A stretch of DNA of 64,000 bases from Endomicrobiia bacterium (GCA_039630545.1 JBCNUU010000001.1:60052-124051), one strand, 5' to 3'; shown: positions 1 through 64,000, counted from the stretch's first letter. The notes: generated by a model from the letters alone, not told the origin. Program-made: numbers and translations.

Positions 1-569
1 CTAATTTGACATTTGGACCTCCTTTAATAAAGTCTTTAAGAAATCATACTAAGGTTTTTTTTAATGTTCATTTAATGATAGAAAATCCTCAAAATTATAT
101 CTCAGATTACATTAATGCAGGAGCTGATCTTATAGTTTTTCATTATGAGAGTGTTAAAAAAAGAATTATCAGTCAAATAATAGGAGATATCAAAAAATCT
201 AAAATTTTTTGTGGGATCGCTATCAAACCAGCTACTCCCATAAAAGTTTTATTTCCATTTTTAAATATTATAGATTTAGTTTTAATAATGACAGTAGAGC
301 CAGGTTTTGGAGGTCAAAAAATAATAAAAAGCTGTATCTCCAAAATTAGTTTGCTAAAAAACTATAAAGAAGCTAATAACTTAGATTTCATTATTTCTTG
401 TGATGGAGGAATAAATGAGCATAATCTAAAAGAGATACTAGATTTAGGATGCGAAATCCCCGTGATGGGACATGCGATTTTTAGTTCTTCTGATTATGTT
501 AAAAAAGTAAAAATTTTACAGAGATTGACAAATAGTTTAAAATTTCATAAATATACTAAAAATGAATGA
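1..569 (+). CDS. rpe: ribulose-phosphate 3-epimerase, 5'-truncated by window edge
   Basis: ORF 6..569 translation (FGPP..., VEPGFGGQK, DGGIN) matches the C-terminal three quarters of Rpe TIM-barrel; true N-terminus must lie upstream of position 1. Confidence 0.8.
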   Translation, partial: NLTFGPPLIKSLRNHTKVFFNVHLMIENPQNYISDYINAGADLIVFHYESVKKRIISQIIGDIKKSKIFCGIAIKPATPIKVLFPFLNIIDLVLIMTVEPGFGGQKIIKSCISKISLLKNYKEANNLDFIISCDGGINEHNLKEILDLGCEIPVMGHAIFSSSDYVKKVKILQRLTNSLKFHKYTKNE

Positions 570-1335
570 GTTATTTTTAGTGTTACAAAAATTAGTGAAA
601 CTTCAAAAGTATGATGAAGAATTAAGGCTATTAGATGAAGAAATTAATACTATTCCTTTGGAAATAAAAAGTCAAGAAAATCTGCTCTTAGAAGAGCAGA
701 AAACAAAAGATGAAATAAAAGAAAGAATTAAAAAAAATCAAGTAGAAATAAAAGAAAAAGAAATAGAAATTCAATCTATAGAACAACAAATTAAAAAGCA
801 CATCCAGGAACTTAATTCCGTAAAAACAAATGAACAATATCGTGCTTTGCTTTCCGAAATAGAAAAATTAAATGCCCAAAAAGACGCAATAGAAACAGAA
901 GTTCTGATTTTAATGGAAGAATTGGATAAAGAAAACAAAGAGTTGAAAAAAGAAGAAGAAAAATTGGATAAGATTAAGAATTTAGCAGAACAAAAAATTA
1001 AAGAATTAAAAGAGTTACAACAACAATTAAAACAGAAATTTGATTTAAAACTTAAAGAAAGAGAAGAATTTGCTTCTACCATAGAGAAAAAATATTTGGA
1101 TATATATAATAATATATCTTCAAAAAAAGAAAATGCATTATCTGCTGTAAATTTTAGTGACAATACTTGTGAAAAATGCAATATGGCTATTACTAAGCAA
1201 GAAATAAACGAGATTAAAAAATACGAAGAGTTTGTATTTTGTAGTTCTTGTTCTCGGATACTTTATATAGCTGAAGATATAAAAAATATACAACAAAATA
1301 CAGAAGAAGGCATCGCTTTACCTCAGTTGAGGTAA
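562..1335 (+). CDS. coiled-coil protein with C-terminal C4-type zinc ribbon (zf-RING_7 / COG1579-like)
   Basis: Long K/E-rich heptad-like N-terminal region followed by CEKC...CSSC zinc ribbon; last ~14 codons overlap the 5' end of rnpB so true stop may differ. Confidence 0.6.
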   Translation: MNELFLVLQKLVKLQKYDEELRLLDEEINTIPLEIKSQENLLLEEQKTKDEIKERIKKNQVEIKEKEIEIQSIEQQIKKHIQELNSVKTNEQYRALLSEIEKLNAQKDAIETEVLILMEELDKENKELKKEEEKLDKIKNLAEQKIKELKELQQQLKQKFDLKLKEREEFASTIEKKYLDIYNNISSKKENALSAVNFSDNTCEKCNMAITKQEINEIKKYEEFVFCSSCSRILYIAEDIKNIQQNTEEGIALPQLR

Positions 1336-1724
1336 AGAGGAAAGTCCAATTTTCCTACCTGGCAGAATTTTCTGCCAGGTAAAAAATGCAGTTAGCGAGG
1401 GTAGGGCGTTTTATGGAAATTTTTTAGACCATAAAATCTCTACCTGAAGCTAACCGCTACTTTCTTTAAAAGAAAGTAGCAGAGGTGCGAACAGAGACGC
1501 ACTTACCCGTAAGGGTAAGTGGGTTCTATATTAAAGAGAAATTCTCTTTAATATAGGACTAGTCCTAACAAAATTCTTTCTTTAAAGAAAGAATTGAGTT
1601 AGGGGTGAAACGGCTAAATCCTTGCAGGAAACAAGGCCAAAAATATGGTGGGCCGCAGTAGACGAATGATGCCGTCTCGCTTAATAGCGAGATACAGAAA
1701 TTGGCTTACTTCTGTATTTTGTTG
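1292..1724 (+). ncRNA. rnpB: RNase P RNA (bacterial type A-like)
   Basis: GGAAAGUCC P4 motif at 1338-1347; P3 hairpin TTTACCTCA/TGAGGTAAA at 1317-1337; P1 pairing CAAAATACAGAAG (1294-1306) with CTTCTGTATTTTG (1709-1721); 3' region ACAGAAAUUGGCUUAC resembles conserved ACAGAACCCGGCUUA; GGGUGAAACGG block at 1602-1612. Confidence 0.85.
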
Positions 1725-1742
1725 TAAGAAATATATTGATAC

Positions 1743-2825
1743 ATGAATCTATTTACAGCAAAAAAAGTTGTAGGGTTAGACATAGGTTCCAAATGTATAA
1801 AAGTAGTTGCTTTAAACAAAAAAATTGATAGATATCGGTTAATGAGTTGGGAAGTAGCAGATTTACCTGATGAAATAGTTTCTATAGAAACTCCCCATGA
1901 AAAAAGAAATCCCATAATAATAGAAATTATAAAAGATATTTTTTCAAGAAACAAAAAACTATCAAAAAAAGTTAATATATCTGTATCAGGCCCTTCAGTA
2001 ATAATAAGATATATAAAACTTCCTATAATGACAAAAGAAGAACTCTCAAAATCTATTTTGTTAGAAGTAGAACCTTTTATTCCATTCCCTTTGTCTGAAA
2101 TATACTTGGGTTTTGATGTAATAGGAGAAGTGGTAGATGAAGGTGTAAAAAAAAATGAAGTTGTAATAGCGGCAGCTAAAAAAGAAATAGTTGATGCTAA
2201 ACTTGACATTTTAAGACAGCTTAAATTTACACCTAAATTTATAGATGTGGATGCCTTCGTATTAGAGAGAGTTATTGGATATAATTATGATATAAATAAT
2301 GATGTAGTATGTGTGATTAACATTGGAGCTAATGTCACGAATGTGAATATTATAGAAAACGGTATAACTAAAGTGTGTAGAGATTTATCATTAGGTATGT
2401 ACTATATTATAAACGAGATAAAAAAGACTACACAATTACAAAATAAAGATATTCTTAAATATTTAAAAACAGATGGTCTGATTTTAAATGAACAAAAAAA
2501 AGAGGAATATATCTTACAGGATAAAAAGTTAGAATTAAATATCTCAAAAATTTTACTCTCTTTGTTAAAAGAGATTGTAACCGAGGTAAGAAAAATTATA
2601 GATTTTTACTATTTTCAAAAAGGTGAACAAAAACCAATTTCAAAGATTTTCTTAAATGGTGGTGGATGTGTTATAAATGAATTGGTTAGTTATTTTAATA
2701 GTGAATTTAAGATAGATGTTGAAATTTTAGATCCTTTCAAAAAAATAGATAATGCTGAAGATGTGCCTGAAGAAGTTAGACCAGTTTTAAGTACTGCCGT
2801 AGGTTTAGCGATGAGGCAAACATGA
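1743..2825 (+). CDS. pilM: type IV pilus assembly ATPase-fold protein PilM
   Basis: N-terminal VVGLDIGSKCIKVVAL actin-like fold motif, 360 aa, first gene of pilMNOPQ order. Confidence 0.8.
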   Translation: MNLFTAKKVVGLDIGSKCIKVVALNKKIDRYRLMSWEVADLPDEIVSIETPHEKRNPIIIEIIKDIFSRNKKLSKKVNISVSGPSVIIRYIKLPIMTKEELSKSILLEVEPFIPFPLSEIYLGFDVIGEVVDEGVKKNEVVIAAAKKEIVDAKLDILRQLKFTPKFIDVDAFVLERVIGYNYDINNDVVCVINIGANVTNVNIIENGITKVCRDLSLGMYYIINEIKKTTQLQNKDILKYLKTDGLILNEQKKEEYILQDKKLELNISKILLSLLKEIVTEVRKIIDFYYFQKGEQKPISKIFLNGGGCVINELVSYFNSEFKIDVEILDPFKKIDNAEDVPEEVRPVLSTAVGLAMRQT

Positions 2826-3400
2826 TAAGTATTAATCTTTTACCAAAAGAAATAGAAGAATACCAAAAGTTTAAAGAGTTGGTAAGTTTAGTTAGTGTAG
2901 GAGTAATTTTTGTTGGAGTTATAATGTTTGTGTTTTATTTTTTACGTGTTTCTAAGCTTACAATGTTGAATTTTGAGTTGTCCAGAATAGAACATAAACT
3001 TAAACAACTTGAAGATGTTGTAAAGAAAGTTGAAGAACTAAAAGCTACAAAAAGAAATCTTGAAGCGAAAAAACAATTAGTAGAGCGTTTGTTATCTAAT
3101 GGGTTGATTTATCCAAAATTTATGACAGAGTTGTTGAAGGTTTTACCTGATGGCATATGGTTTTCCAATATGAATACAACTTTGGTTACTAATCCCGCTG
3201 ATCCTGAAAAAAAAATTACAGGTATAAAAGTAAATTTAACATGTTTTTCTTACGATAAGTTTTCTATTGCAGATTTTTTAGATAATCTTGAAAATTCAGA
3301 AAAATTTACAAATGTAGTTTTGGGCCCTATTAACATATCTCAGCAGGATAAATATGAGCTGCATAATTTTATAGTTGAATTTAGTTATAAAGTTGAATAA
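2822..3400 (+). CDS. pilN: type IV pilus assembly protein PilN
   Basis: Single N-terminal TM then coiled-coil, 192 aa, overlaps pilM stop by 4 nt; position in operon. Confidence 0.65.
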   Translation: MISINLLPKEIEEYQKFKELVSLVSVGVIFVGVIMFVFYFLRVSKLTMLNFELSRIEHKLKQLEDVVKKVEELKATKRNLEAKKQLVERLLSNGLIYPKFMTELLKVLPDGIWFSNMNTTLVTNPADPEKKITGIKVNLTCFSYDKFSIADFLDNLENSEKFTNVVLGPINISQQDKYELHNFIVEFSYKVE

Positions 3401-3406
3401 TTATAT

Positions 3407-3955
3407 ATGAAAAAACAACAGCAAACACTGATAGGAATTATTGTAGCATTTGGAATATTTGTTCTTTTTTACTTTAGAGTGTTACTACTACCTCTAAACA
3501 AAAAAATATCAGAAAAAATAAGATTAATAGGTGAAAAAAATAAAAAACTACAGGAAGCAATACTTCTTCAAGAAAGTTTACCTTTATTACAACAACAAAC
3601 TGAAGCTTTAAAAATTCAAGTTGCTGATCTGGAAAAAAAATTGCCTAACAAACCTGATATTCCCGAACTAATTAAAATTATAAGTAGAGTTTCTTCTTAC
3701 TATAATATAAAAATCTCAAATATTACTACTAAAGAAATGGATACATCTGCTAAAGATTATAATGAAATCCCTTTTAGTATCAGTTTTACTACTAATTATC
3801 ATAATTTAGCACAATTTTTAGCAAGTATTGCTCAGGAAAAAAGAATTTTTGCAGCTAGGGATTTAGTATTAACATATTCTGCTGGAAGTTCTGCTGGAAG
3901 TAAAGATAATTATTTAAATATAAGCGGGGTTATTTTTTCTTATGTTCTTAAATAG
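3407..3955 (+). CDS. pilO: type IV pilus assembly protein PilO
   Basis: N-terminal TM, coiled coil, 182 aa, position between pilN and pilP. Confidence 0.6.
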   Translation: MKKQQQTLIGIIVAFGIFVLFYFRVLLLPLNKKISEKIRLIGEKNKKLQEAILLQESLPLLQQQTEALKIQVADLEKKLPNKPDIPELIKIISRVSSYYNIKISNITTKEMDTSAKDYNEIPFSISFTTNYHNLAQFLASIAQEKRIFAARDLVLTYSAGSSAGSKDNYLNISGVIFSYVLK

Positions 3956-3964
3956 GATAAAAAA

Positions 3965-4453
3965 ATGAGATTAGTTTTAATAACAATTTTATTATTTTTT
4001 TCCTGCAAAAAAGATACTAAAAAAGTAGAACCTTCACAGTTCAGACAGCTTCCTGTAAAAATAGAAACAAAAGAAATTACTACTGTAACTGGTTTAGACA
4101 CAATACCTTCAAAATATGTATATGAAGGTTTATCATATCGAGATCCATTTGTGCCAATTTCTCCAGAAAAAATAGCAAAATCATCTCTTTTTTCGACTGG
4201 AGAGGCCAAAATTCCTTCCCTAGGAATTTTGCAATTAAAAGGTTTTATAGTTGACAAAAAAGAACAATTGGCCTTATTTAGTAGTCCATATGGAAGATAT
4301 ATTCTTTATAATGGTAAACTTTATGATAACCAAAACAGGTTAGTTAGAGGTTTTAGTGGAAAAATAATTTTTAATAAGAATACAAAACAACCTGAAGGTG
4401 TAATCTTAATAGATGAAAATGATGAATATAAAGAATATGTATTATCCAGATAA
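3965..4453 (+). CDS. PilP-like pilus assembly lipoprotein
   Basis: Lipobox LLFFSC, conserved RDPF motif typical of PilP, position immediately upstream of the secretin. Confidence 0.55.
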   Translation: MRLVLITILLFFSCKKDTKKVEPSQFRQLPVKIETKEITTVTGLDTIPSKYVYEGLSYRDPFVPISPEKIAKSSLFSTGEAKIPSLGILQLKGFIVDKKEQLALFSSPYGRYILYNGKLYDNQNRLVRGFSGKIIFNKNTKQPEGVILIDENDEYKEYVLSR

Positions 4454-4481
4454 TTTTTTAAAAATAATTTTTGGAGGAAAT

Positions 4482-6374
4482 ATGAAGATATTACTTGTTT
4501 TTACATTGTTTTTTATTCTTACTGTATCTAAAGGAAATAGTCAAACTGATAACTTAACATTATCACAGAAGGAAGCGCTACAAGAAATAACAGAGGTAAC
4601 AGATATAATTGTCTCTGAGCAATTAGTAACTGTGGTATGTAGTACTGTTCCGAAATTTTCAAAATTCTACCTGGATTCTCCACCCAGGGTTGTTGTGGAT
4701 ATAAAAGGAATATTAAAATTTGAAAAAGAGGAAGTTTTAGTTACCAGCAGTTATATTAAAAGGGTAAGAGTAAAACAATTTAAAACAGAACCAGAAAAAG
4801 TAGTAAGGGTTGTGTTAGATTTAATTAAAAAATATCCATATAAAGTGGAAACTAAAAACTATAATATCCTTGTAAGTGTTATTCCGCCTGTAATGAAGGT
4901 AGTAAAGCAAGAATCTCCTTCACAGCAAAAATTTAAACAGGAAGTTCCTTCGGAAGAAGAAGAGGTGAGTAGCCAGGTTATAGAAGAGACTTCTTCAGTA
5001 CAACCTTCTGTTTCTCAACAAGAAAAAATTTTACAACCGCAGCAGAAGACAAAAGCTTTAACACAGAAAAAAAATTCTACAAAAAAAGAAGAAATATTAG
5101 AAAAAAAGCCATCTTTACCTAAGGTGATGGTCACTTTAGAATGTGTAGATGCGGATATAACTGATGTTTTACAAATGCTGGCGATAAAAGCTGATGTGAA
5201 TATAATCTATGGGCCAGATGTTACCGGAAAGATTACTATAAGTTTAAGAAACGTTCCATTTGATAAAGCTTTTGAAAATATATTAAGAATTAGTAAACTT
5301 GCTTATATTCAGGTAGCTGAAAATGTAATAAGAGTTGGAACTCCTCAGACACTTGAACAAGAAAGAGCTATGCAAGTAGTGTATACTAAAATTTTCCCTT
5401 TAAACTATGCAGTAGCAGATGATGTTAAAATGTACCTTGAACAGATAAGACAGGCAGAAGGAAGAACCAAAGGTATGATTGCTGTAGATAAAAGGACAAA
5501 CTCTTTGATAGTTACAGAAAGCGAAGAGGGTCTGAAGTATATAGAGGAATGGATAAAAAAATTAGATACTAAACCTTATCAGGTTTCTATTGAAGCTCAA
5601 GTGATAGATATCTCTATAGATGATCTGTCAGAACTTGGTGTTCAATGGGGTGTAAGAAGTGTTGAGACTCAGCCTGGTAGCGGAGTTAACTATACATTAG
5701 AACAAGTAGGTGGAGCAGGAGTTACAGTAAGTGAAGTAAATGCCACAGCAAGAGAAGTCCAGTCTTCTATGTTGGTTGCTCCAACAGGAGCTCCTATTGA
5801 AAGTGCTGTATTTTTATTTGGGAAATTTACAGATGCCCTAGCAATTTCAGGAAGGTTAGCTATGCTTATAACACAGGGGAAAGCAAAAGTTTTGTCAAAT
5901 CCAAGAGTTACAACTATGAACAATAAAACAGCAGTTATTATTGCTGGAGAAAAAATTCCTTATAAGTCAGCTGTTACTCAAACTACAACTGGAGCAGGAA
6001 CTGGAGTTGGTCAAACTGTTCAAGAAACCTGGGAATATATTAATGCTGGAATTCAGCTTACAGTTACTCCAACAGTAAGTCCTGATGGATGGATCACTCT
6101 TAATGTTAAGCCTCAAGTGGATATTCCTCAAATTTCAGCACCGGGTGTGCCTCCTACTGTTAAATCCAGACAAACAGAGGTAACAGTGATGGTAAAAAAT
6201 AACGAACCTTTAATAATAGGTGGTCTTATTTCTGATTCAGATATAGACGCCATCAAAAAGATTCCACTATTAGGTGACTTACCTATATTAGGATATCTTT
6301 TTAAATATAAAACATCTACTAAAAGAAGAACAGAACTCATAATTCTCATTACACCCAGAATTATAGAAAATTAA
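4482..6374 (+). CDS. pilQ: type IV pilus secretin PilQ (AMIN + secretin domains)
   Basis: GGAGG RBS 8 nt upstream of ATG 4482 (track ORF starts earlier at 4413 inside pilP); N-terminal AMIN-like region, Ser/Gln/Glu-rich linker, C-terminal secretin motifs (ISDSDIDAIKKIPLLGDLPILGYLF, ILITPRII). Confidence 0.85.
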   Translation: MKILLVFTLFFILTVSKGNSQTDNLTLSQKEALQEITEVTDIIVSEQLVTVVCSTVPKFSKFYLDSPPRVVVDIKGILKFEKEEVLVTSSYIKRVRVKQFKTEPEKVVRVVLDLIKKYPYKVETKNYNILVSVIPPVMKVVKQESPSQQKFKQEVPSEEEEVSSQVIEETSSVQPSVSQQEKILQPQQKTKALTQKKNSTKKEEILEKKPSLPKVMVTLECVDADITDVLQMLAIKADVNIIYGPDVTGKITISLRNVPFDKAFENILRISKLAYIQVAENVIRVGTPQTLEQERAMQVVYTKIFPLNYAVADDVKMYLEQIRQAEGRTKGMIAVDKRTNSLIVTESEEGLKYIEEWIKKLDTKPYQVSIEAQVIDISIDDLSELGVQWGVRSVETQPGSGVNYTLEQVGGAGVTVSEVNATAREVQSSMLVAPTGAPIESAVFLFGKFTDALAISGRLAMLITQGKAKVLSNPRVTTMNNKTAVIIAGEKIPYKSAVTQTTTGAGTGVGQTVQETWEYINAGIQLTVTPTVSPDGWITLNVKPQVDIPQISAPGVPPTVKSRQTEVTVMVKNNEPLIIGGLISDSDIDAIKKIPLLGDLPILGYLFKYKTSTKRRTELIILITPRIIEN

Positions 6375-6425
6375 ATTTTTTCATATCTTTTTTTCAGAAA
6401 TTTTATTTTTAAGTTCTTCTCTTAA

Positions 6426-7892
6426 ATGACAAATTTTAATTTCAAAGATTGTGCTTCGAATTTGAAAAATCTGTTCATTATTTTATTTTTTATAGCTTCC
6501 GTATTTTTATTCAGTAGTGTATCTGCTATTTCTAAATTAATACTTTTTGTAGTTTTGATTTTTATATTTTTTATTAATATTTATATTAAAAAATTCAACT
6601 ATACTTCATTTAACCCGACATTTCTAATTTTTTTAGTATATCTTTTTATTAACACTTTTTTATTTTCAAAAATACCTTCTGAGAGCAAATTTGAACTTTT
6701 GAATTTCCTCTTGTATGGAGCAGTTTTTTATATTTTTTCTGATTTAGAAGATATCAATAAAGATGTTTTGCATTTTAGTTTTTTTTTAGTATTGTCTATT
6801 TTTTTGATGTTATACATTTTTTACAAAGAAAAAGCTATTTATTTTTTTGTATATAATCCTAATGTTTTTTCTGGATGGTGTATATTAGTATTTTTATTTT
6901 CGTTGGTTAATATTGTGTATAGTATTCCTTCAAAATTTGTAATTTTTTTGAAATTTAACTTAATAGCTTCATTTGTATTTTTAATTTTATTAAGAAACAT
7001 TTCAGGAATATTTGTGTCTTTAATTTTTTTAAATTTTTTGTTTTTTAAGAAATGGAGTTTGTTTCTTTTAGTTTTGATTTTTGGTTTGTCTTTGGGTGTG
7101 GTTTTTAATTTTACAAGTATTCTGGATAGAATAATTTGGTTTGTGGTGGGTATAAAAATGTGGGTAGATAACCCAGTATTTGGTGCTGGATTAGGGAGTT
7201 TTAAATTTGGGTATCCTTATTATTCTTACAATCTACCTTTATCTTCTTCAGCTACTACGTTTGTTCACAGTTATTTTTTACATATTTTTGTAGAAACAGG
7301 AATTGTAGGTGGATTTTTTTTAATATTTTTTATTTTAAGTGTTTTTATAAAAAGTTTTAATTTTATAGAAAGTAGAATTTACCTTTTGCCTGCTTTAGGG
7401 ATTCTACTTCAAAATTTAATAGATTATAATCTTTTGATACCACAAAATAGCATAATTTTTTTTTCGTTTTTGGGTTTATCACAAAGACAACATATTATTA
7501 AAGAAAATAAAGCTTTATTTATAAAGAAAATTTTTATGATTGTTTTTTTAATTTTGTTAGGAGTTTATAACTCTTTTTATTTTCATAAAATTATGATATT
7601 AATAAGAAAAAATGATTTTCAAAAGGTAGTTAACATAGATAAAACCTGCTGGTATGCTTATAGAAAGTTAGGTGAAAAAGAATTTCATATAAGAAGTTAC
7701 AAAGAAGCAGAAAAGTATTTTTTAGCTAGTCTAAAATACAATCCGTTTGATGCTGAAAGTTATTTTTACTTATCAGTTATAAGTTTGAAACTTGGACAAG
7801 TCGAGTGGGCTTATAAATATCTTAAAAAGGCAATTAGACTTAACCCTAAAGCATCTGTGAGATATAAAAAAGAGTTAGAAAAAGAAATTTAA
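6426..7892 (+). CDS. O-antigen ligase (Wzy_C)-like polytopic membrane protein with C-terminal TPR repeats
   Basis: Many TM helices, FGAGLGSF Wzy_C-like loop, C-terminal TPR-like repeats (AESYFYLSVISLKLGQVEWAYKYLKKAIRLNP). Confidence 0.55.
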   Translation: MTNFNFKDCASNLKNLFIILFFIASVFLFSSVSAISKLILFVVLIFIFFINIYIKKFNYTSFNPTFLIFLVYLFINTFLFSKIPSESKFELLNFLLYGAVFYIFSDLEDINKDVLHFSFFLVLSIFLMLYIFYKEKAIYFFVYNPNVFSGWCILVFLFSLVNIVYSIPSKFVIFLKFNLIASFVFLILLRNISGIFVSLIFLNFLFFKKWSLFLLVLIFGLSLGVVFNFTSILDRIIWFVVGIKMWVDNPVFGAGLGSFKFGYPYYSYNLPLSSSATTFVHSYFLHIFVETGIVGGFFLIFFILSVFIKSFNFIESRIYLLPALGILLQNLIDYNLLIPQNSIIFFSFLGLSQRQHIIKENKALFIKKIFMIVFLILLGVYNSFYFHKIMILIRKNDFQKVVNIDKTCWYAYRKLGEKEFHIRSYKEAEKYFLASLKYNPFDAESYFYLSVISLKLGQVEWAYKYLKKAIRLNPKASVRYKKELEKEI

Positions 7893-7895
7893 AAG

Positions 7896-8630
7896 ATGAA
7901 CTATTTTTTACTTTGTGCATATAACGAGTCAAAAAATATAACTGAAGTCATAAAAAGTATAAAAGAAAATTTTAAACATGAAAATAAAATAGTAATAGTA
8001 AACGATGGTTCCAGTGATGATACAGAAATACAAATAAGAAAATGCTTACAGAAATACAAAGATATAATTTTGCTAACTCATAAAAAAAATCTTGGATTAG
8101 GTAAAGCTTTAAAGACAGGTTTTATGTTTATTTTAAAAAGTAGGATGAAAGACGAAGATACTATTATAACTTTAGATGCTGACAACACCCATCCTGTAGA
8201 AATTGCAAACTTAATGATGGAAAAATTTTTAATGGGCTACGATTTAGTTATAGCATCAAGATTTGTTAAGAATGCAAAACAACAAGGGGTACCATTTTTT
8301 AGAAAGTTATTGTCTTTGATGGCAAGGTTTATTTTTAAATATTTCTTTTATCACCCTTTAGTTAAAGATTATACATCAGGATATCGACTTTATGGAGGAA
8401 AAATTTTAAACAGAGCTTATGCTTATTATAGAGAAAATCTTATCAAAGAAAAAGATTTTGTGGTGCAGTTAGAAATTTTAATAAAACTTTTGAAATTTAA
8501 ACCAAAAGTTTATGAAGTGCCTATTGATATTAAATACTTTTTAAAATATGGAAAAAGTAAATTAAAAATAGTAAAAAACATTATCTCTTATTTAAATTTT
8601 ATAATCACATATTTTGCCAAAAATTTATGA
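7896..8630 (+). CDS. family 2 glycosyltransferase (polyprenyl-phosphate sugar synthase-like)
   Basis: GT2 motifs: IVIVNDGSSDDT, TLDADNTHP (DXD), 244 aa. Confidence 0.7.
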   Translation: MNYFLLCAYNESKNITEVIKSIKENFKHENKIVIVNDGSSDDTEIQIRKCLQKYKDIILLTHKKNLGLGKALKTGFMFILKSRMKDEDTIITLDADNTHPVEIANLMMEKFLMGYDLVIASRFVKNAKQQGVPFFRKLLSLMARFIFKYFFYHPLVKDYTSGYRLYGGKILNRAYAYYRENLIKEKDFVVQLEILIKLLKFKPKVYEVPIDIKYFLKYGKSKLKIVKNIISYLNFIITYFAKNL

Positions 8631-9625
8631 AAAACAGAAACTCTTATACTGTTGGAATAGACATAGGTGGTACAACCACAAAAATCGGATTAGTTTTATA
8701 CAAAAACAAAAATTTTATTTTAGAAAAATATAAAGAAATCACTACTTTATGTGGAGAAAGAAATTTAGAAAAGATGCTAGAAATATTAGCTAATGAGATT
8801 AATAAATTCAAAAATGTTTCTGCTTGTGGAGTAGGTATGGCTGCATTAATCAGAGTTAAAGATGGGATAATTATAAATGCTCCAAATGTTCTGTGGACAA
8901 AAGTAAATCTTAAGAAGAAACTTTATGAAAAAATAAAACTACCTGTGATAATCGAAAATGATGCAAATGTAGCTACATTAGGTATATATAATGCTATAAT
9001 AAAAAAGAAATACCCTGAAGTTAAAAACCTTGTGTGTTTTACTTTAGGTACAGGTATAGGTGGAGGAATAATAATAAATGGAAAATTACTTGAAGGGACT
9101 TCAGCTACCGCTGCTGAAATTGGACACTGCATAATAGATATAAACGGTAAAAAATGTGGATGTGGAAGCTATGGCTGTGTTGAAAGATATATAGGAGCTA
9201 GGTGGTTTATAGAAGAAGTTATCCACCTACTTAAAAAAACAAAACCATCCACTATTTTGTATAAGATGGTGAATAATGATTTTACTTTGATTACTCCCAA
9301 AATATTATATGAAGCTGCACAAAAAAAAGATAAATTTTCTTTAGAACAATGGAAGAAATTCGGAGAATATTTAGGAGTAGCAGTTAGTAACTTGATAAAT
9401 ATATTAAACCCAGAAATGATCGTTTTTACAGGTGGAGTTGCTAAAGCAAATAAGTTTTTTTTACCTTACCTCAAAGAAAAAGTAAAATCGTCTTTTTGGC
9501 CTGTAATTTCTGGAAGCAAATATTCGCCTTTAAAGTATATAAAATATGTAACTGTAGCTGACAAAAAGATATATGGAGTTTTGGGTGCAGGAATTTTAGC
9601 TCATGAAAGTTTTCTCTCCTTATAA
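8627..9625 (+). CDS. ROK family glucokinase
   Basis: GIDIGGTTTKIGLV N-terminal ATP motif, ROK zinc motif GHCIIDINGKKCGCGSYGCVE. Confidence 0.8.
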   Translation: MKNRNSYTVGIDIGGTTTKIGLVLYKNKNFILEKYKEITTLCGERNLEKMLEILANEINKFKNVSACGVGMAALIRVKDGIIINAPNVLWTKVNLKKKLYEKIKLPVIIENDANVATLGIYNAIIKKKYPEVKNLVCFTLGTGIGGGIIINGKLLEGTSATAAEIGHCIIDINGKKCGCGSYGCVERYIGARWFIEEVIHLLKKTKPSTILYKMVNNDFTLITPKILYEAAQKKDKFSLEQWKKFGEYLGVAVSNLINILNPEMIVFTGGVAKANKFFLPYLKEKVKSSFWPVISGSKYSPLKYIKYVTVADKKIYGVLGAGILAHESFLSL

Positions 9626-11573
9626 ATTCTTCTTATGTGCGTTTTTGGGAGTTTCTTTTTTGTTTTGTTTTAATAATGATAATATGATGCTTACCGCAGA
9701 AAAAATTGTTTATGAAAAAGAAAAAAATATACTCACAGCAGAACAAAATGTAGAAGTAAAATATAAAGATATTCATTTGCGAACAGAGTCCTTAATTTAT
9801 GATGTAGAGAAAAATGTTATATACATTGACACTACTACCACACTTTTTTATAAAGGAGATGAGATTTTTTTAAAAAAACTTTTATATGAAATAGACAACC
9901 AACTAATAAAAATACATGATTTTTATATTCATTACCATCCTTATTATAGCTACAGCAAAGAGTGTATTATTCAAAAAGAAAAGTTTTTTCTTACAGATTC
10001 GAAAGTTACACATTGTAGTTTAAGAAGACCTCATTATTATTTAGCATCTAAAAAAGTTATAATTTATCCTCACGATAAAATAATAATTTACAATCCTAAA
10101 CTTATTATAAGAAATTTTCCAGTTTTCTGGCTTCCTTATTATAAAATTTCATTAAAGCCAACAAAAGATTATTTAGTGGTGGAGCCTGGTTATGAGAGTG
10201 AAAGAGGTTTAACGACAAGATTAAAATACGGAAGAAAATTAACAGAAGATTTAGAATTAAGAGTAAACTGTGAGAATTACTCTAAAAGCAGTATTGGTTT
10301 ATCTTCAGAGTTAAGATATGACTCTGATTTTTATAACGGCATTATTTATTCCTGTTATATTTCTGAATTTGAAACTAAAACCAACCGTTGGAATATAAGA
10401 ATAAATACCACAAATAGACTTCCATACAGATTTTCCTTCAGAACAAATTTAGAATTTATAAGTGATGAAAGTTTATATTACTATTATAATAAAGAAAGTT
10501 GGTTTTTATTAAAAAGAGAATTAAACTCTTCAGCGTCTTTGTCATGGGATACACAAAAAATTTCAGCTAGAAGTTCTTATTTAAGGAAAGATATTTACTC
10601 TGATGAACACCAGAAATTTATCAACTCCGAAGTTAAAATGCCATCGGAAATTACAGTCTATCCTTTTAACATAAGTAAGTTGAAAATATCAAACAGTTTG
10701 AAAATTGTACCATCTTTGATTGAAAACTCTACATTTTATAAGTTTAATACAGAAAACAATTTTTCTTTAAGTATTCCTTTGGCAGTTTATTTTTTAAGTT
10801 TTACGCCTTCATTAAATATAGTTTCAAATTATATATATCATGTAAACGATTTGTTTTATAATATCTACGGAGTAATTTTCCCCTTAAGAATAAATATTAT
10901 AAAGAGGGGAGGATTGGATCTTGTATACAGCTATAAAATAAAAACTAAAGAAAACAGCTTTGAAGTCTTGGCCTCAACATCTGCTTTCAATAATAGTTTG
11001 CAGGTAAGGTTGGATTTTTATTATAAAAGGAATTTTTTTAGATGTTATACTACATACGACTTTTTAAAGCAAAATAATGTTTGGTATTATAACTTTACTC
11101 CTGTAGTAACTAATATAGGATTTGGATATAAGTTTTTAGATTTTCAGATATATAAAGAATATCTTTTGCAAAAAAGAGTTATCTCTAATTTTCAATTTTC
11201 ATTAACTGCAGCTATACCTAAATATAATAGAATATCTTTGGGATATGGACAAAATTATTATCAGCCAGAGACTCATTATTTTTCTACTCAATTAGATCTA
11301 TATTTTCCTGACAATTTTCAGTTTAAATTAAAAGCATCAACAAATTTTACAAAAAATAAGTTTGAGTTTCCTAGTGTGAGATTTGATTTTTATAAAGATC
11401 TTCATTGCTGGGAAGCAATGATTTTTTGTGATTTAAGAAAATCGCTTTTGACATATGGTCCAGATTATATTTATGAAGTAGGAGGAAATATAGGTTTAAA
11501 ATTTAAACCATATGTTGGAACGGGTGGTAAAGTTTCAGATATAGACAAAAGATATTATCCATGGAGAGAATAA
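9603..11573 (+). CDS. LptD/OstA-like outer-membrane LPS assembly protein
   Basis: Signal peptide, N-terminal OstA-like segment (LTAEKIVYEKEKNILTAEQNVEV...), long Y/F/N-rich beta-barrel-like C-terminus; shorter than E. coli LptD. Confidence 0.5.
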   Translation: MKVFSPYKFFLCAFLGVSFLFCFNNDNMMLTAEKIVYEKEKNILTAEQNVEVKYKDIHLRTESLIYDVEKNVIYIDTTTTLFYKGDEIFLKKLLYEIDNQLIKIHDFYIHYHPYYSYSKECIIQKEKFFLTDSKVTHCSLRRPHYYLASKKVIIYPHDKIIIYNPKLIIRNFPVFWLPYYKISLKPTKDYLVVEPGYESERGLTTRLKYGRKLTEDLELRVNCENYSKSSIGLSSELRYDSDFYNGIIYSCYISEFETKTNRWNIRINTTNRLPYRFSFRTNLEFISDESLYYYYNKESWFLLKRELNSSASLSWDTQKISARSSYLRKDIYSDEHQKFINSEVKMPSEITVYPFNISKLKISNSLKIVPSLIENSTFYKFNTENNFSLSIPLAVYFLSFTPSLNIVSNYIYHVNDLFYNIYGVIFPLRINIIKRGGLDLVYSYKIKTKENSFEVLASTSAFNNSLQVRLDFYYKRNFFRCYTTYDFLKQNNVWYYNFTPVVTNIGFGYKFLDFQIYKEYLLQKRVISNFQFSLTAAIPKYNRISLGYGQNYYQPETHYFSTQLDLYFPDNFQFKLKASTNFTKNKFEFPSVRFDFYKDLHCWEAMIFCDLRKSLLTYGPDYIYEVGGNIGLKFKPYVGTGGKVSDIDKRYYPWRE

Positions 11574-11597
11574 GGTTTATAATTTAAAATTTAAATA

Positions 11598-11626
11598 TTG
11601 ACAAAATAAATTAAATTTTATATTTT
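11598..11626 (+). promoter_or_regulatory. putative sigma70-like promoter (TTGACA -17- TATTTT) upstream of gldA-like operon
   Basis: TTGACA at 11598-11603, 17-nt spacer, TATTTT at 11621-11626; AT-rich background makes chance matches likely. Confidence 0.25.
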
Positions 11627-11681
11627 TGAAATCTAATTTAAAACTCTTTTCCTTATTGTCTTTTTTAATTATTTTAACACC

Positions 11682-12602
11682 ATGATAGAAATTAAAAATG
11701 TCACAAAGACTTTTGGTAAAGTAGTTGCTTTAAATAATGTTTCATTTGATATCAACGACAATGAAATTTTAGGACTTTTAGGTCCTAACGGAGCAGGCAA
11801 GACTACGTTGATGCGTATTATTACTGGCTTTTTAATTGCTGATAGTGGGGTGGTAAAAATTAATGGAAAATTAAATTCTGAAGAATCATTAGATCTAAAA
11901 ATGTTAATAGGATACTTGCCTGAAAATAATCCTCTTTATGAAGATATGAACGTATATGAGTATCTTGATTTTATAGCAGAAACTAGAAATATTAAAAATA
12001 ATAAAAATAGGATAAAAGAAGTAGTTGAAATATGCAAGTTAAATGATGTTTTATTAAGAAATATTTCAGAACTTTCTAAAGGATATAGACAAAGAGTAGG
12101 ATTTGCAGCAGCCATCCTACATGATCCCAAAATTTTAATTTTAGATGAACCTACAGCAGGGTTAGATCCAAATCAAGCTCACGAAGTAAGGCAGTTAATA
12201 AAAGAGTTTAAAAAAGACAAAATAATAATTCTTTCTACTCATATACTTTCTGAAGTTGAAGAAGTAGCTGATAAAGTAGTAATAATAAATAAAGGAGAAA
12301 TAATTGCTCAAGGTGATATTGAGGATCTTCACAGTTTGGTTATGAAGAAAAATGTAATAAAAATAGCTGGCAAATTTAATAAAGACCTAACAGAGTATCT
12401 ACCAATTTTAATAAAAGGCATTTATCAAATAAAATTAACTTCTCAACAAGATGAGATAAAAGAATACGAAATAGAGACAGAAAAAGATGTGGATATAAGA
12501 GAAGAACTTTTTGAGATAGCTGTTAAGGAAAAATGGAAATTAGTTGAACTTCATAGAGTATCTGTTTCTTTACAAGATATATTCATGGAGTTAACAAAAT
12601 GA
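11682..12602 (+). CDS. gldA: ABC transporter ATP-binding protein, GldA-like
   Basis: Walker A GPNGAGKTT, signature LSKGYRQRV, Walker B ILILDEP; overall resemblance to gliding-motility GldA and operon with GldF/GldG-like genes. Confidence 0.6.
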   Translation: MIEIKNVTKTFGKVVALNNVSFDINDNEILGLLGPNGAGKTTLMRIITGFLIADSGVVKINGKLNSEESLDLKMLIGYLPENNPLYEDMNVYEYLDFIAETRNIKNNKNRIKEVVEICKLNDVLLRNISELSKGYRQRVGFAAAILHDPKILILDEPTAGLDPNQAHEVRQLIKEFKKDKIIILSTHILSEVEEVADKVVIINKGEIIAQGDIEDLHSLVMKKNVIKIAGKFNKDLTEYLPILIKGIYQIKLTSQQDEIKEYEIETEKDVDIREELFEIAVKEKWKLVELHRVSVSLQDIFMELTK

Positions 12603-13309
12603 GAAGTCTAAGCAAAGAAAGGATATTAACAATATTCAAAAAAGAATTTAGATTATATTTTAATTCTCCTATTGCATACATTGTAATTTCTATATTTCTT
12701 GTAATATCCGGATTTTTTTATTCTAGACCATTATTTATTCAAAATTATGCTACAATGAGACATTACTTTGATGTGCTTCCACTTTTTTTGTTGTTTTTTG
12801 TACCTGCTATAAGCATGAAAATTTTTTCAGAAGAATATAAAACAGGAACTATAGAAGTTATTTATACTTTACCATTTAGTAAATTAGATATCATACTAGG
12901 AAAATATCTTTCAGTATTAACATTAGTCTGTGGAGGAATAATATTGACCTTGATTTATCCTATTAGTTTGTTTTTGATTGGTAAACCAGATGTGGGAATG
13001 TTGTTTTCTAGTTACTTAGGAGTTATTTTTCTTTGTATATTTTTTTGTAGTATAGGTGTTTTTGCTTCTAGTGTTACAAAAAATCAGATAGTAAGTTATA
13101 TTATAGCCTTTTTTATAATGTTTATATTTTTCATTATAGGCAAAATGGGAATGTTTTTACCTCAATGGTTATATTATGCAGGAATAGATTTTCATTATGA
13201 TAACTTTGTCAGAGGAATAATAGATATAAGAGATATAATATTTTTCATTTCCTTAGCTGGATTTTTTATTTACCTTACTTATGTTTCTATGTCATATAGA
13301 ATAAGATGA
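12599..13309 (+). CDS. ABC-2 family permease, GldF-like
   Basis: 6 predicted TM helices, 236 aa, overlaps upstream ATPase gene by 4 nt. Confidence 0.55.
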   Translation: MRSLSKERILTIFKKEFRLYFNSPIAYIVISIFLVISGFFYSRPLFIQNYATMRHYFDVLPLFLLFFVPAISMKIFSEEYKTGTIEVIYTLPFSKLDIILGKYLSVLTLVCGGIILTLIYPISLFLIGKPDVGMLFSSYLGVIFLCIFFCSIGVFASSVTKNQIVSYIIAFFIMFIFFIIGKMGMFLPQWLYYAGIDFHYDNFVRGIIDIRDIIFFISLAGFFIYLTYVSMSYRIR

Positions 13310-14859
13310 AAGACAAAAAGAATTTAATAATAAATGTAGCTTTTGCAGTGATAGTTATAATTTTATTAAATTTAATCTTTTACTTTGGTTTTTTTAGAGT
13401 GGATCTTACTTCAAACAAAATTTACTCCTTATCTAAAGCTTCAAAAAAATTAGTCTCAAAATTTGATGACTACATAATCATCAGAGCAGTATTCAGCAAA
13501 CTTCTTCCTGAACAGTTTAAGTTTATAAAACTTTATGTGGAGGATATACTTAAAGAATACAGAATAGCATCTCGTGGTAAAATAAAATTTGAATTTATAG
13601 ATCCTCAACAACCAAGATCCAAGTTTAATGAACAGGAAATTCAATCTATGGGTATTGTCCCTGTAGAATTTACGGTGTTAGAGAAAGATAAATTTGAGGT
13701 TAAAAAAGGCTACATGGGGTTAGCAATGCTTTATAAAGACAAAAAAGAAGTAATACCAGTGGTAAACAATATAGAAACCTTAGAATATGATATTACATCG
13801 GCATTAAAGCGTCTTACAATGAAAGAAAAGAAAGTGCTAGGTGTTTTAAGCTCTCATAGAAGTAACACATTATCCGGAGATAATTACTTTAGGTTCAGAC
13901 AACACATTGAAAAGACATATAGTTTAAAAGAAGTAGAAATTTCCTCTGATAGTCTAAAAGATATAGAAGGTTTAGTAATAATATCTCCCAAAGAGAACTT
14001 TGATAATAAAGAGTTATTCTACCTAGATCAATATATTCTTTCAGGTAAACCTGTAGCATTTTTATTAAGTAGATATAATATCAATCTTCAAACTTTTTGG
14101 GCATATAAGATTTACTCTAACATATTTGATTTATTGGCTCACTATGGAATTGAATTTACAGAAGGATTAATTGCTGATTATAAGTGTCAAAGAGTTCAAC
14201 TTACTTCAAGGCATGGTTTTTTCATAATGACAAATTTAATAGATTATCCCTATATGCCTATAGTAACAGATTTAAATAAAACTCATCCTTTAGTAAAAGA
14301 CATTTCTCAAGTAGTTTTGCCATTCGTAGCTTCTATTAGTGTCAAGTCAGATCTAAAAGATGTTTCTTATACTATTCTAATGAAAACTTCAAAACATAGT
14401 TTTATTAAAAAAGATGTCTTTTCTATTAATCCATTGACAGTTGATTTCAAAATGCCTAAAGATGCGCAAAAGGGGCCGTTCATTGTAGGTGTAGAGTTAA
14501 GAGGTAAGCTAAAAAGTTTTTATGAAAAAGAAGAAAAATTTAAAGAATTGAAATTAAATTTAAGCTCATATCTAAAAGAAACCACTCAGAATAAGGAGTC
14601 AAGAATTTTAGTGATTTCTACAGGTGAATTTGTAGAGCAAGAATTAGGATTGTTGTCAAATATATTTGACTATCTAGCTCAGGAGCAAGATCTGCTTTCT
14701 ATAAGAGGCAAAGATGTGACTCCTTCGCCTTTAAGAGTTGTATCGCCTACATTTAAAATAGTATATAGGTACTTTGTTATGATTGTACCTACTGTTTTGG
14801 TAATAGGCTTTGGTATGTTAAGATGGTATTATAGGAAAAATAGGTTGATACAGTTATGA
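13306..14859 (+). CDS. GldG-like ABC transporter auxiliary component (COG3225-like)
   Basis: N- and C-terminal TM anchors flanking a large periplasmic domain, 517 aa, conserved gene order after GldA/GldF homologs. Confidence 0.5.
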   Translation: MKDKKNLIINVAFAVIVIILLNLIFYFGFFRVDLTSNKIYSLSKASKKLVSKFDDYIIIRAVFSKLLPEQFKFIKLYVEDILKEYRIASRGKIKFEFIDPQQPRSKFNEQEIQSMGIVPVEFTVLEKDKFEVKKGYMGLAMLYKDKKEVIPVVNNIETLEYDITSALKRLTMKEKKVLGVLSSHRSNTLSGDNYFRFRQHIEKTYSLKEVEISSDSLKDIEGLVIISPKENFDNKELFYLDQYILSGKPVAFLLSRYNINLQTFWAYKIYSNIFDLLAHYGIEFTEGLIADYKCQRVQLTSRHGFFIMTNLIDYPYMPIVTDLNKTHPLVKDISQVVLPFVASISVKSDLKDVSYTILMKTSKHSFIKKDVFSINPLTVDFKMPKDAQKGPFIVGVELRGKLKSFYEKEEKFKELKLNLSSYLKETTQNKESRILVISTGEFVEQELGLLSNIFDYLAQEQDLLSIRGKDVTPSPLRVVSPTFKIVYRYFVMIVPTVLVIGFGMLRWYYRKNRLIQL

Positions 14860-15815
14860 AAAATTACATTAGATGGTTAATTTTGATAACTATTCTTTTA
14901 GGTATCTTTTTTGTAAGATTGTTTAAAAGAACTTATAGTTTTTCTAAAAAGATATTTAAAAATAAAGAAGTCGTTGAGATAGAGTTTACCAGTTTAGATA
15001 ATAAGAATATAAATATAAAAAAAGAAGCGAATACCTGGAAAGTAAAAACCTTGGCAAAGAGCTATCCTCCTAATGAAAATTTAATTAAAGAATTAGTGGA
15101 AAAAATAAATAAATTTGAACTTCTTGATGTGGTAACAGAGGATCCTAAAAGGTATGAAGAGTATCTAGTAAATGAAGCTTCGGCTACGGTTGTAAAAATA
15201 TTTTTTAAAAAAGAAAAAAAACCAAAAATAGTGTATTTTGGTAAAACAGGTGGATTTTCTTTTAATGAAATTTATGTAAGGATAGAAAAAGATCCTAAAG
15301 TTTATCTTGCAAAAGGTATCAGTAGTTTCAATTTTAAAAACTACTTCTATGAGTTTTGTGATAAAACAGTTTTAAAATCCAATGTGGATGAAATAGAGAC
15401 TATAAGTATAGATTTTCAGAATAAGATTCTTTCTTTTAAAAAGGAGCTAAAAGATTCTACAACCAGCTGGATAAATTTAAAAACATCTAAATCAGTAGAG
15501 CTTCAAAAAATTGACAATTTTTTAAGATTATTTTCAATTTTTACTTCGGATGTTATTTTAGAGGAAACAGATTTAGAAGATGTTAAAAAATTGAAAATAG
15601 ATTTTAAAATAGCTATAGATTTTAAAGATAAATCAAAAATAGAGTTAACTTTTTACAAAGAACAAAAAATAAGAGACATTCCTGTCTATCCTGTCAAGAT
15701 AACCTATACTACAAAACCCTCTTCTGTAGAAGTAATAGGTGTTGAAGATATTATGTATGGCGTGTATAGATATAAATATGATGATTTCACCAACCGCATT
15801 ACTCCGTTAAAATAG
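14856..15815 (+). CDS. DUF4340-like protein, usual partner of GldG-type operons
   Basis: N-terminal TM, 319 aa, 4-nt overlap with upstream gene; family assignment from gene context and size. Confidence 0.35.
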   Translation: MKNYIRWLILITILLGIFFVRLFKRTYSFSKKIFKNKEVVEIEFTSLDNKNINIKKEANTWKVKTLAKSYPPNENLIKELVEKINKFELLDVVTEDPKRYEEYLVNEASATVVKIFFKKEKKPKIVYFGKTGGFSFNEIYVRIEKDPKVYLAKGISSFNFKNYFYEFCDKTVLKSNVDEIETISIDFQNKILSFKKELKDSTTSWINLKTSKSVELQKIDNFLRLFSIFTSDVILEETDLEDVKKLKIDFKIAIDFKDKSKIELTFYKEQKIRDIPVYPVKITYTTKPSSVEVIGVEDIMYGVYRYKYDDFTNRITPLK

Positions 15816-15872
15816 TTTATTTAGATATTGTTTTCTACTTTTGTATTTTGTAAAAATAAAATCTTAAATTTT

Positions 15873-17450
15873 ATGAAAGAAAAAATTTATATTTTTGACA
15901 CAACTCTAAGAGATGGGGAACAATCACCTGGTGCTTCGCTTACTGCTAAAGAAAAATTAGAAATTGCTTTTCAACTTGAAAAATTAAATGTAGATGTAAT
16001 AGAAGCTGGTTTTCCAGTGGCATCTTCGGGAGACTATGAAGCGGTTTCATTAATTGCTAAAAATATAAAAACTCCCGTAATAGCCGCTCTTGCTAGAGCA
16101 AAAAAGGCAGACATAGAGACAGCCGCCTCCTCATTAAAAAACGCAAAACGTCCAAGAATTCACACCTTTATTGCCACTTCTGATATACACATTAAATATA
16201 AACTTAAAATGACAAGACAACAGGTACTAGATGCAGCTGTTGAGGCTGTAAAATATGCCAGAAAATTTACAGATGATGTTGAGTTTTCCTGTGAGGATGC
16301 TGCCAGGTCTGATTTAGATTTTATGTGTAAGGTTATAGAAGAAACTATTAAAGCAGGTGCTACTGTAATAAATATTCCTGATACAGTAGGTTATTCTGTT
16401 CCGGAAGAATTTGGAGAAATTATTAGAAAAGTAAAAAACAAAGTTCCAAATATAGACAAATGTATAATTTCTGTTCATTGTCATAATGATTTAGGTTTAG
16501 CTGTTGCAAACTCAATCTCAGCTATAATAAATGGAGCAAGACAAGTTGAATGTACTATTAATGGTATTGGAGAAAGAGCGGGAAATGCCTCTTTAGAAGA
16601 AATAGTAATGATTATAAAAACTAAAGGAAAACTTGGTCTAATGGAAAATTTTTATACTGATATTAACACAAAAGAAATATATCCAACAAGTAAATTGGTA
16701 TCAAACCTAACAGGTATAGTAGTTCAGCCAAATAAAGCAATAGTAGGAAAGAATGCTTTTAGGCATGAATCTGGTATTCATCAAGATGGTATAATTAAAC
16801 AAAGATTGACCTATGAAATAATAAGTCCAAAAGATGTAGGTGTACCATCAAGTGAACTTGTTTTAGGGAAACATTCTGGAAGACACGCATTAGCTAAGAG
16901 GTTAAATGAATTAGGATATAAAGTAAGCAAAAAACTACTTGATAAAATTTTTGTTAAATTTAAAATATTAGCAGACAAAAAAAAGGATATTTTTGATGAA
17001 GATTTAATTGCTATATTAAATGAAGAGTTAGGAAAAGAAAATCAGCAGTTAGAATTAAAGTATTTTCATATAAACAGTGGAACAGGGATTATTCCTACAG
17101 CTACAGTTGAGTTAGTTGTTAAAGAAGGCTCAAATCAAAAGGTATTAAGAGAAGTAGAATATGGCGATGGGCCTGTTGATGCGGCATATAAGGCTATAGA
17201 TAAAATTTTACTTAAATTGTTAAATTTAAAAAATCCACCAAAACTTGTTGACTATCAACTTAAAGCGATTTCTTCTGGAAAAGATGCTCAAGGAGAGGTA
17301 GTTGTGAAGCTAGAATATAAGGGTGATTTTTTTACTGGAAGGGGTGTTTCTACTGATATAATTGAAGCAAGTATTAAATCTTACATTTCTTGCTGGAATA
17401 ATATGTTAATAAGAAAAAAATTTTCTAAGAAGGTAAAGATATCTTTATAA
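15873..17450 (+). CDS. 2-isopropylmalate synthase / (R)-citramalate synthase family (LeuA/CimA)
   Basis: [13 protein letters not shown] catalytic motif, HxH metal site region (VHCHNDLG), C-terminal LeuA-dimer regulatory domain; ATG 15873 preferred over track start 15828; adjacent leuC/leuD. Confidence 0.8.
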
Positions 17451-17459
17451 TTACTATCA

Positions 17460-18740
17460 ATGAATATCAAACCTCAAACAATTACTCAGAAAATAATTGC
17501 TAAGCATTCTAACAAAAAATATGTAGAAGAAGATGAGTTTGTTTTAGCAAATGTGGATTTAGCCTTAAGCAATGATGTGACCACACCTTTAGCAATAAAG
17601 CAGTTCTATAAAATATTTGAAGGAATAAAAGAACCTGAACTTTTTAATAAAAACAAAATAGCTATTGTTATGGATCATTTTACTCCTAATAAGGATATAA
17701 ACTCTGCACAACAGAACAAATTTACTCAAGAATTTGCCAGGAAGTTTAAAATAAAACATTTTTATTTTGGAGGATGTGCTGGTATAGAACATGCTTTGCT
17801 TCCTGAAGAGGGTTTAGTTTCTTCAGGAGATTTAGTAATAGGGGCAGATTCTCATACTTGTACTTATGGTGCTTTAGGTGCGTTTGCTACAGGTGTTGGT
17901 TCTACTGATTTAGCTTTTGTGTGGGCGACGGGAAAGATATGGCTTAAAGTTCCAAAAAGTATCAAAGTTATTTATTATGGAAAACTTAATAAAAATGTAG
18001 TTGGCAAAGATTTAATTTTAGCAACTATTAAAAAATTAGGAGTTGATGGAGCAAACTATAGAGCTTTAGAGTTTAGCGGCGAGGTAGTTTCTAAATTAAG
18101 TATATATAGCAGATTCACAATGAGTAATATGGCAATAGAATGCGGAGCGAAAAATGGAATTTTTGAACCCGATGAAACAACATACAGATACTTAAAACAA
18201 ACAAAAACGAAAATTCAAAAAGAAAAATTTTTAAAAAGTGACAAAGAAGCTAAGTATGAAAATATTATTGAGATAAACTGTAACGAGGTTTATCCTCAAG
18301 TAGCCTTACCACATTTACCTTCAAATTGTGTAAATGTTAGAGATCTAAAAGAAAAAATATATATTGATCAGGTTGTAATAGGTTCATGTACTAACGGCTG
18401 GTATGAAGATCTTTATTTGGCAGCAAAAATATTAAAAAATAAAAAAGTAAATCCTAACGTAAGATGTTTAATTTTTCCTGCCACACCTAAGATTTACAAA
18501 CAAGCATTAAAAAATGGACTAATAGAGATTTTTCTTAATGCTGGTTGTGTGGTAAATCCTCCTACCTGTGGGCCATGTTTGGGAGGCCATTTAGGAATTC
18601 TGGCAGAAAATGAAAAAGCAGTTGCCACAACCAACAGAAATTTTATAGGCCGTATGGGCCATATTAAAAGTGAAGTTTATCTTACAAATCCAATAGTTGC
18701 AGCTTACTCTGCAATAAGAGGATACATAGCTGATTCTTAA
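17460..18740 (+). CDS. leuC: 3-isopropylmalate dehydratase large subunit, small archaeal-type
   Basis: Aconitase-family Fe-S motifs (GSCTNG, CGPCLG), 426 aa. Confidence 0.8.
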   Translation: MNIKPQTITQKIIAKHSNKKYVEEDEFVLANVDLALSNDVTTPLAIKQFYKIFEGIKEPELFNKNKIAIVMDHFTPNKDINSAQQNKFTQEFARKFKIKHFYFGGCAGIEHALLPEEGLVSSGDLVIGADSHTCTYGALGAFATGVGSTDLAFVWATGKIWLKVPKSIKVIYYGKLNKNVVGKDLILATIKKLGVDGANYRALEFSGEVVSKLSIYSRFTMSNMAIECGAKNGIFEPDETTYRYLKQTKTKIQKEKFLKSDKEAKYENIIEINCNEVYPQVALPHLPSNCVNVRDLKEKIYIDQVVIGSCTNGWYEDLYLAAKILKNKKVNPNVRCLIFPATPKIYKQALKNGLIEIFLNAGCVVNPPTCGPCLGGHLGILAENEKAVATTNRNFIGRMGHIKSEVYLTNPIVAAYSAIRGYIADS

Positions 18741-19462
18741 ACTTTTTTATTATATTTTCTTAGATATTTAATAAGTAGCTGCATATCTTTTGGCAATGGA
18801 GCAGTTAATTCTATTTGTTGTTTTTTTCTAAAATGGAAAAACTTAATCTTGTAAGAATGTAGTGCTTGTCTTTCTATTAATGGTTTTTCTGAATTTTTCT
18901 TTTTATAGTTTTTTTTAATTGAGGATAAATAAAAGCAGTTTTTACCACTGTAAAGTTGGTCAGCCACTACTGGATAGCCTATTGTAGTAAGATGAATTCT
19001 TATTTGATGGCGTCTTCCTGTTAGAGGTTTAAGTTCTAGTAATGTGTAGTCTTTAAATTCTTCTAACACTTTATAAAAAGTTATAGATTCTTTACCATCT
19101 TTAAAATCTATTTTCATTCTTTGAGGATTGTTTTTGTCTTGAGAAATAGGAAGTTCAATTTTTCCTTCCTTTGTAGGCAGGTTTCCGTATACTACTGCTA
19201 AATATGTTTTTTCAACTTCATGAAGAAAAAATCTTTTAGTTAATTCCTTATGAGCTAAAGGATTTTTGGCAAAACATACTATTCCTGAAGTATCTTTGTC
19301 AATTCTATGAATAATATATACCCTGTTGTAGTATCCTTCAAGAATCTCAAGTAAGTTTTCTTTAAATATCTCAAATCTATCTGGTATTGTAAGTAATCCT
19401 GGCGGTTTGTTTATCACTATATAGTCGTCATCTTCATAAATTATCAATGTTTTTATTTCCAT
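18737..19462 (-). CDS. RluA-family pseudouridine synthase
   Basis: HRIDKDTSGIV catalytic-Asp motif, 241 aa. Confidence 0.7.
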   Translation of the reverse strand: MEIKTLIIYEDDDYIVINKPPGLLTIPDRFEIFKENLLEILEGYYNRVYIIHRIDKDTSGIVCFAKNPLAHKELTKRFFLHEVEKTYLAVVYGNLPTKEGKIELPISQDKNNPQRMKIDFKDGKESITFYKVLEEFKDYTLLELKPLTGRRHQIRIHLTTIGYPVVADQLYSGKNCFYLSSIKKNYKKKNSEKPLIERQALHSYKIKFFHFRKKQQIELTAPLPKDMQLLIKYLRKYNKKV

Positions 19463-19531
19463 ATTGAAAAGTATAATAAATTTTTATAAAATAATTTTCA
19501 ATAAAATCGTTGATAATAGGTAAATACAAAA

Positions 19532-20044
19532 ATGTTCTTTAAAAAATTTTTTAGAGTTTCTTTATATTTTTTAGTTGGTTTAATTTTGATTAATATTTTT
19601 TATCTTTTTATTCAGGAGATATACTACTTGCCTTTTACAATTCAAATAATAAAGCTTAAAAAATGGAAAGATAAGTTTGAAGTGTTTTTAAAAGAAGAAC
19701 AAAAGAGAGTAAATTCTGCAGTGTCAGAGTTAGAAGCTATAAATAAAAAAATAAGAAATTACTCAAGAAGAATAAGTCTTGGAGAATATCATCTTATAGA
19801 TAAGTATAATAGTATGGTGAATGAGTATTATTATCTGGCTAAAAATTATGAGACTTTATTTAAAAATCACAAAAAAAATTTAATGTTATTTGATGAAAAT
19901 TCAAAAAGATTAAAACGACTTATAAATGACTATGGGAGAAGGAGATTTATTTTATTTTTACCATTTAAATTTAAATATGAAGTCAAAAGAGGCGAAGTTT
20001 CCTATAAGATATCTAAGTTAGGTGCTCATGAAAATAATAGGTAA
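19532..20044 (+). CDS. hypothetical membrane-anchored coiled-coil protein
   Basis: N-terminal TM then K/E/R-rich region; 3' end overlaps leuD start; no recognisable family. Confidence 0.3.
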   Translation: MFFKKFFRVSLYFLVGLILINIFYLFIQEIYYLPFTIQIIKLKKWKDKFEVFLKEEQKRVNSAVSELEAINKKIRNYSRRISLGEYHLIDKYNSMVNEYYYLAKNYETLFKNHKKNLMLFDENSKRLKRLINDYGRRRFILFLPFKFKYEVKRGEVSYKISKLGAHENNR

Positions 20045-20534
20045 AGTATATAAATGTCCTGATAACATTGATACTGATGTAATCATTCCTGCTAAGTATC
20101 TAAATACTTCTGATGAAAAAGTATTAGCTTTACATTGTTTGGAACCTTTTGTAGAACAAACCGGGAAAAAAATTTCTGCTGAAAATATTATAGTTGCAGG
20201 AAAAAACTTTGGATGTGGGTCTTCAAGAGAACATGCTCCTTTGGCTATTAAAGCTTTGGGGATAAAATGTGTTATTGCTGAAAGTTTTGCAAGGATATTT
20301 TTTAGAAATGCGATCAATATTGGACTACCAGTTGTAGAGTTGAAAGACGCATCTAAATTTTTTGTTGATGGTGAAGAAATAGAGGTAGACTTATCTTGTG
20401 GGACTGTTAAAAAATTTTCCAGTGGAGAGTTATATAATTTCCCTCCTTTTCCTGAATTTTTACAAAAGTTAATTTTAGCTGGTGGTCTGGTTGAGTTTTT
20501 AAGAGAAAGTTTGATAAATGGCAAAGGAATATAG
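20028..20534 (+). CDS. leuD: 3-isopropylmalate dehydratase small subunit
   Basis: LeuD/aconitase swivel domain (GDNIDTD-like PDNIDTDVIIPAKYL, GKNFGCGSSREHAP), ATG at 20028 inside track ORF 20022..20534. Confidence 0.8.
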   Translation: MKIIGKVYKCPDNIDTDVIIPAKYLNTSDEKVLALHCLEPFVEQTGKKISAENIIVAGKNFGCGSSREHAPLAIKALGIKCVIAESFARIFFRNAINIGLPVVELKDASKFFVDGEEIEVDLSCGTVKKFSSGELYNFPPFPEFLQKLILAGGLVEFLRESLINGKGI

Positions 20535-21132
20535 AATATTTTATTTTAAACTTTTTTTACTTTTAAATCTTAACCTTGTTGCATTTCATGATAACGAGTT
20601 GTTTATAAGTGATATACAAAAAGTAAAAGATGTAGAATATAATATAGTTTTAAACAATGTGATAGTTGTAAAAAATATAAAGTTGCACAAATTAAATATA
20701 GGCAAAAAAGAAGTTTTAGAATTAGAGCTACCTTCTTATACTGCTCCTGATGGAAGAGAGTATCCCCAGATAAGAATTCTTTCAGAAGAATTTCAAGAAA
20801 GAATTTTAAAAGCTATACTTGAAAATAAAAAAGAAAATTTTGATTTTAAAAATAATTCTTTTCCCAGGTTTGAAATAAAAAAATTTCTTCCAGTTAAAAA
20901 AGAAGGAAAAGTTAAAGTTAACGCATCCTTGGTGTTTGAAGGAACTTTAGAAGTTATCTGTAAGATAGTTGAAGACGAAAATAATGTTTATGTATTATGG
21001 CCAGCTGAAAAATTGAAAACCACAGATAAGTGGATAAAGAAAATTGAATTCTTATCGAAGCCTTATCAAAAAATAATAGAAAAACAACTCATAGAAAGAT
21101 ATAAGGTATATAAGTTAGAAAAAGGAATTTAA
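20518..21132 (+). CDS. tandem SpoVG-like domain protein
   Basis: Two ~85-aa segments each matching SpoVG pattern (V..I...........PS...PDG..YP.I.......E.I..AIL and a second ...VYVLWPAEK......I.F.....KII...I); moderate confidence from motif recall only. Confidence 0.4.
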   Translation: MAKEYRIFYFKLFLLLNLNLVAFHDNELFISDIQKVKDVEYNIVLNNVIVVKNIKLHKLNIGKKEVLELELPSYTAPDGREYPQIRILSEEFQERILKAILENKKENFDFKNNSFPRFEIKKFLPVKKEGKVKVNASLVFEGTLEVICKIVEDENNVYVLWPAEKLKTTDKWIKKIEFLSKPYQKIIEKQLIERYKVYKLEKGI

Positions 21133-21161
21133 TGTCTTATCTATTTTAATCCGTCTGGTTT

Positions 21162-24100
21162 GTGATGATGAAAAAGCTTTTTTTTGATCAAAAAATTTTG
21201 ACTGGAATTTCTGATTATATAATTTATAATGTTATCTCTTACAATAATTTGATGATTTTGTTCGATGATTCTTTAGATATGTTGTCTTTTAAAGACATTT
21301 TTGTGGAATACAAAGATTTAGTTTTGAAATATCAGCTTTTAAACTTAAAAGAAGATTTTGAAGTTTTCTTTATAGTCAAAGATAATGGAAATTTGAGTTA
21401 TGAAAGTATAATTGATTTATATAATTTTAATAAGATGCCAAAGTATGATAAAAAAATATGTATTTTTACAAACTCTTTTAGTTTAGATGTAGAAATACCT
21501 TTAGATTTAGAAACTATAGAAATAATCCACAATAATGAAATTGATTTAGAAAAGTTAATTTATATGTTGATTAAGTTTGGATATAAAAATGTGGAATATG
21601 TAGAGATGCTTGGAGAATTTGCAGTTAGAGGGAATATCCTGGATATATGGAGCAATAGTATTATCTACAAAAATGGTCTGAATGAAAAGTATTATAGACA
21701 ACCCGTAAGAATAATTTTAGATGAGAATAGAGTTGAGAATATAAAATTTTTAAATCCATCGACTCAAAGAAGTATATCCGAAGATATCTTTAAAGTAGTA
21801 ATTTTCCCGATAAACTTTATAAACTTATCTTCTAAGAAAATAAAATTAAAAGAAACTTTTAAAGAATATAAAAATTTTATTTTTTTTGGGTTAGAAAATT
21901 GTGATTACTTAGAAGGATATTATCCAAATAAGAAATATTATGGTAACACCGAAATGTTTATAAGAGATATTAAAAATTTTATCTCAGAGGACTATAAAAT
22001 TGTGATAGGATATACTAATGAATATCAAAAAGCACACATAGAAGAACTACTTAAAAAAAATGGAATTTTTCCTATAAAATTAGCAAAAACCTCTCTTACA
22101 AGTGGATTTTATAATATAAATAGAAAATTTTTGTTTATTACCTTTAATGAAATTTTTTTAAAATTTCAACTTTCAACTCTTGTAAAATCTCCAAAGATAT
22201 ATGAAAGCTTAAGATTAGAAAATATCTGGGAAATACAACCTGGTGATTATGTAGTCCATTTTGAATATGGAATTGCAAAATTTTTAGGAACAAAAAAAAT
22301 TACGATAAGAGAAATAACTAAAGAATTTTTAGTTTTGGAGTTTAAAGATAATGCTATTCTTTATGTATCTGTTGTAGATATAAACCAGGTAGAAAAATAC
22401 ATTTCTGTTAAAGGAAAACAACCCACTTTGTCTTCTTTAAGCAAAGAAAGCTGGGAAAAAACAAAAAAGAGAATAAAAGATTCTCTAAAAGAGTTTATTA
22501 TAGAGTTATATAATGTGTATTCACAAAGGAAAAAACTTAAGGGATATAAATTTACAACTGATCAGGAATTAGAAAAAGCATTAGCTGAAAGTTTTGAATA
22601 TGAGGAAACAGAAGACCAACTTAAAGCGATAAATGATGTATATAAGGATATGTCAAGTGATTATCCCATGGACAGAATAATAGTAGGAGATGTAGGTTTT
22701 GGGAAAACGGAGGTTGCTTTAAGGGCAACTTTTAGAGCAGTAATTAACGCAAAACAGGTGGCGATGTTGTGTCCTACGACAGTTTTAGCACATCAGCACT
22801 ATATAACATTTTCAAGAAGACTTGAACCATTTGGGGTAAAAGTAGAAGTGCTTTCTCGGTTAAAAACTAAAACTGAGATTAAAAAAATATTGGAAGATTT
22901 AAGAAGTGGTAAAATAGATGTAATTATAGGTACGCATCTTTTATTAAAAGATGATGTAGAGTTTTTTGATTTAGGAGTTTTAATAATAGATGAAGAACAC
23001 AAATTTGGTGTTAAACAGAAAGAAAAAATTAGATTGAAATATAATTCATTTAAAAATTCATCAGATAAAATTATACCAGATGTTTTGTACTTAACAGCAA
23101 CACCTATACCTAGAACTTTAGCTTCTGGTCTTCAAGGGATAAAAGATATTTCAATAATAGAGTCTCCTCCTCAGGGACGCAAGCCTATAGAGACCTTTGT
23201 GTTGCCTTATAATGAAGAAACTGTAATTTATGCTATAACCAAAGAACTTCAACGCAACGGGCAGGTATATTATATTTATAACGATATTAAAACAATTGAA
23301 AATAAAGTTGAAAAAATAAAAAAATATTTTGGTGAAACAAAAATAGAATTTATCCACAGTAAACTGCCTGAAAAAAAAATAGAAGACATAATGATAAAAT
23401 TTCTAAATAATCAAATACAAATCTTAGTGTCTACAACAATTATTGAATCAGGATTGGATATTCCTGAGGTCAACACAATAATAGTAGAAGAAGCCCACAA
23501 ATTTGGTTTAGCACAGCTTTATCAACTTAGGGGACGAGTAGGGCGAAGAGATAAAAAGGCCTACTGTTATTTTTTTTATTCTAAAGATAATTTAACTTCA
23601 GATGCTAAAAAACGACTTTCAGCATTGATGGAATTTACATCTTTAGGTAGTGGTTATTATTTAGCTTTAAGAGATTTAGAAATAAGAGGAGCCGGAGAAA
23701 TTCTCGGGACCAGACAACATGGTTTTATAAATGAAATTGGCTTAAATATGTATTCAAAATTTATTCAAGAACTGTTATATGAAATAAAAACTAATGAAAA
23801 ATATGAAGATTTTATTCCGTCTATTGATATGGAAATAAATGCTTATATTCCTAAAGAGTATATAAAAGATGAAACCACAAGAATAACTTTTTACAGAAAA
23901 TTACTTTCCGCTGAAAGTTATAATGAGATAGACAATATAAAAGAAGAAATATATGACAGATTTGGTAAAATTTCTCAACAGCAAAACCAACCTCTGGAAA
24001 ATCTTTTTTATTTAAGCTATTTAAAGATATTAATGAAAAAATTTAAAATAAGGAAAATTTATGAGGAAAATAATAAAGAATACAAAAACATATTTCTTAT

Positions 24101-24278
24101 TTTCGGAAGTAATAATAAAATTTTAAAAAAATTCCATGAAAACCTAAAGGATATAGCTTGTTATATTGAGCCAGATAAGATATGTGTAAAGTTTAAAAAA
24201 GAAAGTTTTTCTGTTGAGTCTATTCTTGAAAAACTTTTAGAAGTTGAAAAAAAATTAACAAGTGAGATGAACACATAA
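21162..24278 (+). CDS. mfd: transcription-repair coupling factor
   Basis: 1038 aa; CarD/TRCF domain, DEAD/DEAH helicase motifs (GDVGFGKTEVALRA, IIDEEHKFGV, QLRGRVGR), C-terminal TRCF domain. Confidence 0.9.
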   Translation: MMMKKLFFDQKILTGISDYIIYNVISYNNLMILFDDSLDMLSFKDIFVEYKDLVLKYQLLNLKEDFEVFFIVKDNGNLSYESIIDLYNFNKMPKYDKKICIFTNSFSLDVEIPLDLETIEIIHNNEIDLEKLIYMLIKFGYKNVEYVEMLGEFAVRGNILDIWSNSIIYKNGLNEKYYRQPVRIILDENRVENIKFLNPSTQRSISEDIFKVVIFPINFINLSSKKIKLKETFKEYKNFIFFGLENCDYLEGYYPNKKYYGNTEMFIRDIKNFISEDYKIVIGYTNEYQKAHIEELLKKNGIFPIKLAKTSLTSGFYNINRKFLFITFNEIFLKFQLSTLVKSPKIYESLRLENIWEIQPGDYVVHFEYGIAKFLGTKKITIREITKEFLVLEFKDNAILYVSVVDINQVEKYISVKGKQPTLSSLSKESWEKTKKRIKDSLKEFIIELYNVYSQRKKLKGYKFTTDQELEKALAESFEYEETEDQLKAINDVYKDMSSDYPMDRIIVGDVGFGKTEVALRATFRAVINAKQVAMLCPTTVLAHQHYITFSRRLEPFGVKVEVLSRLKTKTEIKKILEDLRSGKIDVIIGTHLLLKDDVEFFDLGVLIIDEEHKFGVKQKEKIRLKYNSFKNSSDKIIPDVLYLTATPIPRTLASGLQGIKDISIIESPPQGRKPIETFVLPYNEETVIYAITKELQRNGQVYYIYNDIKTIENKVEKIKKYFGETKIEFIHSKLPEKKIEDIMIKFLNNQIQILVSTTIIESGLDIPEVNTIIVEEAHKFGLAQLYQLRGRVGRRDKKAYCYFFYSKDNLTSDAKKRLSALMEFTSLGSGYYLALRDLEIRGAGEILGTRQHGFINEIGLNMYSKFIQELLYEIKTNEKYEDFIPSIDMEINAYIPKEYIKDETTRITFYRKLLSAESYNEIDNIKEEIYDRFGKISQQQNQPLENLFYLSYLKILMKKFKIRKIYEENNKEYKNIFLIFGSNNKILKKFHENLKDIACYIEPDKICVKFKKESFSVESILEKLLEVEKKLTSEMNT

Positions 24279-24605
24279 TGCTGTTTTTTTTGGTGAGTTT
24301 GGATATAAGTTGTTAAAAAGTTTTACTGCTTCATAAGTATTTGCAATGTAAAATTTTATATTTTTTTGTTTGAGATACTCTTTTAACTCATCAGATACTT
24401 CTAAAACACAATTAGCACCACACCCTATAATTAATACCTCAGGTTCGCTTTCTAGGATGTCTTTTATATCTTCTTTATATAATTTATGACCTTCTTTACG
24501 CCACCAGTCTGAAATTATTTTTTCATTAAAAATTTTTATATCAGTAGTGTATGTTTTTCCATTAATTATTATTTTACCAAATTCATAGTGAGATATTTTT
24601 ACCAT
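24255..24605 (-). CDS. Mth938-like domain protein
   Basis: 116 aa, resemblance to Mth938/DUF498 fold (LIIGCGANCVLEV...); 3' end overlaps mfd 3' end convergently. Confidence 0.4.
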   Translation of the reverse strand: MVKISHYEFGKIIINGKTYTTDIKIFNEKIISDWWRKEGHKLYKEDIKDILESEPEVLIIGCGANCVLEVSDELKEYLKQKNIKFYIANTYEAVKLFNNLYPNSPKKTALCVHLTC

Positions 24606-25303
24606 ATATATCTCCAGTAGGTTTTAATTCTTCTTTTTTTTCTTGTTTTAAAAGCAATAACTACTCCGCACAGAAATCCCCCTATATGTGCCCAGTAAGC
24701 AACTCCTGGAAGATCCCTGCCTAAAGCAGCCTTTATCATTAGATTTTGTGTACCACTTAAAAACTGAAAAATTATCCACAGACCTAAAAATATTACCGCA
24801 GGTACAACCACTATTCTGCTAAAAATTCCAAAAGGTACTAATGTCAAAATTCCTGCAGAAGGAAAAAATACAAAATAAGCACCAAGAACACCAGATATCG
24901 CACCTGAAGCTCCGATCATAGGAATTCTACTTGTTGGATTAAGAAGAAACTGAAAAAGACTGCCAGTAAGTCCGCATGTTATGTATATTATTAAATATTT
25001 AAAATGGCCAAATCTATCTTCTACATTGTCACCAAATATATAAAGAAACCACATGTTTCCTAAAAAATGCCAGAAACCACCATGAAGAAACATGGATGTA
25101 AATAAACTCCACCATGAAGAAGAGAAATCAGTAATGAATCTATAAGGTATAAATCCGTAAGAATAAATAAAATTTTCAATTTCATAAAAACTTTTATTAG
25201 AGAAGATATACTGATAGATAAAAACCAAAGAGTTAACAGAAATTATCACATAGTTTACAATTGGAAATCTATAAGATGGTATGTTATCTTTTAAAGGTAT
25301 CAT
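24599..25303 (-). CDS. rhomboid family intramembrane serine protease
   Basis: 6 TM, GASGAISGVLGAY (catalytic Ser) and AHIGGFLCG (catalytic His) motifs. Confidence 0.8.
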   Translation of the reverse strand: MIPLKDNIPSYRFPIVNYVIISVNSLVFIYQYIFSNKSFYEIENFIYSYGFIPYRFITDFSSSWWSLFTSMFLHGGFWHFLGNMWFLYIFGDNVEDRFGHFKYLIIYITCGLTGSLFQFLLNPTSRIPMIGASGAISGVLGAYFVFFPSAGILTLVPFGIFSRIVVVPAVIFLGLWIIFQFLSGTQNLMIKAALGRDLPGVAYWAHIGGFLCGVVIAFKTRKKRRIKTYWRYIW

Positions 25304-26346
25304 TATTTTTTATTTTCTTGAATTTGGGGTCGTGTAATGTTAAGCTGGACCAGAGGTGTATATCCTGTATTCCCAAAAATATCTCTTGCTACAAATCTTA
25401 TCCAGAAATCTCCAGAAATTTCTTTAGGTATCATTTCAAGATTTAAATGAAAAGCATATGGTGGACAAAACATATATTTTGAAAATTTAGTAAAATTTTC
25501 TTTATCTGCGGATATTTCCATGTAAACACATTCAACATTTGGAGTTAGGGCTTGAATAAAAAATACTTTTTCATCATTTTCAGGTCTGCCATCTACTATC
25601 TTTGCAATTTTTATTTCAACAGGTAAGTTTTCTGCTCCCTCAGGAATAAGTTTTATTACTATTGCCGGATCAAAAACTCTAATTTGAGTTTTAAGAGAAT
25701 TTTGTGGATTTATTGGTGGTGCTCCATTTATTTCATTGTTTAACCAGATATTGAATTCTTTTTGATTTTTTTCTCTCCAGGCACCTGCTATAATAGGTGA
25801 GGAAGAAGCAGAAGTTAAATAAGGTGTGTTTGAATATACACAAACCCATATGTCCTCTGAAAAATTAACTTTTTCTAAAGGAATTTCTGTAAAAAACCAT
25901 CTAGCTTCTCCTGTGGTAGTAATTGCGTTTTCCCAGTCACCTTCTGTGGGAATATCTTTTACTTTACATAAAAAATACCTTTGATCTGATTTCCAGGCAG
26001 GGGTTGAAGAAACACCTATGTAGATGTTGCCATCTATGATTTCTTTTTCCCATGGTGGTGCAGATGGTTTTGGTTTTGTTTTTGCCCTTCCTAGTTTTGC
26101 TCCAACATACATTTTAGAAAACAAATTTTTTGGTGGCAATAAATCTTTTTTAAATTTTTTAATCCAGCACATGTTACTTCCTACATACCAGTTGCCGTCC
26201 CATCCACTATTTGCAAAAAGAGTGTATTCATTTATAGGAACACCGCCAGTAATATATGTGGGATAGTATTCTTGGTGTTGACTAAAAGCAAAATATATAA
26301 CAAAAAAACAAAAAGAAAAACACTTTCTTTTTAGTTCTTTTTTCAT
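25303..26346 (-). CDS. hypothetical secreted/anchored protein
   Basis: N-terminal hydrophobic anchor, 347 aa, W/Y-rich, no family recognised. Confidence 0.3.
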   Translation of the reverse strand: MKKELKRKCFSFCFFVIYFAFSQHQEYYPTYITGGVPINEYTLFANSGWDGNWYVGSNMCWIKKFKKDLLPPKNLFSKMYVGAKLGRAKTKPKPSAPPWEKEIIDGNIYIGVSSTPAWKSDQRYFLCKVKDIPTEGDWENAITTTGEARWFFTEIPLEKVNFSEDIWVCVYSNTPYLTSASSSPIIAGAWREKNQKEFNIWLNNEINGAPPINPQNSLKTQIRVFDPAIVIKLIPEGAENLPVEIKIAKIVDGRPENDEKVFFIQALTPNVECVYMEISADKENFTKFSKYMFCPPYAFHLNLEMIPKEISGDFWIRFVARDIFGNTGYTPLVQLNITRPQIQENKK

Positions 26347-26348
26347 TT

Positions 26349-27230
26349 TTAAAGATTGTTTTTTTGTCTCTTAAATGTATTTGCTATTTTCTCAAAATCT
26401 TCTAAGGAATTATATGAAATTATAACTTTACCCTTTATATTACTTGTAGGTTTTATTTTTACTTTCAATCCTAAAGATTCTGATAACTCTTTTTCTATTT
26501 GTTTGATGTCCGCTGAAACAGTAAATATTTTTTTTGTTTTAGTTTTTTGCATCTTTAATGACTTGACAATGTTTTCAATATCTCTTACAGTAAGTTTATC
26601 CTGGATTATTTTGTTTGAAATCTCTAAAATTGTTTGTTTATCCTTTATACTGGCTAATGCTCTGGCATGACCTGCAGATATTAAGCCGTCTTCAATATAA
26701 CTTAAAACTTCAGATGGAAGATTTAATATTCTTAAAGTATTTGCTATTACGCTTCTGTCTTTTCCTATAAGCTTAGCGAGTTCCTCTTGTGTTAAGTTAT
26801 ATTCTTCAGATAAACTTTTATATGCATAAGCTTCTTCTATAGGATTGAGTTCTTCTCTTTGAAGATTTTCTATTAAAGACAAGATTTTTTTCTGTTTTTC
26901 ATCTAAAACTTTTACTATTACAGGCAGTTCTTTAAGATTTGCAAGTTGTGCTGCGCGCCATCTTCTTTCTCCACATATGATTTCGTAACTGTTTTCGTCA
27001 ATTGGAGAAACAATGAGAGGTTCTATGATCCCTGAATTCTTTATAGAATCAGCAAGTTGTTGTAGAGTTTCAATTTTAAAGTTTTTTCTTGGCTGCCATT
27101 TTGGAGGTTGAAGTTTTTGTATTTCAACTAATAATATGTTTTCTGCAGTTTTAGTTTTATGGTCTAGTTGTGAAATTGAACCAAATTCTGACAACAAAGC
27201 TTCTAAACCTTTTCCAAGGTGTTTTTTCAT
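26349..27230 (-). CDS. parB: chromosome partitioning protein ParB (Spo0J)
   Basis: ParB box GERRWRAA, HTH region, 293 aa, immediately downstream of parA. Confidence 0.85.
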   Translation of the reverse strand: MKKHLGKGLEALLSEFGSISQLDHKTKTAENILLVEIQKLQPPKWQPRKNFKIETLQQLADSIKNSGIIEPLIVSPIDENSYEIICGERRWRAAQLANLKELPVIVKVLDEKQKKILSLIENLQREELNPIEEAYAYKSLSEEYNLTQEELAKLIGKDRSVIANTLRILNLPSEVLSYIEDGLISAGHARALASIKDKQTILEISNKIIQDKLTVRDIENIVKSLKMQKTKTKKIFTVSADIKQIEKELSESLGLKVKIKPTSNIKGKVIISYNSLEDFEKIANTFKRQKNNL

Positions 27231-27232
27231 AG

Positions 27233-28003
27233 TTAATTTTTGTTAATTTTTAAAATTTCTTGTGCTAGTTGTAAATATGCTATTGTTACTTTTGAATATC
27301 TATCATAGTAAAGCAAAGGTTTACCATAACTTGGAGCTTCCGCTGCACGAATTCCGCGAGGAATTATAGTATTGTAAACTTTATGTTGAAAGTATTTTTT
27401 AACATTCTGTGCTATTTCTTCACTAAGGGATGTACGTGTATCATACATGGTTAAAATTACGCCTTCTATAGATAGATTTTTATTTAAATGTGTCTGCACA
27501 AGATTTATTGTTTTTAAAAGTTGAGCCAGACCTTCTAAAGCAAAATATTCACATTGAATAGGAACCAGTACACTTTCACAACTTGCCAGTGCGTTTATTG
27601 TAAGAAGTCCAAGTGACGGTGGACAATCTATTAGAATATAATCATAAGTTGATTTTATTAACTCTAAAGCTTTATTTAATCTATACTCCCTGTTTAGCAT
27701 ACTTACAAGTTCAACCTCAGCTCCTGTCAGGTCTATATGTGAGGGAGCGATATCTAACCAGTCTACAGAAGTGTGAATTATTATATTTCTTATATCTTCA
27801 TCTCCGATTATCACATGATAGATATTTTTGTTTGCAACTTTGTCAATTCTTATACCCAGACCACTTGTAGCATTTGCCTGAGGGTCAATATCTACAATTA
27901 ATACACTTTTTCCATAATATGCTAATGATGTTGCTAAGTTTATTACAGTTGTAGTTTTGCCAACACCACCTTTTTGATTTGCGACAGTTATGATTCTGTT
28001 CAT
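27233..28003 (-). CDS. parA: chromosome partitioning ATPase ParA (Soj)
   Basis: Deviant Walker A KGGVGKTT, 256 aa. Confidence 0.85.
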   Translation of the reverse strand: MNRIITVANQKGGVGKTTTVINLATSLAYYGKSVLIVDIDPQANATSGLGIRIDKVANKNIYHVIIGDEDIRNIIIHTSVDWLDIAPSHIDLTGAEVELVSMLNREYRLNKALELIKSTYDYILIDCPPSLGLLTINALASCESVLVPIQCEYFALEGLAQLLKTINLVQTHLNKNLSIEGVILTMYDTRTSLSEEIAQNVKKYFQHKVYNTIIPRGIRAAEAPSYGKPLLYYDRYSKVTIAYLQLAQEILKINKN

Positions 28004-28267
28004 TTATTTTGAAAAAATAAAAATTATTCCGATAACTATAAATATAATACCACTTATATATTTTAAGTAGTGATATGGAAAAATTTTACTAAAAACAGAA
28101 CCTAAAATCACTGCTAAAAAATTAGTAATACAGAAAGCAAATGTAGCACCGAGCCAAACATTTAAAGGTTTAAACGATTTTGTAGTAAATGAAATTGCAA
28201 CAAGTTGTGTTTTATCAGCCATTTCTGCAAATAACATACTAAAAAACACAATGATTATTTCTTTCAT
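28004..28267 (-). CDS. UPF0016 (GDT1-like) single-repeat membrane protein
   Basis: E-x-A-D-K-T motif (FAEMADKTQL), 3 TM, 87 aa. Confidence 0.5.
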   Translation of the reverse strand: MKEIIIVFFSMLFAEMADKTQLVAISFTTKSFKPLNVWLGATFAFCITNFLAVILGSVFSKIFPYHYLKYISGIIFIVIGIIFIFSK

Positions 28268-29280
28268 TCTTTTTCCTCCTCAGGTTTAGTTTTTTTATTT
28301 TTTAAAAATAAAAGCAAAAATTTATCTTCGTATTCTTTATATACACCCCATTTATCCAACTCTTCTTTTAGTTGTTTAGCATATTCTATGTTCTCAGATG
28401 CTAACTTAAACAGTTCATTGATTTTATTTTTTGCAGATTGTGGTAAAGAAAATTTTATTTGTTTTTTGAGTTCTTCAAAAGTGATACCTTCCTCAATTCC
28501 TAATAAATTTTGTTTTTTTGGTTTTAAAATAGGATTTTTAATTTCTGTGTTTAATTGTTTAAAAAACTTTTGTGTTTTTTTATCTATTTCTACAAATAAA
28601 TCTTTTATTTTTTCATCAAATTTTTTTATGTCTTCATATATAGTGCTAAAACCTAAATCAAATGAAAATGTTTTTTTAAGCAACTCAATAATAGGAATAG
28701 CTGCTTGAGGATTAATCATATCTATTGTATAAAAAGGTATTTCGCAAAATATACATACACCCTTTATAGCTAAATCCCTAGCTAAAGTAAGCAATACTGC
28801 ATTGATTCCTTCTAATGTTCCAAATTTTAGATTTTTGACTTCATTAAATATTTTTATGTCAGGCATATTTTTTGCAATATATATTTGAGGATAATCTGTA
28901 TGCAGAATATAAGATGGTAAAGCATGAAAGGTAATAATTAAAGATACCTCTAATTGCTCAAAAAAGTTTATAAGTTCATCTGCAAATTTTTTGTAATATA
29001 TTATAGAAGGTTCTAAGTTGGCAGATATAAACAAAAAATCACCCTGTTTTTGTTTTGAATAATATATTTTATCATAAGATGAAGTATTAGAATAAATTAT
29101 CCCGTTTTCTACTATAGTATTACTTACTATATATTCGTCAATTTCTATTTCTGCAAAAAGTGACGGTTTAAGTTGAGAAATTAAATGGTTTATCACATAA
29201 TTACCTATCATTCCTATTGAAGGCCATGAAAAAAACACGATAGGTTGTTTTGTTTTTATTTTACTTTTTTGTATAATCAT
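28264..29280 (-). CDS. PAC2-family-like protein with C-terminal coiled-coil extension
   Basis: N-terminal PIVFFSWPSIGMIGNYVINHL resembles PAC2 family P.LV.G.PG.G.VG motif; K/E-rich tail. Confidence 0.35.
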   Translation of the reverse strand: MIIQKSKIKTKQPIVFFSWPSIGMIGNYVINHLISQLKPSLFAEIEIDEYIVSNTIVENGIIYSNTSSYDKIYYSKQKQGDFLFISANLEPSIIYYKKFADELINFFEQLEVSLIITFHALPSYILHTDYPQIYIAKNMPDIKIFNEVKNLKFGTLEGINAVLLTLARDLAIKGVCIFCEIPFYTIDMINPQAAIPIIELLKKTFSFDLGFSTIYEDIKKFDEKIKDLFVEIDKKTQKFFKQLNTEIKNPILKPKKQNLLGIEEGITFEELKKQIKFSLPQSAKNKINELFKLASENIEYAKQLKEELDKWGVYKEYEDKFLLLFLKNKKTKPEEEKE

Positions 29281-29906
29281 TTTTTTAAATTTAAAATACA
29301 GGCTAATCTTAGAAATTCTACTGTTAAGTCTATTTTAAGTATCTCTATATTGTTTTTAGATGGAGTAATAACCACAGGAGTAAAGTTAAGAATACCTTTT
29401 ACTCCGCATGATATTACATAGTTTATAGTATCTTTAGCTACTTCCTGTGGAACCGTAATTACAGCAATATCAATTTTGTGTTTTTTAGCAAAAGTTTTTA
29501 GGTGGTCAATGTGATATATTTTTATTCCATTAATTTTTTTATTTATGATACTTTTTGAAACATCAAAACCAGCAATTATATTTAGTTTATGTTTTTTAAA
29601 GCCCGGATATTTTATTAAAGCAGAACCAAGTTTTCCACAGCCTACTATTATTACATTCCAGGTTTTATTTAATCCTAAAACATTTGATATTTTTTTGAGT
29701 AAATTTTTTATTTTATAGCCCTTTTTAGGAATACCTAATTGTCCAAGTAAAGCTAAATCTTTTCTTATTATTTCTGGTGTAAATCCAAGTTGATCAGCAA
29801 TTTCCTTAGAAGATATAAATTCTTTGCTATAAGGTTTTAATAAAAGTTGATAATACAAAGAAAGTCGTGTGATGGTTCTATTGGGTAACATAACGTTTTT
29901 AGTCAT
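29277..29906 (-). CDS. rex: redox-sensing transcriptional repressor Rex
   Basis: Winged-helix N-terminus (RLSLYYQLL), Rossmann GCGKLGSAL; ATG at 29906 preferred over TTG start of track ORF (29942). Confidence 0.8.
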   Translation of the reverse strand: MTKNVMLPNRTITRLSLYYQLLLKPYSKEFISSKEIADQLGFTPEIIRKDLALLGQLGIPKKGYKIKNLLKKISNVLGLNKTWNVIIVGCGKLGSALIKYPGFKKHKLNIIAGFDVSKSIINKKINGIKIYHIDHLKTFAKKHKIDIAVITVPQEVAKDTINYVISCGVKGILNFTPVVITPSKNNIEILKIDLTVEFLRLACILNLKK

Positions 29907-29959
29907 AGTTTTTGATATACTAATTATTTTTTTTAAAAACAAGTGATAATGATAAAAAA

Positions 29960-29976
29960 TTGTGATTTATTGACAA
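29960..29976. promoter_or_regulatory. candidate Rex operator-like site TTGTGA-N5-TGACAA
   Basis: TTGTGATTTATTGACAA in rex upstream region, overlapping -35 of divergent promoter; imperfect versus TTGTGAA-N4-TTCACAA consensus (spacing and one half-site base differ). Confidence 0.2.
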
Positions 29977-29998
29977 AATTAAATTTTTATTATAAAAT
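29970..29998 (+). promoter_or_regulatory. putative sigma70-like promoter (TTGACA -17- TAAAAT) for OMP/HNH operon
   Basis: TTGACA 29970-29975, 17-nt spacer, TAAAAT 29993-29998, GGGGGG RBS upstream of ATG 30033. Confidence 0.35.
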
Positions 29999-30032
29999 AT
30001 AAAAAACTTAATAAGGGGGGTAGTTATTAATT

Positions 30033-30791
30033 ATGGAAAAATTAAAAAATTTAATGATTTTATTAATGGTCAATGTTTCTTTATATGCTGTTGATATATT
30101 TGAAGAATTTAAAAATAGAGTTCAACAGCAATATATAGATCCTTTCACTAAAGATCTCACAGGTATTGTATGTAGTAACTCCATAAATACCGCAGATAGT
30201 TTGGGTCTATTTAAGGCTGTTCCACCATCAATAGGTTTGGATCTTAGTGCATCTTTTGTGTTAAAAGAAATCTCTTCAGAGAATATAATTTTAAATGAAG
30301 CATTTAAAGAACAAGATTTTAAGTATATTCCATTTTTTAGTTTACAAATAAGTAAAGGATTACCATTAAATATAGATTTGATTGGAAGAATTTTTAGTTA
30401 TTCAAATGTTATCTTTTATGGTGCAGGAGTGAAATATAGGTTTTTATCTTTTCCACCGATTGTTCCTGTAGTAAACTGTGCTGTAGGTTTATTCTATAAT
30501 GTGATAGATGCCAAAGATATTCTTAAACATAACTCCTATTCCATAAACGCTGTAATTTCTGTGGATAAACTACCTTTTATAAGGCCATATATGGTAGTTG
30601 GTTTGGATAATGGAGAACTAACAGTGTACGAAGCAATAGGAATAGGTGAGATAAAAAGTAGATTTAAAAACGGGTTAAGATATGAAGTAGGTTTCAGGTT
30701 ATCTTTTGTTCCTTTTGTTTATATTAGTTTAGGATATTTAAATGTATATTCTGTGAATGGTTATACTTTAAATCTTGGATTAAAATTTTAA
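30033..30791 (+). CDS. hypothetical outer-membrane beta-barrel-like protein
   Basis: Signal peptide, alternating hydrophobic pattern, C-terminal aromatic (…LNLGLKF). Confidence 0.3.
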   Translation: MEKLKNLMILLMVNVSLYAVDIFEEFKNRVQQQYIDPFTKDLTGIVCSNSINTADSLGLFKAVPPSIGLDLSASFVLKEISSENIILNEAFKEQDFKYIPFFSLQISKGLPLNIDLIGRIFSYSNVIFYGAGVKYRFLSFPPIVPVVNCAVGLFYNVIDAKDILKHNSYSINAVISVDKLPFIRPYMVVGLDNGELTVYEAIGIGEIKSRFKNGLRYEVGFRLSFVPFVYISLGYLNVYSVNGYTLNLGLKF

Positions 30792-30792
30792 C

Positions 30793-31389
30793 ATGTCAGA
30801 AGTATTAGTACTTAATAAACATTTTGTAGCAGTATCTTTAACATCATGGCGTAAAGCAATAAAACTGGTGTATCTTGAGCGTGCGGATGTGGTGGATGAA
30901 GATTATAAGACATATTCGTTTAAAGATTGGTTTGAACTTTCTCAATGTATGAAGGAACATCCAGCAGGATTTGTATATACACCAAAATTTAAAATAGCAA
31001 TTCCAGAAGTGATAGCACTTAAATTTTATGATAAAGTTCATTTTGAAGAACCGAGATTAACACGAAAAAATATATATGAACATTACGGCTATAGATGTTG
31101 TTACTGTGGTAAAAAATTCAGTGTTGATAAACTTAACATAGACCATATACTGCCTAAATCTCGAGGAGGAAAAACTGAGTGGAATAATATTATCACTTCA
31201 TGTATAGAATGTAATCTGAAAAAAGGAAATAAAACTCCACAAGAAGCTGGTATGAAACTAGCTATATCTCCGTCTAAACCACAGAGAAGATTAAAACTTA
31301 CTTTTATATTCAAGCCAAATATAAAAATTCCGACTTCCTGGCAAAAGTTTATAGATACTATGTACTGGAATGTTGAGCTTGAAGAATAA
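30793..31389 (+). CDS. HNH endonuclease
   Basis: CCYCGKK...IDHILPKSRGG...NNIITSCIECNLKKGNK HNH/zinc motifs, 198 aa. Confidence 0.8.
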   Translation: MSEVLVLNKHFVAVSLTSWRKAIKLVYLERADVVDEDYKTYSFKDWFELSQCMKEHPAGFVYTPKFKIAIPEVIALKFYDKVHFEEPRLTRKNIYEHYGYRCCYCGKKFSVDKLNIDHILPKSRGGKTEWNNIITSCIECNLKKGNKTPQEAGMKLAISPSKPQRRLKLTFIFKPNIKIPTSWQKFIDTMYWNVELEE

Positions 31390-31555
31390 TTTTTTATTTT
31401 GAATTTTTGATGACCCATAGATACAACAAATTATAATCTTCTCTTTTTAAAAAATTTTTAAATCTGTTGCGAAATTTTAAAAATTATAGTAAATATAAAA
31501 CTAAAAACAAAGTTTTTTTGTTAATTTATTTTTTAATACAGGAGGAAAAAGAAAT

Positions 31556-32446
31556 ATGTTATCTTCTTCGTTTTTGTTAGTTTTAATTATAATACTTGGA
31601 ATTATTTATGTATATAATGCAGTAAAAATAATAAGACAACATGAAAGAGGACTTATAGAAACATTGGGCCGTTTTACTAAAATGGTGGAGCCTGGATTAG
31701 TAGTAATATTTCCCTTAATTCAAAAAATAAGAGTTGTAGATATGAGAGAACAGGTCATAGATGTCCCTCCACAGGATGTGATAACGAAAGATAATGTTGT
31801 GGTTACTGTTGATGCTGTAATATATTTTCAGGTTATAGATCCAGTAAAGGTTGTATATGAAGTATCTAATTTCTCTTTAGCAGCTTTGAAATTAGCTCAA
31901 ACGAACCTAAGAAATGTTATAGGTGATCTTGAGTTAGATCAAACTTTAACTTCAAGAGAAAAAATAAACTTGCAATTAAGACAAGTCCTTGATGAAGCAA
32001 CTGACAGATGGGGAGTAAAAATCACAAGGGTGGAAATTCAGAAAATAGAACCACCAAAAGACATTACTGATGCGATGAGTAAACAGATGAAAGCCGAAAG
32101 AGAAAAAAGAGCAATGATATTAGAAGCAGAAGGTATAAGACAAGCAGCTATATTAAAAGCAGAAGGAGAAAAACAAGCTGCAATACTTACCGCTGAAGGT
32201 AGGGCTGAAGCTATTAAAAAAGTGGCTGACGCTGAAAAATATCAAATAGAAATAGTATACGATGCTATTCATAAGGGTAAACCTACTAATGACCTAATAG
32301 CAATTAAATATCTTGAAACATTACAAAAAATAGCAGACGGAAAAGCTACAAAAATTTTTCTTCCAGTAGAAGCGACGGGAATTTTAGGATCTATTGGAGG
32401 AATAAAAGAACTTTTTGTAGAATCTGAAAAAAAAGAAGAAAAATAA
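31556..32446 (+). CDS. SPFH/band 7 (stomatin-like) membrane protein
   Basis: N-terminal TM, SPFH core (IIRQHERGLIETLGRF..., coiled-coil EAEGIRQAAILKAEGEKQAAILTAEG). Confidence 0.8.
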   Translation: MLSSSFLLVLIIILGIIYVYNAVKIIRQHERGLIETLGRFTKMVEPGLVVIFPLIQKIRVVDMREQVIDVPPQDVITKDNVVVTVDAVIYFQVIDPVKVVYEVSNFSLAALKLAQTNLRNVIGDLELDQTLTSREKINLQLRQVLDEATDRWGVKITRVEIQKIEPPKDITDAMSKQMKAEREKRAMILEAEGIRQAAILKAEGEKQAAILTAEGRAEAIKKVADAEKYQIEIVYDAIHKGKPTNDLIAIKYLETLQKIADGKATKIFLPVEATGILGSIGGIKELFVESEKKEEK

Positions 32447-32485
32447 AACTTTCAATTATATTTAAAAGAAAGGAGAGGGTTTAAT

Positions 32486-33874
32486 ATGCAAGAAATTATA
32501 AATAACATCAAAGAAGCTGTAGATTACAAAGACGGAAAAGTAGAGATAAAAAATTTAACTCTTTTAAGAGAAAAAATAATAGATGAACTTGTATGGAAAG
32601 CTGTATTTGGTACTTCAGAACAAGAAAAAATTTTTTGTAGAAAACTAATTCGACTCATAGCTCAGAGGCTGAATTTAGGACCGGCTAGTATTTATGATCT
32701 ATATGTTGCTATAGGAAGAAATGAAGTGAGTGGTTTTACAGTTCCAGCTGTGAATATTCGTGGTTTAACTTATGATACTGCCAAAGCACTATTTAGAGCT
32801 GCAAAAAAATTAGATGTTGGAGCTGTTATTCTTGAGATTGCTAGATCTGAAATGGGATATACTAATCAATCACCTGATGAGTATGCAGCAGTAATTCTTG
32901 GAGCTGCTATTAAGGAAGGTTACGATGTAGTTGTGTTTTTACAGGGAGATCATTTTCAAGTTAATGCTAAGAGATATAAAGAAAATTCTCAGAAAGAAAT
33001 AGAAGGCATAAAAAACCTTATACAAAATTCTATAGATGCTGGTTTTTACAATATAGATTTAGATACCTCAACTTTAGTAGATGAGTCAAAACCGACACTT
33101 GATGAACAACAGAAAGAAAACTATAAAGTTGCCTCAGAGTTAACTGAATTTGTAAGGAGTATTCAACCTAAAGGCATAGAGGTGAACCTTGGTGGAGAAA
33201 TTGGGGAAATAGGAAGCAAAAATTCTACAGAAGAAGAACTTATAGCTTATATGGAGGGTTATAAAAAAGAATTAAAAAGCGGTTTAAAAGGTATTACAAA
33301 ACTTGCTATTCAAACAGGGACAACTCACGGTGGGATTCCTTTACCTGACGGGTCAATTGCGAAAGTAAAGTTAGACTTTGATGTGATAGAGAGATTAACA
33401 AAAGTTGCAAAAGAGAAATACAATCTTGCAGGTTGTGTTCAACATGGAGCTTCTACTTTACCTGCAGAACTTTTTGATAAATTTCCAAAAGTTGGCACTT
33501 TGGAGATACATCTTGCTACAGAATTTCAAAATATAATTTTTGATCATCCTTTATTCCCTTCAGAGTTAAAACAACATATATACAAATATTTAGATGAAAA
33601 CTGTAAAGATGAAAGAAAACCTTCAGATACAGATCAACAGTTTTATTATAAAACAAGAAAAAAAGCATGGGGACCATTTAAGAAAGAAGTTTGGAGTTTA
33701 TCACAACACATAAAAGACAGCATATCTTTAGATCTTCAGAAGAAATTTGAGTTTTTGTTTGATAAGTTAAATGTAAAAAATACCAAAGATATAGTTAAAA
33801 AATACATAAAGCCTGTAGAAGTTGAGATAAAAGATGTTATAAGCAAAAAAGAGAAATTTGAAGGTGCAGACTAA
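32486..33874 (+). CDS. GatZ/KbaZ-like (tagatose-bisphosphate aldolase-related) TIM-barrel protein
   Basis: 462 aa; LQGDHFQ and surrounding block resemble GatZ/KbaZ LGGDHLGP region; assignment from motif recall. Confidence 0.35.
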   Translation: MQEIINNIKEAVDYKDGKVEIKNLTLLREKIIDELVWKAVFGTSEQEKIFCRKLIRLIAQRLNLGPASIYDLYVAIGRNEVSGFTVPAVNIRGLTYDTAKALFRAAKKLDVGAVILEIARSEMGYTNQSPDEYAAVILGAAIKEGYDVVVFLQGDHFQVNAKRYKENSQKEIEGIKNLIQNSIDAGFYNIDLDTSTLVDESKPTLDEQQKENYKVASELTEFVRSIQPKGIEVNLGGEIGEIGSKNSTEEELIAYMEGYKKELKSGLKGITKLAIQTGTTHGGIPLPDGSIAKVKLDFDVIERLTKVAKEKYNLAGCVQHGASTLPAELFDKFPKVGTLEIHLATEFQNIIFDHPLFPSELKQHIYKYLDENCKDERKPSDTDQQFYYKTRKKAWGPFKKEVWSLSQHIKDSISLDLQKKFEFLFDKLNVKNTKDIVKKYIKPVEVEIKDVISKKEKFEGAD

Positions 33875-33894
33875 ATTATTAAAAATTTGAAAAA

Positions 33895-34113
33895 ATGAGT
33901 GAAATAGGAAAATTTTTAGTTTTTATTGGTGTGATAATTATTTTGGTTGGAATATTTTTGTTGTTTTTTGAAAAAATACCCTATTTAGGTAAACTTCCAG
34001 GAGACATTCTTATAAGAAAGAAAAACTTTGTGTTCTATTTTCCCCTAGCTACTTCAGTACTTTTAAGTATTTTGTTAACTTTATTGTTAAATCTTATCAT
34101 TAGGAGAAAATAG
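33895..34113 (+). CDS. DUF2905 small membrane protein
   Basis: 72 aa, two TM flanking conserved GKLPGDIL motif. Confidence 0.55.
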   Translation: MSEIGKFLVFIGVIIILVGIFLLFFEKIPYLGKLPGDILIRKKNFVFYFPLATSVLLSILLTLLLNLIIRRK

Positions 34114-34115
34114 TC

Positions 34116-35252
34116 TTGCTAAAACAAAGGCTTATCTTTGTGATATTTATATTTTTGTGTATAAGTTTGCTATTTTCTTATGAGCTTTTTGTTAGAGTAG
34201 GAATTAAAGATAATGTTAAAAGTTTTCAAGTTTTTTGTGATGAGAAAAATTATGTAATAGTTAGATCTTACAATGATAAAATTTTAAAAAAGATAATAAA
34301 CCCTTTTTATGTCGTATTAAGCAGAGATGGTAAAAAAGTTAAGATCTTAAATGAAAGTTATTTTTTGCCTTTAAAACTTTATTCAAAAAGTAACATATCA
34401 ATTGATGGTAAATTTTATCCAGGAACAATAGAAATTTTTTCAAAAAATAAAAGTTTAATTCTTGTAAATGTTTTAGACATAGAGAATTATTTATATGGAG
34501 TGATTCCTTATGAAGTAGTAAGCAGCTGGCCTGATGAGATGTTGAAAGTTCAAGCAATAATAGCAAGAACCTATACGATTTCTCACTTAGGAAGACATAA
34601 ATATGATGGATATGATGTATGTTCAACTTTTCACTGTCAGGTTTATAATGGAATTTCTGAAAAAATGCATCAAAGAGTAAAAGAAGCAGTTGATGCAACT
34701 CGTGGTCTTGTGATAGTGGATAAAATAAAAAACACCCCTATACAGGCCTACTACCATGCAGCCTGTGGAGGAGCTACTGATAATGTGGTTGAAATATGGG
34801 GTGATGTGTGTAGTTTTAGATATCTTTGTGGTGTAAAGTGTGATTTTTGTAAAAATTCACCTTATTATCAATGGGAATATGAAATTAAAATAGAGGAGTT
34901 TATAAAAACATTAAATAAAAATGGTTTTTCTTTGAAAAATATAAAAAAATTGCAGATACTTTCTTATACAAAAAATGGTAGGGCAAAAGAGATAAAAATT
35001 ATAACTGAAAATTTACCATTAATAGTCAAAGCAGAAGATTTAAGAAAAATGTTTGGTTACACCAGTATAAAAAGTACAAAAATTAATGATATAGAAATAA
35101 GGAATAAAAATATAATATTTTCAGGGAAAGGATGGGGACATGGTGTTGGTTTATGTCAGTGGGGAGCTGCTACTTTAGCTTTCAAAGGAAAAAGTTTTAA
35201 AGAGATAATAAGTTATTACTATCCTTTTACTACTGTTAAAAAATATCGTTAG
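34116..35252 (+). CDS. SpoIID/LytB domain protein
   Basis: Signal/TM N-terminus, SpoIID core (LKVQAIIARTYTISH..., AYYHAACGGATDNV). Confidence 0.65.
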   Translation: MLKQRLIFVIFIFLCISLLFSYELFVRVGIKDNVKSFQVFCDEKNYVIVRSYNDKILKKIINPFYVVLSRDGKKVKILNESYFLPLKLYSKSNISIDGKFYPGTIEIFSKNKSLILVNVLDIENYLYGVIPYEVVSSWPDEMLKVQAIIARTYTISHLGRHKYDGYDVCSTFHCQVYNGISEKMHQRVKEAVDATRGLVIVDKIKNTPIQAYYHAACGGATDNVVEIWGDVCSFRYLCGVKCDFCKNSPYYQWEYEIKIEEFIKTLNKNGFSLKNIKKLQILSYTKNGRAKEIKIITENLPLIVKAEDLRKMFGYTSIKSTKINDIEIRNKNIIFSGKGWGHGVGLCQWGAATLAFKGKSFKEIISYYYPFTTVKKYR

Positions 35253-35260
35253 AAATTTCT

Positions 35261-36310
35261 ATGAATGAAAAGCAATTTGATATTCAGAGTTATGATTTTT
35301 ATTTACCTAAAGAACTTATAGCTCAAGTTCCATCTGAAAAAAGAAGTAATTCCAGACTTTTGGTATACTTTAAAGATAAAGATGTTGTAGAACATTTAAA
35401 TTTTTCTGATATAATAAATTTATTAGATGAAAACTGGTGTATAATTTTAAATAATACCAAAGTAGAAAATAGAAAGATAGAATGTAAAAAGATCACTGGA
35501 GGTGTAGTTTATATTCTTATTACTTATTATTCTGAAAATTTAATAAAATTCATTCCTTATAAGAAAGTAAAAATAAATCAAAAATTGATACTTCCAACAG
35601 GCAAATTGGGTACAGTTGTAAGTAAACAACAAGATACTCCAGAGTATGAAATGCAAGGAAATTTTGGTGTAGATGAAATAAAAGAAATGATTGAAAAATA
35701 TGGTAGAGCACCTCTACCACCTTATATAAAAAGGAAGCCTCAAGATCCTTTATGTGAATTAGATAAAGAAAGATACCAGACAGTTTTTGCTAAAAATCCA
35801 GCTTCTTTAGCTGCTCCTACAGCTGGTTTTCATTTTGATGAGGAATTGTTAAAAAAACTACAAGAAAAAAAAATCAAAATATTTTATATAACACTTAACA
35901 TAGGTTTGTCTACATTTATACCTGTAAAAACATATGACATAAGAAAACATAAACTTCAACCTGAAGAGTTAATCATAAATAAAGACACAGCATATGAAAT
36001 TAACAGATGTATAGAAGAAGGTAAAAATTTATTGTGTGTTGGCACAACAGTAGTAAGATCAATAGAGTTTATGGCTACAAATTTTGGAAAAATAAAACCG
36101 TATAATGGAGCTGTTGATATTTATATTTATCCTGGATATAAGTTTAAAATAGTAAAAAGTCTCCTTACTAACTTTCATCTCCCAAAATCAACAAATTTGC
36201 TGTTAGTAGCTTCTCTTATAGGAAGAGAAAAACTTTTAGAACTTTACAAGATTGCTATTGAGCAAAAATATAGGTTTTATTCTTATGGGGATGCTATGTT
36301 GATAATATGA
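35261..36310 (+). CDS. queA: S-adenosylmethionine:tRNA ribosyltransferase-isomerase
   Basis: 349 aa, QueA motifs (YDFYLPKELIAQ, CVGTTVVRSIE, RFYSYGDAMLI). Confidence 0.85.
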   Translation: MNEKQFDIQSYDFYLPKELIAQVPSEKRSNSRLLVYFKDKDVVEHLNFSDIINLLDENWCIILNNTKVENRKIECKKITGGVVYILITYYSENLIKFIPYKKVKINQKLILPTGKLGTVVSKQQDTPEYEMQGNFGVDEIKEMIEKYGRAPLPPYIKRKPQDPLCELDKERYQTVFAKNPASLAAPTAGFHFDEELLKKLQEKKIKIFYITLNIGLSTFIPVKTYDIRKHKLQPEELIINKDTAYEINRCIEEGKNLLCVGTTVVRSIEFMATNFGKIKPYNGAVDIYIYPGYKFKIVKSLLTNFHLPKSTNLLLVASLIGREKLLELYKIAIEQKYRFYSYGDAMLII

Positions 36311-36972
36311 AAATATTTGAACAACTCAAAAATAATCCAGAAGTTTTGGTATATCTTAAACAAGCAGATGAAAACTTTAAAGCACTAGGCTATACAGAAC
36401 AGGGTATTTTACACGCAAAGTTTACAGCACAACAGGTTTATAATATTCTTTCCAAACTTAGTTTTTCTAAACAGGATATAGATATAGGAATGTCTGCAGG
36501 TTTCCTTCACGATATCGGTTGTTGTATTTCTTATAAGGGACATACACAGAATAGCACATTTATAGCAAATAGAATTTTATCTAAAATGAATGTGGATTGC
36601 GAAAGTAAAATTAAAATTTTAAGTATAATAGGCTCACATGAAGATACAGAGCCAGATTTTTTTCCTATTTCTGAAGTGGCTGCTTCTGTTACTATTGCTG
36701 ATAAAACAGATGTAAGAAGGCAGAGAGTAATAAAGACAGATTTTAAATATTTTGATGAGTACGACAGAGTTCATTATGCAGTTATAGACAATAATTTAGA
36801 AGTATTTAATTTGGAAAAAATTATTAGATTAAATATTACAATTGATGAAAATATATGTAGCGTACTTGAATATTTTGAAATATTTCTTTCAAGAATTAAT
36901 TTCTGCAAAAAGGCGGCAGGAAAGTTAGGAATGAATTTTGAGTTGTATATAAATGGTTTAAAATACCTTTAA
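36307..36972 (+). CDS. HD domain phosphohydrolase
   Basis: H...HD...H...D pattern (GFLHDIG, GSHED, IADKTD), 221 aa, 4-nt overlap with queA stop, directly followed by tgt. Confidence 0.55.
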   Translation: MKIFEQLKNNPEVLVYLKQADENFKALGYTEQGILHAKFTAQQVYNILSKLSFSKQDIDIGMSAGFLHDIGCCISYKGHTQNSTFIANRILSKMNVDCESKIKILSIIGSHEDTEPDFFPISEVAASVTIADKTDVRRQRVIKTDFKYFDEYDRVHYAVIDNNLEVFNLEKIIRLNITIDENICSVLEYFEIFLSRINFCKKAAGKLGMNFELYINGLKYL

Positions 36973-36977
36973 ACCAT

Positions 36978-38120
36978 ATGCAGATTTTTAAAGTTTTTCA
37001 TAAAGACCCTCATTCACAAGCACGTACAGGTGTTCTAAGTTTTAAAGACTTTCAAATTACTACACCAATTTTTCTTCCGGTGGGGACTTTAGGTGTAGTA
37101 AAAACTTTAAGTTATCAAGATCTCAAAGAAATAAAAGTAGAAGCTTTTATTGCTAACACATATCATTTATATTTTAGACCCGGTGAGGAAATTCTTAAGA
37201 AATTTGGAGGATTAAAAAATTTTATAAACTGGGATAAGATAATATTTACGGATTCAGGTGGTTTTCAGGTATATAGTCTAAGAGAACTTAAAAAAATTTC
37301 CGAAGAAGGTGTGGAATTTAAGTCACATATTGATGGATCGTTGCATTTTTTTACTCCGGAAAAGGTGATAGAATTGCAGTCGGTTATAGGATCGGATGTA
37401 GCTGTGTGTTTGGATGAATGTGTTGAGTATCCAGTAGAATATAACTACGCAAAAAGGGCAGTTGAAATTACTACTTTGTGGGCTAAGAGAAGTAAAAAAA
37501 GGTTTGAAGAACTAAAGAAAAGTAATTTAAATGTTACTCATCAAAAACTTTTTGGTGTGATACAAGGTTCAGTTTATAAAGATTTAAGAAAACAAAGTAT
37601 TGAAGAAATTTTAAATTTGTCTTTTGATGGATACGCAATAGGTGGGTTAGCTGTAGGAGAGCCTAGAAGTTTAATGTGGGAAGTTGTTGAATTTATCAGT
37701 GAAAATTTGCCTGAAGATTTGGTTAGATATATAATGGGAATAGGTGAAATTGAGGATATTTTTTTCTGTATAGAAAAGGGATATGACATAATGGATTGTG
37801 TTTTACCTACAAGAAATGGAAGAAATGGTCAAGCATTGACTTCTTTCGGAAAACTTAATATAAAAAACTCCAAATACTCCAAAGATGAAAATCCGTTGGA
37901 TTTAGAGTGTAATTGTTTTGTTTGCAAAAATTATAGTAGAGCTTTACTTCATCACTATTATAAATCACAGGAACTGTTGGTGTTGAGGTTAATGTCTTAT
38001 CATAATGTATATTTTATGATAAACTTATTTAAAAAAATTCAAGAAAAAATAAATACTGACAGATTTTTAGAGTTTAAAAAAGAGTTCTTAAAAAAATTTT
38101 CTAACTCTGAAAATGAATAG
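36978..38120 (+). CDS. tgt: queuine tRNA-ribosyltransferase
   Basis: 380 aa, TGT motifs (TPIFLPVGT, FTDSGGFQV, zinc site CNCFVCKNYSRALLHH). Confidence 0.9.
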   Translation: MQIFKVFHKDPHSQARTGVLSFKDFQITTPIFLPVGTLGVVKTLSYQDLKEIKVEAFIANTYHLYFRPGEEILKKFGGLKNFINWDKIIFTDSGGFQVYSLRELKKISEEGVEFKSHIDGSLHFFTPEKVIELQSVIGSDVAVCLDECVEYPVEYNYAKRAVEITTLWAKRSKKRFEELKKSNLNVTHQKLFGVIQGSVYKDLRKQSIEEILNLSFDGYAIGGLAVGEPRSLMWEVVEFISENLPEDLVRYIMGIGEIEDIFFCIEKGYDIMDCVLPTRNGRNGQALTSFGKLNIKNSKYSKDENPLDLECNCFVCKNYSRALLHHYYKSQELLVLRLMSYHNVYFMINLFKKIQEKINTDRFLEFKKEFLKKFSNSENE

Positions 38121-39258
38121 TTTTAAACTGTCAATTTTATTAGCGTTTTTACTTTTTTTTAATAAATATTCAAATTGTGAAATTACCAAAGAAAAATGTG
38201 AAGAATGGATTATTAGCACTTTGAATACTGCAGATGATGCGAGTGTTAAAATTTATATTTTAGATAGTATTCACTACATTCCATCTAATAGATTCTTACC
38301 GGAGATCAAAAAACTTTCTTTATTAAGTAGTAAAACAAACCAGAATATATACCTTAAATCCCTGTATGTTCTTTACAAGGTATATAAAAGTACCCCTTCT
38401 TTAGAAAAAATAGTTGACTTTTTGCTTCAAAAACCACAGAGATCTCTTAAAGACAATCCTGTAATAAAGGCAAAAATATATATTAAGAATCAACTCAGAG
38501 CAGAAGCAGCAAAAATGCTTGGAGAACTTGGAGATGAAAGACATTTGGAGGTTTTGTCTAAAATAATAAAAGAAGATGATGAAGGAATGGTTTCCGATGC
38601 TTGTTATTTTGCTTTAGCTATGTTATCAAAAAGAGGGAAAATTAAAAAATTAGATGAATTAAAAGAATTTTTTTATTCAGGGCTTAAAGATACAGATCCA
38701 AAAGTAAGATTAAAAGCTGTCAAATACTTAGGAGAACTTTCTTACCCAGATGCTTTAGGACCCTTGAGTCTTCGTTTAAAAGACGTCAATAAAGAAGTAG
38801 TTACAGAAACAATTTTAAGTTTAGGTAAAATAGGAGACCCATCTATATTTCAAGAACTGCTGCAGTTTAAAACTCACCAAGATGTAGCCTTAAGAGTTGC
38901 TTTGGCAGAAGCTTTAGGTAATATTGGAAGAAGTATTTTAAATTCTGGTAATTTTTCTACATTAGAAAAAATAAAAAGTGTAATTAGTAGTTTGATGAAT
39001 GATACTCATGGGATGGTAAAAGTTACATCTGCGGTAGCATTGTTAAAAATTTCTGATAAAAGTGGCCTTGAAGTTATAAAAAAAGGACTTAACAGCACAG
39101 ATACAGATGTGGTGTTGTATTGTTTAGAAAACTTGGGTAACTATGGAAGTTTAGAAGACATAAAACTTCTTGAAAATTTTACTCAACATCAAGAACTTAT
39201 ATTTAGAGCTTATTCATATGTGAATATTTTAAAAATTTATTATAGAGAAGGAAAGTAA
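38113..39258 (+). CDS. HEAT/PBS-lyase repeat lipoprotein
   Basis: Signal with Cys, repeated ~30-aa units (AAKMLGELGDERHLEVL, AVKYLGELSYPDALGPL, LSLGKIGDP...). Confidence 0.5.
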   Translation: MNSFKLSILLAFLLFFNKYSNCEITKEKCEEWIISTLNTADDASVKIYILDSIHYIPSNRFLPEIKKLSLLSSKTNQNIYLKSLYVLYKVYKSTPSLEKIVDFLLQKPQRSLKDNPVIKAKIYIKNQLRAEAAKMLGELGDERHLEVLSKIIKEDDEGMVSDACYFALAMLSKRGKIKKLDELKEFFYSGLKDTDPKVRLKAVKYLGELSYPDALGPLSLRLKDVNKEVVTETILSLGKIGDPSIFQELLQFKTHQDVALRVALAEALGNIGRSILNSGNFSTLEKIKSVISSLMNDTHGMVKVTSAVALLKISDKSGLEVIKKGLNSTDTDVVLYCLENLGNYGSLEDIKLLENFTQHQELIFRAYSYVNILKIYYREGK

Positions 39259-39262
39259 TTAT

Positions 39263-40258
39263 ATGAAAATAAATAAACAAAAGCTAATAGCAGTTATTAA
39301 AAAATTTCATGGTAAAAAAATCTTAGTAGTAGGAGATATAATGCTGGATAAATATATATGGGGTGAAGTAGAAAGAATTTCTCCAGAAGCACCAGTTCCT
39401 GTTGTAGATGTAAAAAAGGAAACACAGAATTTAGGAGCAAGTGGCAATGTGGCTGATAATATAGTTTCAGCTGGAGCACAGGCATATTTAGTCACTGTTG
39501 TTGGTAATGATTCCTATGCTGAAGAGTTAAAAAGCATGCTTCTTAAAAAGGGAATAAACATAGATGGCGTATTTTCTGACAGTTCAAGACCGACTACTGT
39601 AAAAACAAGAATTATAGCTCAAAATCAACAAGTTGTAAGAGTTGATAAAGAAAGCAGAATTCAGATAACCCCAGTTCTTTTTGAAAAAATTAAAAAATAT
39701 ATAGAGAGTATAAAAACAGATCTTGATGGTATTCTTATTTCTGATTATGGTAAAGGAGTAATAACGCATTCTCTGTTATCTTTTTTAATAAACCTGGCTA
39801 AAAAGCTTGATATTCCAATCTGTGTAGACCCAAAAATTGAACATTTTATGGAATATAAAAAAGTTACAGTTTTAACTCCAAATTTAAATGAAGCTACCCA
39901 AGGTATGAAATTAACCAAAAAACCTCAAAAAGAGCAAGAAATACATGAATTAGGAAAAAAAATCTTAAAAAAACTAAATCCAGATGCATTGGTTATAACG
40001 AGAGGTCCTGATGGAATGACACTTTTTGAAAAACAAAAAATTTATCATATTCCTACAAGAGCAAAAGAAGTTTATGATGTAACAGGAGCAGGGGATACTG
40101 TGATATCAATATTAACTTTATGTTTAGCAGCTGGTTCAGATTTTGTGTCTGGGTGTGAGATTTCTAATTTCGCTGCAGGAATAGTTGTAGGAAAAGTTGG
40201 AACGGCTGCTGTATCTTTAAAAGAATTAGAAGAAAGCATTTTAAAATATGAACCTTAA
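39263..40258 (+). CDS. D-glycero-beta-D-manno-heptose-7-phosphate kinase (HldE domain I / RfaE1, PfkB family)
   Basis: PfkB ribokinase-like motifs (KILVVGDIMLDKYIWGEVERISPEAPVPVV, DVTGAGDT), 331 aa kinase-only. Confidence 0.65.
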   Translation: MKINKQKLIAVIKKFHGKKILVVGDIMLDKYIWGEVERISPEAPVPVVDVKKETQNLGASGNVADNIVSAGAQAYLVTVVGNDSYAEELKSMLLKKGINIDGVFSDSSRPTTVKTRIIAQNQQVVRVDKESRIQITPVLFEKIKKYIESIKTDLDGILISDYGKGVITHSLLSFLINLAKKLDIPICVDPKIEHFMEYKKVTVLTPNLNEATQGMKLTKKPQKEQEIHELGKKILKKLNPDALVITRGPDGMTLFEKQKIYHIPTRAKEVYDVTGAGDTVISILTLCLAAGSDFVSGCEISNFAAGIVVGKVGTAAVSLKELEESILKYEP

Positions 40259-41021
40259 GGAATCAAAAGTTAGATATTTTTTTGACCTTATTTCAGAGCT
40301 CACAAAAAAAGAGATAAAAGTAAGATATAAAAATAGCTTTTTAGGTTATTTATGGTCTGTGTTAAGTCCGTTATTTACAGCTTTAGTTTTTTTTGTGGCT
40401 TTTAAAGTTGTGATTAAACTAAAAATTGAAAACTATGTGTTATTTTTAATTTCAGGACTTTTTTGCTGGCAGTGGTATACTAACTCTATTTTTGCTTCCT
40501 CAACGCTTTTTTTGAATAATTCTTCATTGATAAAAAAGGTAAACTTTCCAAGAGAAACACTTGTGTATTCAATGGTTTTAAGCGATATGTTTCATTTTTT
40601 GCTGTCAATACCTGTAATTCTTTTGTTTGTTTTTATATATCGTCAAAAATTTCCATATTTTATTTTTTTATTACCTTTTGTGGTTTTTTTTCAGTTTGTT
40701 TTTATTTCAGGAATAAGTTTAATAATAAGTTCAATAAATTTATTTTTTAGAGATTTAGAAAGATTAGTAATAGTTTTCACTAATTTACTTTTTTATATTA
40801 CTCCCATAATTTATTCTGAAAATATGGTTCCAGAAAAATATAAAATTTTTTTATATATCAACCCTATGGCGTATTTTGTGATTTTATACAGAAACATATT
40901 TTTATTTAATAAAATAAACTTAGATTTACTATTAGTAGCAGCTGCTTACAGTCTGGTTGCATATTTTGTAGGATATAAAATTTATAGCTTTCTTAGATGG
41001 AAGTTCGCAGAGGTAGTATGA
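40248..41021 (+). CDS. wzm: ABC-2 polysaccharide export permease
   Basis: 6 TM, ABC-2 signature region, 257 aa, ATGA overlap with downstream ATPase. Confidence 0.7.
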   Translation: MNLKESKVRYFFDLISELTKKEIKVRYKNSFLGYLWSVLSPLFTALVFFVAFKVVIKLKIENYVLFLISGLFCWQWYTNSIFASSTLFLNNSSLIKKVNFPRETLVYSMVLSDMFHFLLSIPVILLFVFIYRQKFPYFIFLLPFVVFFQFVFISGISLIISSINLFFRDLERLVIVFTNLLFYITPIIYSENMVPEKYKIFLYINPMAYFVILYRNIFLFNKINLDLLLVAAAYSLVAYFVGYKIYSFLRWKFAEVV

Positions 41022-41758
41022 AAGAAACTGTTGTTATTTTTAAAGATGTTACAAAGTATTATCCACTTTATCATAGCTTTATAGGGATTAAAAATTTTTT
41101 GTTTAATTTACCTTTAGCTATCAAGGAGTTAAAAAGAAATAAATTATGTGCTTTAAGAAATATTAGTTTTGAAATTTATAAAGGAGAAACGGTTGGGATT
41201 ATTGGCCATAATGGAGCAGGGAAAAGTACAATTTTAGGACTTATTGCTGGAGTTTTAAAACCAACAAATGGTGAAATTATAGTAAAAAGTAAAGTTGTAG
41301 GACTTTTAGAACTTTCCGCTGGTTTTCATCCAGATTTGACAGGTTATGAGAATATAATTTTAAATGGTATACTTTTAGGAATGACAAAAAAAGAGATTTT
41401 GTCTAAAGTTGATGAAATTGTGGGTTTTTCTGAGTTAGATGAGTTTGTTTTTCAACCTATCAGGACCTACTCAACTGGCATGCTTGCAAGATTAGGTTTT
41501 TCTGTCGCAATAAATGCTCCTGCGGATATTCTGCTGATAGATGAGGTTTTAGCTGTAGGAGATATTAACTTTCAAAAAAAATGTTATAAAAAAATTGAAG
41601 AGATTAAAAGTCAAAATAAAACTATAATTTTTGTTAGCCATGATCTTGAAAATGTTTTAAGATTATGTAATAGAGTAATTCTTTTGCATCATGGAGAAGT
41701 TATAAAAGATGGAGATACTTACGAAGTTATTGATTATTATAAAAAAGTTTTTTCTTAA
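41018..41758 (+). CDS. wzt: polysaccharide export ABC ATPase (short Wzt, no C-terminal glycan-binding domain)
   Basis: Walker A GHNGAGKST, signature YSTGMLARL, Walker B LLIDEV; ATG 41018 (ATGA overlap, AGAGG RBS) preferred over 40997. Confidence 0.75.
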   Translation: MKETVVIFKDVTKYYPLYHSFIGIKNFLFNLPLAIKELKRNKLCALRNISFEIYKGETVGIIGHNGAGKSTILGLIAGVLKPTNGEIIVKSKVVGLLELSAGFHPDLTGYENIILNGILLGMTKKEILSKVDEIVGFSELDEFVFQPIRTYSTGMLARLGFSVAINAPADILLIDEVLAVGDINFQKKCYKKIEEIKSQNKTIIFVSHDLENVLRLCNRVILLHHGEVIKDGDTYEVIDYYKKVFS

Positions 41759-41789
41759 ATTATTTTAAAAAACAAAACATATAAGGATC

Positions 41790-42516
41790 AATGTTTAAAA
41801 TTGCAGGAAAGTTTCTTACTTAAAAGTTTAAAACAGACTGCTGAAGAGATATCTGACTTTGAATATGAGAAATGGAAAAAGAAATATTAGGATGAACTTT
41901 TTTATTTTTTATTTGAACAGATATTTAGAGGTAAAACTCAAGAAATTAAAAATTGGCAAAGAATCTACACAGAATATGTAAAGCAAGCATATGCTGAAAA
42001 TAAATTTCTACCCTGGCTGGATGTAGGTTGTGGAAGAGGTGAGTTTCTTGAGGTTTTAAATGAAGAACAAATTAGTTATATAGGTGTTGATAACAATGTT
42101 GTGAATGTGGAGATTTGTTTAAAAAAGAATTAAAGGTTGTTAAGGATGATGCTATAAGATATTTAGAAAAAATTGGAAATAATTCCTTATGTGGAATTTC
42201 TGTTTTCCAGTTAAATAGAACATCTAAGCAGAAATGAACTACAAAGACTTTTAAAATTATGTTATGATAAAATTTCCTATAAAGGTAAAATTATTATTGA
42301 AACTGTAAACATAAGAAATGAAATAGTTTTAAAGAATTACTTCCTGGATCCGACACATGGGCTTCTTTTGATGCCGGAGTTTTTAGTTATGTATTTAGAG
42401 TTTATTGGTTTTAAAGATATTTTTGTATTATATATGATACATTCCTACAACTGCTTGCAAGATAAAAATGATATTTCAATTTATCCTGATGATTATGCAG
42501 TTGTTGGAACAAAATA
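41790..42516 (+). pseudogene. class I SAM-dependent methyltransferase, degraded (multiple frameshifts/stops)
   Basis: Recognisable MTase motif I LDVGCGRGEFLEVL and C-terminal block (LDPTHGLLLMPEFLVMYLEFIGFKD) spread over three frames with in-frame stops; one shift at an A6 tract; no intact ORF in ORF track for 41760-42537. Confidence 0.65.
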
Positions 42517-42537
42517 AAAATAAGAAAAATATAAAAA

Positions 42538-43725
42538 GTGAACAATCTACCACATGTTTCATATAACTCACTTAAAGGAAATATTAAATCTTCATTTATA
42601 GTTTTGTTCTTGTATAGTTTTTTTATTTTTTTAAGATTAAATAATTTTGAATATAAACCATCTTATTTTATTAATGCTGGTGAAATTTTCTGTGATACTA
42701 AAAGAATACCAAAAAATCTTGTTGTCGTTAAAAAAAGTGGTTATGATGGACAGTTTTACTATAGGTTTAGTTTAAATCCATTTACTTCAAAACTTACAGA
42801 ATTTGGTATAACACTAGATGCTCCTCCTTATAGACATCAGCGTATAGTTTATCCATTTTTAGTGTGGCTGTTGTCTTTTGGTGGTAATTTTGAGTTAGTT
42901 CCTGCAGTAATGATAATAGTAAATCTTTTTTTTATTTTTGGTTTTTCGTTTATGGTAGCAGAATATTTAAAATTTCTTGGTTACAGCTGGATAGAGGTTG
43001 TTTTATTTTCTTTACAACCAGGATTTATTTTGTCTCTATCAAGAAACCTAACAGAAATAGTTGGAAGTTTTTTTCTCGTTTCATTTTTTGTCTTTTTTAA
43101 AAAAAATAAATTTTTTTTGGCAAAAGTTTTTTTAATACTGGGTTTATTAAGTAAAGAGACATTGTTAGTTGTTCCTGTAGTTGGTATTTTAATAAGTATT
43201 TACTTTTATTTTAGAAAAAAAATAAATAAGAATTATTTTTTGGCTGTAGTTAGAGTGTTTATTATAAGCAGTATTGTTTGGTTTTTATGGCAGATAATTT
43301 TATTTTTTAACTGGGGTAAATTTTCTTTTTATTATGGCAGAGATAATTTCGGTATGCCATTTAGTGGAATATATACATATCTGACTAATTTGTCTATATT
43401 TAAAGATACATATTTTTTGGGTTTTGCTTTGATATTAGTATTTGTATTTTTTGTTTCTTTAGGAGTAATTTTTTCTTTCAGATTTGTTAAAAAAAACTTT
43501 GTGGATAGTTTAATAAAGTTTGTTTGGGTCGGTTATCTGTTAGAATTAATATTTGCATCCCATAAACTGTGGGACAATGTTAATCCTTTAAGGGTATTTT
43601 TGGAATTTTTTATATTAAGTTTTATGATTTTATATATTACAAGAAATAAATTTAGAATTTCGTTTAATATAATTTATATTTTTATGTGGTTAGGAATTTT
43701 TTATATAAGAATTAAAATGTTATAA
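42538..43725 (+). CDS. polytopic membrane protein of polysaccharide cluster (function unknown)
   Basis: 395 aa, ~10 TM, periplasmic loop YDGQFYYRFSLNPF; no confident family. Confidence 0.4.
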   Translation: MNNLPHVSYNSLKGNIKSSFIVLFLYSFFIFLRLNNFEYKPSYFINAGEIFCDTKRIPKNLVVVKKSGYDGQFYYRFSLNPFTSKLTEFGITLDAPPYRHQRIVYPFLVWLLSFGGNFELVPAVMIIVNLFFIFGFSFMVAEYLKFLGYSWIEVVLFSLQPGFILSLSRNLTEIVGSFFLVSFFVFFKKNKFFLAKVFLILGLLSKETLLVVPVVGILISIYFYFRKKINKNYFLAVVRVFIISSIVWFLWQIILFFNWGKFSFYYGRDNFGMPFSGIYTYLTNLSIFKDTYFLGFALILVFVFFVSLGVIFSFRFVKKNFVDSLIKFVWVGYLLELIFASHKLWDNVNPLRVFLEFFILSFMILYITRNKFRISFNIIYIFMWLGIFYIRIKML

Positions 43726-43730
43726 TTGTC

Positions 43731-44948
43731 ATGAAAAAAATAGTAGTCAACTCAGTTCCTCTTCTATCTCCCTTAACCGGTGTAGGAAGATACTTATTTA
43801 GCATTCTTGAAAATATAGAACAACTTGACAAAGTAAATAAATATTACTTCTACTACGGAATAGGAAATACTGATAAATTTTTTAAAAGGAAACCTAATTT
43901 TTGGGAAATTAGTCCATGGAGTAAGTTTTCAATTATTGTTAAATATTCTATTCCTGGGGTAAAATCTATCTTTAATTTTTTTATGATAAATAAGTTTCTT
44001 CACACTTCGTTTGGATATAAAACCGAACGTTTTGTGAAGCGTTTCATAAAATTTTACTTAAGACTACTGTTTCACTATGATAAAAACCATTACGACATAT
44101 ATTTTGAACCAAACTTTATCCCATTAGATGAGATTAAAGCAAAAAAGATTGTCACTACAGTGCATGATTTTTCTTTTCATTTATATCCCCAATGGCATCC
44201 TGAAGATCGTGTTTTGTTCTTTAGAAAAAATTTTTGGAGAAATATTTATAAATCAGATATAATAGTTACAGTTTCCAATTATGTAAAAGAAGAAGCTAAA
44301 AGATTGCTTAAAGGATATAAAGGAGAAATAGTTACAATCTACAATGGATATGATAAAAACAAGTTTTGTTTAATAGAAAAAAGTGTTTTACAAGAATATA
44401 GAAATAAAAAAAATCTTCCTGAAAATTTTCTTTTATTTGTTGGAAGTGTAGAACCAAGAAAAAATCTTTTAGGACTTCTTAAAGCATATAGTTTGTTGCC
44501 AGAATACATAAGAAAGGACATAAAACTTTTAATTGTTGGTTTTCGTGGATGGAAAAATAAAGAAGTGATGCAGATTATTTCTAAACTTAAAAATGATATT
44601 TTTTATATAGGATATGTTGATGATTTTGAGCTTCCTTTGCTTTATAACTTAGCTTTGGCAAGTATTTATCCATCTTTCTATGAGGGATTCGGTTTGCCTA
44701 ATATAGAAGCGATGGCATGTGGCTGTCCTGTTGTCACTTCTGATATACCTTCAATTAAAGAGATATGCCATGATGCTGTATATTATGTAAATCCACATGA
44801 TATTGAAAGCATAAAAGATGGTATAATAAAGATAGTTGAAGATGAAAAAATAAGAGAGACTTTAAAGGCAAAAGGGCTTAAACATGTAGAGAAATACTCT
44901 TGGAAAGAATCAGCCAAAAAACATATCGAATTATTTAACAAGCTATAG
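43731..44948 (+). CDS. family 4 (GT-B) glycosyltransferase
   Basis: C-terminal GT1/GT4 core (FVGSVEPRKN, EGFGLPNIEAMACGCPVVTS), 405 aa. Confidence 0.75.
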   Translation: MKKIVVNSVPLLSPLTGVGRYLFSILENIEQLDKVNKYYFYYGIGNTDKFFKRKPNFWEISPWSKFSIIVKYSIPGVKSIFNFFMINKFLHTSFGYKTERFVKRFIKFYLRLLFHYDKNHYDIYFEPNFIPLDEIKAKKIVTTVHDFSFHLYPQWHPEDRVLFFRKNFWRNIYKSDIIVTVSNYVKEEAKRLLKGYKGEIVTIYNGYDKNKFCLIEKSVLQEYRNKKNLPENFLLFVGSVEPRKNLLGLLKAYSLLPEYIRKDIKLLIVGFRGWKNKEVMQIISKLKNDIFYIGYVDDFELPLLYNLALASIYPSFYEGFGLPNIEAMACGCPVVTSDIPSIKEICHDAVYYVNPHDIESIKDGIIKIVEDEKIRETLKAKGLKHVEKYSWKESAKKHIELFNKL

Positions 44949-44950
44949 TA

Positions 44951-46912
44951 ATGAAAGAAAATATAAATGATAAAATAACCTTCAACAAAGAAGCCTTGGA
45001 GTATAAAATTCTTAAAACAACCAAAACACTAAAGAATTTTAAAATTGGTTTTGTTTTGTTTATAATAGGTGTTATTGTATTTTTTTTAGAAGTATGTCCA
45101 CCACCGGGTAGATTAAGTTTTAACTGGTGGCTTTTGTTTTTTTGTGTTGTTAGTTTTTTTTGGGGGTTTTTATGTAAAGATTATAGCATAGCTGGGCTTA
45201 TATTGCCAACAGCTAATGGACTTTCAACATTTTTGTCTTCTTACTATTATCCTGTAGTATCACTTTTGATTTTATTTTTAGTTTTGGGTTTTGTTTTATC
45301 TAATAAATTTAGTGGGAATATTTTTTATAATTATAATAAAAATAAAGCTATAATACTTTTAGTGTTTTTATTCTTTATAATAAATATAATTTCAGCATTC
45401 TGGAGTTTCTTTTATCTTATATACCCTGGGATAGTTTATCCTGTTAATTATAAAGGTGAAGATAGTTTTAATATGGTAGTGCATGTGGTAGGATATTTTT
45501 TTGTTCCTTTTGTGGTTAGTATCTTGTTGTTTATTTTGAACTTGCTTTTTAAAAGTGAGATCGAAATTGAAAAGTTTTTTAAATTTTTAATAATAGGTTT
45601 TATAATTGCTTGCATTGGTGGAATTTTTCAGCATTTTGGAGTTATAACAACTAATTTTGGTTACGGAGTTCCATGGGAAAAAAGGATAAATAGTTCCTTT
45701 TCTAATGTTAATTCTTTTGCTTTAAGTTCTTCGTTAGTTGTTTTTATTTTTGCTTATTATTTACTTGTTTTTAGAAAACTTGAATATAAAATAGTAACTT
45801 TTATTGCTATAGGACTTATTGTCAGTACAAATTTGTTACTTACAGGTTCTAGAAGTGCTTTAGTTCTTATGATTTTAGTTGCTGTTTTCAGTGTTTTATA
45901 TGTAATAAGTAACCGAAAAGTTTTTTTTTCTGTTAAATTAGTTTTTTTTATTTTAATACTTATTTTTATTTTTTGCTTTTTGATATTAAAAATAAATACT
46001 TTCGGGTTAACTAGAATTTTGAAAACCAATTTAAAAGAAGAAATACAAGGTAGAAGTATTTTTTGGAAAGTTGGATGGAGACTTTTTAAAAACAATATAT
46101 TAGTTGGGAATGGAATAAAAAGTGTTTATATAAATTTTTACAATATTATTCAATCAGGATATTTATCAGATAATGCTTGTAATACTTATGTACATTTTCT
46201 TGCGGAGATAGGAGTGTTAGGTTTGTGTTTGTTTGGTTTAATTGTTGTTTTTATTTTAAAGTCCTTTTTTTATTCAGTAAAAAATAAAAACCATTTTGAA
46301 GTAATAATAAGCATAATTCTGGTTTGTTTTTTAATTGTAAGTTTTTTTGGTCACCACTTAGATGCAGAAGAAGTTTCTATTTTGTTTTGGATGCTGCTTT
46401 CTTTTGTCTCTCATGATAAAATTTTTGAAAAAAATTTTTATATAACAAAGTGGATAGTTTTTGGATTAGTAAGTTTATTTTTTTTAATATCTTCTTATGT
46501 AAACATTAAAAAATTGAAAAACTTTAATGTTTTAATGTATAAACCTTATGCAGGTATATATGGCAAAGAAAAATTTCAAGACAAAAAAAATGTATTTTTT
46601 ACAGATAAATACGCTATATTTAGCACTAAATATTTTAAAAGTAATAAAGTTATTCTAGAATTTTACAACAAGCACATAAAAGATCAAGAAGTAACTGTGT
46701 TTTTAGATATGCAAAAATATTCTACTTTAAAACTAGAACCAGACAGATGGTGTCGGTTAGAGGTAGCTTTAGATAAACCTGAGATTTCAACTATAAAGAT
46801 TATAGTAAAAAAAACTTATTACGAAGCAGGAATGTTAAGATACATCTTTCCATTTATCGGTAAAGATTACAGGCGCTTAGGAGTACTTGTTAGTTTTTAT
46901 GAACTTAACTAA
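44951..46912 (+). CDS. O-antigen ligase/polymerase family (Wzy_C) membrane protein with extra C-terminal domain
   Basis: ~12 TM, Wzy_C loop (LLTGSRSALVLMILVAV), 653 aa with ~150-aa soluble C-terminus. Confidence 0.55.
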   Translation: MKENINDKITFNKEALEYKILKTTKTLKNFKIGFVLFIIGVIVFFLEVCPPPGRLSFNWWLLFFCVVSFFWGFLCKDYSIAGLILPTANGLSTFLSSYYYPVVSLLILFLVLGFVLSNKFSGNIFYNYNKNKAIILLVFLFFIINIISAFWSFFYLIYPGIVYPVNYKGEDSFNMVVHVVGYFFVPFVVSILLFILNLLFKSEIEIEKFFKFLIIGFIIACIGGIFQHFGVITTNFGYGVPWEKRINSSFSNVNSFALSSSLVVFIFAYYLLVFRKLEYKIVTFIAIGLIVSTNLLLTGSRSALVLMILVAVFSVLYVISNRKVFFSVKLVFFILILIFIFCFLILKINTFGLTRILKTNLKEEIQGRSIFWKVGWRLFKNNILVGNGIKSVYINFYNIIQSGYLSDNACNTYVHFLAEIGVLGLCLFGLIVVFILKSFFYSVKNKNHFEVIISIILVCFLIVSFFGHHLDAEEVSILFWMLLSFVSHDKIFEKNFYITKWIVFGLVSLFFLISSYVNIKKLKNFNVLMYKPYAGIYGKEKFQDKKNVFFTDKYAIFSTKYFKSNKVILEFYNKHIKDQEVTVFLDMQKYSTLKLEPDRWCRLEVALDKPEISTIKIIVKKTYYEAGMLRYIFPFIGKDYRRLGVLVSFYELN

Positions 46913-48029
46913 CATAAAAGTAGCTTTAGTTCATGATTGGCTTACTGGGATGCGAGGAGGAGAAAAGGTGCTTGAGGCGTTGTGTGAAATTTTTCCGTCA
47001 GCGGATATTTATACTTTAGTTTATATTCCAGGTAGTACTTCAAAAATTATAGAAGACAGAAAAATTCATACATCATTTATTCAGAAATTTCCTAATATTG
47101 AAAAAAATTATAGATATTATCTGCCAGTTATGCCGTTAGCAATATCTCAATTTGATCTTTCTGGTTATGATTTAGTTATAAGTTCAAGCCATTGTGTAGC
47201 TAAAGGAGTAAAAATTGGAGATAAAACACTTCATATATGTTATTGTCATACTCCTATGAGATATATCTGGGATATGTATGATTTATATTTTGGTAAAAAC
47301 TCCAATTCCTCTTTTTTTGCAAAATTAGCTATGAGAGTAATTAGAAAACATCTTCAACACTGGGATGTTAAAACCTCACAAAATGTAGACTTTTTTGTTG
47401 CTAACTCCAACAATGTAAAAGAAAGAATAAAAAGAATTTATAATCGTGATTCTTTTGTTATTTATCCACCGGTGAATACAGATTTTTTTGTCCCTGCCAG
47501 TTTTAAAAATAATCCAGACTTAAAGAAAGATAGTTATTATCTTGTTGTATCTGCATTTGCTCCTTATAAAAAAATTGATATCGTAATAGAAGCATTTAAA
47601 ATGTTAAAAAGAAATTTAAAAATAATTGGTTCTGGTCAGCAGGAATTCTATTTGAAGAAATTAGCTAAAAAACATAACAATATAGAATTTTTAGGATGGG
47701 TTGATGATGAAAAGTTAAAATATTACTATCAAAATGCAAAAGCTTTGATATTTCCTGCAGAAGAAGATTTTGGGATAGTACCTGTTGAAGCCCAAGCGTG
47801 TGGTATTCCTGTTGTGGCTTATCGCAAAGGTGGGGTTTTGGAGACGGTTATTGAAAATCACACGGGTATTTTTTTTGATACCCAAACACCTCAAGCTGTA
47901 AAAGAAGCAGTTTTAAAGTTTGAGAAAATGGTATTTGAACCTCAGAAAATAAGGCAACAAGCATTGAAATTTAGCAAAGAAAGATTTATAAAAGAAATAA
48001 AAGAATTTATAAAAGAAAAGTTGATTTAA
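46899..48029 (+). CDS. family 4 (GT-B) glycosyltransferase
   Basis: N-terminal KVALVHDWLTGMRGGEKV, C-terminal EDFGIVPVEAQACGIPVVA; ATG 46899 inside track ORF. Confidence 0.75.
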   Translation: MNLTNIKVALVHDWLTGMRGGEKVLEALCEIFPSADIYTLVYIPGSTSKIIEDRKIHTSFIQKFPNIEKNYRYYLPVMPLAISQFDLSGYDLVISSSHCVAKGVKIGDKTLHICYCHTPMRYIWDMYDLYFGKNSNSSFFAKLAMRVIRKHLQHWDVKTSQNVDFFVANSNNVKERIKRIYNRDSFVIYPPVNTDFFVPASFKNNPDLKKDSYYLVVSAFAPYKKIDIVIEAFKMLKRNLKIIGSGQQEFYLKKLAKKHNNIEFLGWVDDEKLKYYYQNAKALIFPAEEDFGIVPVEAQACGIPVVAYRKGGVLETVIENHTGIFFDTQTPQAVKEAVLKFEKMVFEPQKIRQQALKFSKERFIKEIKEFIKEKLI

Positions 48030-48030
48030 T

Positions 48031-49410
48031 ATGAACTCTATAATTTTAGCTGGAGGAGCAGGTACTCGTCTGTGGCCATTATCAAGAAAATTTTCACCTA
48101 AATTTTTGTTAAAAATTGGTTCTTCCAGGTATTCTTTGTTTCAACAAACATTTCTTAGGGTAAAAAAATTTACTGCTTTAGAGAAAATTTTTGTTGTGGT
48201 AAATAGAGAATATAAGTTCTTAATAAAAGAGAATCTTCAAGATTTAAATATAGATTTCCCACTGGAAAATATAATTGCCGAACCCGAGGTAAGAAATACT
48301 CTTGTTGCTGTTGGTTTAGGTTGTTGGTTTATAAAAAATAAATTTTGTGATGAAGAAATAGTAGGAGTTTTCCCTTCAGACCATATTATTAAACCATCAG
48401 GTGAACTTGTCTCATATGTTAAAAAAGCAGAAAAACTGGCAGAAGATGAAAACATAGTGTTATTCGGAATAAAACCCAATAGAGTTGAGCCAGATTATGG
48501 TCATATAAAGGTAAAAAATAAAAGTAAAAATAATGTTTGCTATAATGTTGAAGAATTTATAGAAAAGCCTGAGTATAACTTGGCTAAAAAACTGATGAAA
48601 AATCAAAATATATACTGGAATAGTGGAATTTTTGTTTTTAAAATAAAAACCTTTTTTGAAGAATTAAAAAAATTTCAAAATGATTTATATAAAAATTTTG
48701 AAAAATTTAACTATGATGAAGTTGATAAATTGTATGAAAAGCTAAAACCTATATCAATTGATAAAGGATTGATTGAAAAAACAAATAAGTTAAAACTCAT
48801 CCCTATTCAAAAAGTTTTCTGGGATGATGTTGGCAGCTGGATATCTTTTGAAAGAATTTACAAAAAGGATAAAAATAATAATGTTATTCTTTCAAAAAAT
48901 TTTGATTTAGAGAGTACAAATTCAATAATAGTAGGAGACCAGAGTCGAATAATAGTTACAGCTGGATTAAAAGACACAATTGTAGTTGATACAGAAGATG
49001 CTTTATTAGTTTTAAATAAAAGTTATATCTCCAAAATCAAACAGATAATTGAAAAAATAAAAGATGAAACAACAAAATACCACAAAACCACAAAAAGACC
49101 GTGGGGATTTTATACAGTTTTAACAAAAAAAGACAACTACAAGGTAAAACTCATAAATGTACAACCTAACAAAAAAATAAGCTTACAAAAACACTTAAAG
49201 CGCAGTGAGATGTGGTTTGTAGTATCAGGTGTGGCTAAAATTACCTGTAATGGAAAAACAAAGTATGTCAAAAATGGAGAAACTTTTAAAGTAAATAAGG
49301 GTGTTCCTCACAGAATAGAAAATCCTTCCTCTACAGATATTCTTGAGATAATAGAAGTAAGCAGAGGTAAGTATCTGGATGAAGATGATATAGTAAGGTT
49401 AGAAAAATAG
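48031..49410 (+). CDS. manC: mannose-1-phosphate guanylyltransferase / mannose-6-phosphate isomerase (bifunctional type)
   Basis: N-terminal NTP-transferase (ILAGGAGTRLWPLS), C-terminal cupin (HRIENPSSTDILEIIEV), 459 aa. Confidence 0.8.
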   Translation: MNSIILAGGAGTRLWPLSRKFSPKFLLKIGSSRYSLFQQTFLRVKKFTALEKIFVVVNREYKFLIKENLQDLNIDFPLENIIAEPEVRNTLVAVGLGCWFIKNKFCDEEIVGVFPSDHIIKPSGELVSYVKKAEKLAEDENIVLFGIKPNRVEPDYGHIKVKNKSKNNVCYNVEEFIEKPEYNLAKKLMKNQNIYWNSGIFVFKIKTFFEELKKFQNDLYKNFEKFNYDEVDKLYEKLKPISIDKGLIEKTNKLKLIPIQKVFWDDVGSWISFERIYKKDKNNNVILSKNFDLESTNSIIVGDQSRIIVTAGLKDTIVVDTEDALLVLNKSYISKIKQIIEKIKDETTKYHKTTKRPWGFYTVLTKKDNYKVKLINVQPNKKISLQKHLKRSEMWFVVSGVAKITCNGKTKYVKNGETFKVNKGVPHRIENPSSTDILEIIEVSRGKYLDEDDIVRLEK

Positions 49411-49448
49411 CTAATAAAATTTTTAAAATTTTACTGGATGGGTTTAAT

Positions 49449-51065
49449 ATGACTATATATATACTGGTTGTAATTTGTATTTTTGTTCTAGCTTACTTTA
49501 TATATGCTAATTTTTTAGAAAGAAACTTAGAAATAAAAGAAACCGAAGAAGTTCCTTCACAAGTTAAAAAAGATGGAGTTGATTTTGTTCCTACAAATAG
49601 ACTTGTACTTCTTGGCCATCACTTTTCTTCTATTGCTGGAGCAGGCCCCATAGTTGGACCAATTTTTGCTGGTTTTAGTTTTGGTTGGGTACCAACTTTG
49701 TTGTGGATTGTTATTGGCGCAATTTTTATAGGAGGGGTACATGATTTTTGTTCTCTTGTAATTTCTGTTCGACACCAAGGAAAATCAATTGCAGAAATAG
49801 CAAACAAATACATAGACAAAACTACATATAAGGTACTGCTTGTTTTTATATGGTTTTCTTTGATGTATGTGGTAGCAGTATTTGCAGACATAGCAGCTGA
49901 TACTTTTTCATCTAATGCCTCGGTAGCGCAGGTGAGTATGTGGTATGTTGGTGTGGCTGTTTTATTTGGAGTTTTAGTTTATAGAGTTAAATTTGATTTA
50001 GTAACTTCAACTGTTATTGCTTTAATTTTGATACTTCTGGGTATAGTTTTTAACTTAAATTTTAAAATAATTTTTTTGTCAAAAAATATATGGATTTGGA
50101 TTTTGCTTCTTTATTGTATATTTGCTTCTGTGTTGCCTGTTTGGTTTTTACTTCAACCACGGGATTACCTTTCAAGTTATTTTTTGTATTTTAGTGTGTT
50201 AATAGGAATTTTAGGACTTATCTTTGGAAAAAACAAAATTTTATATCCCGGGTTTGTAAGTTTTTATTCTGGTTCAGTTGGACCTCTTTTTCCTTTTATT
50301 TTTATAACAGTAGCTTGTGGTGCAATATCTGGGTTTCATTCACTGGTTGCTTCTGGAACAACTTCTAAACAGCTTGACAATATTAAAAATGCTAAATTTG
50401 TAAGTTATGGTGGAATGATCCTTGAAGGAATAGTAGCAGCTGTATCTTTAAGTACTTTAATGATGTTGCCCTTTAATACAGATTTAAAAAATCCTCAACA
50501 GATTTATGCTTCAGGCCTTTCTAAGTTTATAAACGTTTTTGGGATAGAGCCAGAAATTGGCAAAACCATCGGGTTTCTTACAATATCAGCTTTTATTCTT
50601 ACTACACTTGACACCGCTACAAGAATCTCAAGATATATTTTTCAGGAACTCATAGAAAAACATACAAGTTCTTTAATAGATAGAATAGTTGCTACTCTGG
50701 TGTCGCTTTTGTTGCCTTTTATTCTTTTAAGTGTAAAAATAAAAGATGCTTCTGGAAATATAGTACCTTGCTGGAGAATAATCTGGCCGTTGTTTGGTGC
50801 TACTAACCAGCTTCTTGCTGCTTTAGTTTTACTTGTAGTTTTTGTCTGGTTTAAAAAACAAAACTATAAAGGTGGTTACAGTATATCTTTGCCGATGATA
50901 TTTATGGTTATTACTACTTTGAGTGCTTTAGTTTATACCATATATGTAAAAATTTTCCATAGAATTATTGACATATCTATAATTATGGCATCAATTTTAA
51001 CAATTCTGGCAATATTTGTGATAATAAAATCAATTGAAAAATTAAGTATTTATAAAAAAGTGTAA
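49449..51065 (+). CDS. cstA: carbon starvation protein CstA family transporter
   Basis: 538 aa, polytopic, N-terminal CstA block (LLGHHFSSIAGAGPIVGPIFA...WIVIGAIFIGGVHDF). Confidence 0.65.
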   Translation: MTIYILVVICIFVLAYFIYANFLERNLEIKETEEVPSQVKKDGVDFVPTNRLVLLGHHFSSIAGAGPIVGPIFAGFSFGWVPTLLWIVIGAIFIGGVHDFCSLVISVRHQGKSIAEIANKYIDKTTYKVLLVFIWFSLMYVVAVFADIAADTFSSNASVAQVSMWYVGVAVLFGVLVYRVKFDLVTSTVIALILILLGIVFNLNFKIIFLSKNIWIWILLLYCIFASVLPVWFLLQPRDYLSSYFLYFSVLIGILGLIFGKNKILYPGFVSFYSGSVGPLFPFIFITVACGAISGFHSLVASGTTSKQLDNIKNAKFVSYGGMILEGIVAAVSLSTLMMLPFNTDLKNPQQIYASGLSKFINVFGIEPEIGKTIGFLTISAFILTTLDTATRISRYIFQELIEKHTSSLIDRIVATLVSLLLPFILLSVKIKDASGNIVPCWRIIWPLFGATNQLLAALVLLVVFVWFKKQNYKGGYSISLPMIFMVITTLSALVYTIYVKIFHRIIDISIIMASILTILAIFVIIKSIEKLSIYKKV

Positions 51066-51069
51066 AAAA

Positions 51070-51100
51070 TTTGACATAATGTAAAAAATTTTTGTTAAAA
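51070..51100 (+). promoter_or_regulatory. putative promoter (TTGACA / extended -10-like TGaCATAAT) upstream of zinc-ribbon membrane protein
   Basis: TTGACATAATG at 51070-51080; AT-rich context, weak. Confidence 0.2.
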
Positions 51101-51157
51101 AAGTTTAATTTTTAAATTTATTTTTAGCAAAAAAATTGCATCCTCCACCACTATGGG

Positions 51158-51871
51158 ATGGGAAAAACAAAATTTTTAATATTTTTTCTGCCACTGTTTA
51201 TTAGTATTATATATGGTGGAATTATATGTGACAGATGTGGGATTGAAAATCCTGATGAGAATATGTTCTGTCAAGATTGTGGTGCGAGGTTAGTCAAATC
51301 TAAATCAACAATCTTTCATGATGAAAAGCCAGCTTCTCAAAATCAAGAAAAAATTTGTCTCTCCTGTAAAACAAAAAATTTAATTTCTGCTAAATTCTGT
51401 CAAAATTGTGGTGTAAAATTATCAGAAATTTCATATAAAAAAGAGCAGTCTTTAAAGTTCACAAATATAGATGCTTCAAAAAAAACAGGGGCTATTGTTT
51501 TTTCTATGCTGTTCCCAGGAGCAGGACACATCTATTTAGGTCATAAGCAAGAAAAAATAAAAGGGATAATTCTTGCCTCTGCATCTGGGGGTTTGATTTT
51601 AAGTAGCATCTTAATGTGGAGTTATGCCGAAGCAAGATATAAAGAATATGAAGACACCAAAGATGAGTTTGCCTATGAAGATTATTCATCAAGTATAGAT
51701 ATTGTAAACTTTTTGCTTGTGACACTTGCTGGTGTATGGGTTTATAATGTAGTAGACATCTTCATTACTACTTCAAAAGTTGGCAAATTTTCACATTTTG
51801 GTAAGGATTTTGAAATTTCAATAAATTTTTCGTCTAAGAAGTTTGAAGTATGTTTTGCTAAAAAATTTTAA
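51158..51871 (+). CDS. double zinc-ribbon membrane protein with TM2-like segment
   Basis: Two CxxC...CxxC pairs (CDRCG...CQDCG; CLSCK...CQNCG), then hydrophobic FPGAGHIYLG segment resembling TM2-domain motif. Confidence 0.4.
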   Translation: MGKTKFLIFFLPLFISIIYGGIICDRCGIENPDENMFCQDCGARLVKSKSTIFHDEKPASQNQEKICLSCKTKNLISAKFCQNCGVKLSEISYKKEQSLKFTNIDASKKTGAIVFSMLFPGAGHIYLGHKQEKIKGIILASASGGLILSSILMWSYAEARYKEYEDTKDEFAYEDYSSSIDIVNFLLVTLAGVWVYNVVDIFITTSKVGKFSHFGKDFEISINFSSKKFEVCFAKKF

Positions 51872-51898
51872 ATTCTAATTAAAAAGGAGGTACAAAAT

Positions 51899-53137
51899 AT
51901 GAAGCATAAAATAATAAAAATAGCTACAGCAATACTGGTTGTTGTGTTGTTTTTTAGCTGTAGCCAAAGAAAAACTGCTCCATCGAGTGCACAAACCCAA
52001 ACATACTCATTAAATGTGATTATTAACCCTCCCGGTGCAGGAACAGTTACACTTAATCCTTCCGGACCCACATACAACGCAGGAACAGTTGTAACACTTA
52101 CAGCCACCCCACACAGTGGATATGTGTTTTCTAGTTGGGCTGGAGATTTAACCGGGACAACAAATCCTGCTACTATTACTATGAACTCAAACAAAACTGT
52201 AGTAGCTAACTTTACTCAAACCGGAAGTGGCGGTGGTGGCAGTGGTGGTGGCAGTGGTGGTGGCAGCGGTGGTGGCGGCGGTACTACTACTACTTATACT
52301 CTTAATGTATTAATTTCTCCACAAGGAGCGGGAGCAGTTACCTTAAATCCTGCAGGGGGGACGTATCCTGCTGGGACTCAAGTTACACTTACAGCAACTC
52401 CTTATTCAGGTTATATATTTTCATCTTGGTCAGGTGACCTAACAGGAACTTCAAATCCTGTAACAATTATTATGAACTCTAATAAATCTGTAACAGCTGT
52501 TTTCACTGCCTCTGGTGGTGGCAGTGGCGGTGGCGGTGGTGGTGGCGGCGGTGGTGGTGCTGATACTGCAAAATATAATTTTGAGACTACTGCTCAAGGT
52601 TGGCAGGCACAAACTTGGAGGGATTCTCAAGGAATTACTGCTGTAGCAAGAGATACATCAAAAGCAAAAAATGGAGTGGCAAGCTTAAGGTGTACGGTAA
52701 ATATACAGGGAGGAGATGAAACAGTTTTACCTAACACAAAAGGTGAAGCATGGGTAGATATGCAAAATAATCGCCCTTCTGGAGTTACTACTGTGCCTGT
52801 AAATTTATCTAATGCAACTGTTTCTGTATGGGTATTCTTACCAGATGAAGCAGCAGGAGATCCACAAAAACCAAATGGTATTCAGATTTTCTTTAAAGAT
52901 AGCAATTGGAAAAATAGATATAGTTCTTGGAAAAACATAGGTAATCCACCTTATGGACTTGAAACGAATACTTGGGTGCAGATTACGATTGATTGTGCTA
53001 CTGAACAGTGGGCATATGATGAAGCAGGATTTGATATGACTAAAGTTAGAGCAGTTGGTGTAAAAATTGGAACTGGTGGTGGCTCAACAGCTACATTTAA
53101 TGGCTACATCTGGATTGATTCTTTTGATTGGCAGTAA
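51899..53137 (+). CDS. surface lipoprotein: 2 divergent InlB-type B-repeats + Gly/Ser linkers + C-terminal ~190-aa beta-sandwich-like module
   Basis: Lipobox LFFSC; two ~75-aa repeats with TYTLNV...GYxFSSWSGDLTGT..NP.TI.MNSNK.V.A.FT pattern; poly-Gly/Ser linkers; C-terminal module shared with next gene. Confidence 0.6.
   Translation: MKHKIIKIATAILVVVLFFSCSQRKTAPSSAQTQTYSLNVIINPPGAGTVTLNPSGPTYNAGTVVTLTATPHSGYVFSSWAGDLTGTTNPATITMNSNKTVVANFTQTGSGGGGSGGGSGGGSGGGGGTTTTYTLNVLISPQGAGAVTLNPAGGTYPAGTQVTLTATPYSGYIFSSWSGDLTGTSNPVTIIMNSNKSVTAVFTASGGGSGGGGGGGGGGGADTAKYNFETTAQGWQAQTWRDSQGITAVARDTSKAKNGVASLRCTVNIQGGDETVLPNTKGEAWVDMQNNRPSGVTTVPVNLSNATVSVWVFLPDEAAGDPQKPNGIQIFFKDSNWKNRYSSWKNIGNPPYGLETNTWVQITIDCATEQWAYDEAGFDMTKVRAVGVKIGTGGGSTATFNGYIWIDSFDWQ
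52001..52510 (+). repeat. intragenic tandem B-repeat units (2 copies) in 51899 gene
   Basis: Direct protein/DNA repeat of ~225 nt unit. Confidence 0.6.
52223..52282 (+). repeat. GGT/GGC/AGT trinucleotide microsatellite (20 Gly/Ser codons) followed by (ACT)4
   Basis: ggaagtggcggtggtggcagtggtggtggcagtggtggtggcagcggtggtggcggcggt then actactactact. Confidence 0.9.
52514..52558 (+). repeat. GGT/GGC trinucleotide microsatellite (15 Gly/Ser codons)
   Basis: ggtggtggcagtggcggtggcggtggtggtggcggcggtggtggt. Confidence 0.9.
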
Positions 53138-53151
53138 TTTTTGTGTTGAAA

Positions 53152-53200
53152 AGAGGGGGTACTCTTTTAATGAAGCGAGAGTGCCCCCTCTCTTTAAATT
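53152..53200 (+). terminator. rho-independent terminator-like hairpin after 51899 gene
   Basis: 14-bp GC-rich stem AGAGGGGGTACTCT / AGAGTGCCCCCTCT (one G-U), 12-nt loop, followed by CTCTTTAAATT. Confidence 0.6.
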
Positions 53201-53221
53201 GTATAAATTTTAATTTCAGTT

Positions 53222-53288
53222 TCATCTTTTAAAAAGGAGAGCTATTTTAAATCTTATATTAGAAAGATAGCTCCTTTTTAATAGATGA
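53222..53288 (+). promoter_or_regulatory. long imperfect inverted repeat in leader of 53339 operon
   Basis: Arms TCATCTTTTAAAAAGGAG (53222-53239) and CTCCTTTTTAATAGATGA (53271-53288), 1 mismatch; 5' arm contains AAAAAGGAGA identical to the RBS of the downstream gene. Confidence 0.4.
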
Positions 53289-53338
53289 AATTGATATAAA
53301 TTTAAAATTTTAATGATCAAAAAAGGAGAAGCAAATTT

Positions 53339-55348
53339 ATGAAGAAATTGTTTATTTTCTTTCTAACTGTAAATTTTATATTATTTAATTTCTTAAGTTG
53401 TGCTAAAAAATCAAAATCACCAGTAACTACATCTACAACCACTTACACGTTAGTTGTGGTATGTAATCCTCAGACTGGCGGTGAGGTAGTATTAAATCCT
53501 CCAGGTGGAACATATAATGCTGGTACAGTTGTTACTATTGCTGCTTCTGCAAAAAGTGGCTATGTTTTTAGCGGATGGAGTGGTGATTTGACAGGTACAC
53601 AAAATCCTGTTACTGTTTTGATGGATAGAAACAAAACAATAGTAGCTAATTTTACACAACAAAGTACAACTGCTTATTATACACTTACAGTTAATATCTC
53701 TCCAGCTGCAGCAGGAGTAGTTGTACCTTCAAGTGGTACATATGCTGCTGGGACACAACTTACTTTAACAGCCACTGCTTCAAGCGGGTATGTGTTTAGT
53801 CACTGGAGTGGAGATTTAACAGGCACAACAAATCCTGCACAAATCACTATGGATTCAAACAAAGTAATTACAGCTAATTTTACACAGCAGCAAGTAAGCA
53901 CCTACACTCTTACTGTAAACATAAATCCTTTAGGTGGTGGTACTGTACTATTTAATCCTCCTGGTGGTACATATCCTGCTGGAACACAAGTGACACTTAC
54001 AGCTAAGGCAAATCCTGGTTATGTGTTTAATAACTGGAGTGGTGATGCAAGTGGGAATTCTGCCTCTGTGAGTATCGTGATGGATTCGAATAAAACTGTT
54101 ACGGCAAACTTTACTCAGACAGGTGGTGGAGGTGGAACGACTTATACTCTTCTTGTTAGTATAGAGCCCTCTGAAGCAGGAACGGTTTCTTTGAATCCAG
54201 CTGGTGGAGTGTATACGGCTGGAACTGTGGTGACACTTCAGGCACACCCTGAAAGTGGTTGGGTATTTGAAGGATGGAGTGGTAATCTTTCTGGCAACCA
54301 AAATCCAACTACTATTACAATGAATTCAAACAAAGTAGTTACAGCTAATTTTACCAAACAGCAGACCACCTATACGCTTACTGTTAACATAAATCCAGAT
54401 GGTGGTGGAAATGTTACGTTGAATCCTGCTGGTGGCACATATACTGCTGGAACGCAGGTGACCTTAACAGCTACTGCTTCAAGTGGGTATGTATTTAGCC
54501 ACTGGAGTGGAGATTTAACAGGAACAACAAACCATGCAACGATAACAATGAACTCAAACAAAGTAGTTACAGCTAATTTTACCCAACAGCAACAGCCCAC
54601 CTATACACTTACTGTTAACATAAATCCAGCTGGTGGTGGAAATGTTACACTGGATCCTGCTGGTGGTACATATACTGCTGGACAGGTAGTAATATTAACG
54701 GCTACTCCTTCAAGTGGATATCAGTTTTTAAACTGGACAATAGGACAAAATACAGTAACCTCAAACCCAACTACAGTTACAATGGATTCTAACAAAACAG
54801 TAACAGCTAATTTTGAACAAGTAGGTTCTGATACAGCAAGGTATAATTTTGAAACATCTGTTCAGGGTTGGGTCCATCAGACATATACTGATTCTCAAGC
54901 AATTACAGCGGTATCAAGAGATACATCAAAAGCAAGATATGGTCAGGCAAGTTTAAGATGTACAGTTAACCTTCAAGGAGGACATGCTAACTATTCTAAA
55001 GGTGAGACATTTGTAGACCTTCAAACGCCGACTGATTTAAGTAATAAAATAGTTACAGTATGGGTATGGGTCCCTTCTGAAACAGTTGCTACACCATCTA
55101 ACGGTATCCAGGTATTTTTTAAAGACTCAAATTGGAATAGTAAATATAGTAGCTGGCGCAATATAGGTGGTGATATTACTCCTGGAGTATGGAATCAGAT
55201 CTCAGTAAATACAGCTAATGAAGTATGGGGTTGGGATAATGGTTGTAATTTGTCCCAGGTAAGGTTGGTTGGAGTGAAGATAGGGACCGGAGATGGTTCA
55301 ACTTTTACATTTAATGGTTATATTTGGATTGATTCTGTAAACTGGTAA
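53339..55348 (+). CDS. surface lipoprotein: 6 tandem divergent InlB-type B-repeats + C-terminal beta-sandwich-like module (paralog of 51899 gene)
   Basis: Lipobox FLSC; six ~75-aa repeats each ending ...MNSNK.VTANFTQQ; C-terminal 190 aa ~50% identical to C-terminus of 51899 protein (YNFET..QGW, SLRCTVN.QGG, NGIQ.FFKDSNW, FNGYIWIDS). Confidence 0.65.
   Translation: MKKLFIFFLTVNFILFNFLSCAKKSKSPVTTSTTTYTLVVVCNPQTGGEVVLNPPGGTYNAGTVVTIAASAKSGYVFSGWSGDLTGTQNPVTVLMDRNKTIVANFTQQSTTAYYTLTVNISPAAAGVVVPSSGTYAAGTQLTLTATASSGYVFSHWSGDLTGTTNPAQITMDSNKVITANFTQQQVSTYTLTVNINPLGGGTVLFNPPGGTYPAGTQVTLTAKANPGYVFNNWSGDASGNSASVSIVMDSNKTVTANFTQTGGGGGTTYTLLVSIEPSEAGTVSLNPAGGVYTAGTVVTLQAHPESGWVFEGWSGNLSGNQNPTTITMNSNKVVTANFTKQQTTYTLTVNINPDGGGNVTLNPAGGTYTAGTQVTLTATASSGYVFSHWSGDLTGTTNHATITMNSNKVVTANFTQQQQPTYTLTVNINPAGGGNVTLDPAGGTYTAGQVVILTATPSSGYQFLNWTIGQNTVTSNPTTVTMDSNKTVTANFEQVGSDTARYNFETSVQGWVHQTYTDSQAITAVSRDTSKARYGQASLRCTVNLQGGHANYSKGETFVDLQTPTDLSNKIVTVWVWVPSETVATPSNGIQVFFKDSNWNSKYSSWRNIGGDITPGVWNQISVNTANEVWGWDNGCNLSQVRLVGVKIGTGDGSTFTFNGYIWIDSVNW
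53441..54826 (+). repeat. intragenic tandem array of six ~225-nt B-repeat units
   Basis: Units 2 and 5, and 3, 5 and 6, share long near-identical DNA stretches (e.g. ...ctgcttcaagygggtatgtrtttagycactggagtggagatttaacagg...). Confidence 0.8.
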
Positions 55349-55397
55349 TATCGTTTTTCTTAGAACAAATTAATTTAGAAAGGAGCCCACCTTATCA

Positions 55398-56303
55398 ATG
55401 AGAGGTTATTGCAGATTTAAGCCCTTGTTGCTTTATATTTTTTTATTGTCATTATCTTTTTATGTTTTTTGTAGCGGATTTAGTGGATTAAAACTGTTTT
55501 TTGGAGCAAGAACCACTGGGTTAGGTGAAAATTTATGTGGTTTATCAGAGGAAGTAGAAAATATTTACCACAATCCTGCCGGTCTTGTGGGAATAAATCC
55601 TTTTGAATTTAAAATTATGTATTCAAATTGGGTAGCAGATATAAATAGAAGTGATTTGATTTTAGCAAAATCTTTTAAAAATAAATCCGTGGTTGCTTTT
55701 TCTTTTAACTATATGTGGACAAGACTTGAAAGTGAATATAATAGTAGTGATTATTTTTCTTTAATACACACTATAGCATACGCAAGAAAATTAAATAAAA
55801 TTTATTTTGGATTAGGCACAACAATAGTATATGAATCTTTTTCTTTAGAAGAGGGTTATAATCTAGCTGGAGGTTTAGATTTAGGTGTACTTATCAGAAA
55901 ACAAAGAGCTGCTTTAGGCTTTAGTGTAAAACAAATAGGAAAAAGTTTTGTTTATATGGGAGAAGACTCAGAGATTTTGCCTTTTAATTTAAACTGTGGA
56001 GTAAGTTATATAATGCCTAACAATTTTGTTGTAGTTGGTAACATAAAATACAATTTGGATGGTTTAATTTCATTCCATACAGGATTAGAAGTTCCTCTAT
56101 ATAGAGGAATAAAAGAAGAAATAGCTATAAGAGCAGGCAATGTATTAAAATTACCATCCCTTAGTGATTTGCCTATAATTTCAAATTTTAGATTAGGTTT
56201 TGGATTTAGAAAAGAAGGTTTAAAGATAGATTATTGTTTGGTGCCTCTTGGAGAAAATATAGGTTTTTTTCATTATATATCTTTAGGATTTATTTTTTAT
56301 TAA
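55398..56303 (+). CDS. PorV/PorQ-family-like outer-membrane beta-barrel protein
   Basis: Signal peptide; N-terminal FFGARTTGLGENLCGLSEEVENIYHNPAGL matches PorV/PorQ hallmark (GAR..G.G.A......a.yWNPAGL); 301 aa; C-terminal aromatic residue. Confidence 0.45.
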   Translation: MRGYCRFKPLLLYIFLLSLSFYVFCSGFSGLKLFFGARTTGLGENLCGLSEEVENIYHNPAGLVGINPFEFKIMYSNWVADINRSDLILAKSFKNKSVVAFSFNYMWTRLESEYNSSDYFSLIHTIAYARKLNKIYFGLGTTIVYESFSLEEGYNLAGGLDLGVLIRKQRAALGFSVKQIGKSFVYMGEDSEILPFNLNCGVSYIMPNNFVVVGNIKYNLDGLISFHTGLEVPLYRGIKEEIAIRAGNVLKLPSLSDLPIISNFRLGFGFRKEGLKIDYCLVPLGENIGFFHYISLGFIFY

Positions 56304-56307
56304 AGTT

Positions 56308-58518
56308 ATGAAGAAAATATTTTTTATAACAACCTTAATAATACTTAATTCCAACATTTTTTTGTTTTCTCAACTTAAACCTAACCAGCTTAGAGTAAAT
56401 GGAAGAAATTTATTAGATGGAAATGGACAAGTGATTCGTTTGGTTGGAATAAATCATGGGCATGCATGGTATAGAGGATATTTAGGTTCTGCTCTTCAGG
56501 GTATAAAAAGTTGGGGTGCAAATTCTGTAAGAGTAGTTCTTTCTTGCGGTTATAGATGGACAAAAATTCCAGCTCATGAAGTTTCTGCAATAATAAGTGA
56601 AGCAAGAAATTTAGGTTTTAAAGCAATAGTTTTAGAAGTACATGATACAACAGGTTATGGAGAAGACAGTGCTGCATGTGATCTACAAACAGCAGTCAAC
56701 TACTGGATTGAGATAAAGAATGTTTTAATTGGACACGAGGATTTTGTAATAATAAATATAGGCAATGAACCATGGGGTAACCTCAACACCAGCGGCTGGG
56801 TGAATGCTACCAAAAATGCAATATCTGCTTTAAGAAATGCCGGGTTTACTCATGTTATAATGGTAGACGCACCTTGTTGGGGTCAGGATTGGAATAACAC
56901 TATGAGATATAATGCCACAAATGTGTTGAGTGCTGATACTTTGAATAATACAATTCTTTCGGTTCATATGTATGGTGTCTACAATACAGCTTCAAAAGTT
57001 CAGTATTATTTAAGTTATTACTATAATAATAATTTACCACTATGCATAGGCGAATTTGGACATTATCACTCTGATGGAGATCCTGATGAACAAGCAATAG
57101 TTAATTATGCAAGACAGTACGGAATGAGTATATTTGGATGGTCCTGGTGTGGAAACAGCGGAGGAGTCGAGTATTTAGATATGGTATATAATTGGAATCC
57201 GAATAGTCCTACTAATTGGGGAAGCTGGTATAAAAATAATGCATTAAGTGATCTTCCTCAAACTTATACTATTTCTATCAACATAAATCCTCAGAACTCA
57301 GGAAGTGTCACTTTATCTCCACCAGGTGGAACATATACAGCAGGCACTCAAGTTACACTTACAGCGCAGGCTAACAGTGGATATGTATTTAGCAGCTGGT
57401 CAGGAGATATAACTGGCAGTCAAAACCCGGCCACTGTTGTTATGAACTCAAATAAAAATATAACTGCTAATTTTATTCAATCAACTGTTAACACTTACAG
57501 GTTATCTTTAAGTATTTCTCCTTCCGGTTCAGGTGTGGTTTATCTAAACCCTTCAGGTGGGTTATATATAGCAGGAACTCAGGTGACTCTTACAGCACAA
57601 CCTAACAGTGGTTATGTATTTAACAGCTGGAGTGGGGATCTCTCTGGTAGTCAGAATCCCGCAAGTATTGTTATGGACTCCAACAAAAGTATTACAGCAA
57701 ACTTTGTACAATCAGGTTCAACCAGTATTACTTATACTTTAAATATAACTATTTCACCACAACAAGCCGGAAAAGTAAGTGTGAATCCGGTTGGAGGTGT
57801 GTATCAAGAAAATACACAGGTTGAAATTACTGCCTTTTCAAACAATGGATATGTGTTTTCTGGATGGAGTGGTGATATAACAACTAATGAAAATCCTTTA
57901 AAAATCACTATGAATTCTAACAAAAACATAACAGCTAATTTTTCCTCTATAAGTAGCACAACTTACACAGTTACAGTTATAATTTCACCTCAAAATGCTG
58001 GATTTGTGTACTTGAATCCAATAGGGGGTGTATATACAGCCGGGACTTTACTTACACTTGTTGCCTATCCTCAAGATGAGTATGAATTTTTAAACTGGTC
58101 AGGAGATATTTTCTCAGAGGCCCAAACTGTAAGTATTGTGGTTGATTCTAATAAAGTAATACAAGCAAATTTTATTTTAAAATCTTCAACAGCTCCTTTT
58201 TCAGATCAAAAAGAATTTTTAGATTCTATAATTATTCTTCCTCCTTCTGAAAACCCTTTTTATTTAAACAAAACCAACAGCTATGTTAAACTAAAATATT
58301 ATCTTAAACAGTCAATGTCTGTAAGGCTGAAAGTATATGATGTGTCTCTAAATTTAGTAAGGATCACAGAATACCAACACAATCAAGCTGGAGAAAATTA
58401 TTTCATATTTGATGCTAAAGATGACGAAGGATATCTTTTGCCAGCAGGACTTTATTTGTATCAAATTGAATCTCATAGTTCAAAAAGTAGTTTTGGTAAA
58501 ATTTTTATAGTAAGGTGA
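56308..58518 (+). CDS. secreted GH5 glycoside hydrolase (mannanase-like) + 4 B-repeats + T9SS-type C-terminal sorting domain
   Basis: SPI signal; GH5 catalytic motifs NEP (IINIGNEPWG) and GEFG (LCIGEFGHYH); four ~75-aa B-repeats (57262-58190); C-terminal ~95 aa matches Por-secretion CTD pattern (ENPF...YDvsLNLV...G.N...fDAKDDEG..LPAGLYLYQIE...KIFIVR). Confidence 0.7.
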   Translation: MKKIFFITTLIILNSNIFLFSQLKPNQLRVNGRNLLDGNGQVIRLVGINHGHAWYRGYLGSALQGIKSWGANSVRVVLSCGYRWTKIPAHEVSAIISEARNLGFKAIVLEVHDTTGYGEDSAACDLQTAVNYWIEIKNVLIGHEDFVIINIGNEPWGNLNTSGWVNATKNAISALRNAGFTHVIMVDAPCWGQDWNNTMRYNATNVLSADTLNNTILSVHMYGVYNTASKVQYYLSYYYNNNLPLCIGEFGHYHSDGDPDEQAIVNYARQYGMSIFGWSWCGNSGGVEYLDMVYNWNPNSPTNWGSWYKNNALSDLPQTYTISININPQNSGSVTLSPPGGTYTAGTQVTLTAQANSGYVFSSWSGDITGSQNPATVVMNSNKNITANFIQSTVNTYRLSLSISPSGSGVVYLNPSGGLYIAGTQVTLTAQPNSGYVFNSWSGDLSGSQNPASIVMDSNKSITANFVQSGSTSITYTLNITISPQQAGKVSVNPVGGVYQENTQVEITAFSNNGYVFSGWSGDITTNENPLKITMNSNKNITANFSSISSTTYTVTVIISPQNAGFVYLNPIGGVYTAGTLLTLVAYPQDEYEFLNWSGDIFSEAQTVSIVVDSNKVIQANFILKSSTAPFSDQKEFLDSIIILPPSENPFYLNKTNSYVKLKYYLKQSMSVRLKVYDVSLNLVRITEYQHNQAGENYFIFDAKDDEGYLLPAGLYLYQIESHSSKSSFGKIFIVR
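57262..58190 (+). repeat. intragenic tandem array of four B-repeat units
   Basis: Four direct ~230-nt repeats encoding TYT..I.P...G.V.LNP.GG.YTAGT.VTLTA.PNSGYVF.SWSGD..G..NP....M.SNK.ITANF. Confidence 0.8.
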
Positions 58519-60209
58519 AAATTCTTTTTGTTATATTTTTATCTTTTCTTGTTTATTTAAACACATTAAAAAATGATTTTGTTTGGGATGATACATCAAT
58601 TATTGTAAATAACAAATGGATTAGAACTCCCTCAAATTTTTTTAAATTTTTTATATTGAAAGAAACTATTTCCGAAGATACAAGAACAAAGCCATACATA
58701 TATAGACCACTTGTAACCTTTAGTTATTCTTTAGATTATTCAGTCTGGAGACTTTCTTCGTTTGGTTATCATTTAAGCAATATAATTTTTCATACAGTTA
58801 CGGTTATATTTTTATACATACTTACAGATTTGATTTTAAATAACAAAAAAATTTCTTTATTTAGTAGTGTAATTTTTGCAGTGCATCCTGTGCATACAGA
58901 GGCAGTAAGCTGGATAAAAGGCAGAGCTGATATTTTGGCTTGTATGTTTTGTATGTTATCTTTTATATTCTACATATTGTATTTCATTAGAAATGAAAGA
59001 TTTATTTATTACTTTTTGTCCTTATTGTTCTTTATTTTTGGATTATTTTCAAAAGAATCAGCAGTTGCTTTAGTTGGTATTATAATTGCATATGATATAA
59101 TTTTTAAAAAGAAATTTCTCTTTAAGAGTTATATTTTGTTTATAATAGTTTTATTTCTTTACATTATTTTAAGAAAAAGTGTATTAGGAAGCAATCTACC
59201 TTATAGATGGTGGGCAGGAAGTCAGTATTATACTTTTTTAACTGCTATGAAAGTTCTAGTTGAGTATTTCAGGTTGTTGGTTTTTCCTATAAATTTATGT
59301 GCTGATTATGTCGTTGAGATTTCGTTTAATGTATTTGACTTAAAAGTAATTTTTTCAATTCTATTTTTAATTTTTTTAATTACTATTTCATTTATTTCTA
59401 TTAAAAGATTTTCAATTTTTTCTTTTTGCATTTTTTTTATCTTGATTTCATTACTACCAGTTGCAAATATTATTTTCCCGATTGAAGTATTACTGGCAGA
59501 AAGATTTTTATATATGCCTTCTGTTGGCATGTGTTTATTTTTTGGCTGGTTAGTGTATAGAATTTTAACAAGAAACAAAACATTGGGATATATAGTTTTT
59601 GTTTTAATTGTGCTTCCTTATTCAATTTTAACCTGTAATCGCAACAAAGACTGGAAAGATGAATTTAACCTGTGGTCTAAGACAGCAAAACAATTTCCTG
59701 ATAACTTTAGAGCACACAACAACTTAGGTATGGAGTATGAAAAATCAGGAAATTTAGAAAAAGCTCTTTACCACTACAAAATAGCATCAAACCTCACACC
59801 TAATCTGTCATGGTTACACAATGATAAGAACCAGACATATGCAAGAGTATATAATAATATTGGAAATGTTTATTTCAAACAAAAAAATTTTAACACAGCA
59901 ATTGAATATTATAAAAAAGCTATTGATTTAGATCCTTTATATTCTTCACCTTACTTTAACTTAGGCTTATTATATAGAAATAAAGGTTTACTGGATTTAG
60001 CTATCTATTACTACAAAAAAGCAATAGAACTTAATCCGTATGTTGCAGACTACTATAACAATCTTGGAGTGGTGTATGCATTAAAGGATGATTTTAAAGA
60101 AGCTATTATTCAATATGAAAAAGCAGTGGAGTTGTCTTCAGATGAAGATTTTAAAAAACAAGTGCTTAAAAATATAGAGATAGCAAAAAATTTTTTGAGG
60201 AGAAAATGA
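58515..60209 (+). CDS. TMTC-like GT-C glycosyltransferase (PMT_2/DUF1736-like membrane domain) with C-terminal TPR repeats
   Basis: GTG start overlapping upstream stop (GGTGA); ~10 TM; DD motif in first loop (FVWDDTSIIVNN); 5 C-terminal TPR units (AHNNLGMEYEKSGNLEKALYHYKIA..., YNNIGNVYFKQKNFNTAIEYYKKAIDLDP...). Confidence 0.6.
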   Translation: MKILFVIFLSFLVYLNTLKNDFVWDDTSIIVNNKWIRTPSNFFKFFILKETISEDTRTKPYIYRPLVTFSYSLDYSVWRLSSFGYHLSNIIFHTVTVIFLYILTDLILNNKKISLFSSVIFAVHPVHTEAVSWIKGRADILACMFCMLSFIFYILYFIRNERFIYYFLSLLFFIFGLFSKESAVALVGIIIAYDIIFKKKFLFKSYILFIIVLFLYIILRKSVLGSNLPYRWWAGSQYYTFLTAMKVLVEYFRLLVFPINLCADYVVEISFNVFDLKVIFSILFLIFLITISFISIKRFSIFSFCIFFILISLLPVANIIFPIEVLLAERFLYMPSVGMCLFFGWLVYRILTRNKTLGYIVFVLIVLPYSILTCNRNKDWKDEFNLWSKTAKQFPDNFRAHNNLGMEYEKSGNLEKALYHYKIASNLTPNLSWLHNDKNQTYARVYNNIGNVYFKQKNFNTAIEYYKKAIDLDPLYSSPYFNLGLLYRNKGLLDLAIYYYKKAIELNPYVADYYNNLGVVYALKDDFKEAIIQYEKAVELSSDEDFKKQVLKNIEIAKNFLRRK

Positions 60210-62179
60210 GAGGTTTTTTAATAAGTTTTATTTTTTATACAAATGTATGTTTTTGTTTACCTACTATTAATACAGTGCTGCCTGAAAAAAACAGAGTAGG
60301 TAAATATGAAAAATTTGAATTAGTGGTTGAAATTTCGGCAACATACACAAATCCATATGATCCTCACCAAGTAGACCTATCGTGTGTGTTTTTTTCTCCA
60401 AGTAATAAAGAATGGAGAATATTTGGTTTTTATGACGGGACAAAGTGGAAAATAAGATTTACTCCAAATGAAACTGGAGTTTGGAGCTACAGAGTTTTTT
60501 TAAAAGATCAAACAGGACAAACTGAATCTAATCTTTTAAGCTTTGAATGCATGGAGTCTGATTCCCATGGTTGGATTAAAGTAGCACCTAACAAAAGATA
60601 TCTAATGTATGACGATAATACTCCGTTTTATGGAGTTGGATTTTGTAGAGCGTGGAATTCTCTAAGTGTCCCGTTTGAAACATTAAAAGAGTTTGGAGTT
60701 AACATGATATTAATCTGGGTTGGTCCTCCATGGGTTGGGATGATTGAAAATACTTCAAAAGGTATTGGTATTTATGATCAACAGATATGTTATACAATAG
60801 AAAACTATATTCAGCAAGCAGAAAAAAATAATATCCATATAATACTCTGTTTGTGGCCTCACGATGCTTTAAGAATTCCAGGACAGCCATGGCCATCAGG
60901 AAACTGGGCGAAAAATGCCTACAGTCTTATTACAACTCCAGAAGGTTTTTATTCAGATACATCTACAGTATGGGATTATCAACAAAAACTTTATAGATAC
61001 ATTATTGCCAGATGGGGATATAGCACATCTTTAGCTATATGGAATATAATAGTGGAGATCAATGGAACCACAGGCTACTCTATAAATCCTTCTGCTGCTG
61101 AAGAATGGTGTAAAAGAGTGCATAATTTTTTCAAACAAAACGATCCTTACAAAAAACCTACATGTGGTTCTAAATCAGGCGATCAGTTTTGGAATAACGG
61201 ATACAATATTTTTGATATTGCAGAGATTCATACATATAAGGATAAAAATAATGCTTCAGAAGTAGCAGATACTATTATAACCTATACAAGACAAATGTGG
61301 GCAGGTTTTTTAAAACCAAACTTCGTTGGAGAATTTGGGACAGATGATCAAAATTTACAGCCATTTCATTTACACAATGCTATCTGGGCAGGTTTGTCTG
61401 CAGGAGCAGCTATAACTCCGTTAGATTGGAATGACGGTGGTAGTTGGGGAGATATTACTGATGATATGCTTCAACATATGAAAATTTTTTCAAACTTTAT
61501 AAAAGAAATTGATTTTGTGAATGATGATTTTATACCTGCTAATGTTTCTGTTGTTCCTTCTGGTGAGGTTTTTGGAATGAAAGGGAATAAGTGTTGTTTT
61601 GGCTGGATAAGGAAAACAGATGACACTATTGAGAGAGTATTAACCATTTCAGGAATGACAGATGGCGTATATGAAATGAAGTTTTATGATACATATACAG
61701 GAGATTTTTTTTATATTACTTTAGCAACTTCAACTTATGGATTTTTATCAACAAAAATCCCAGCTATTTCTAAAACTGATTTTGCTTTTAAAGGGTATCT
61801 TAAATTTTCTAATAATCAATCTTCGGGTAACAAAGAATTCACCGTGGAAGGAGAATTACTTAAAATTTTACCATTAGAGAAAAATCCTGTAAAATTTTAT
61901 AAAGATAAAGAAGTAAAAATAAGATTTCTTGTTAATATTCAGATTCCTTCTAAAGTGAAAGTTACTATTTATGATATAAACATGAATTTAGTCAAAATTC
62001 TTACAAGTTCTTCGGATGGTTGGTTAAAAGTTTTTTCTCCATATCAGGAATTTACATGGGATTTAAAAGACGAAAATGGTAGAGAAGTTGACGGTGGTCT
62101 TTATATTTACAAAATAGAAGCAATAAATGATTATAAAGTTAAAAGTAGTAAATTAAATAAAATTATGGTAATAAAATAA
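60206..62179 (+). CDS. secreted DUF5060 + DUF4038 (GH5-like) glycoside-hydrolase-like protein with T9SS-type C-terminal sorting domain
   Basis: ATGA overlap with upstream gene; signal peptide; N-terminal DUF5060-like segment (VGKYEKFELVVEISATYTNPYDPHQVDLSCVF), TIM-barrel-like central region ending FVGEFGTDDQ; C-terminal ~100 aa matches same CTD pattern as 56308 protein (VKVTIYDINMNLVKIL...EVDGGLYIYKIEA...KIMVIK). Confidence 0.6.
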   Translation: MRGFLISFIFYTNVCFCLPTINTVLPEKNRVGKYEKFELVVEISATYTNPYDPHQVDLSCVFFSPSNKEWRIFGFYDGTKWKIRFTPNETGVWSYRVFLKDQTGQTESNLLSFECMESDSHGWIKVAPNKRYLMYDDNTPFYGVGFCRAWNSLSVPFETLKEFGVNMILIWVGPPWVGMIENTSKGIGIYDQQICYTIENYIQQAEKNNIHIILCLWPHDALRIPGQPWPSGNWAKNAYSLITTPEGFYSDTSTVWDYQQKLYRYIIARWGYSTSLAIWNIIVEINGTTGYSINPSAAEEWCKRVHNFFKQNDPYKKPTCGSKSGDQFWNNGYNIFDIAEIHTYKDKNNASEVADTIITYTRQMWAGFLKPNFVGEFGTDDQNLQPFHLHNAIWAGLSAGAAITPLDWNDGGSWGDITDDMLQHMKIFSNFIKEIDFVNDDFIPANVSVVPSGEVFGMKGNKCCFGWIRKTDDTIERVLTISGMTDGVYEMKFYDTYTGDFFYITLATSTYGFLSTKIPAISKTDFAFKGYLKFSNNQSSGNKEFTVEGELLKILPLEKNPVKFYKDKEVKIRFLVNIQIPSKVKVTIYDINMNLVKILTSSSDGWLKVFSPYQEFTWDLKDENGREVDGGLYIYKIEAINDYKVKSSKLNKIMVIK

Positions 62180-62197
62180 GCTAAAAAGGAGGATGTT

Positions 62198-64000
62198 ATG
62201 AAAAGTAAAATATTAGTTTTTATAAATACAGTTTTATTTGCTTTTTTTTGTTCTGGTTATTCTAAAGATTGGTATGTGCTGGAAGATTTTGAAGGTGTAA
62301 ACTACTGGTCAATAGTAAGCTGGAAAACAGCTACTAAAGCTGTAAGTATTTCAAAAGAAATTTTCTCTGAAGGAGAAAAGGCACTTAAAGTTGATTTTGA
62401 AAATTCCGATTGGTCTGAAAAAGCACAGGTTATGATAGAGCAGTTTTTTGATTTCTCAGGAGTAGAAAAAATTTCCATGGATATTTATAATCCAAATAAA
62501 GAAACACTTCTTACTACAATGGCTTTATGTACCGGTGATAAATGGGAGTGGTATGAATCACCTGAACAAAGGTTAGTTTCTGGATGGAATAAAGAAGTCA
62601 CTTTTAATTTGCGTTCTCCTAACTGGAAAGCAGAAAGAAGCGGATGGAGAAACATAATTAAAGTTGAGAACCTCAAAGATGTAAGAAGAATTACTTTAAC
62701 TTTTGTTGGTGGAAGAGGTCCTGTATATATAGATAATATTAAAGTTTATGGGGAAAAGAAAATTGATAAAATTTCACCCACAATAAAACAGATAGGTGAT
62801 AAGATATTGTTTGAATCGTTTGAAGAAGATAAGACACAATGGAGTATAGCAGGATGGCGCACTCAAGCAGTGGAAGTAAAATTTAACGAAAAATGGGCTA
62901 CCGATGGTAAAAAAAGTTTAGAACTTATTTTTGAAGATGTTACTGACTCTAACAAAGCATCCTACTGTATAGAGGGAGACTTCAATTGGGAGAAAGTCAA
63001 CAGATTTTATATAGATGTGTTTAATCCTCTTAAAAAAAACATAAAAATAAACTTAGCTCTTTCCACAGGTGGTGGTTGGATATGGTATGAATCTCCTGAC
63101 AAAGTGTTAACTCCAGGAGAAAATAAAGATATAGAATTTGACCTCAATGCGAAAAATTTTAAATGTGAAGCAACAAATTGGACTTACTCAAGTTATGTAA
63201 AACATAAGGAGAAAGTAAAAAGAATAGCAATACAGGTTATCGCGCCTCAGGGAGAGACACTTAGTGGCTCAGTAAGTATTGACAACTTAAGAATCACAGA
63301 AGGAGAACCTTTAGTGATACCTGTAGAAATAAAACCACCTAAATATCCTGAGGTAGTAAATCCTTCCAGATACAGTATACCCAAAATCAAATCGATTACT
63401 TCAAATTTAGAAATGGTGGGTCAATATGAAAAGTTTGAACTTACATTAGAAATTGATTCTTATTTTGAAAATCCATATAATCCTAATGAAGTGCTATTAA
63501 CTGGGATTTTTATTTCTCCGGATGGAAAAACATATAGAGTTCCTGGATTTTATTACGAAGATTTTAGAGAAGAAACTGGTCTTTTAAAACCAACTGGTAA
63601 GAAGTACTGGAAGATTCGTTTTTCACCGAATAAAATTGGTAGCTGGGACTATTATGTGGAATTTAAAAATCCAGCAGGAAAAATTGAAAGTAAAAGACAA
63701 AGTTTTGAGTGCGTAAGTTCAAGAAATAAAGGAATAATCGTAGTTTCTGAAAGTAAAAATTACTTTAAATTTATCACTGGAGGAACATATTTCCCTTTAG
63801 GACAGAATGTTTGCTGGGTGACAGCTTCTGATAATTGGAAATACTCTGATTATTTGAGAAAACTTTCGGAAACAGGCCAGAACTGGACTAGACTATGGAA
63901 CTGTCCGTGGGGTTTTATAATAGAATGGGGAGAACCAAGAGGACAGGGGCTTGGAAGATATAATCAAAAAGATAGTTTTGAGTTTGACAGAATAATAGAA
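62198..64000 (+). CDS. lipoprotein with two N-terminal copies of the shared beta-sandwich-like module followed by DUF5060/DUF4038-like domain; 3'-truncated by window edge
   Basis: AGGAGG RBS, ATG 62198, lipobox FFCSG, open frame to 64000; modules at ~62267-62753 and ~62798-63308 share W..S.WRNI and G..YIDN motifs with C-termini of 51899/53339 proteins; DUF5060-like MVGQYEKFELTLEIDSYFENPYNPNEV from ~63380. Confidence 0.55.
   Translation, partial: MKSKILVFINTVLFAFFCSGYSKDWYVLEDFEGVNYWSIVSWKTATKAVSISKEIFSEGEKALKVDFENSDWSEKAQVMIEQFFDFSGVEKISMDIYNPNKETLLTTMALCTGDKWEWYESPEQRLVSGWNKEVTFNLRSPNWKAERSGWRNIIKVENLKDVRRITLTFVGGRGPVYIDNIKVYGEKKIDKISPTIKQIGDKILFESFEEDKTQWSIAGWRTQAVEVKFNEKWATDGKKSLELIFEDVTDSNKASYCIEGDFNWEKVNRFYIDVFNPLKKNIKINLALSTGGGWIWYESPDKVLTPGENKDIEFDLNAKNFKCEATNWTYSSYVKHKEKVKRIAIQVIAPQGETLSGSVSIDNLRITEGEPLVIPVEIKPPKYPEVVNPSRYSIPKIKSITSNLEMVGQYEKFELTLEIDSYFENPYNPNEVLLTGIFISPDGKTYRVPGFYYEDFREETGLLKPTGKKYWKIRFSPNKIGSWDYYVEFKNPAGKIESKRQSFECVSSRNKGIIVVSESKNYFKFITGGTYFPLGQNVCWVTASDNWKYSDYLRKLSETGQNWTRLWNCPWGFIIEWGEPRGQGLGRYNQKDSFEFDRIIE

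Follow-up and report, generated by a model that had tools for sequence, protein, structure and literature searches.

The locus described here belongs to an uncultured, hot-spring Endomicrobiia MAG (phylum Elusimicrobiota) and occupies the last part of the 64-kb stretch of DNA that we analyzed in full (the window). Seven co-directional open reading frames (ORFs), A to G, lie within positions 51899 to 64000, and the features needed below are as follows.

A, 51899..53137, + strand: lipoprotein of 412 aa with two B-repeats, linkers rich in Gly, and, at the C terminus, a Mann_GBD/CBM27-like module
B, 53339..55348, + strand: lipoprotein of 669 aa with six B-repeats and a C-terminal Mann_GBD-like module
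C, 55398..56303, + strand: outer membrane (OM) beta-barrel of 301 aa and 14 strands, PorV/PorQ (FadL-like) family; the hatch at its N terminus carries the motif NPAGL
D, 56308..58518, + strand: secreted protein of 736 aa with a GH5 domain (aa ~29-311), four B-repeats (aa 320-624), and a C-terminal domain (CTD; aa ~640-736)
E, 58515..60209, + strand: GT-C-fold, PMT_2/TMTC-like protein of 564 aa with a multi-TM domain of ~380 aa and C-terminal TPRs, overlapping D (GTGA) and F (ATGA)
F, 60206..62179, + strand: secreted protein of 657 aa in which an Ig-like DUF5060 domain (aa 31-97) is followed by a TIM barrel resembling clan GH-A that extends to aa ~475, and by a CTD (aa ~560-657)
G, 62198..64000, + strand: truncated where the window stops (full length 1083 aa in the related contig L015), with a signal peptide, two modules resembling Mann_GBD/CBM27, DUF5060, and a hydrolase TIM barrel
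Neighbor of the locus: Zn-ribbon gene (DZR/Zn_Ribbon_1, E 6.5e-10; DUF5683, E 0.008; Pfam), likewise placed in L001, L004, and L005

The ORF coordinates reproduce the 4-nt gap between C and D and the GTGA and ATGA overlaps on either side of E that a first-pass annotation had noted, and the genes also stay together in relatives, with the same order in six or more genomes or contigs (L001/L008, L004, L005/L007, L010, L011, and L015). Across these loci barrel C is 56 to 64% identical and E is 49 to 63% identical. Contig L015, which is 99.87% identical to the window over 6055 bp, continues past the window end with the rest of G, a 536-aa protein, an SBP_bac_1 protein, two BPD_transp_1 proteins, and a GH130 enzyme. 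By homology, the binding protein and the two permeases form an ABC sugar importer, while the protein of 536 or 541 aa, with its signal peptide, terminal YFY, and weak matches to Alginate_exp, is a putative large OM barrel. An endo-beta-mannanase, mannan-binding modules, an oligosaccharide importer, and GH130, the components by which a generic beta-mannan utilization locus is recognized, are thus all present by homology; given the GH5 mannanase, the Mann_GBD/CBM27 modules, and the downstream importer with GH130, the whole cluster is therefore a beta-mannan utilization locus. The window region is its upstream two-thirds, and the remainder reaches ~12 kb beyond the window end. The earlier proposal of a co-transcribed-looking, self-contained surface glycan-degrading apparatus is supported, with mannan as the glycan by homology. 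Two related mannanase loci, L012 and the distant L013, carry GH113, DUF5060, and Mann_GBD together with related barrels, and in both a DUF5683 protein adjoins these barrels.

The two lipoproteins combine InlB-type B-repeats with C-terminal binding modules. Pfam finds PF18998 (E 2.1e-34) and PF21253 (E 4.1e-5) in A, where jackhmmer places the repeats at aa 36-107 and 133-204, and PF18998 in six stretches of B (E 3.1e-105), a protein in which Ser and Thr make up 25% of residues. The count of 12 B-repeats given at first pass proved exact, split 2+6+4 across A, B, and D (Pfam PF18998; jackhmmer). Four ~190-aa modules had also been recorded there as unassigned; all four are present, but they can be assigned, matching Mann_GBD_bact PF21253/CBM27 (E 4e-12 in G, 4e-5 in A, and 1e-3 in B) and forming two pairs (A and B, 55% identity; the two modules of G, 33%). 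Among three proposed lipoproteins, only A (five orthologues) and B keep the lipobox Cys across orthologues, whereas the Cys of G is missing from 4 of 4 orthologues examined. We regard A as a candidate surface mannan-binding protein.

The GH5 assignment of D is confirmed by Pfam (PF00150, E 2.3e-34), and its eight strong PDB matches (E 6e-89 to 3e-61), led by the beta-mannanase 1bqc (E 6e-89), comprise seven beta-mannanases or mannanase homologues and 4y7e, which was deposited as “Endoglucanase.” The NEP and GEFG catalytic motifs are seen in its sequence, and homology shows D to be a predicted endo-beta-1,4-mannanase. The second hydrolase-like protein, F, had been given a DUF4038 domain, which we do not recover (no DUF4038 match, and hence no GH140/DUF4038 assignment, at E<=0.01 in Pfam); what it does contain is DUF5060 (PF16586, E 1.4e-15), and its closest solved relative is PDB 9gmj (E 2.2e-32), named “DUF5060 domain-containing protein.” The alignment of the two includes the VGEFG motif, and the acid/base motif NE of 9gmj is replaced by VE in F. 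DUF5060 recurs in G (E 5.4e-15) alongside PF21253 in two stretches (E 4e-12) and CBM27 (E 6.6e-4; all Pfam), and the complete G in L015 adds a weak match to PF26410 (GH5_mannosidase). G shares 28% identity with F across 478 aa, and its tail bears no CTD. Homology thus shows F and G to be probable TIM-barrel hydrolases with DUF5060 domains.

The PorV/PorQ-like OM barrel proposed at first pass stands. C has the 14 strands and N-terminal hatch with an NPA motif that characterize the PorV/PorQ (FadL-like) superfamily, its best fold match is PorV, and by sequence PorQ scores above PorV. It narrowly misses the PorV/PorQ family cut-off (83.2 versus 90), which its nearest relatives pass, and among NCBIfam models C and its L011 orthologue match the PorV/PorQ family only. 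D and F have mutually homologous CTDs (phmmer E ~1e-7), which match FlgD_ig in Pfam at 32.2 and 20.0 bits, respectively (cut-off 27). The T9SS-type tags previously read in these CTDs find no counterpart when D and F are scanned as whole proteins (no TIGR04183 or PF18962 match at E<=0.01), but they are recovered from the isolated domains, where 12 of 12 orthologous CTDs match TIGR04183, albeit weakly (best E 6.1e-6; 17.5 bits for the window D against a cut-off of 23), 12 of 12 match the PorU tail (best E 3.5e-11), and 8 of 12 match PorZ. In the PDB, the CTD profile matches the C-terminal domain of PorU best (E 5.5e-6), and the tail of the PorU model NF033707 matches the F CTD (E 8.9e-7). These domains therefore appear to resemble T9SS type A tags, the PorU tail best, with scores mostly under curated cut-offs. 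In L013, an orthologue of F (49% identical) with the same CTD lies directly upstream of the PorV/Q-like barrel, an adjacency that supports a link between barrel and CTD.

E has the membrane fold and the acidic motif in the first extracytoplasmic loop that mark GT-C enzymes, with F-x-x-DD in this N-terminal loop followed by HPxHTE, AERxLYxPS, and then strong TPRs (E 3e-34). Its description as a TMTC-like GT-C enzyme is upheld in fold, PMT_2/TMTC-like sequence, and TPRs but not by the PF08409 (TMTC_DUF1736) search, in which E reaches only 16.4 bits against a cut-off of 27; PF08409 is present in several homologues at 30 to 33% identity. E lies between D and F in all orthologous loci and is absent from L012 and L013, which also have no B-repeats, a correlation between GT-C and B-repeats that spans two locus types only.

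We consider the following working model reasonably probable as a whole, with roles assigned from homology or gene context. The B-repeat stalks of lipoproteins A and B would hold mannan-binding modules away from the cell, while D, and probably F, would be exported and retained at the surface, their CTDs docking onto the PorQ/PorV-like barrel C much as PorU and PorZ do on PorV and PorQ in Porphyromonas. Oligosaccharides would pass the outer membrane, possibly by way of the 536-aa barrel, and be taken in by the ABC system, after which GH130 would cleave them, by phosphorolysis if it acts like characterized members. E, translationally coupled between D and F, would use a polyprenyl-phosphate sugar to glycosylate Ser/Thr-rich B-repeat stalks or linkers of the exported proteins of the locus, which may confer stability at high temperature, as GT39 does on Caldicellulosiruptor cellulases.

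Within this model, a role for barrel C as the docking partner of the CTDs is a tentative assignment, and two other readings of the same genes bear on it. In Porphyromonas, PorV and PorQ serve as the anchors of PorU and PorZ (PMC5562754), and type B CTD cargo genes are known beside their own PorP/SprF-like barrel gene (Gorasia 2022, PMC9143113). The locus could accordingly belong to a genuine T9SS encoded in full elsewhere in the genome, with D and F as type A cargo exported via SprA and C as a dedicated PorV/PorQ paralogue acting as shuttle or anchor. The homology of the CTDs to type A tags, the PF18962 carried by their database relatives, the PorV-like fold of C with the family-level scores of its closest relatives, and the CHU_C/type-B-like tags in the related locus L012 all point this way. 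Against it, C scores far below the equivalog models for PorV (23.6; cut-off 250) and PorQ (48.6; cut-off 220) and so is not identified as either protein (NF033710/NF033711); the ORFs of >=120 aa in the window include no gene of the SprA, PorU, or PorK/L/M/N type, nor do precomputed Pfam tables covering ~10 kb on each side of eight related loci list one. To our knowledge, T9SS is restricted to Bacteroidota/FCB. It is described as a Bacteroidota system (PMC12365241), and we found no paper linking it to Elusimicrobiota, the phylum of this host. We consider a complete T9SS behind this locus unlikely, and we think it marginally less plausible still that C is a FadL/CymA-like channel for manno-oligosaccharides or a hydrophobic compound, with the Ig-like CTDs serving only a structural or carbohydrate- or cell-binding function and export proceeding via a secretin pathway. 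The FadL-type NPAGL hatch is invariant, kindred barrels recur in the mannanase loci L012 and L013, the window contains a PilMNO-PilQ secretin cluster, and the CTDs match FlgD Ig domains as well; yet the FadL family is known for hydrophobic substrates, the locus has a better channel candidate in its putative barrel of 536/541 aa, which is weakly similar to Alginate_exp, and both the restriction of C to PorV/PorQ-family matches among NCBIfam models and the recurrence of a barrel beside a same-CTD protein in L013 speak against the channel reading.

For E, glycosylation of the locus's own proteins is the reading that we prefer, though we put it forward as little short of an even prospect. C-terminal TPRs are typical of protein-recognizing TMTC enzymes (TMTC1-4), and we know of no bacterial member of this family with a demonstrated acceptor. 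That E instead assembles or modifies a glycan of the cell envelope (LPS, O-antigen, or some other glycolipid), such as the acceptor that surface enzymes become attached to, or that its position in the operon is incidental, has a modest chance of being correct: an O-antigen-type cluster (ABC-2 transporter, two GT4 genes, Wzy_C, and ManC) lies directly upstream at 40 to 49 kb, and the E family is very large and spread over many genomic contexts. This is countered by the overlap of E with both flanking enzyme genes and its constant position, by a PMT_2/TMTC-like sequence family of protein O-mannosyltransferases, by the TPR tail, and by a precedent in Caldicellulosiruptor bescii. In the glucan degradation locus of that organism, a GT39 (Cbes_1864) glycosylates the hydrolases and shields them against proteolysis, and the organism requires it to grow on crystalline cellulose (PMC6151902). 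The locus as a whole had also been called a compositionally distinct island. The composition is indeed raised, with GC of 0.34 to 0.42 in A, B, and D versus ~0.28 for the window, but not in a manner that signals foreign origin: GC2 (0.41 to 0.55 versus a background of 0.28) and likewise GC1 carry the excess because of Gly/Thr/Ser/Ala-rich repeats, while GC3 (0.16 to 0.23) is within the background of 0.182 ± 0.023. The same CstA and Zn-ribbon neighbors are common to five copies of the locus, the window included, and precede it in relatives only 56 to 64% identical, and no tRNA, mobility genes, or repeats border it, with no integrase or transposase nearby. Because GC3 does not depart from the genome background and relatives retain the gene order, this is not a foreign island, and horizontal acquisition is effectively refuted, leaving it at most a very slight probability. 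Judged from sequence, the locus is very probably a native, conserved cluster with which thermophilic Endomicrobiia would bind, cut, and import mannan, a plant polysaccharide.

Like the SusC/SusD polysaccharide utilization loci (PULs) of Bacteroidota, mannan PULs among them, the locus gathers binding lipoproteins, an endo-glycanase, glycosidases, an OM barrel, and an importer into one co-directional cluster per polysaccharide, and its GH130 enzyme recalls known mannan pathways. It differs in belonging to Elusimicrobiota and in having no SusC/SusD (no TonB-dependent receptor, Plug, or SusD match in any locus gene); uptake is through an ABC system with a solute-binding protein, and the barrels are a 14-strand PorV/Q-like protein and an unclassified one of ~540 aa. 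A hot-spring Elusimicrobia SAG enriched ~500x on cellulose particles carried CBMs and no cellulases (PMC7031533). With the T9SS attachment complex of Porphyromonas gingivalis (PorU-PorV and PorZ-PorQ), the locus shares a PorV/PorQ-family barrel and proteins whose Ig-like CTDs most resemble the CTDs that PorU and PorZ retain; it departs from that system in its below-threshold barrel scores and mostly below-threshold CTD scores, in the absence of SprA, PorU, and PorKLMN from the window and related-locus flanks, in an organism outside the phyla with reported T9SS, and in cargo that consists of glycoside hydrolases in a catabolic operon.

The mix of type-IX-like sorting tags, a PorV/PorQ-like OM barrel, and a built-in TMTC-like glycosyltransferase is unusual, in a phylum for which we found no report of type IX secretion. 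One element of what had been taken for an undescribed operon type is nonetheless already known, since the C. bescii GT39 shows that a GT-C enzyme embedded in a glycoside hydrolase locus is not unprecedented. Both organisms are thermophiles with a GT-C-fold, PMT-type gene amid genes for multidomain secreted glycoside hydrolases, but C. bescii is a monoderm Firmicute whose GT39 lacks TMTC-type motifs and a TPR tail and targets Pro/Thr linkers, whereas the Endomicrobiia enzyme is TMTC-like with TPRs in a diderm host, its candidate targets being B-repeats and Gly/Ser/Thr linkers. E shares with eukaryotic TMTC1-4 the GT-C membrane domain, the motif series, and the TPRs that follow, and differs in its sub-threshold TMTC_DUF1736 match and in a donor that would be a polyprenyl-P-sugar rather than Dol-P-Man. 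Eukaryotic TMTCs O-mannosylate folded beta-sandwich (cadherin) repeats, and tandem B-repeats could be an analogous substrate of E.

Over its full length, the D catalytic domain can be aligned with bacterial beta-mannanases of Thermobifida fusca (Man5), Bacillus, and Streptomyces (1bqc, 4fk9, 3wsu, 3jug, 2whj, and 1wky; E 6e-89 to 3e-63), which we take to be members of GH5 subfamily 8 and which share its NEP and GEFG motifs; where these enzymes usually carry CBM2, CBM3, or CBM59, D has four B-repeats and a T9SS-like CTD.

The seven genes of this locus (A to G), all oriented in the same direction, are best filed as a mannan-specific variant of the polysaccharide utilization locus in hot-spring Endomicrobiia. 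Relative to polysaccharide utilization loci, it lacks SusC/SusD and adds T9SS-like parts, namely, C-terminal domains (CTDs) and a barrel, together with an embedded TMTC-like GT-C glycosyltransferase. The genes are as follows:

51158-51871, Z, conserved upstream gene
51899-53137, A, lipoprotein
53339-55348, B, lipoprotein
55398-56303, C, barrel
56308-58518, D, GH5 mannanase
58515-60209, E, GT-C glycosyltransferase
60206-62179, F, DUF5060 hydrolase
62198 to past 64000 (window end), G, DUF5060 hydrolase

The first-pass annotation identified most of the parts correctly but misjudged the composition. The close gene spacing it described is present, with a 4-nt gap between C and D, a GTGA overlap between D and E, and an ATGA overlap between E and F. 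Ordinary signal peptides were found on C, D, and F. Three lipoproteins had been proposed; the lipobox cysteine is kept in orthologs of A and B, but G is probably not a lipoprotein, since its cysteine is missing in all four of the orthologs inspected. The locus had also been called a compositionally distinct island, a label that we consider wrong: GC content is indeed raised in A (0.42), B (0.39), and D (0.35) compared to ∼0.28, but GC3 (0.16 to 0.23) is at the level of 47 upstream genes (0.182 ± 0.023), and the excess is confined to GC2 (0.41 to 0.55 versus 0.28) and GC1, where it is explained by repeats rich in Gly, Thr, Ser, and Ala (B is 16% Thr, 11% Gly, and 9% Ser). The remainder of the window is ordinary chromosome, encoding PilMNO-PilQ, leucine biosynthesis, Mfd, ParAB, QueA/Tgt, and an O-antigen-type cluster. 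Scans for tRNA genes and Rfam families found none in the window, and promoter prediction, with 51 sites versus 57 expected, was of no help in DNA this rich in AT.

The enzymes of the locus point to beta-mannan. HMM searches recovered the expected GH5 domain in D, whose catalytic domain can be aligned over its full length with bacterial beta-mannanases of known structure (Thermobifida fusca 1bqc, E value of 6e-89; other matches were to Streptomyces and Bacillus enzymes) and contains the NEP and GEFG motifs. The DUF4038 domain suggested earlier had no match; F and G have DUF5060. F matches only the family of 9gmj, a recent deposit with no functional label (E value of 2e-32), with the GEFG nucleophile motif aligned and VE in F where 9gmj has NE, and a literature search on DUF5060 and 9GMJ found nothing concerning the F/G family. 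Four ∼190-aa modules that had been left unassigned can be assigned to Mann_GBD_bact (PF21253), and those of G also to CBM27; they form two pairs, with 55% identity between A and B and 33% between the two in G. PDB sequence searches with these CBM-like modules gave nothing useful. The 12 InlB-type B-repeats were found as described, two in A, six in B, and four in D by HMM, and jackhmmer independently recovered exactly 12 of ∼72 aa each. N-glycosylation sequons (NFT and NKT/S) in these repeats were considered and dropped, as they are retained in only 6 to 7 of the 12 by eye.

A Logan contig (L015) that is 99.87% identical to window positions 57946 to 64000 shows the sequence beyond the window end. 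It encodes a full-length G of 1,083 aa with a weak GH5_mannosidase match, followed by a 536-aa signal-peptide protein ending in AVYFY, then an SBP_bac_1 protein with two ABC permeases and a GH130 enzyme. The protein following G (536 to 541 aa) is located at positions 7530 to 9140 of this contig (∼65.5 to 67.1 kb in window numbering), and at 9789 to 11414 and 7509 to 9134 in two orthologous loci (L010 and L011, respectively); its signal peptide and C-terminal YFY are conserved. Beyond weak Alginate_exp matches of the L010 and L011 orthologs (E values of 0.0015 to 0.0085), no Pfam or NCBIfam family and no relative in the PDB was found for this protein, and because of those matches we regard it as a putative outer-membrane channel, a candidate for a new type that would pass oligosaccharides. 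The combination of an endo-mannanase with mannan-binding modules, an importer, and GH130 defines a beta-mannan utilization locus, bearing out the earlier view of a self-contained surface glycan-degrading apparatus. In a hot spring, an Elusimicrobia population that encodes CBMs but no cellulases became ∼500-fold enriched on cellulose particles (PMC7031533); a mannan locus would fit this enrichment, although the parallel is suggestive only. With this locus, the use of plant polysaccharide (hemicellulose) by thermophilic Endomicrobiia acquires a concrete genetic basis; the physical enrichment of their relatives on cellulose particles had lacked explanation (PMC7031533). The thermostable GH5 mannanase, the 9gmj-like hydrolases, and the new CBM-like modules may also have practical use.

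The genes are co-located in relatives, as the first-pass annotation had proposed checking. The order CstA, Zn-ribbon protein, A to G, and ∼536-aa protein is common to three other genomes (GCA_964508565.1, GCA_017880035.1, and GCA_025060535.1, the last being SKYB53 from a hot spring filled with plant litter), and two further metagenome contigs, with E ∼50% identical, have the same core followed by an ABC sugar-binding protein. Identity of C is 59 to 64% in the three genomes and 56 to 64% over all seven close orthologs; a protein encoded on a 267-kb contig of an Endomicrobiia MAG matches it at 100%. A scan of species-representative genomes recovered only two of these genomes and one distant Coatesbacteria locus, and an exhaustive HMM search with the barrel yielded 6 cluster representatives at an E value of ≤1e-30 and 1,453 at ≤1e-10, which marks the orthologs as a small clade inside a large family. 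In GCA_964508565.1 (locus positions 10908 to 13220), the D ortholog is annotated as a 348-aa fragment without GH5, which looks like a gene-calling artifact and not a pseudogene, because the stop-to-stop frame is open over 771 aa.

The barrel C had been described as PorV/PorQ-like, and this description stands at the level of resemblance: it scores 83.2 bits against the NCBIfam PorV/PorQ family (E value of 2.5e-23), under the cutoff of 90, and its PorQ score (48.6) exceeds its PorV score (23.6), both far under the equivalog cutoffs. No Pfam match was found for C, and a PDB sequence search with it gave nothing useful. Its AlphaFold2 model (pLDDT of 79.5) has 14 strands and an N-terminal hatch that bears an invariant NPAGL motif. 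The nearest nonorthologous relatives of this barrel are all above the NCBI PorV/PorQ family cutoff (122 to 219 bits), and none reaches a PorV or PorQ equivalog score. In one such locus (L012), the barrel lies between GH113 mannanase-family genes, a DUF5683 protein, GH94, GH116, and DUF5060, and proteins tagged with CHU_C/FlgD_ig are encoded close by; in another (L013), it is directly downstream of a protein that is 49% identical to F and bears the same CTD, and it is followed by a DUF5683 protein, several Mann_GBD proteins, and one GH113. From these contexts we conclude that the barrel, a Z-like DUF5683 protein, Mann_GBD, a DUF5060 hydrolase, and a mannanase recur as a module beyond the clade. 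Both loci (JGI 3300033148 and GCA_043821115.1, respectively) have ∼44 to 45% GC and numerous Mann_GBD_bact proteins, the DUF5683 protein next to the barrel being a membrane protein, and the latter also encodes a second barrel with a PF19572 PorV match and a UPF0164-OmpA fusion. Related barrels also occur in other settings. In JGI 3300033141 (L014, 4418 to 9729), a 379-aa relative directly follows MotA/ExbB, MotB/OmpA, OmpA, and a 694-aa unknown protein, with a FliG_C protein upstream; this context is unrelated to the mannan loci and is a hint of coupling between a proton-motive motor and certain PorV/Q-like barrels. In a Candidatus Coatesbacteria locus of 71% GC (L009, 156 to 7626), a distant homolog carries a fused fn3 domain, and an 858-aa protein that ends in a FlgD_ig domain is encoded nearby.

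D and F have mutually homologous CTDs, which all orthologs retain; D also has a C-terminal FlgD_ig match at 32.2 bits, above the cutoff. No other protein of the window or the orthologous loci carries the CTD, and G lacks it. A profile of 12 CTDs searched against the PDB matched best to the C-terminal domain of PorU (6za2, residues 1082 to 1153; E value of 5.5e-6), followed by FlgD Ig domains, with the PorZ tail at an E value of 0.2. When the CTDs were scanned alone, the PorU tail and TIGR04183 were each matched by 12 of 12 and PorZ by 8, and a word-indexed search with the profile returned only three database proteins, which carry PF18962. These matches make homology to T9SS type A tags credible, as first proposed, but the CTDs mostly fall below curated thresholds for membership (17.5 bits for D against a TIGR04183 cutoff of 23). 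No T9SS core family was matched among window open reading frames of ≥120 aa, no core gene is annotated in the flanks of related loci, and our literature search found no paper attributing T9SS to Elusimicrobia, Elusimicrobiota, or Endomicrobia, only incidental co-mentions, and yielded no useful survey of how T9SS is distributed over phyla. We rate the T9SS label for the locus as unproven. The only outer-membrane export candidate seen in the window is a PilQ secretin or pilus cluster (1743 to 6374: PilM-PilN-PilO, a 162-aa ORF, and PilQ with AMIN, STN, and Secretin domains). Four genes at 11682 to 15815 (ABC ATPase, ABC-2 permease, ABC_transp_aux/DUF7088, and DUF4340) correspond in layout to the gliding-associated ABC transporter of Bacteroidota (GldA/GldF/GldG-like), a widespread type of cluster.

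In Porphyromonas gingivalis, PorU and PorZ retain their CTDs and are held by PorV and PorQ (PMC5562754), which offers the best mechanistic analogy for how C may dock the CTDs of D and F. If it works independently of SprA, a module of this kind would hold glycoside hydrolases on the outer membrane of bacteria that have no T9SS (Elusimicrobiota and the L012 and L013 lineages) and might represent a stand-alone or ancestral version of the T9SS attachment complex. The full proposal, that the barrel and CTDs form a SprA-independent docking module whose Endomicrobiia version is coupled to TMTC-like O-glycosylation of B-repeat stalks, is one that we consider improbable as a whole. T9SS-type sorting parts in a catabolic operon of a phylum with no known T9SS would mean either that T9SS extends beyond its documented range or that the CTD-barrel interaction functions alone.

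E consists of a multi-transmembrane domain followed by strong TPRs, and its AlphaFold2 model is confident (pLDDT of 91.5). The TMTC-like GT-C assignment holds in that PMT_2 scores above the cutoff, but TMTC_DUF1736 is only subthreshold. A PDB sequence search with the membrane domain gave nothing useful, and the full-length homolog profile was swamped by TPR matches, so a fold search was used instead. At least 2,202 homologs occur in Omnitrophota, Nitrospirae, Brocadia, and others, several with TMTC_DUF1736 or PMT and some named protein O-mannosyl-transferase, and the FVWDD, HPxHTEAV, SKE, and AERxLYxPSxG motifs, which match the TMTC signature, are nearly invariant. E lies between D and F in all orthologous loci; both E and B-repeats are absent from L012 and L013, a weak correlation across two locus types. 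In Caldicellulosiruptor bescii, a GT39 enzyme inside the glucan degradation locus is required to glycosylate secreted multidomain cellulases and shields them from cleavage; growth on crystalline cellulose depends on it (PMC6151902). Because of this precedent, the conserved position, and the family motifs, we favor the reading that E glycosylates the exported proteins of its own locus, the main alternative being that it serves envelope glycan synthesis. If E O-glycosylates the B-repeat stalks, substrates would be identified for a bacterial TMTC-type enzyme for the first time, as we know of no earlier case. E and its candidate substrates also offer a natural pairing for a very large, uncharacterized bacterial TMTC/PMT_2-TPR family.

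Other glycan-related genes are present in the window. An O-antigen/cell-surface glycopolymer cluster directly upstream of CstA (40248 to 49410) encodes an ABC-2 permease and ATPase, an AZOBR_p60025-family glycopolymer protein, two GT4 enzymes, a 653-aa Wzy_C/O-antigen-ligase-like protein, and a bifunctional ManC (GDP-mannose); a Wzy_C-GT4-ManC arrangement likewise precedes the orthologous locus L005. At 6426 to 9625, the genes encode, in order, a 488-aa multi-transmembrane protein with C-terminal TPRs, a 244-aa GT2, and a ROK kinase. The 488-aa protein (6426 to 7892) was rejected as a paralog of E, as only its TPR part aligns, and the GT2 might, speculatively, make the polyprenyl-phosphate sugars that GT-C enzymes use. 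Elsewhere in the window, and with no CRISPR context seen, a stand-alone 198-aa protein (30793 to 31389) has an HNH region resembling the HNH domains of IscB, Cas9, and Cas9d, at E values of 1e-13 to 1e-14 and far under the cutoffs.

Follow-up and report, generated by a model that had tools for sequence, protein, structure and literature searches.

A TMTC-like GT-C glycosyltransferase gene with a C-terminal TPR domain in a conserved β-mannan utilization locus of Endomicrobia

The window analyzed in this study is a stretch of DNA of 64,000 nucleotides, and the host organism is an Endomicrobia/Elusimicrobiota MAG. The following genes were annotated in its last part:

51158..51871, + strand: double zinc-ribbon membrane protein (DZR/Zn_Ribbon_1), with which the conserved block begins in orthologous loci at 61-63% identity
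51899..53137, + strand: lipoprotein with two B-repeats and a C-terminal Mann_GBD-like module (Flg_new_2 x2, Mann_GBD_bact; lipobox LFFSC; Gly-rich linkers)
53339..55348, + strand: lipoprotein with six B-repeats and a C-terminal Mann_GBD-like module (Flg_new_2 x6, Mann_GBD_bact; lipobox NFLSC)
55398..56303, + strand: PorV/PorQ-family-like outer-membrane protein (NCBIfam PorV_fam 83.2 bits, cut-off 90; PorQ 5.6e-13)
56308..58518, + strand: exported GH5 β-mannanase with four B-repeats and a C-terminal FlgD_ig/T9SS-like domain (Cellulase/GH5 2e-34, Flg_new_2 x4, FlgD_ig; signal peptide recognized by eye)
58515..60209, + strand: TMTC-like GT-C glycosyltransferase with a C-terminal TPR domain (564 aa, GTG start)
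60206..62179, + strand: exported DUF5060-type glycoside-hydrolase-like protein with a C-terminal domain of the kind found in the GH5 protein (DUF5060 1e-15, FlgD_ig)
62198..64000, + strand: 5′ part of the gene for a Mann_GBD + DUF5060 protein of ~1083 aa, cut by the window end (translation, DUF5060 match)

The open reading frame at 58515..60209 is a real gene, and the coordinates and the two overlaps claimed for it in an earlier note on this DNA proved exact. Its GTG start shares 4 nt with the stop of the upstream GH5 gene (aggTGA/GTGA), and its stop shares 4 nt with the ATG of the next gene (ATGA). One copy is 99% identical, orthologs sharing 49-63% identity are of equal length and keep the start position, and all family-invariant residues are retained in the present protein. 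The PorV-like gene, which is present in all orthologous loci, ends 4 nt before the GH5 gene. The GT-C gene, the PorV/PorQ-like gene and the genes of the two Sec-exported glycoside hydrolases with T9SS-like C-terminal domains (CTDs) form one tightly packed transcription unit.

The catalytic domain of the GH5 protein matches the β-mannanase 1bqc at 6e-89, and the DUF5060 protein matches a solved homolog, 9gmj, at 2e-32. Beyond the point corresponding to the window end, the loci of relatives (L007, L001, and L002) continue with genes for a 536-aa protein, an SBP, two ABC permeases and a GH130 enzyme; the double zinc-ribbon gene is syntenic in L001, L002, and L008. The locus is one of β-mannan utilization, comprising two B-repeat lipoproteins, the PorV/PorQ-like protein, the GH5-CTD protein, the GT-C, the DUF5060-CTD protein, an ABC importer and GH130.

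The earlier note had regarded the proteins flanking the GT-C as secreted CTD proteins. Both indeed carry a FlgD_ig-type C-terminal domain (34.5 bits in the GH5 protein and 25.2 in the DUF5060 protein, cut-off 27), and these domains match each other and resemble the C-termini of PorU and PorZ (E 2e-6 to 4e-4), but all matches to T9SS sorting models are below threshold (TIGR04183, 17 vs 23; PF18962, 16.1 vs 27; TIGR04131, 12.9 vs 35). The domains are Ig-like, and of T9SS type by resemblance only. The same label does not fit the upstream B-repeat proteins (51899..53137 and 53339..55348), which are lipoproteins. Thr/Ser-rich linkers, also described earlier, were overstated: each B-repeat begins with a short T-rich strand, and it is from these strands that the quoted strings come; the actual linkers of the B-repeat proteins are rich in Gly (GGGSGGG), and S/T runs are at most six residues long. 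The argument built on such linkers is weak.

Within the GT-C, four regions were delimited:

58515..59651, + strand: aa 1-379, membrane GT-C module of 11 TM helices whose N-terminus is predicted to be cytoplasmic (AF2 model, hydropathy, loop charge bias)
58587..58592, + strand: DD catalytic motif D25 D26 in the context NDFVWDD, first periplasmic loop (read off the sequence)
59229..59378, + strand: TM7-TM8 periplasmic loop, aa 239-288, DUF1736-equivalent, with a juxtamembrane helix (sub-threshold TMTC_DUF1736; invariant Y251 and P258; 'NLCADY'; model helix 237-256)
59652..60206, + strand: predicted periplasmic TPR domain, aa 380-564, ~5 repeats (TPR_1 3e-34; PDB TPR matches; odd TM count of 11)

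The AF2 model and hydropathy agree on 11 TM helices, and a positive-inside bias is evident in the short loops, with 6 K/R per 17 residues on the cytoplasmic side vs 2 per 29 on the periplasmic side. These data predict a cytoplasmic N-terminus and a periplasmic location of both the DD loop and the ~185-residue TPR domain, the latter because the number of TM helices is odd. The same topology has been determined experimentally for TfpW and for TMTCs. A cytoplasmic DD motif, which would have spoken against the proposal of the earlier note, is therefore not what the topology analysis predicts.

In profile searches, PMT_2 (PF13231) passed its gathering threshold (29.3 bits vs a cut-off of 26.1, aa 69-218), and strong matches to TPR_1 and related families covered aa ~380-545. 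The label DUF1736+TPR given earlier stands for its TPR part; TMTC_DUF1736 (PF08409) matched at the expected position, the TM7-TM8 loop, but with 16.4 bits (E 0.009) it remained below the Pfam threshold of 27. Among the 120 homologs listed, at least 11, at ~30-33% identity, have PF08409 on record. Neither PF02366 (PMT) nor MIR was reported among the profile matches of the GT-C, whose extracytoplasmic domain is the TPR domain.

Two features of the GT-C superfamily, the GT-C fold and an acidic motif in the first extracytoplasmic loop, are present. The acidic pair follows directly after TM1, is kept in nearly all family members (D25 in 78/80 and D26 in 77/80) and in all orthologs, and corresponds to motif M1 of TMTCs (PMC7801869). 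When compared with TMTC motifs M1-M5 (Eisenhaber et al., 2021), the protein further contains M3 as R137-x-D139, M4 as K180-E181 and EL4 as D264-Y265 (DY, not DW), whereas M2 is found only as YRP, its mannose-contacting SHKS part being absent. Conserved residues (F22, D25, D26, Y63-R64-P65, D74, H86, N89, H93, H124-P125, R137, S179, E181, Y251, P258, and E329) all lie on the periplasmic side, either in loops or at the ends of helices, and the near-invariant motifs DD, YRP, HPxHTE, GRxD, SKE, and AE(R/H)xLY are kept in all orthologs and cluster on the periplasmic face. Together with the other conserved polar residues, the DD motif makes up a predicted active site at the periplasmic membrane surface. 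Fold, helix number, DD motif and C-terminal TPR uphold the identification as TMTC-like, and the product is predicted to be a catalytically competent inner-membrane GT-C of the PMT_2/TMTC-like clan.

Orthologous loci (L001-L010 and L037-L040, from at least five lineages) were compared, and the core order PorV-like/GH5-Brep-CTD/GT-C/DUF5060-CTD was found in every ortholog examined, at 49-99% identity. The junctions of the GT-C gene range from -4 to +5 nt upstream and from -4 to +11 nt downstream, and in the closest loci its start lies 0 to -4 nt after the exported-protein gene. Around this core the locus is rearranged: a B6-like gene and a 541-aa gene swap places, and the upstream flank differs. 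Reciprocally, the GT-C precedes 4/4 close DUF5060-CTD orthologs vs 0/27 distant ones. The suggested linkage of the GT-C to its exported neighbors is accordingly conserved in all orthologs.

Because this arrangement is conserved in relatives, the enzyme may well sugar-coat its exported neighbors, and we tentatively take dedicated O-glycosylation of the exported proteins of the locus as the best reading. A polyprenyl-phosphate-linked monosaccharide would be made on the cytoplasmic face and flipped, as for TMTC, TMEM260, PMT, and TfpW, and the GT-C would then move the sugar onto Ser/Thr of co-expressed exported proteins during their periplasmic transit. A candidate for making the donor is the DPMS/GtrB-like GT2 encoded at 7896..8630. 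Both co-encoded enzymes, GH5-B-repeat-CTD and DUF5060-CTD, are candidate acceptors, and the B-repeat lipoproteins may be as well. [quoted passage not shown] Glycosylation would likely benefit surface-exposed mannan-degrading enzymes by protecting them from proteases, by keeping them soluble, or by making them competent for export or anchoring at the outer membrane.

Some observations weigh against this reading. PMT-type enzymes favor long, S/T-rich unstructured stretches, and the proteins of the locus have no long S/T-rich linkers; scaffolds of polysaccharide export, e.g., BcsC, PgaA, and AlgK, likewise contain TPR domains. No gene for donor synthesis or a flippase was found in the mannan locus itself. 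The only candidate for making the donor lies 50 kb from the GT-C, adjoining a different membrane/TPR protein:

7896..8630: candidate donor-making GT2, DPMS/GtrB-like (best matches to polyprenyl-phosphate glycosyltransferases, namely DPMS 5mlz at 5e-16, PpgS, AglJ, and ArnC)

The acceptor could instead be a glycan or lipid, with the GT-C decorating, in the periplasm, a cell-surface glycopolymer or glycolipid, e.g., LPS/O-antigen or the anchor of CTD proteins; such a decoration could tether the exported hydrolases or shield a mannose-containing surface glycan of the cell from its own secreted mannanase. We consider this rather unlikely. An O-antigen-like cluster (Wzm/Wzt, GT4s, a Wzy_C ligase-like protein, and ManC) does lie 2-18 kb upstream in the window, and T9SS cargo in Bacteroidota is anchored via LPS-linked sugars, but this cluster is not syntenic with the GT-C (L001 and L002 have carB upstream of cstA instead), and the locus is devoid of the GtrA-like flippase and GtrB-like GT2 that serve as partners in three-component glycan modification. 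OGT and SPY are TPR-bearing glycosyltransferases acting on proteins, and all characterized TPR glycosyltransferases considered (these two, TMTC, TMEM260, and TfpW) have protein acceptors. The neighbors of 21 distant homologs are heterogeneous with no dominant LPS association, so that a universal tie of the family to LPS genes, which the earlier note had named as a ground for refutation, was not observed.

An improbable alternative casts the GT-C as a periplasmic enzyme that O-glycosylates proteins generally and with broad specificity, or as a housekeeping GT-C, placed in the mannan locus by an inherited accident of gene order in one lineage and unrelated in function to its neighbors. With 78,189 cluster representatives at E<=1e-3, the family is very large, and the nearest outgroup homologs occur in housekeeping neighborhoods (murA-[GT-C]-mreBCD-pbp2-rodA; mfd-surA-pdxA), which indicates that a tie to secreted proteins is not a feature of the family at large; PorV-like, GH5-CTD and DUF5060-CTD neighbors never stand beside homologs at <=43% identity. 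All syntenic loci, moreover, belong to one clade of Endomicrobia/Elusimicrobia, and therefore the syntenic observations are not phylogenetically independent. The association of the GT-C gene with its exported neighbors does not extend beyond one small clade of a family numbering tens of thousands, and may partly reflect inherited gene order. Against an accident, however, the four-gene core with its junctions of 0-11 nt persists to 49% identity despite the rearrangement around it. A survey of 185,579 species genomes identified a homolog at >=49% identity in only three, each of them syntenic, and neither these genomes nor the orthologous loci yielded an ortholog outside the mannan locus; the gene therefore goes where the locus goes and does not behave as a housekeeping gene.

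Finally, it is very unlikely that the protein is a non-catalytic TPR scaffold or chaperone that passes CTD cargo to the PorV-like protein and uses the GT-C module as a membrane anchor: scaffolding by TPR proteins is common in envelope machines, NCBIfam and PDB matches liken the TPR part to PilW, PilF, Tgl, GltE, and PorW, and the gene lies between two CTD genes after the PorV-like gene, but every near-invariant residue of the family is kept in all orthologs on the periplasmic face, the pattern of a preserved active site and not of a degenerate anchor.

Dedicated O-glycosylation of the exported proteins can be set beside several known systems. An ArnT-type lipid A enzyme was considered and rejected: the genes of the locus concern glycan utilization and export with no arn/LPS-modification linkage, and a TPR domain is present, whereas ArnT has none, is encoded in the arn operon with donor-synthesis genes that have no counterpart in the locus, and acts on lipid A. 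Enzymes of the PMT/POMT family (GT39, including actinobacterial Pmt) share the acidic pair in loop 1 and, putatively, the polyprenyl-phosphate-sugar donor, but they possess a luminal MIR β-trefoil instead of a C-terminal TPR domain, and their PF02366 profile has no match in the present GT-C. In actinobacteria and fungi, this family glycosylates proteins destined for export, glycoside hydrolases among them, and actinobacterial Pmt O-mannosylates secreted proteins. In TMEM260, too, 11 TM helices form the GT-C core and a TPR domain lies C-terminal to it (luminal there, periplasmic here), but an extra Rossmann-like luminal domain is inserted between the two, and no sequence-level match with the GT-C was seen.

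Eukaryotic counterparts, also found in humans, are the protein O-mannosyltransferases TMTC1-4 (CAZy GT105; Pfam TMTC_DUF1736 + TPR), which share the N-terminal GT-C module with its 11 TM helices, a first extracytoplasmic loop bearing the DD motif, the YRP, RxD, KE, and D-aromatic motifs, the TM7-TM8 juxtamembrane helix and a non-cytoplasmic C-terminal TPR domain. The present GT-C differs in being bacterial and shorter, with ~5 TPRs, a sub-threshold DUF1736 and no M2 SHKS; TMTC substrates are cadherin EC domains, none of which are present here. Glycosylation of T9SS cargo in Bacteroidota, which includes general O-glycosylation, offers a parallel on the substrate side, as polysaccharide-degrading enzymes with Ig-like C-terminal domains and a PorV-family protein are involved: in Cytophaga hutchinsonii, CTD cellulases are N-/O-glycosylated in the periplasm before outer-membrane export, which affects translocation or anchoring. 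Those systems differ in being genome-wide and transferring oligosaccharides en bloc, with no TMTC-like GT-C among the cargo genes, and the host here belongs to Elusimicrobiota, where T9SS is not established and the CTDs match its models only below threshold.

TfpW of Pseudomonas aeruginosa, a GT-C arabinosyltransferase/oligosaccharyltransferase for type IV pilin, is encoded directly downstream of its substrate gene pilA. The neighbors here are glycoside hydrolases with CTDs and no pilin, and the locus has no D-Araf (DPA) pathway genes. The likeness, compared by description, is one of architecture and gene position: both are bacterial inner-membrane GT-Cs predicted to cross the membrane 11 times from a cytoplasmic N-terminus, both carry a DDx motif in periplasmic loop 1 and end in a TPR domain on the periplasmic side, and the GT-C gene directly follows that of an exported protein (<=+5 nt in all orthologous loci), here the putative substrate. 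The pilin-then-GT-C arrangement itself occurs in two distant members of the present family, whose genes follow a same-strand type IV pilin gene at a distance of 66-75 nt. The term "new system" used earlier is consequently too strong, because TfpW provides an experimental bacterial precedent for a GT-C/TPR protein glycosyltransferase encoded next to its substrate gene, and glycosylation of CTD cellulases has been reported in C. hutchinsonii.

The GT-C gene, which encodes a TMTC-like glycosyltransferase with a C-terminal TPR domain, is located in a cargo operon that was identified as a beta-mannan utilisation locus. Within the window, this locus comprises the following genes:

51158..51871 (+), double zinc-ribbon membrane protein
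51899..53137 (+), lipoprotein with two B-repeats and a Mann_GBD-like end
53339..55348 (+), lipoprotein with six B-repeats and a Mann_GBD-like end
55398..56303 (+), PorV/PorQ-family-like protein (83 bits, cut-off 90)
56308..58518 (+), GH5 enzyme (catalytic domain versus beta-mannanase 1bqc, 6e-89)
58515..60209 (+), GT-C
60206..62179 (+), DUF5060 enzyme (solved homolog 9gmj, 2e-32)
62198..64000 (+), 5′ part of the gene for a 1083-aa Mann_GBD/DUF5060 protein, cut by the window end

In relatives, the locus runs on with genes for a 536-aa protein, a solute-binding protein, two ABC permeases, and GH130. The double zinc-ribbon protein has a C-terminal membrane segment and a weak match to DUF5683; its gene is conserved at the head of the locus in the 61–63% orthologs, and the protein may be a regulator or an anti-sigma-like factor.

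The GT-C reading frame is present as the earlier note described it, and so are both of its overlaps: the GTG start has four bases in common with the end of the preceding gene, at its stop (…AGGTGA…), and the TGA has four in common with the downstream ATG (ATGA). Its relatives, which include one 99%-identical copy, six proteins of 60–63% identity, and three of about 50%, keep the same length and N-terminus, indicating that the gene is real. Starting at 55398, successive genes are separated by 4, −4, −4, and 18 nt, and a terminator scan identified no intergenic terminator-like site in this stretch. Promoter-like sites in the locus scan were fewer than in shuffles, and the scan is uninformative in this AT-rich DNA. 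The sole intergenic terminator-like hairpin of the locus (53177..53192) separates the two B-repeat lipoprotein genes, which suggests that the first of them may form a separate or attenuated transcription unit.

The architecture proposed for the two flanking proteins was also found. The upstream neighbour combines a GH5 domain, four B-repeats, and a C-terminal Ig-like domain (CTD), and the downstream neighbour combines DUF5060 with the same kind of C-terminal domain. Both CTDs (58198..58515 and 61841..62176) resemble T9SS CTDs and the C-termini of PorU/PorZ; they reached the FlgD_ig model, whereas T9SS sorting-domain models and PorU/PorZ C-termini matched only below threshold. No description of a T9SS in Elusimicrobia/Elusimicrobiota was found in the literature. 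Other parts of the original description had to be revised. The strings of the type TTSTTTYT, previously taken for Ser/Thr-rich linkers, are short first strands of B-repeats; the linkers themselves are Gly-rich, and Ser/Thr-rich linkers were rejected as a substrate signature. Lipoboxes (LFFSC and NFLSC) identify the two more distant upstream B-repeat proteins as lipoproteins, and the fold of InlB-type B-repeats is beta-grasp-like, not the beta-sandwich that had been assumed.

GT-C co-occurs with its exported neighbours throughout its orthologs. The order PorV-like protein, GH5 enzyme with B-repeats and CTD, GT-C, and DUF5060 enzyme with CTD is kept in every ortholog locus examined (L001–L010 from genomes and assemblies and L037–L040 from metagenomes; 49–99% identity, at least five lineages); the upstream junction of GT-C measures −4 to +5 nt and the downstream one −4 to +11 nt. 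In the clade of about 50% identity, a gene like that of the six-B-repeat lipoprotein and a 541-aa gene are relocated around the conserved core; upstream of cstA lies carB in L001 and L002 and manC in the window. Reciprocally, GT-C precedes all four close orthologs of the DUF5060-CTD protein and none of 27 distant DUF5060 homologs. The metagenome scan for DUF5060-CTD homologs used an alignment-based query; a single-protein query gave nothing. The association of GT-C with the locus is real and conserved. Because it is confined to one small clade, the loci are not independent observations.

The distant GT-C homologs examined (≤43% identity, many phyla) have no B-repeat, CTD, or PorV-like neighbours. 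Their 144 neighbours are heterogeneous (including UbiA 6, radical SAM 6, N-methyl pilin-like 6, GDPD 4, and GT2 4), and an ArnT-like LPS enzyme universally tied to LPS genes was rejected because of this heterogeneity. Searching with the membrane domain alone returned 78,189 cluster representatives (50% identity) at E ≤ 1e-3, with scores of 493 bits for the ortholog representative and 269 bits for the next match. The nearest outgroup homologs occur in housekeeping contexts. One of them, in the region L070:125-8419 (38% identity, membrane domain), is flanked by an EPSP_synthase-family (MurA-like) gene and by mreB-mreC-mreD-PBP2-rodA, and its start is overlapped by the upstream gene; this hints at a cell-wall-related role for this branch of the family. 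In an Omnitrophica genome (L015:214-2591) and in ‘Bacterium BMS3Abin06’ (L026:9336-11713), a TMTC-like GT-C/TPR gene is preceded at 66–75 nt, in the same orientation, by a type IV pilin-like gene (N-terminus KGFTL[VI]E), a pilA-tfpW arrangement; at L017, four pilin-like genes lie 2.8–4.2 kb upstream.

In Pfam, GT-C matched PMT_2 at aa 69–218 (29.3 bits versus a gathering score of 26.1) and about 20 TPR families at aa ~380–545. The expected TMTC/DUF1736 match fell at the right position (aa 239–288), although its score of 16.4 bits was below the cut-off of 27. PDB sequence searches with the whole protein returned TPR proteins only and, with the membrane part alone, zero matches even at E ≤ 10; the fold was therefore taken from the predicted structure. 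The protein was assigned to the GT-C and PMT_2 groups and not to PMT (GT39) or to an ArnT context; it is a possible member of TMTC proper, and no second TMTC-like paralog was found in the window.

Comparison of GT-C with six enzymes (figures carry no label)
ALG12: 20.1
AglB: 18.1
STT3B: 18.1
ArnT: 17.7
Pmt4: 17.5
Pmt2: 16.3

Eleven transmembrane helices were predicted from the modelled structure and hydropathy. Lys/Arg residues abound in the short loops on the predicted cytoplasmic side (NNKK, RNER, KKKFLFK, KR, and RILTRNK), with 6 such residues in 17 for short cytoplasmic loops versus 2 in 29 for short periplasmic loops; together with the 11 helices, this places the N-terminus in the cytoplasm and the TPR domain in the periplasm. 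The residues near-invariant across 80 homologs (F22, D25, D26, Y63-R64-P65, D74-Y75, H86, N89, H93, H124-P125, R137, S179, E181, Y251, P258, and A328-E329) all lie at periplasmic loops or periplasmic helix ends and are all retained in every ortholog. Among the TMTC motifs M1–M5 as defined by Eisenhaber et al. (PMC7801869), M1 (DD), M3 (RxD), and M4 (KE) are present, M2 is reduced to YRP, and the EL4 ‘DW’ is replaced by ‘DY’. Since the conserved residues are kept and lie on the periplasmic face, GT-C is predicted from sequence and modelled structure to be a catalytically intact, periplasm-facing enzyme of the PMT_2/TMTC-like clan, and we hold this identity and topology with high confidence.

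Two further regions of the window encode glycan-related functions. A pilM-pilN-pilO-(162 aa)-pilQ operon at 1743..8630 is directly followed by two genes, the first for a 488-aa polytopic membrane protein with a C-terminal TPR and, by eye, an O-antigen-ligase/PglL-like motif (GAGLGSF…HSYFLHIFVETG), and the second for a 244-aa GT2 (7896..8630) matching polyprenyl-phosphate glycosyltransferases (DPMS 5mlz, 5e-16). This pair may encode a pilin O-oligosaccharyltransferase and a lipid-sugar synthase, a second candidate protein-glycosylation module. An O-antigen/surface-glycan-like cluster at 40248..49410 contains an ABC-2 Wzm/Wzt pair, two GT4s, ManC (GDP-mannose), an AZOBR_p60025-family ‘cell surface glycopolymer formation’ protein, and a 653-aa Wzy_C ligase-like protein; in relatives, the cluster shows no synteny with the mannan locus. 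The gene at 9603..11573, located downstream of one for a ROK kinase, encodes a 656-aa protein with a signal-peptide-like N-terminus and no Pfam or NCBIfam match at the thresholds used, possibly a large beta-rich, LptD-like outer-membrane protein as judged by eye.

We give slightly less than an even chance to dedicated O-glycosylation of the exported proteins of the locus by GT-C. The enzyme would take a sugar from a polyprenyl-phosphate-sugar donor and O-glycosylate the co-expressed exported proteins in the periplasm, with the TPR domain recruiting the acceptor. This reading draws on the predicted intact periplasm-facing active site and periplasmic TPR, and on the tight conserved coupling with two putatively Sec-exported CTD enzymes and a PorV-like protein. 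The donor-synthase candidate in the window is the GT2 at 7896..8630 (best matches DPMS, PpgS, AglJ, and ArnC), which is 50 kb from GT-C and adjoins another membrane/TPR protein.

Alternatively, the acceptor might be a glycan or lipid, such as a surface glycopolymer or anchor, as the near-equal structural similarity of GT-C to ArnT and the O-antigen-like cluster 2–18 kb upstream would favour. We consider this unlikely, given that the position of this cluster is not conserved, that donor and flippase partners are lacking in the GT-C locus, and that GT-C carries a TPR domain. A general or housekeeping enzyme with an inherited position is less probable still: it accords with the clade restriction and the housekeeping outgroups, but the core order is preserved despite rearrangement and no orthologs outside the locus were found. 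The full retention of active-site residues makes a non-catalytic TPR scaffold very improbable.

Four sources lend support to a protein acceptor. The bacterial GT-C TfpW has 11 transmembrane helices, a DDx loop and a TPR that both face the periplasm, and a gene that immediately follows pilA, which encodes its substrate; the TPR domain of TMEM260 is necessary and sufficient for acceptor-peptide binding; two distant members of the present family are pilin-adjacent; and in Cytophaga hutchinsonii, T9SS cargo proteins, cellulases among them, are glycosylated on their CTDs while in the periplasm, with export and anchoring affected. A more specific version, in which the TPR would read the CTD or B-repeats of the co-translated mannan-degrading enzymes and periplasmic glycosylation would be a prerequisite for their PorV-like-dependent surface export or anchoring, is tentative and rather doubtful. 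If it is true, GT-C would become the first TMTC homolog from bacteria whose natural protein substrates can be identified, and it would tie lipid-sugar O-glycosylation to a pathway of T9SS type beyond the FCB group.

The idea of a new system was not upheld: the protein belongs to a known family of very large size, and TfpW shows that substrate-adjacent GT-C/TPR protein glycosyltransferases are already known. Prokaryotic TMTC homologs have been mentioned (PMC7801869), and no functional study of bacterial ones was found in the literature. A TMTC-like enzyme between CTD-bearing glycoside hydrolases, beside a PorV-like gene in an Elusimicrobiota polysaccharide-utilisation locus, is undescribed in the literature searched. 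The hypothesis is well defined and testable, with candidate substrates, and is not a new principle. The genomic context of most bacterial TMTC-like GT-C/TPR proteins gives no hint of the acceptor; that of the GT-C clade, which overlapping or near-abutting frames hold between the genes of two exported enzymes, with a PorV-like gene beside them, names three or four candidate substrates. A positive outcome would provide a tractable bacterial model of TPR acceptor selection in TMTC/TMEM260-type enzymes (human disease genes), indicate that the surface glycoside hydrolases of an uncultured Elusimicrobiota lineage are glycoproteins, and bear on T9SS-like export or anchoring in Elusimicrobiota. A negative one, with a glycan or lipid acceptor, would still assign a function, for the first time, to one branch of this large family. 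In the proposed mode, GT-C would by analogy work like TMTC, TMEM260, and TfpW, and it resembles TfpW in its predicted periplasmic TPR and in its placement, here beside genes for candidate substrates.
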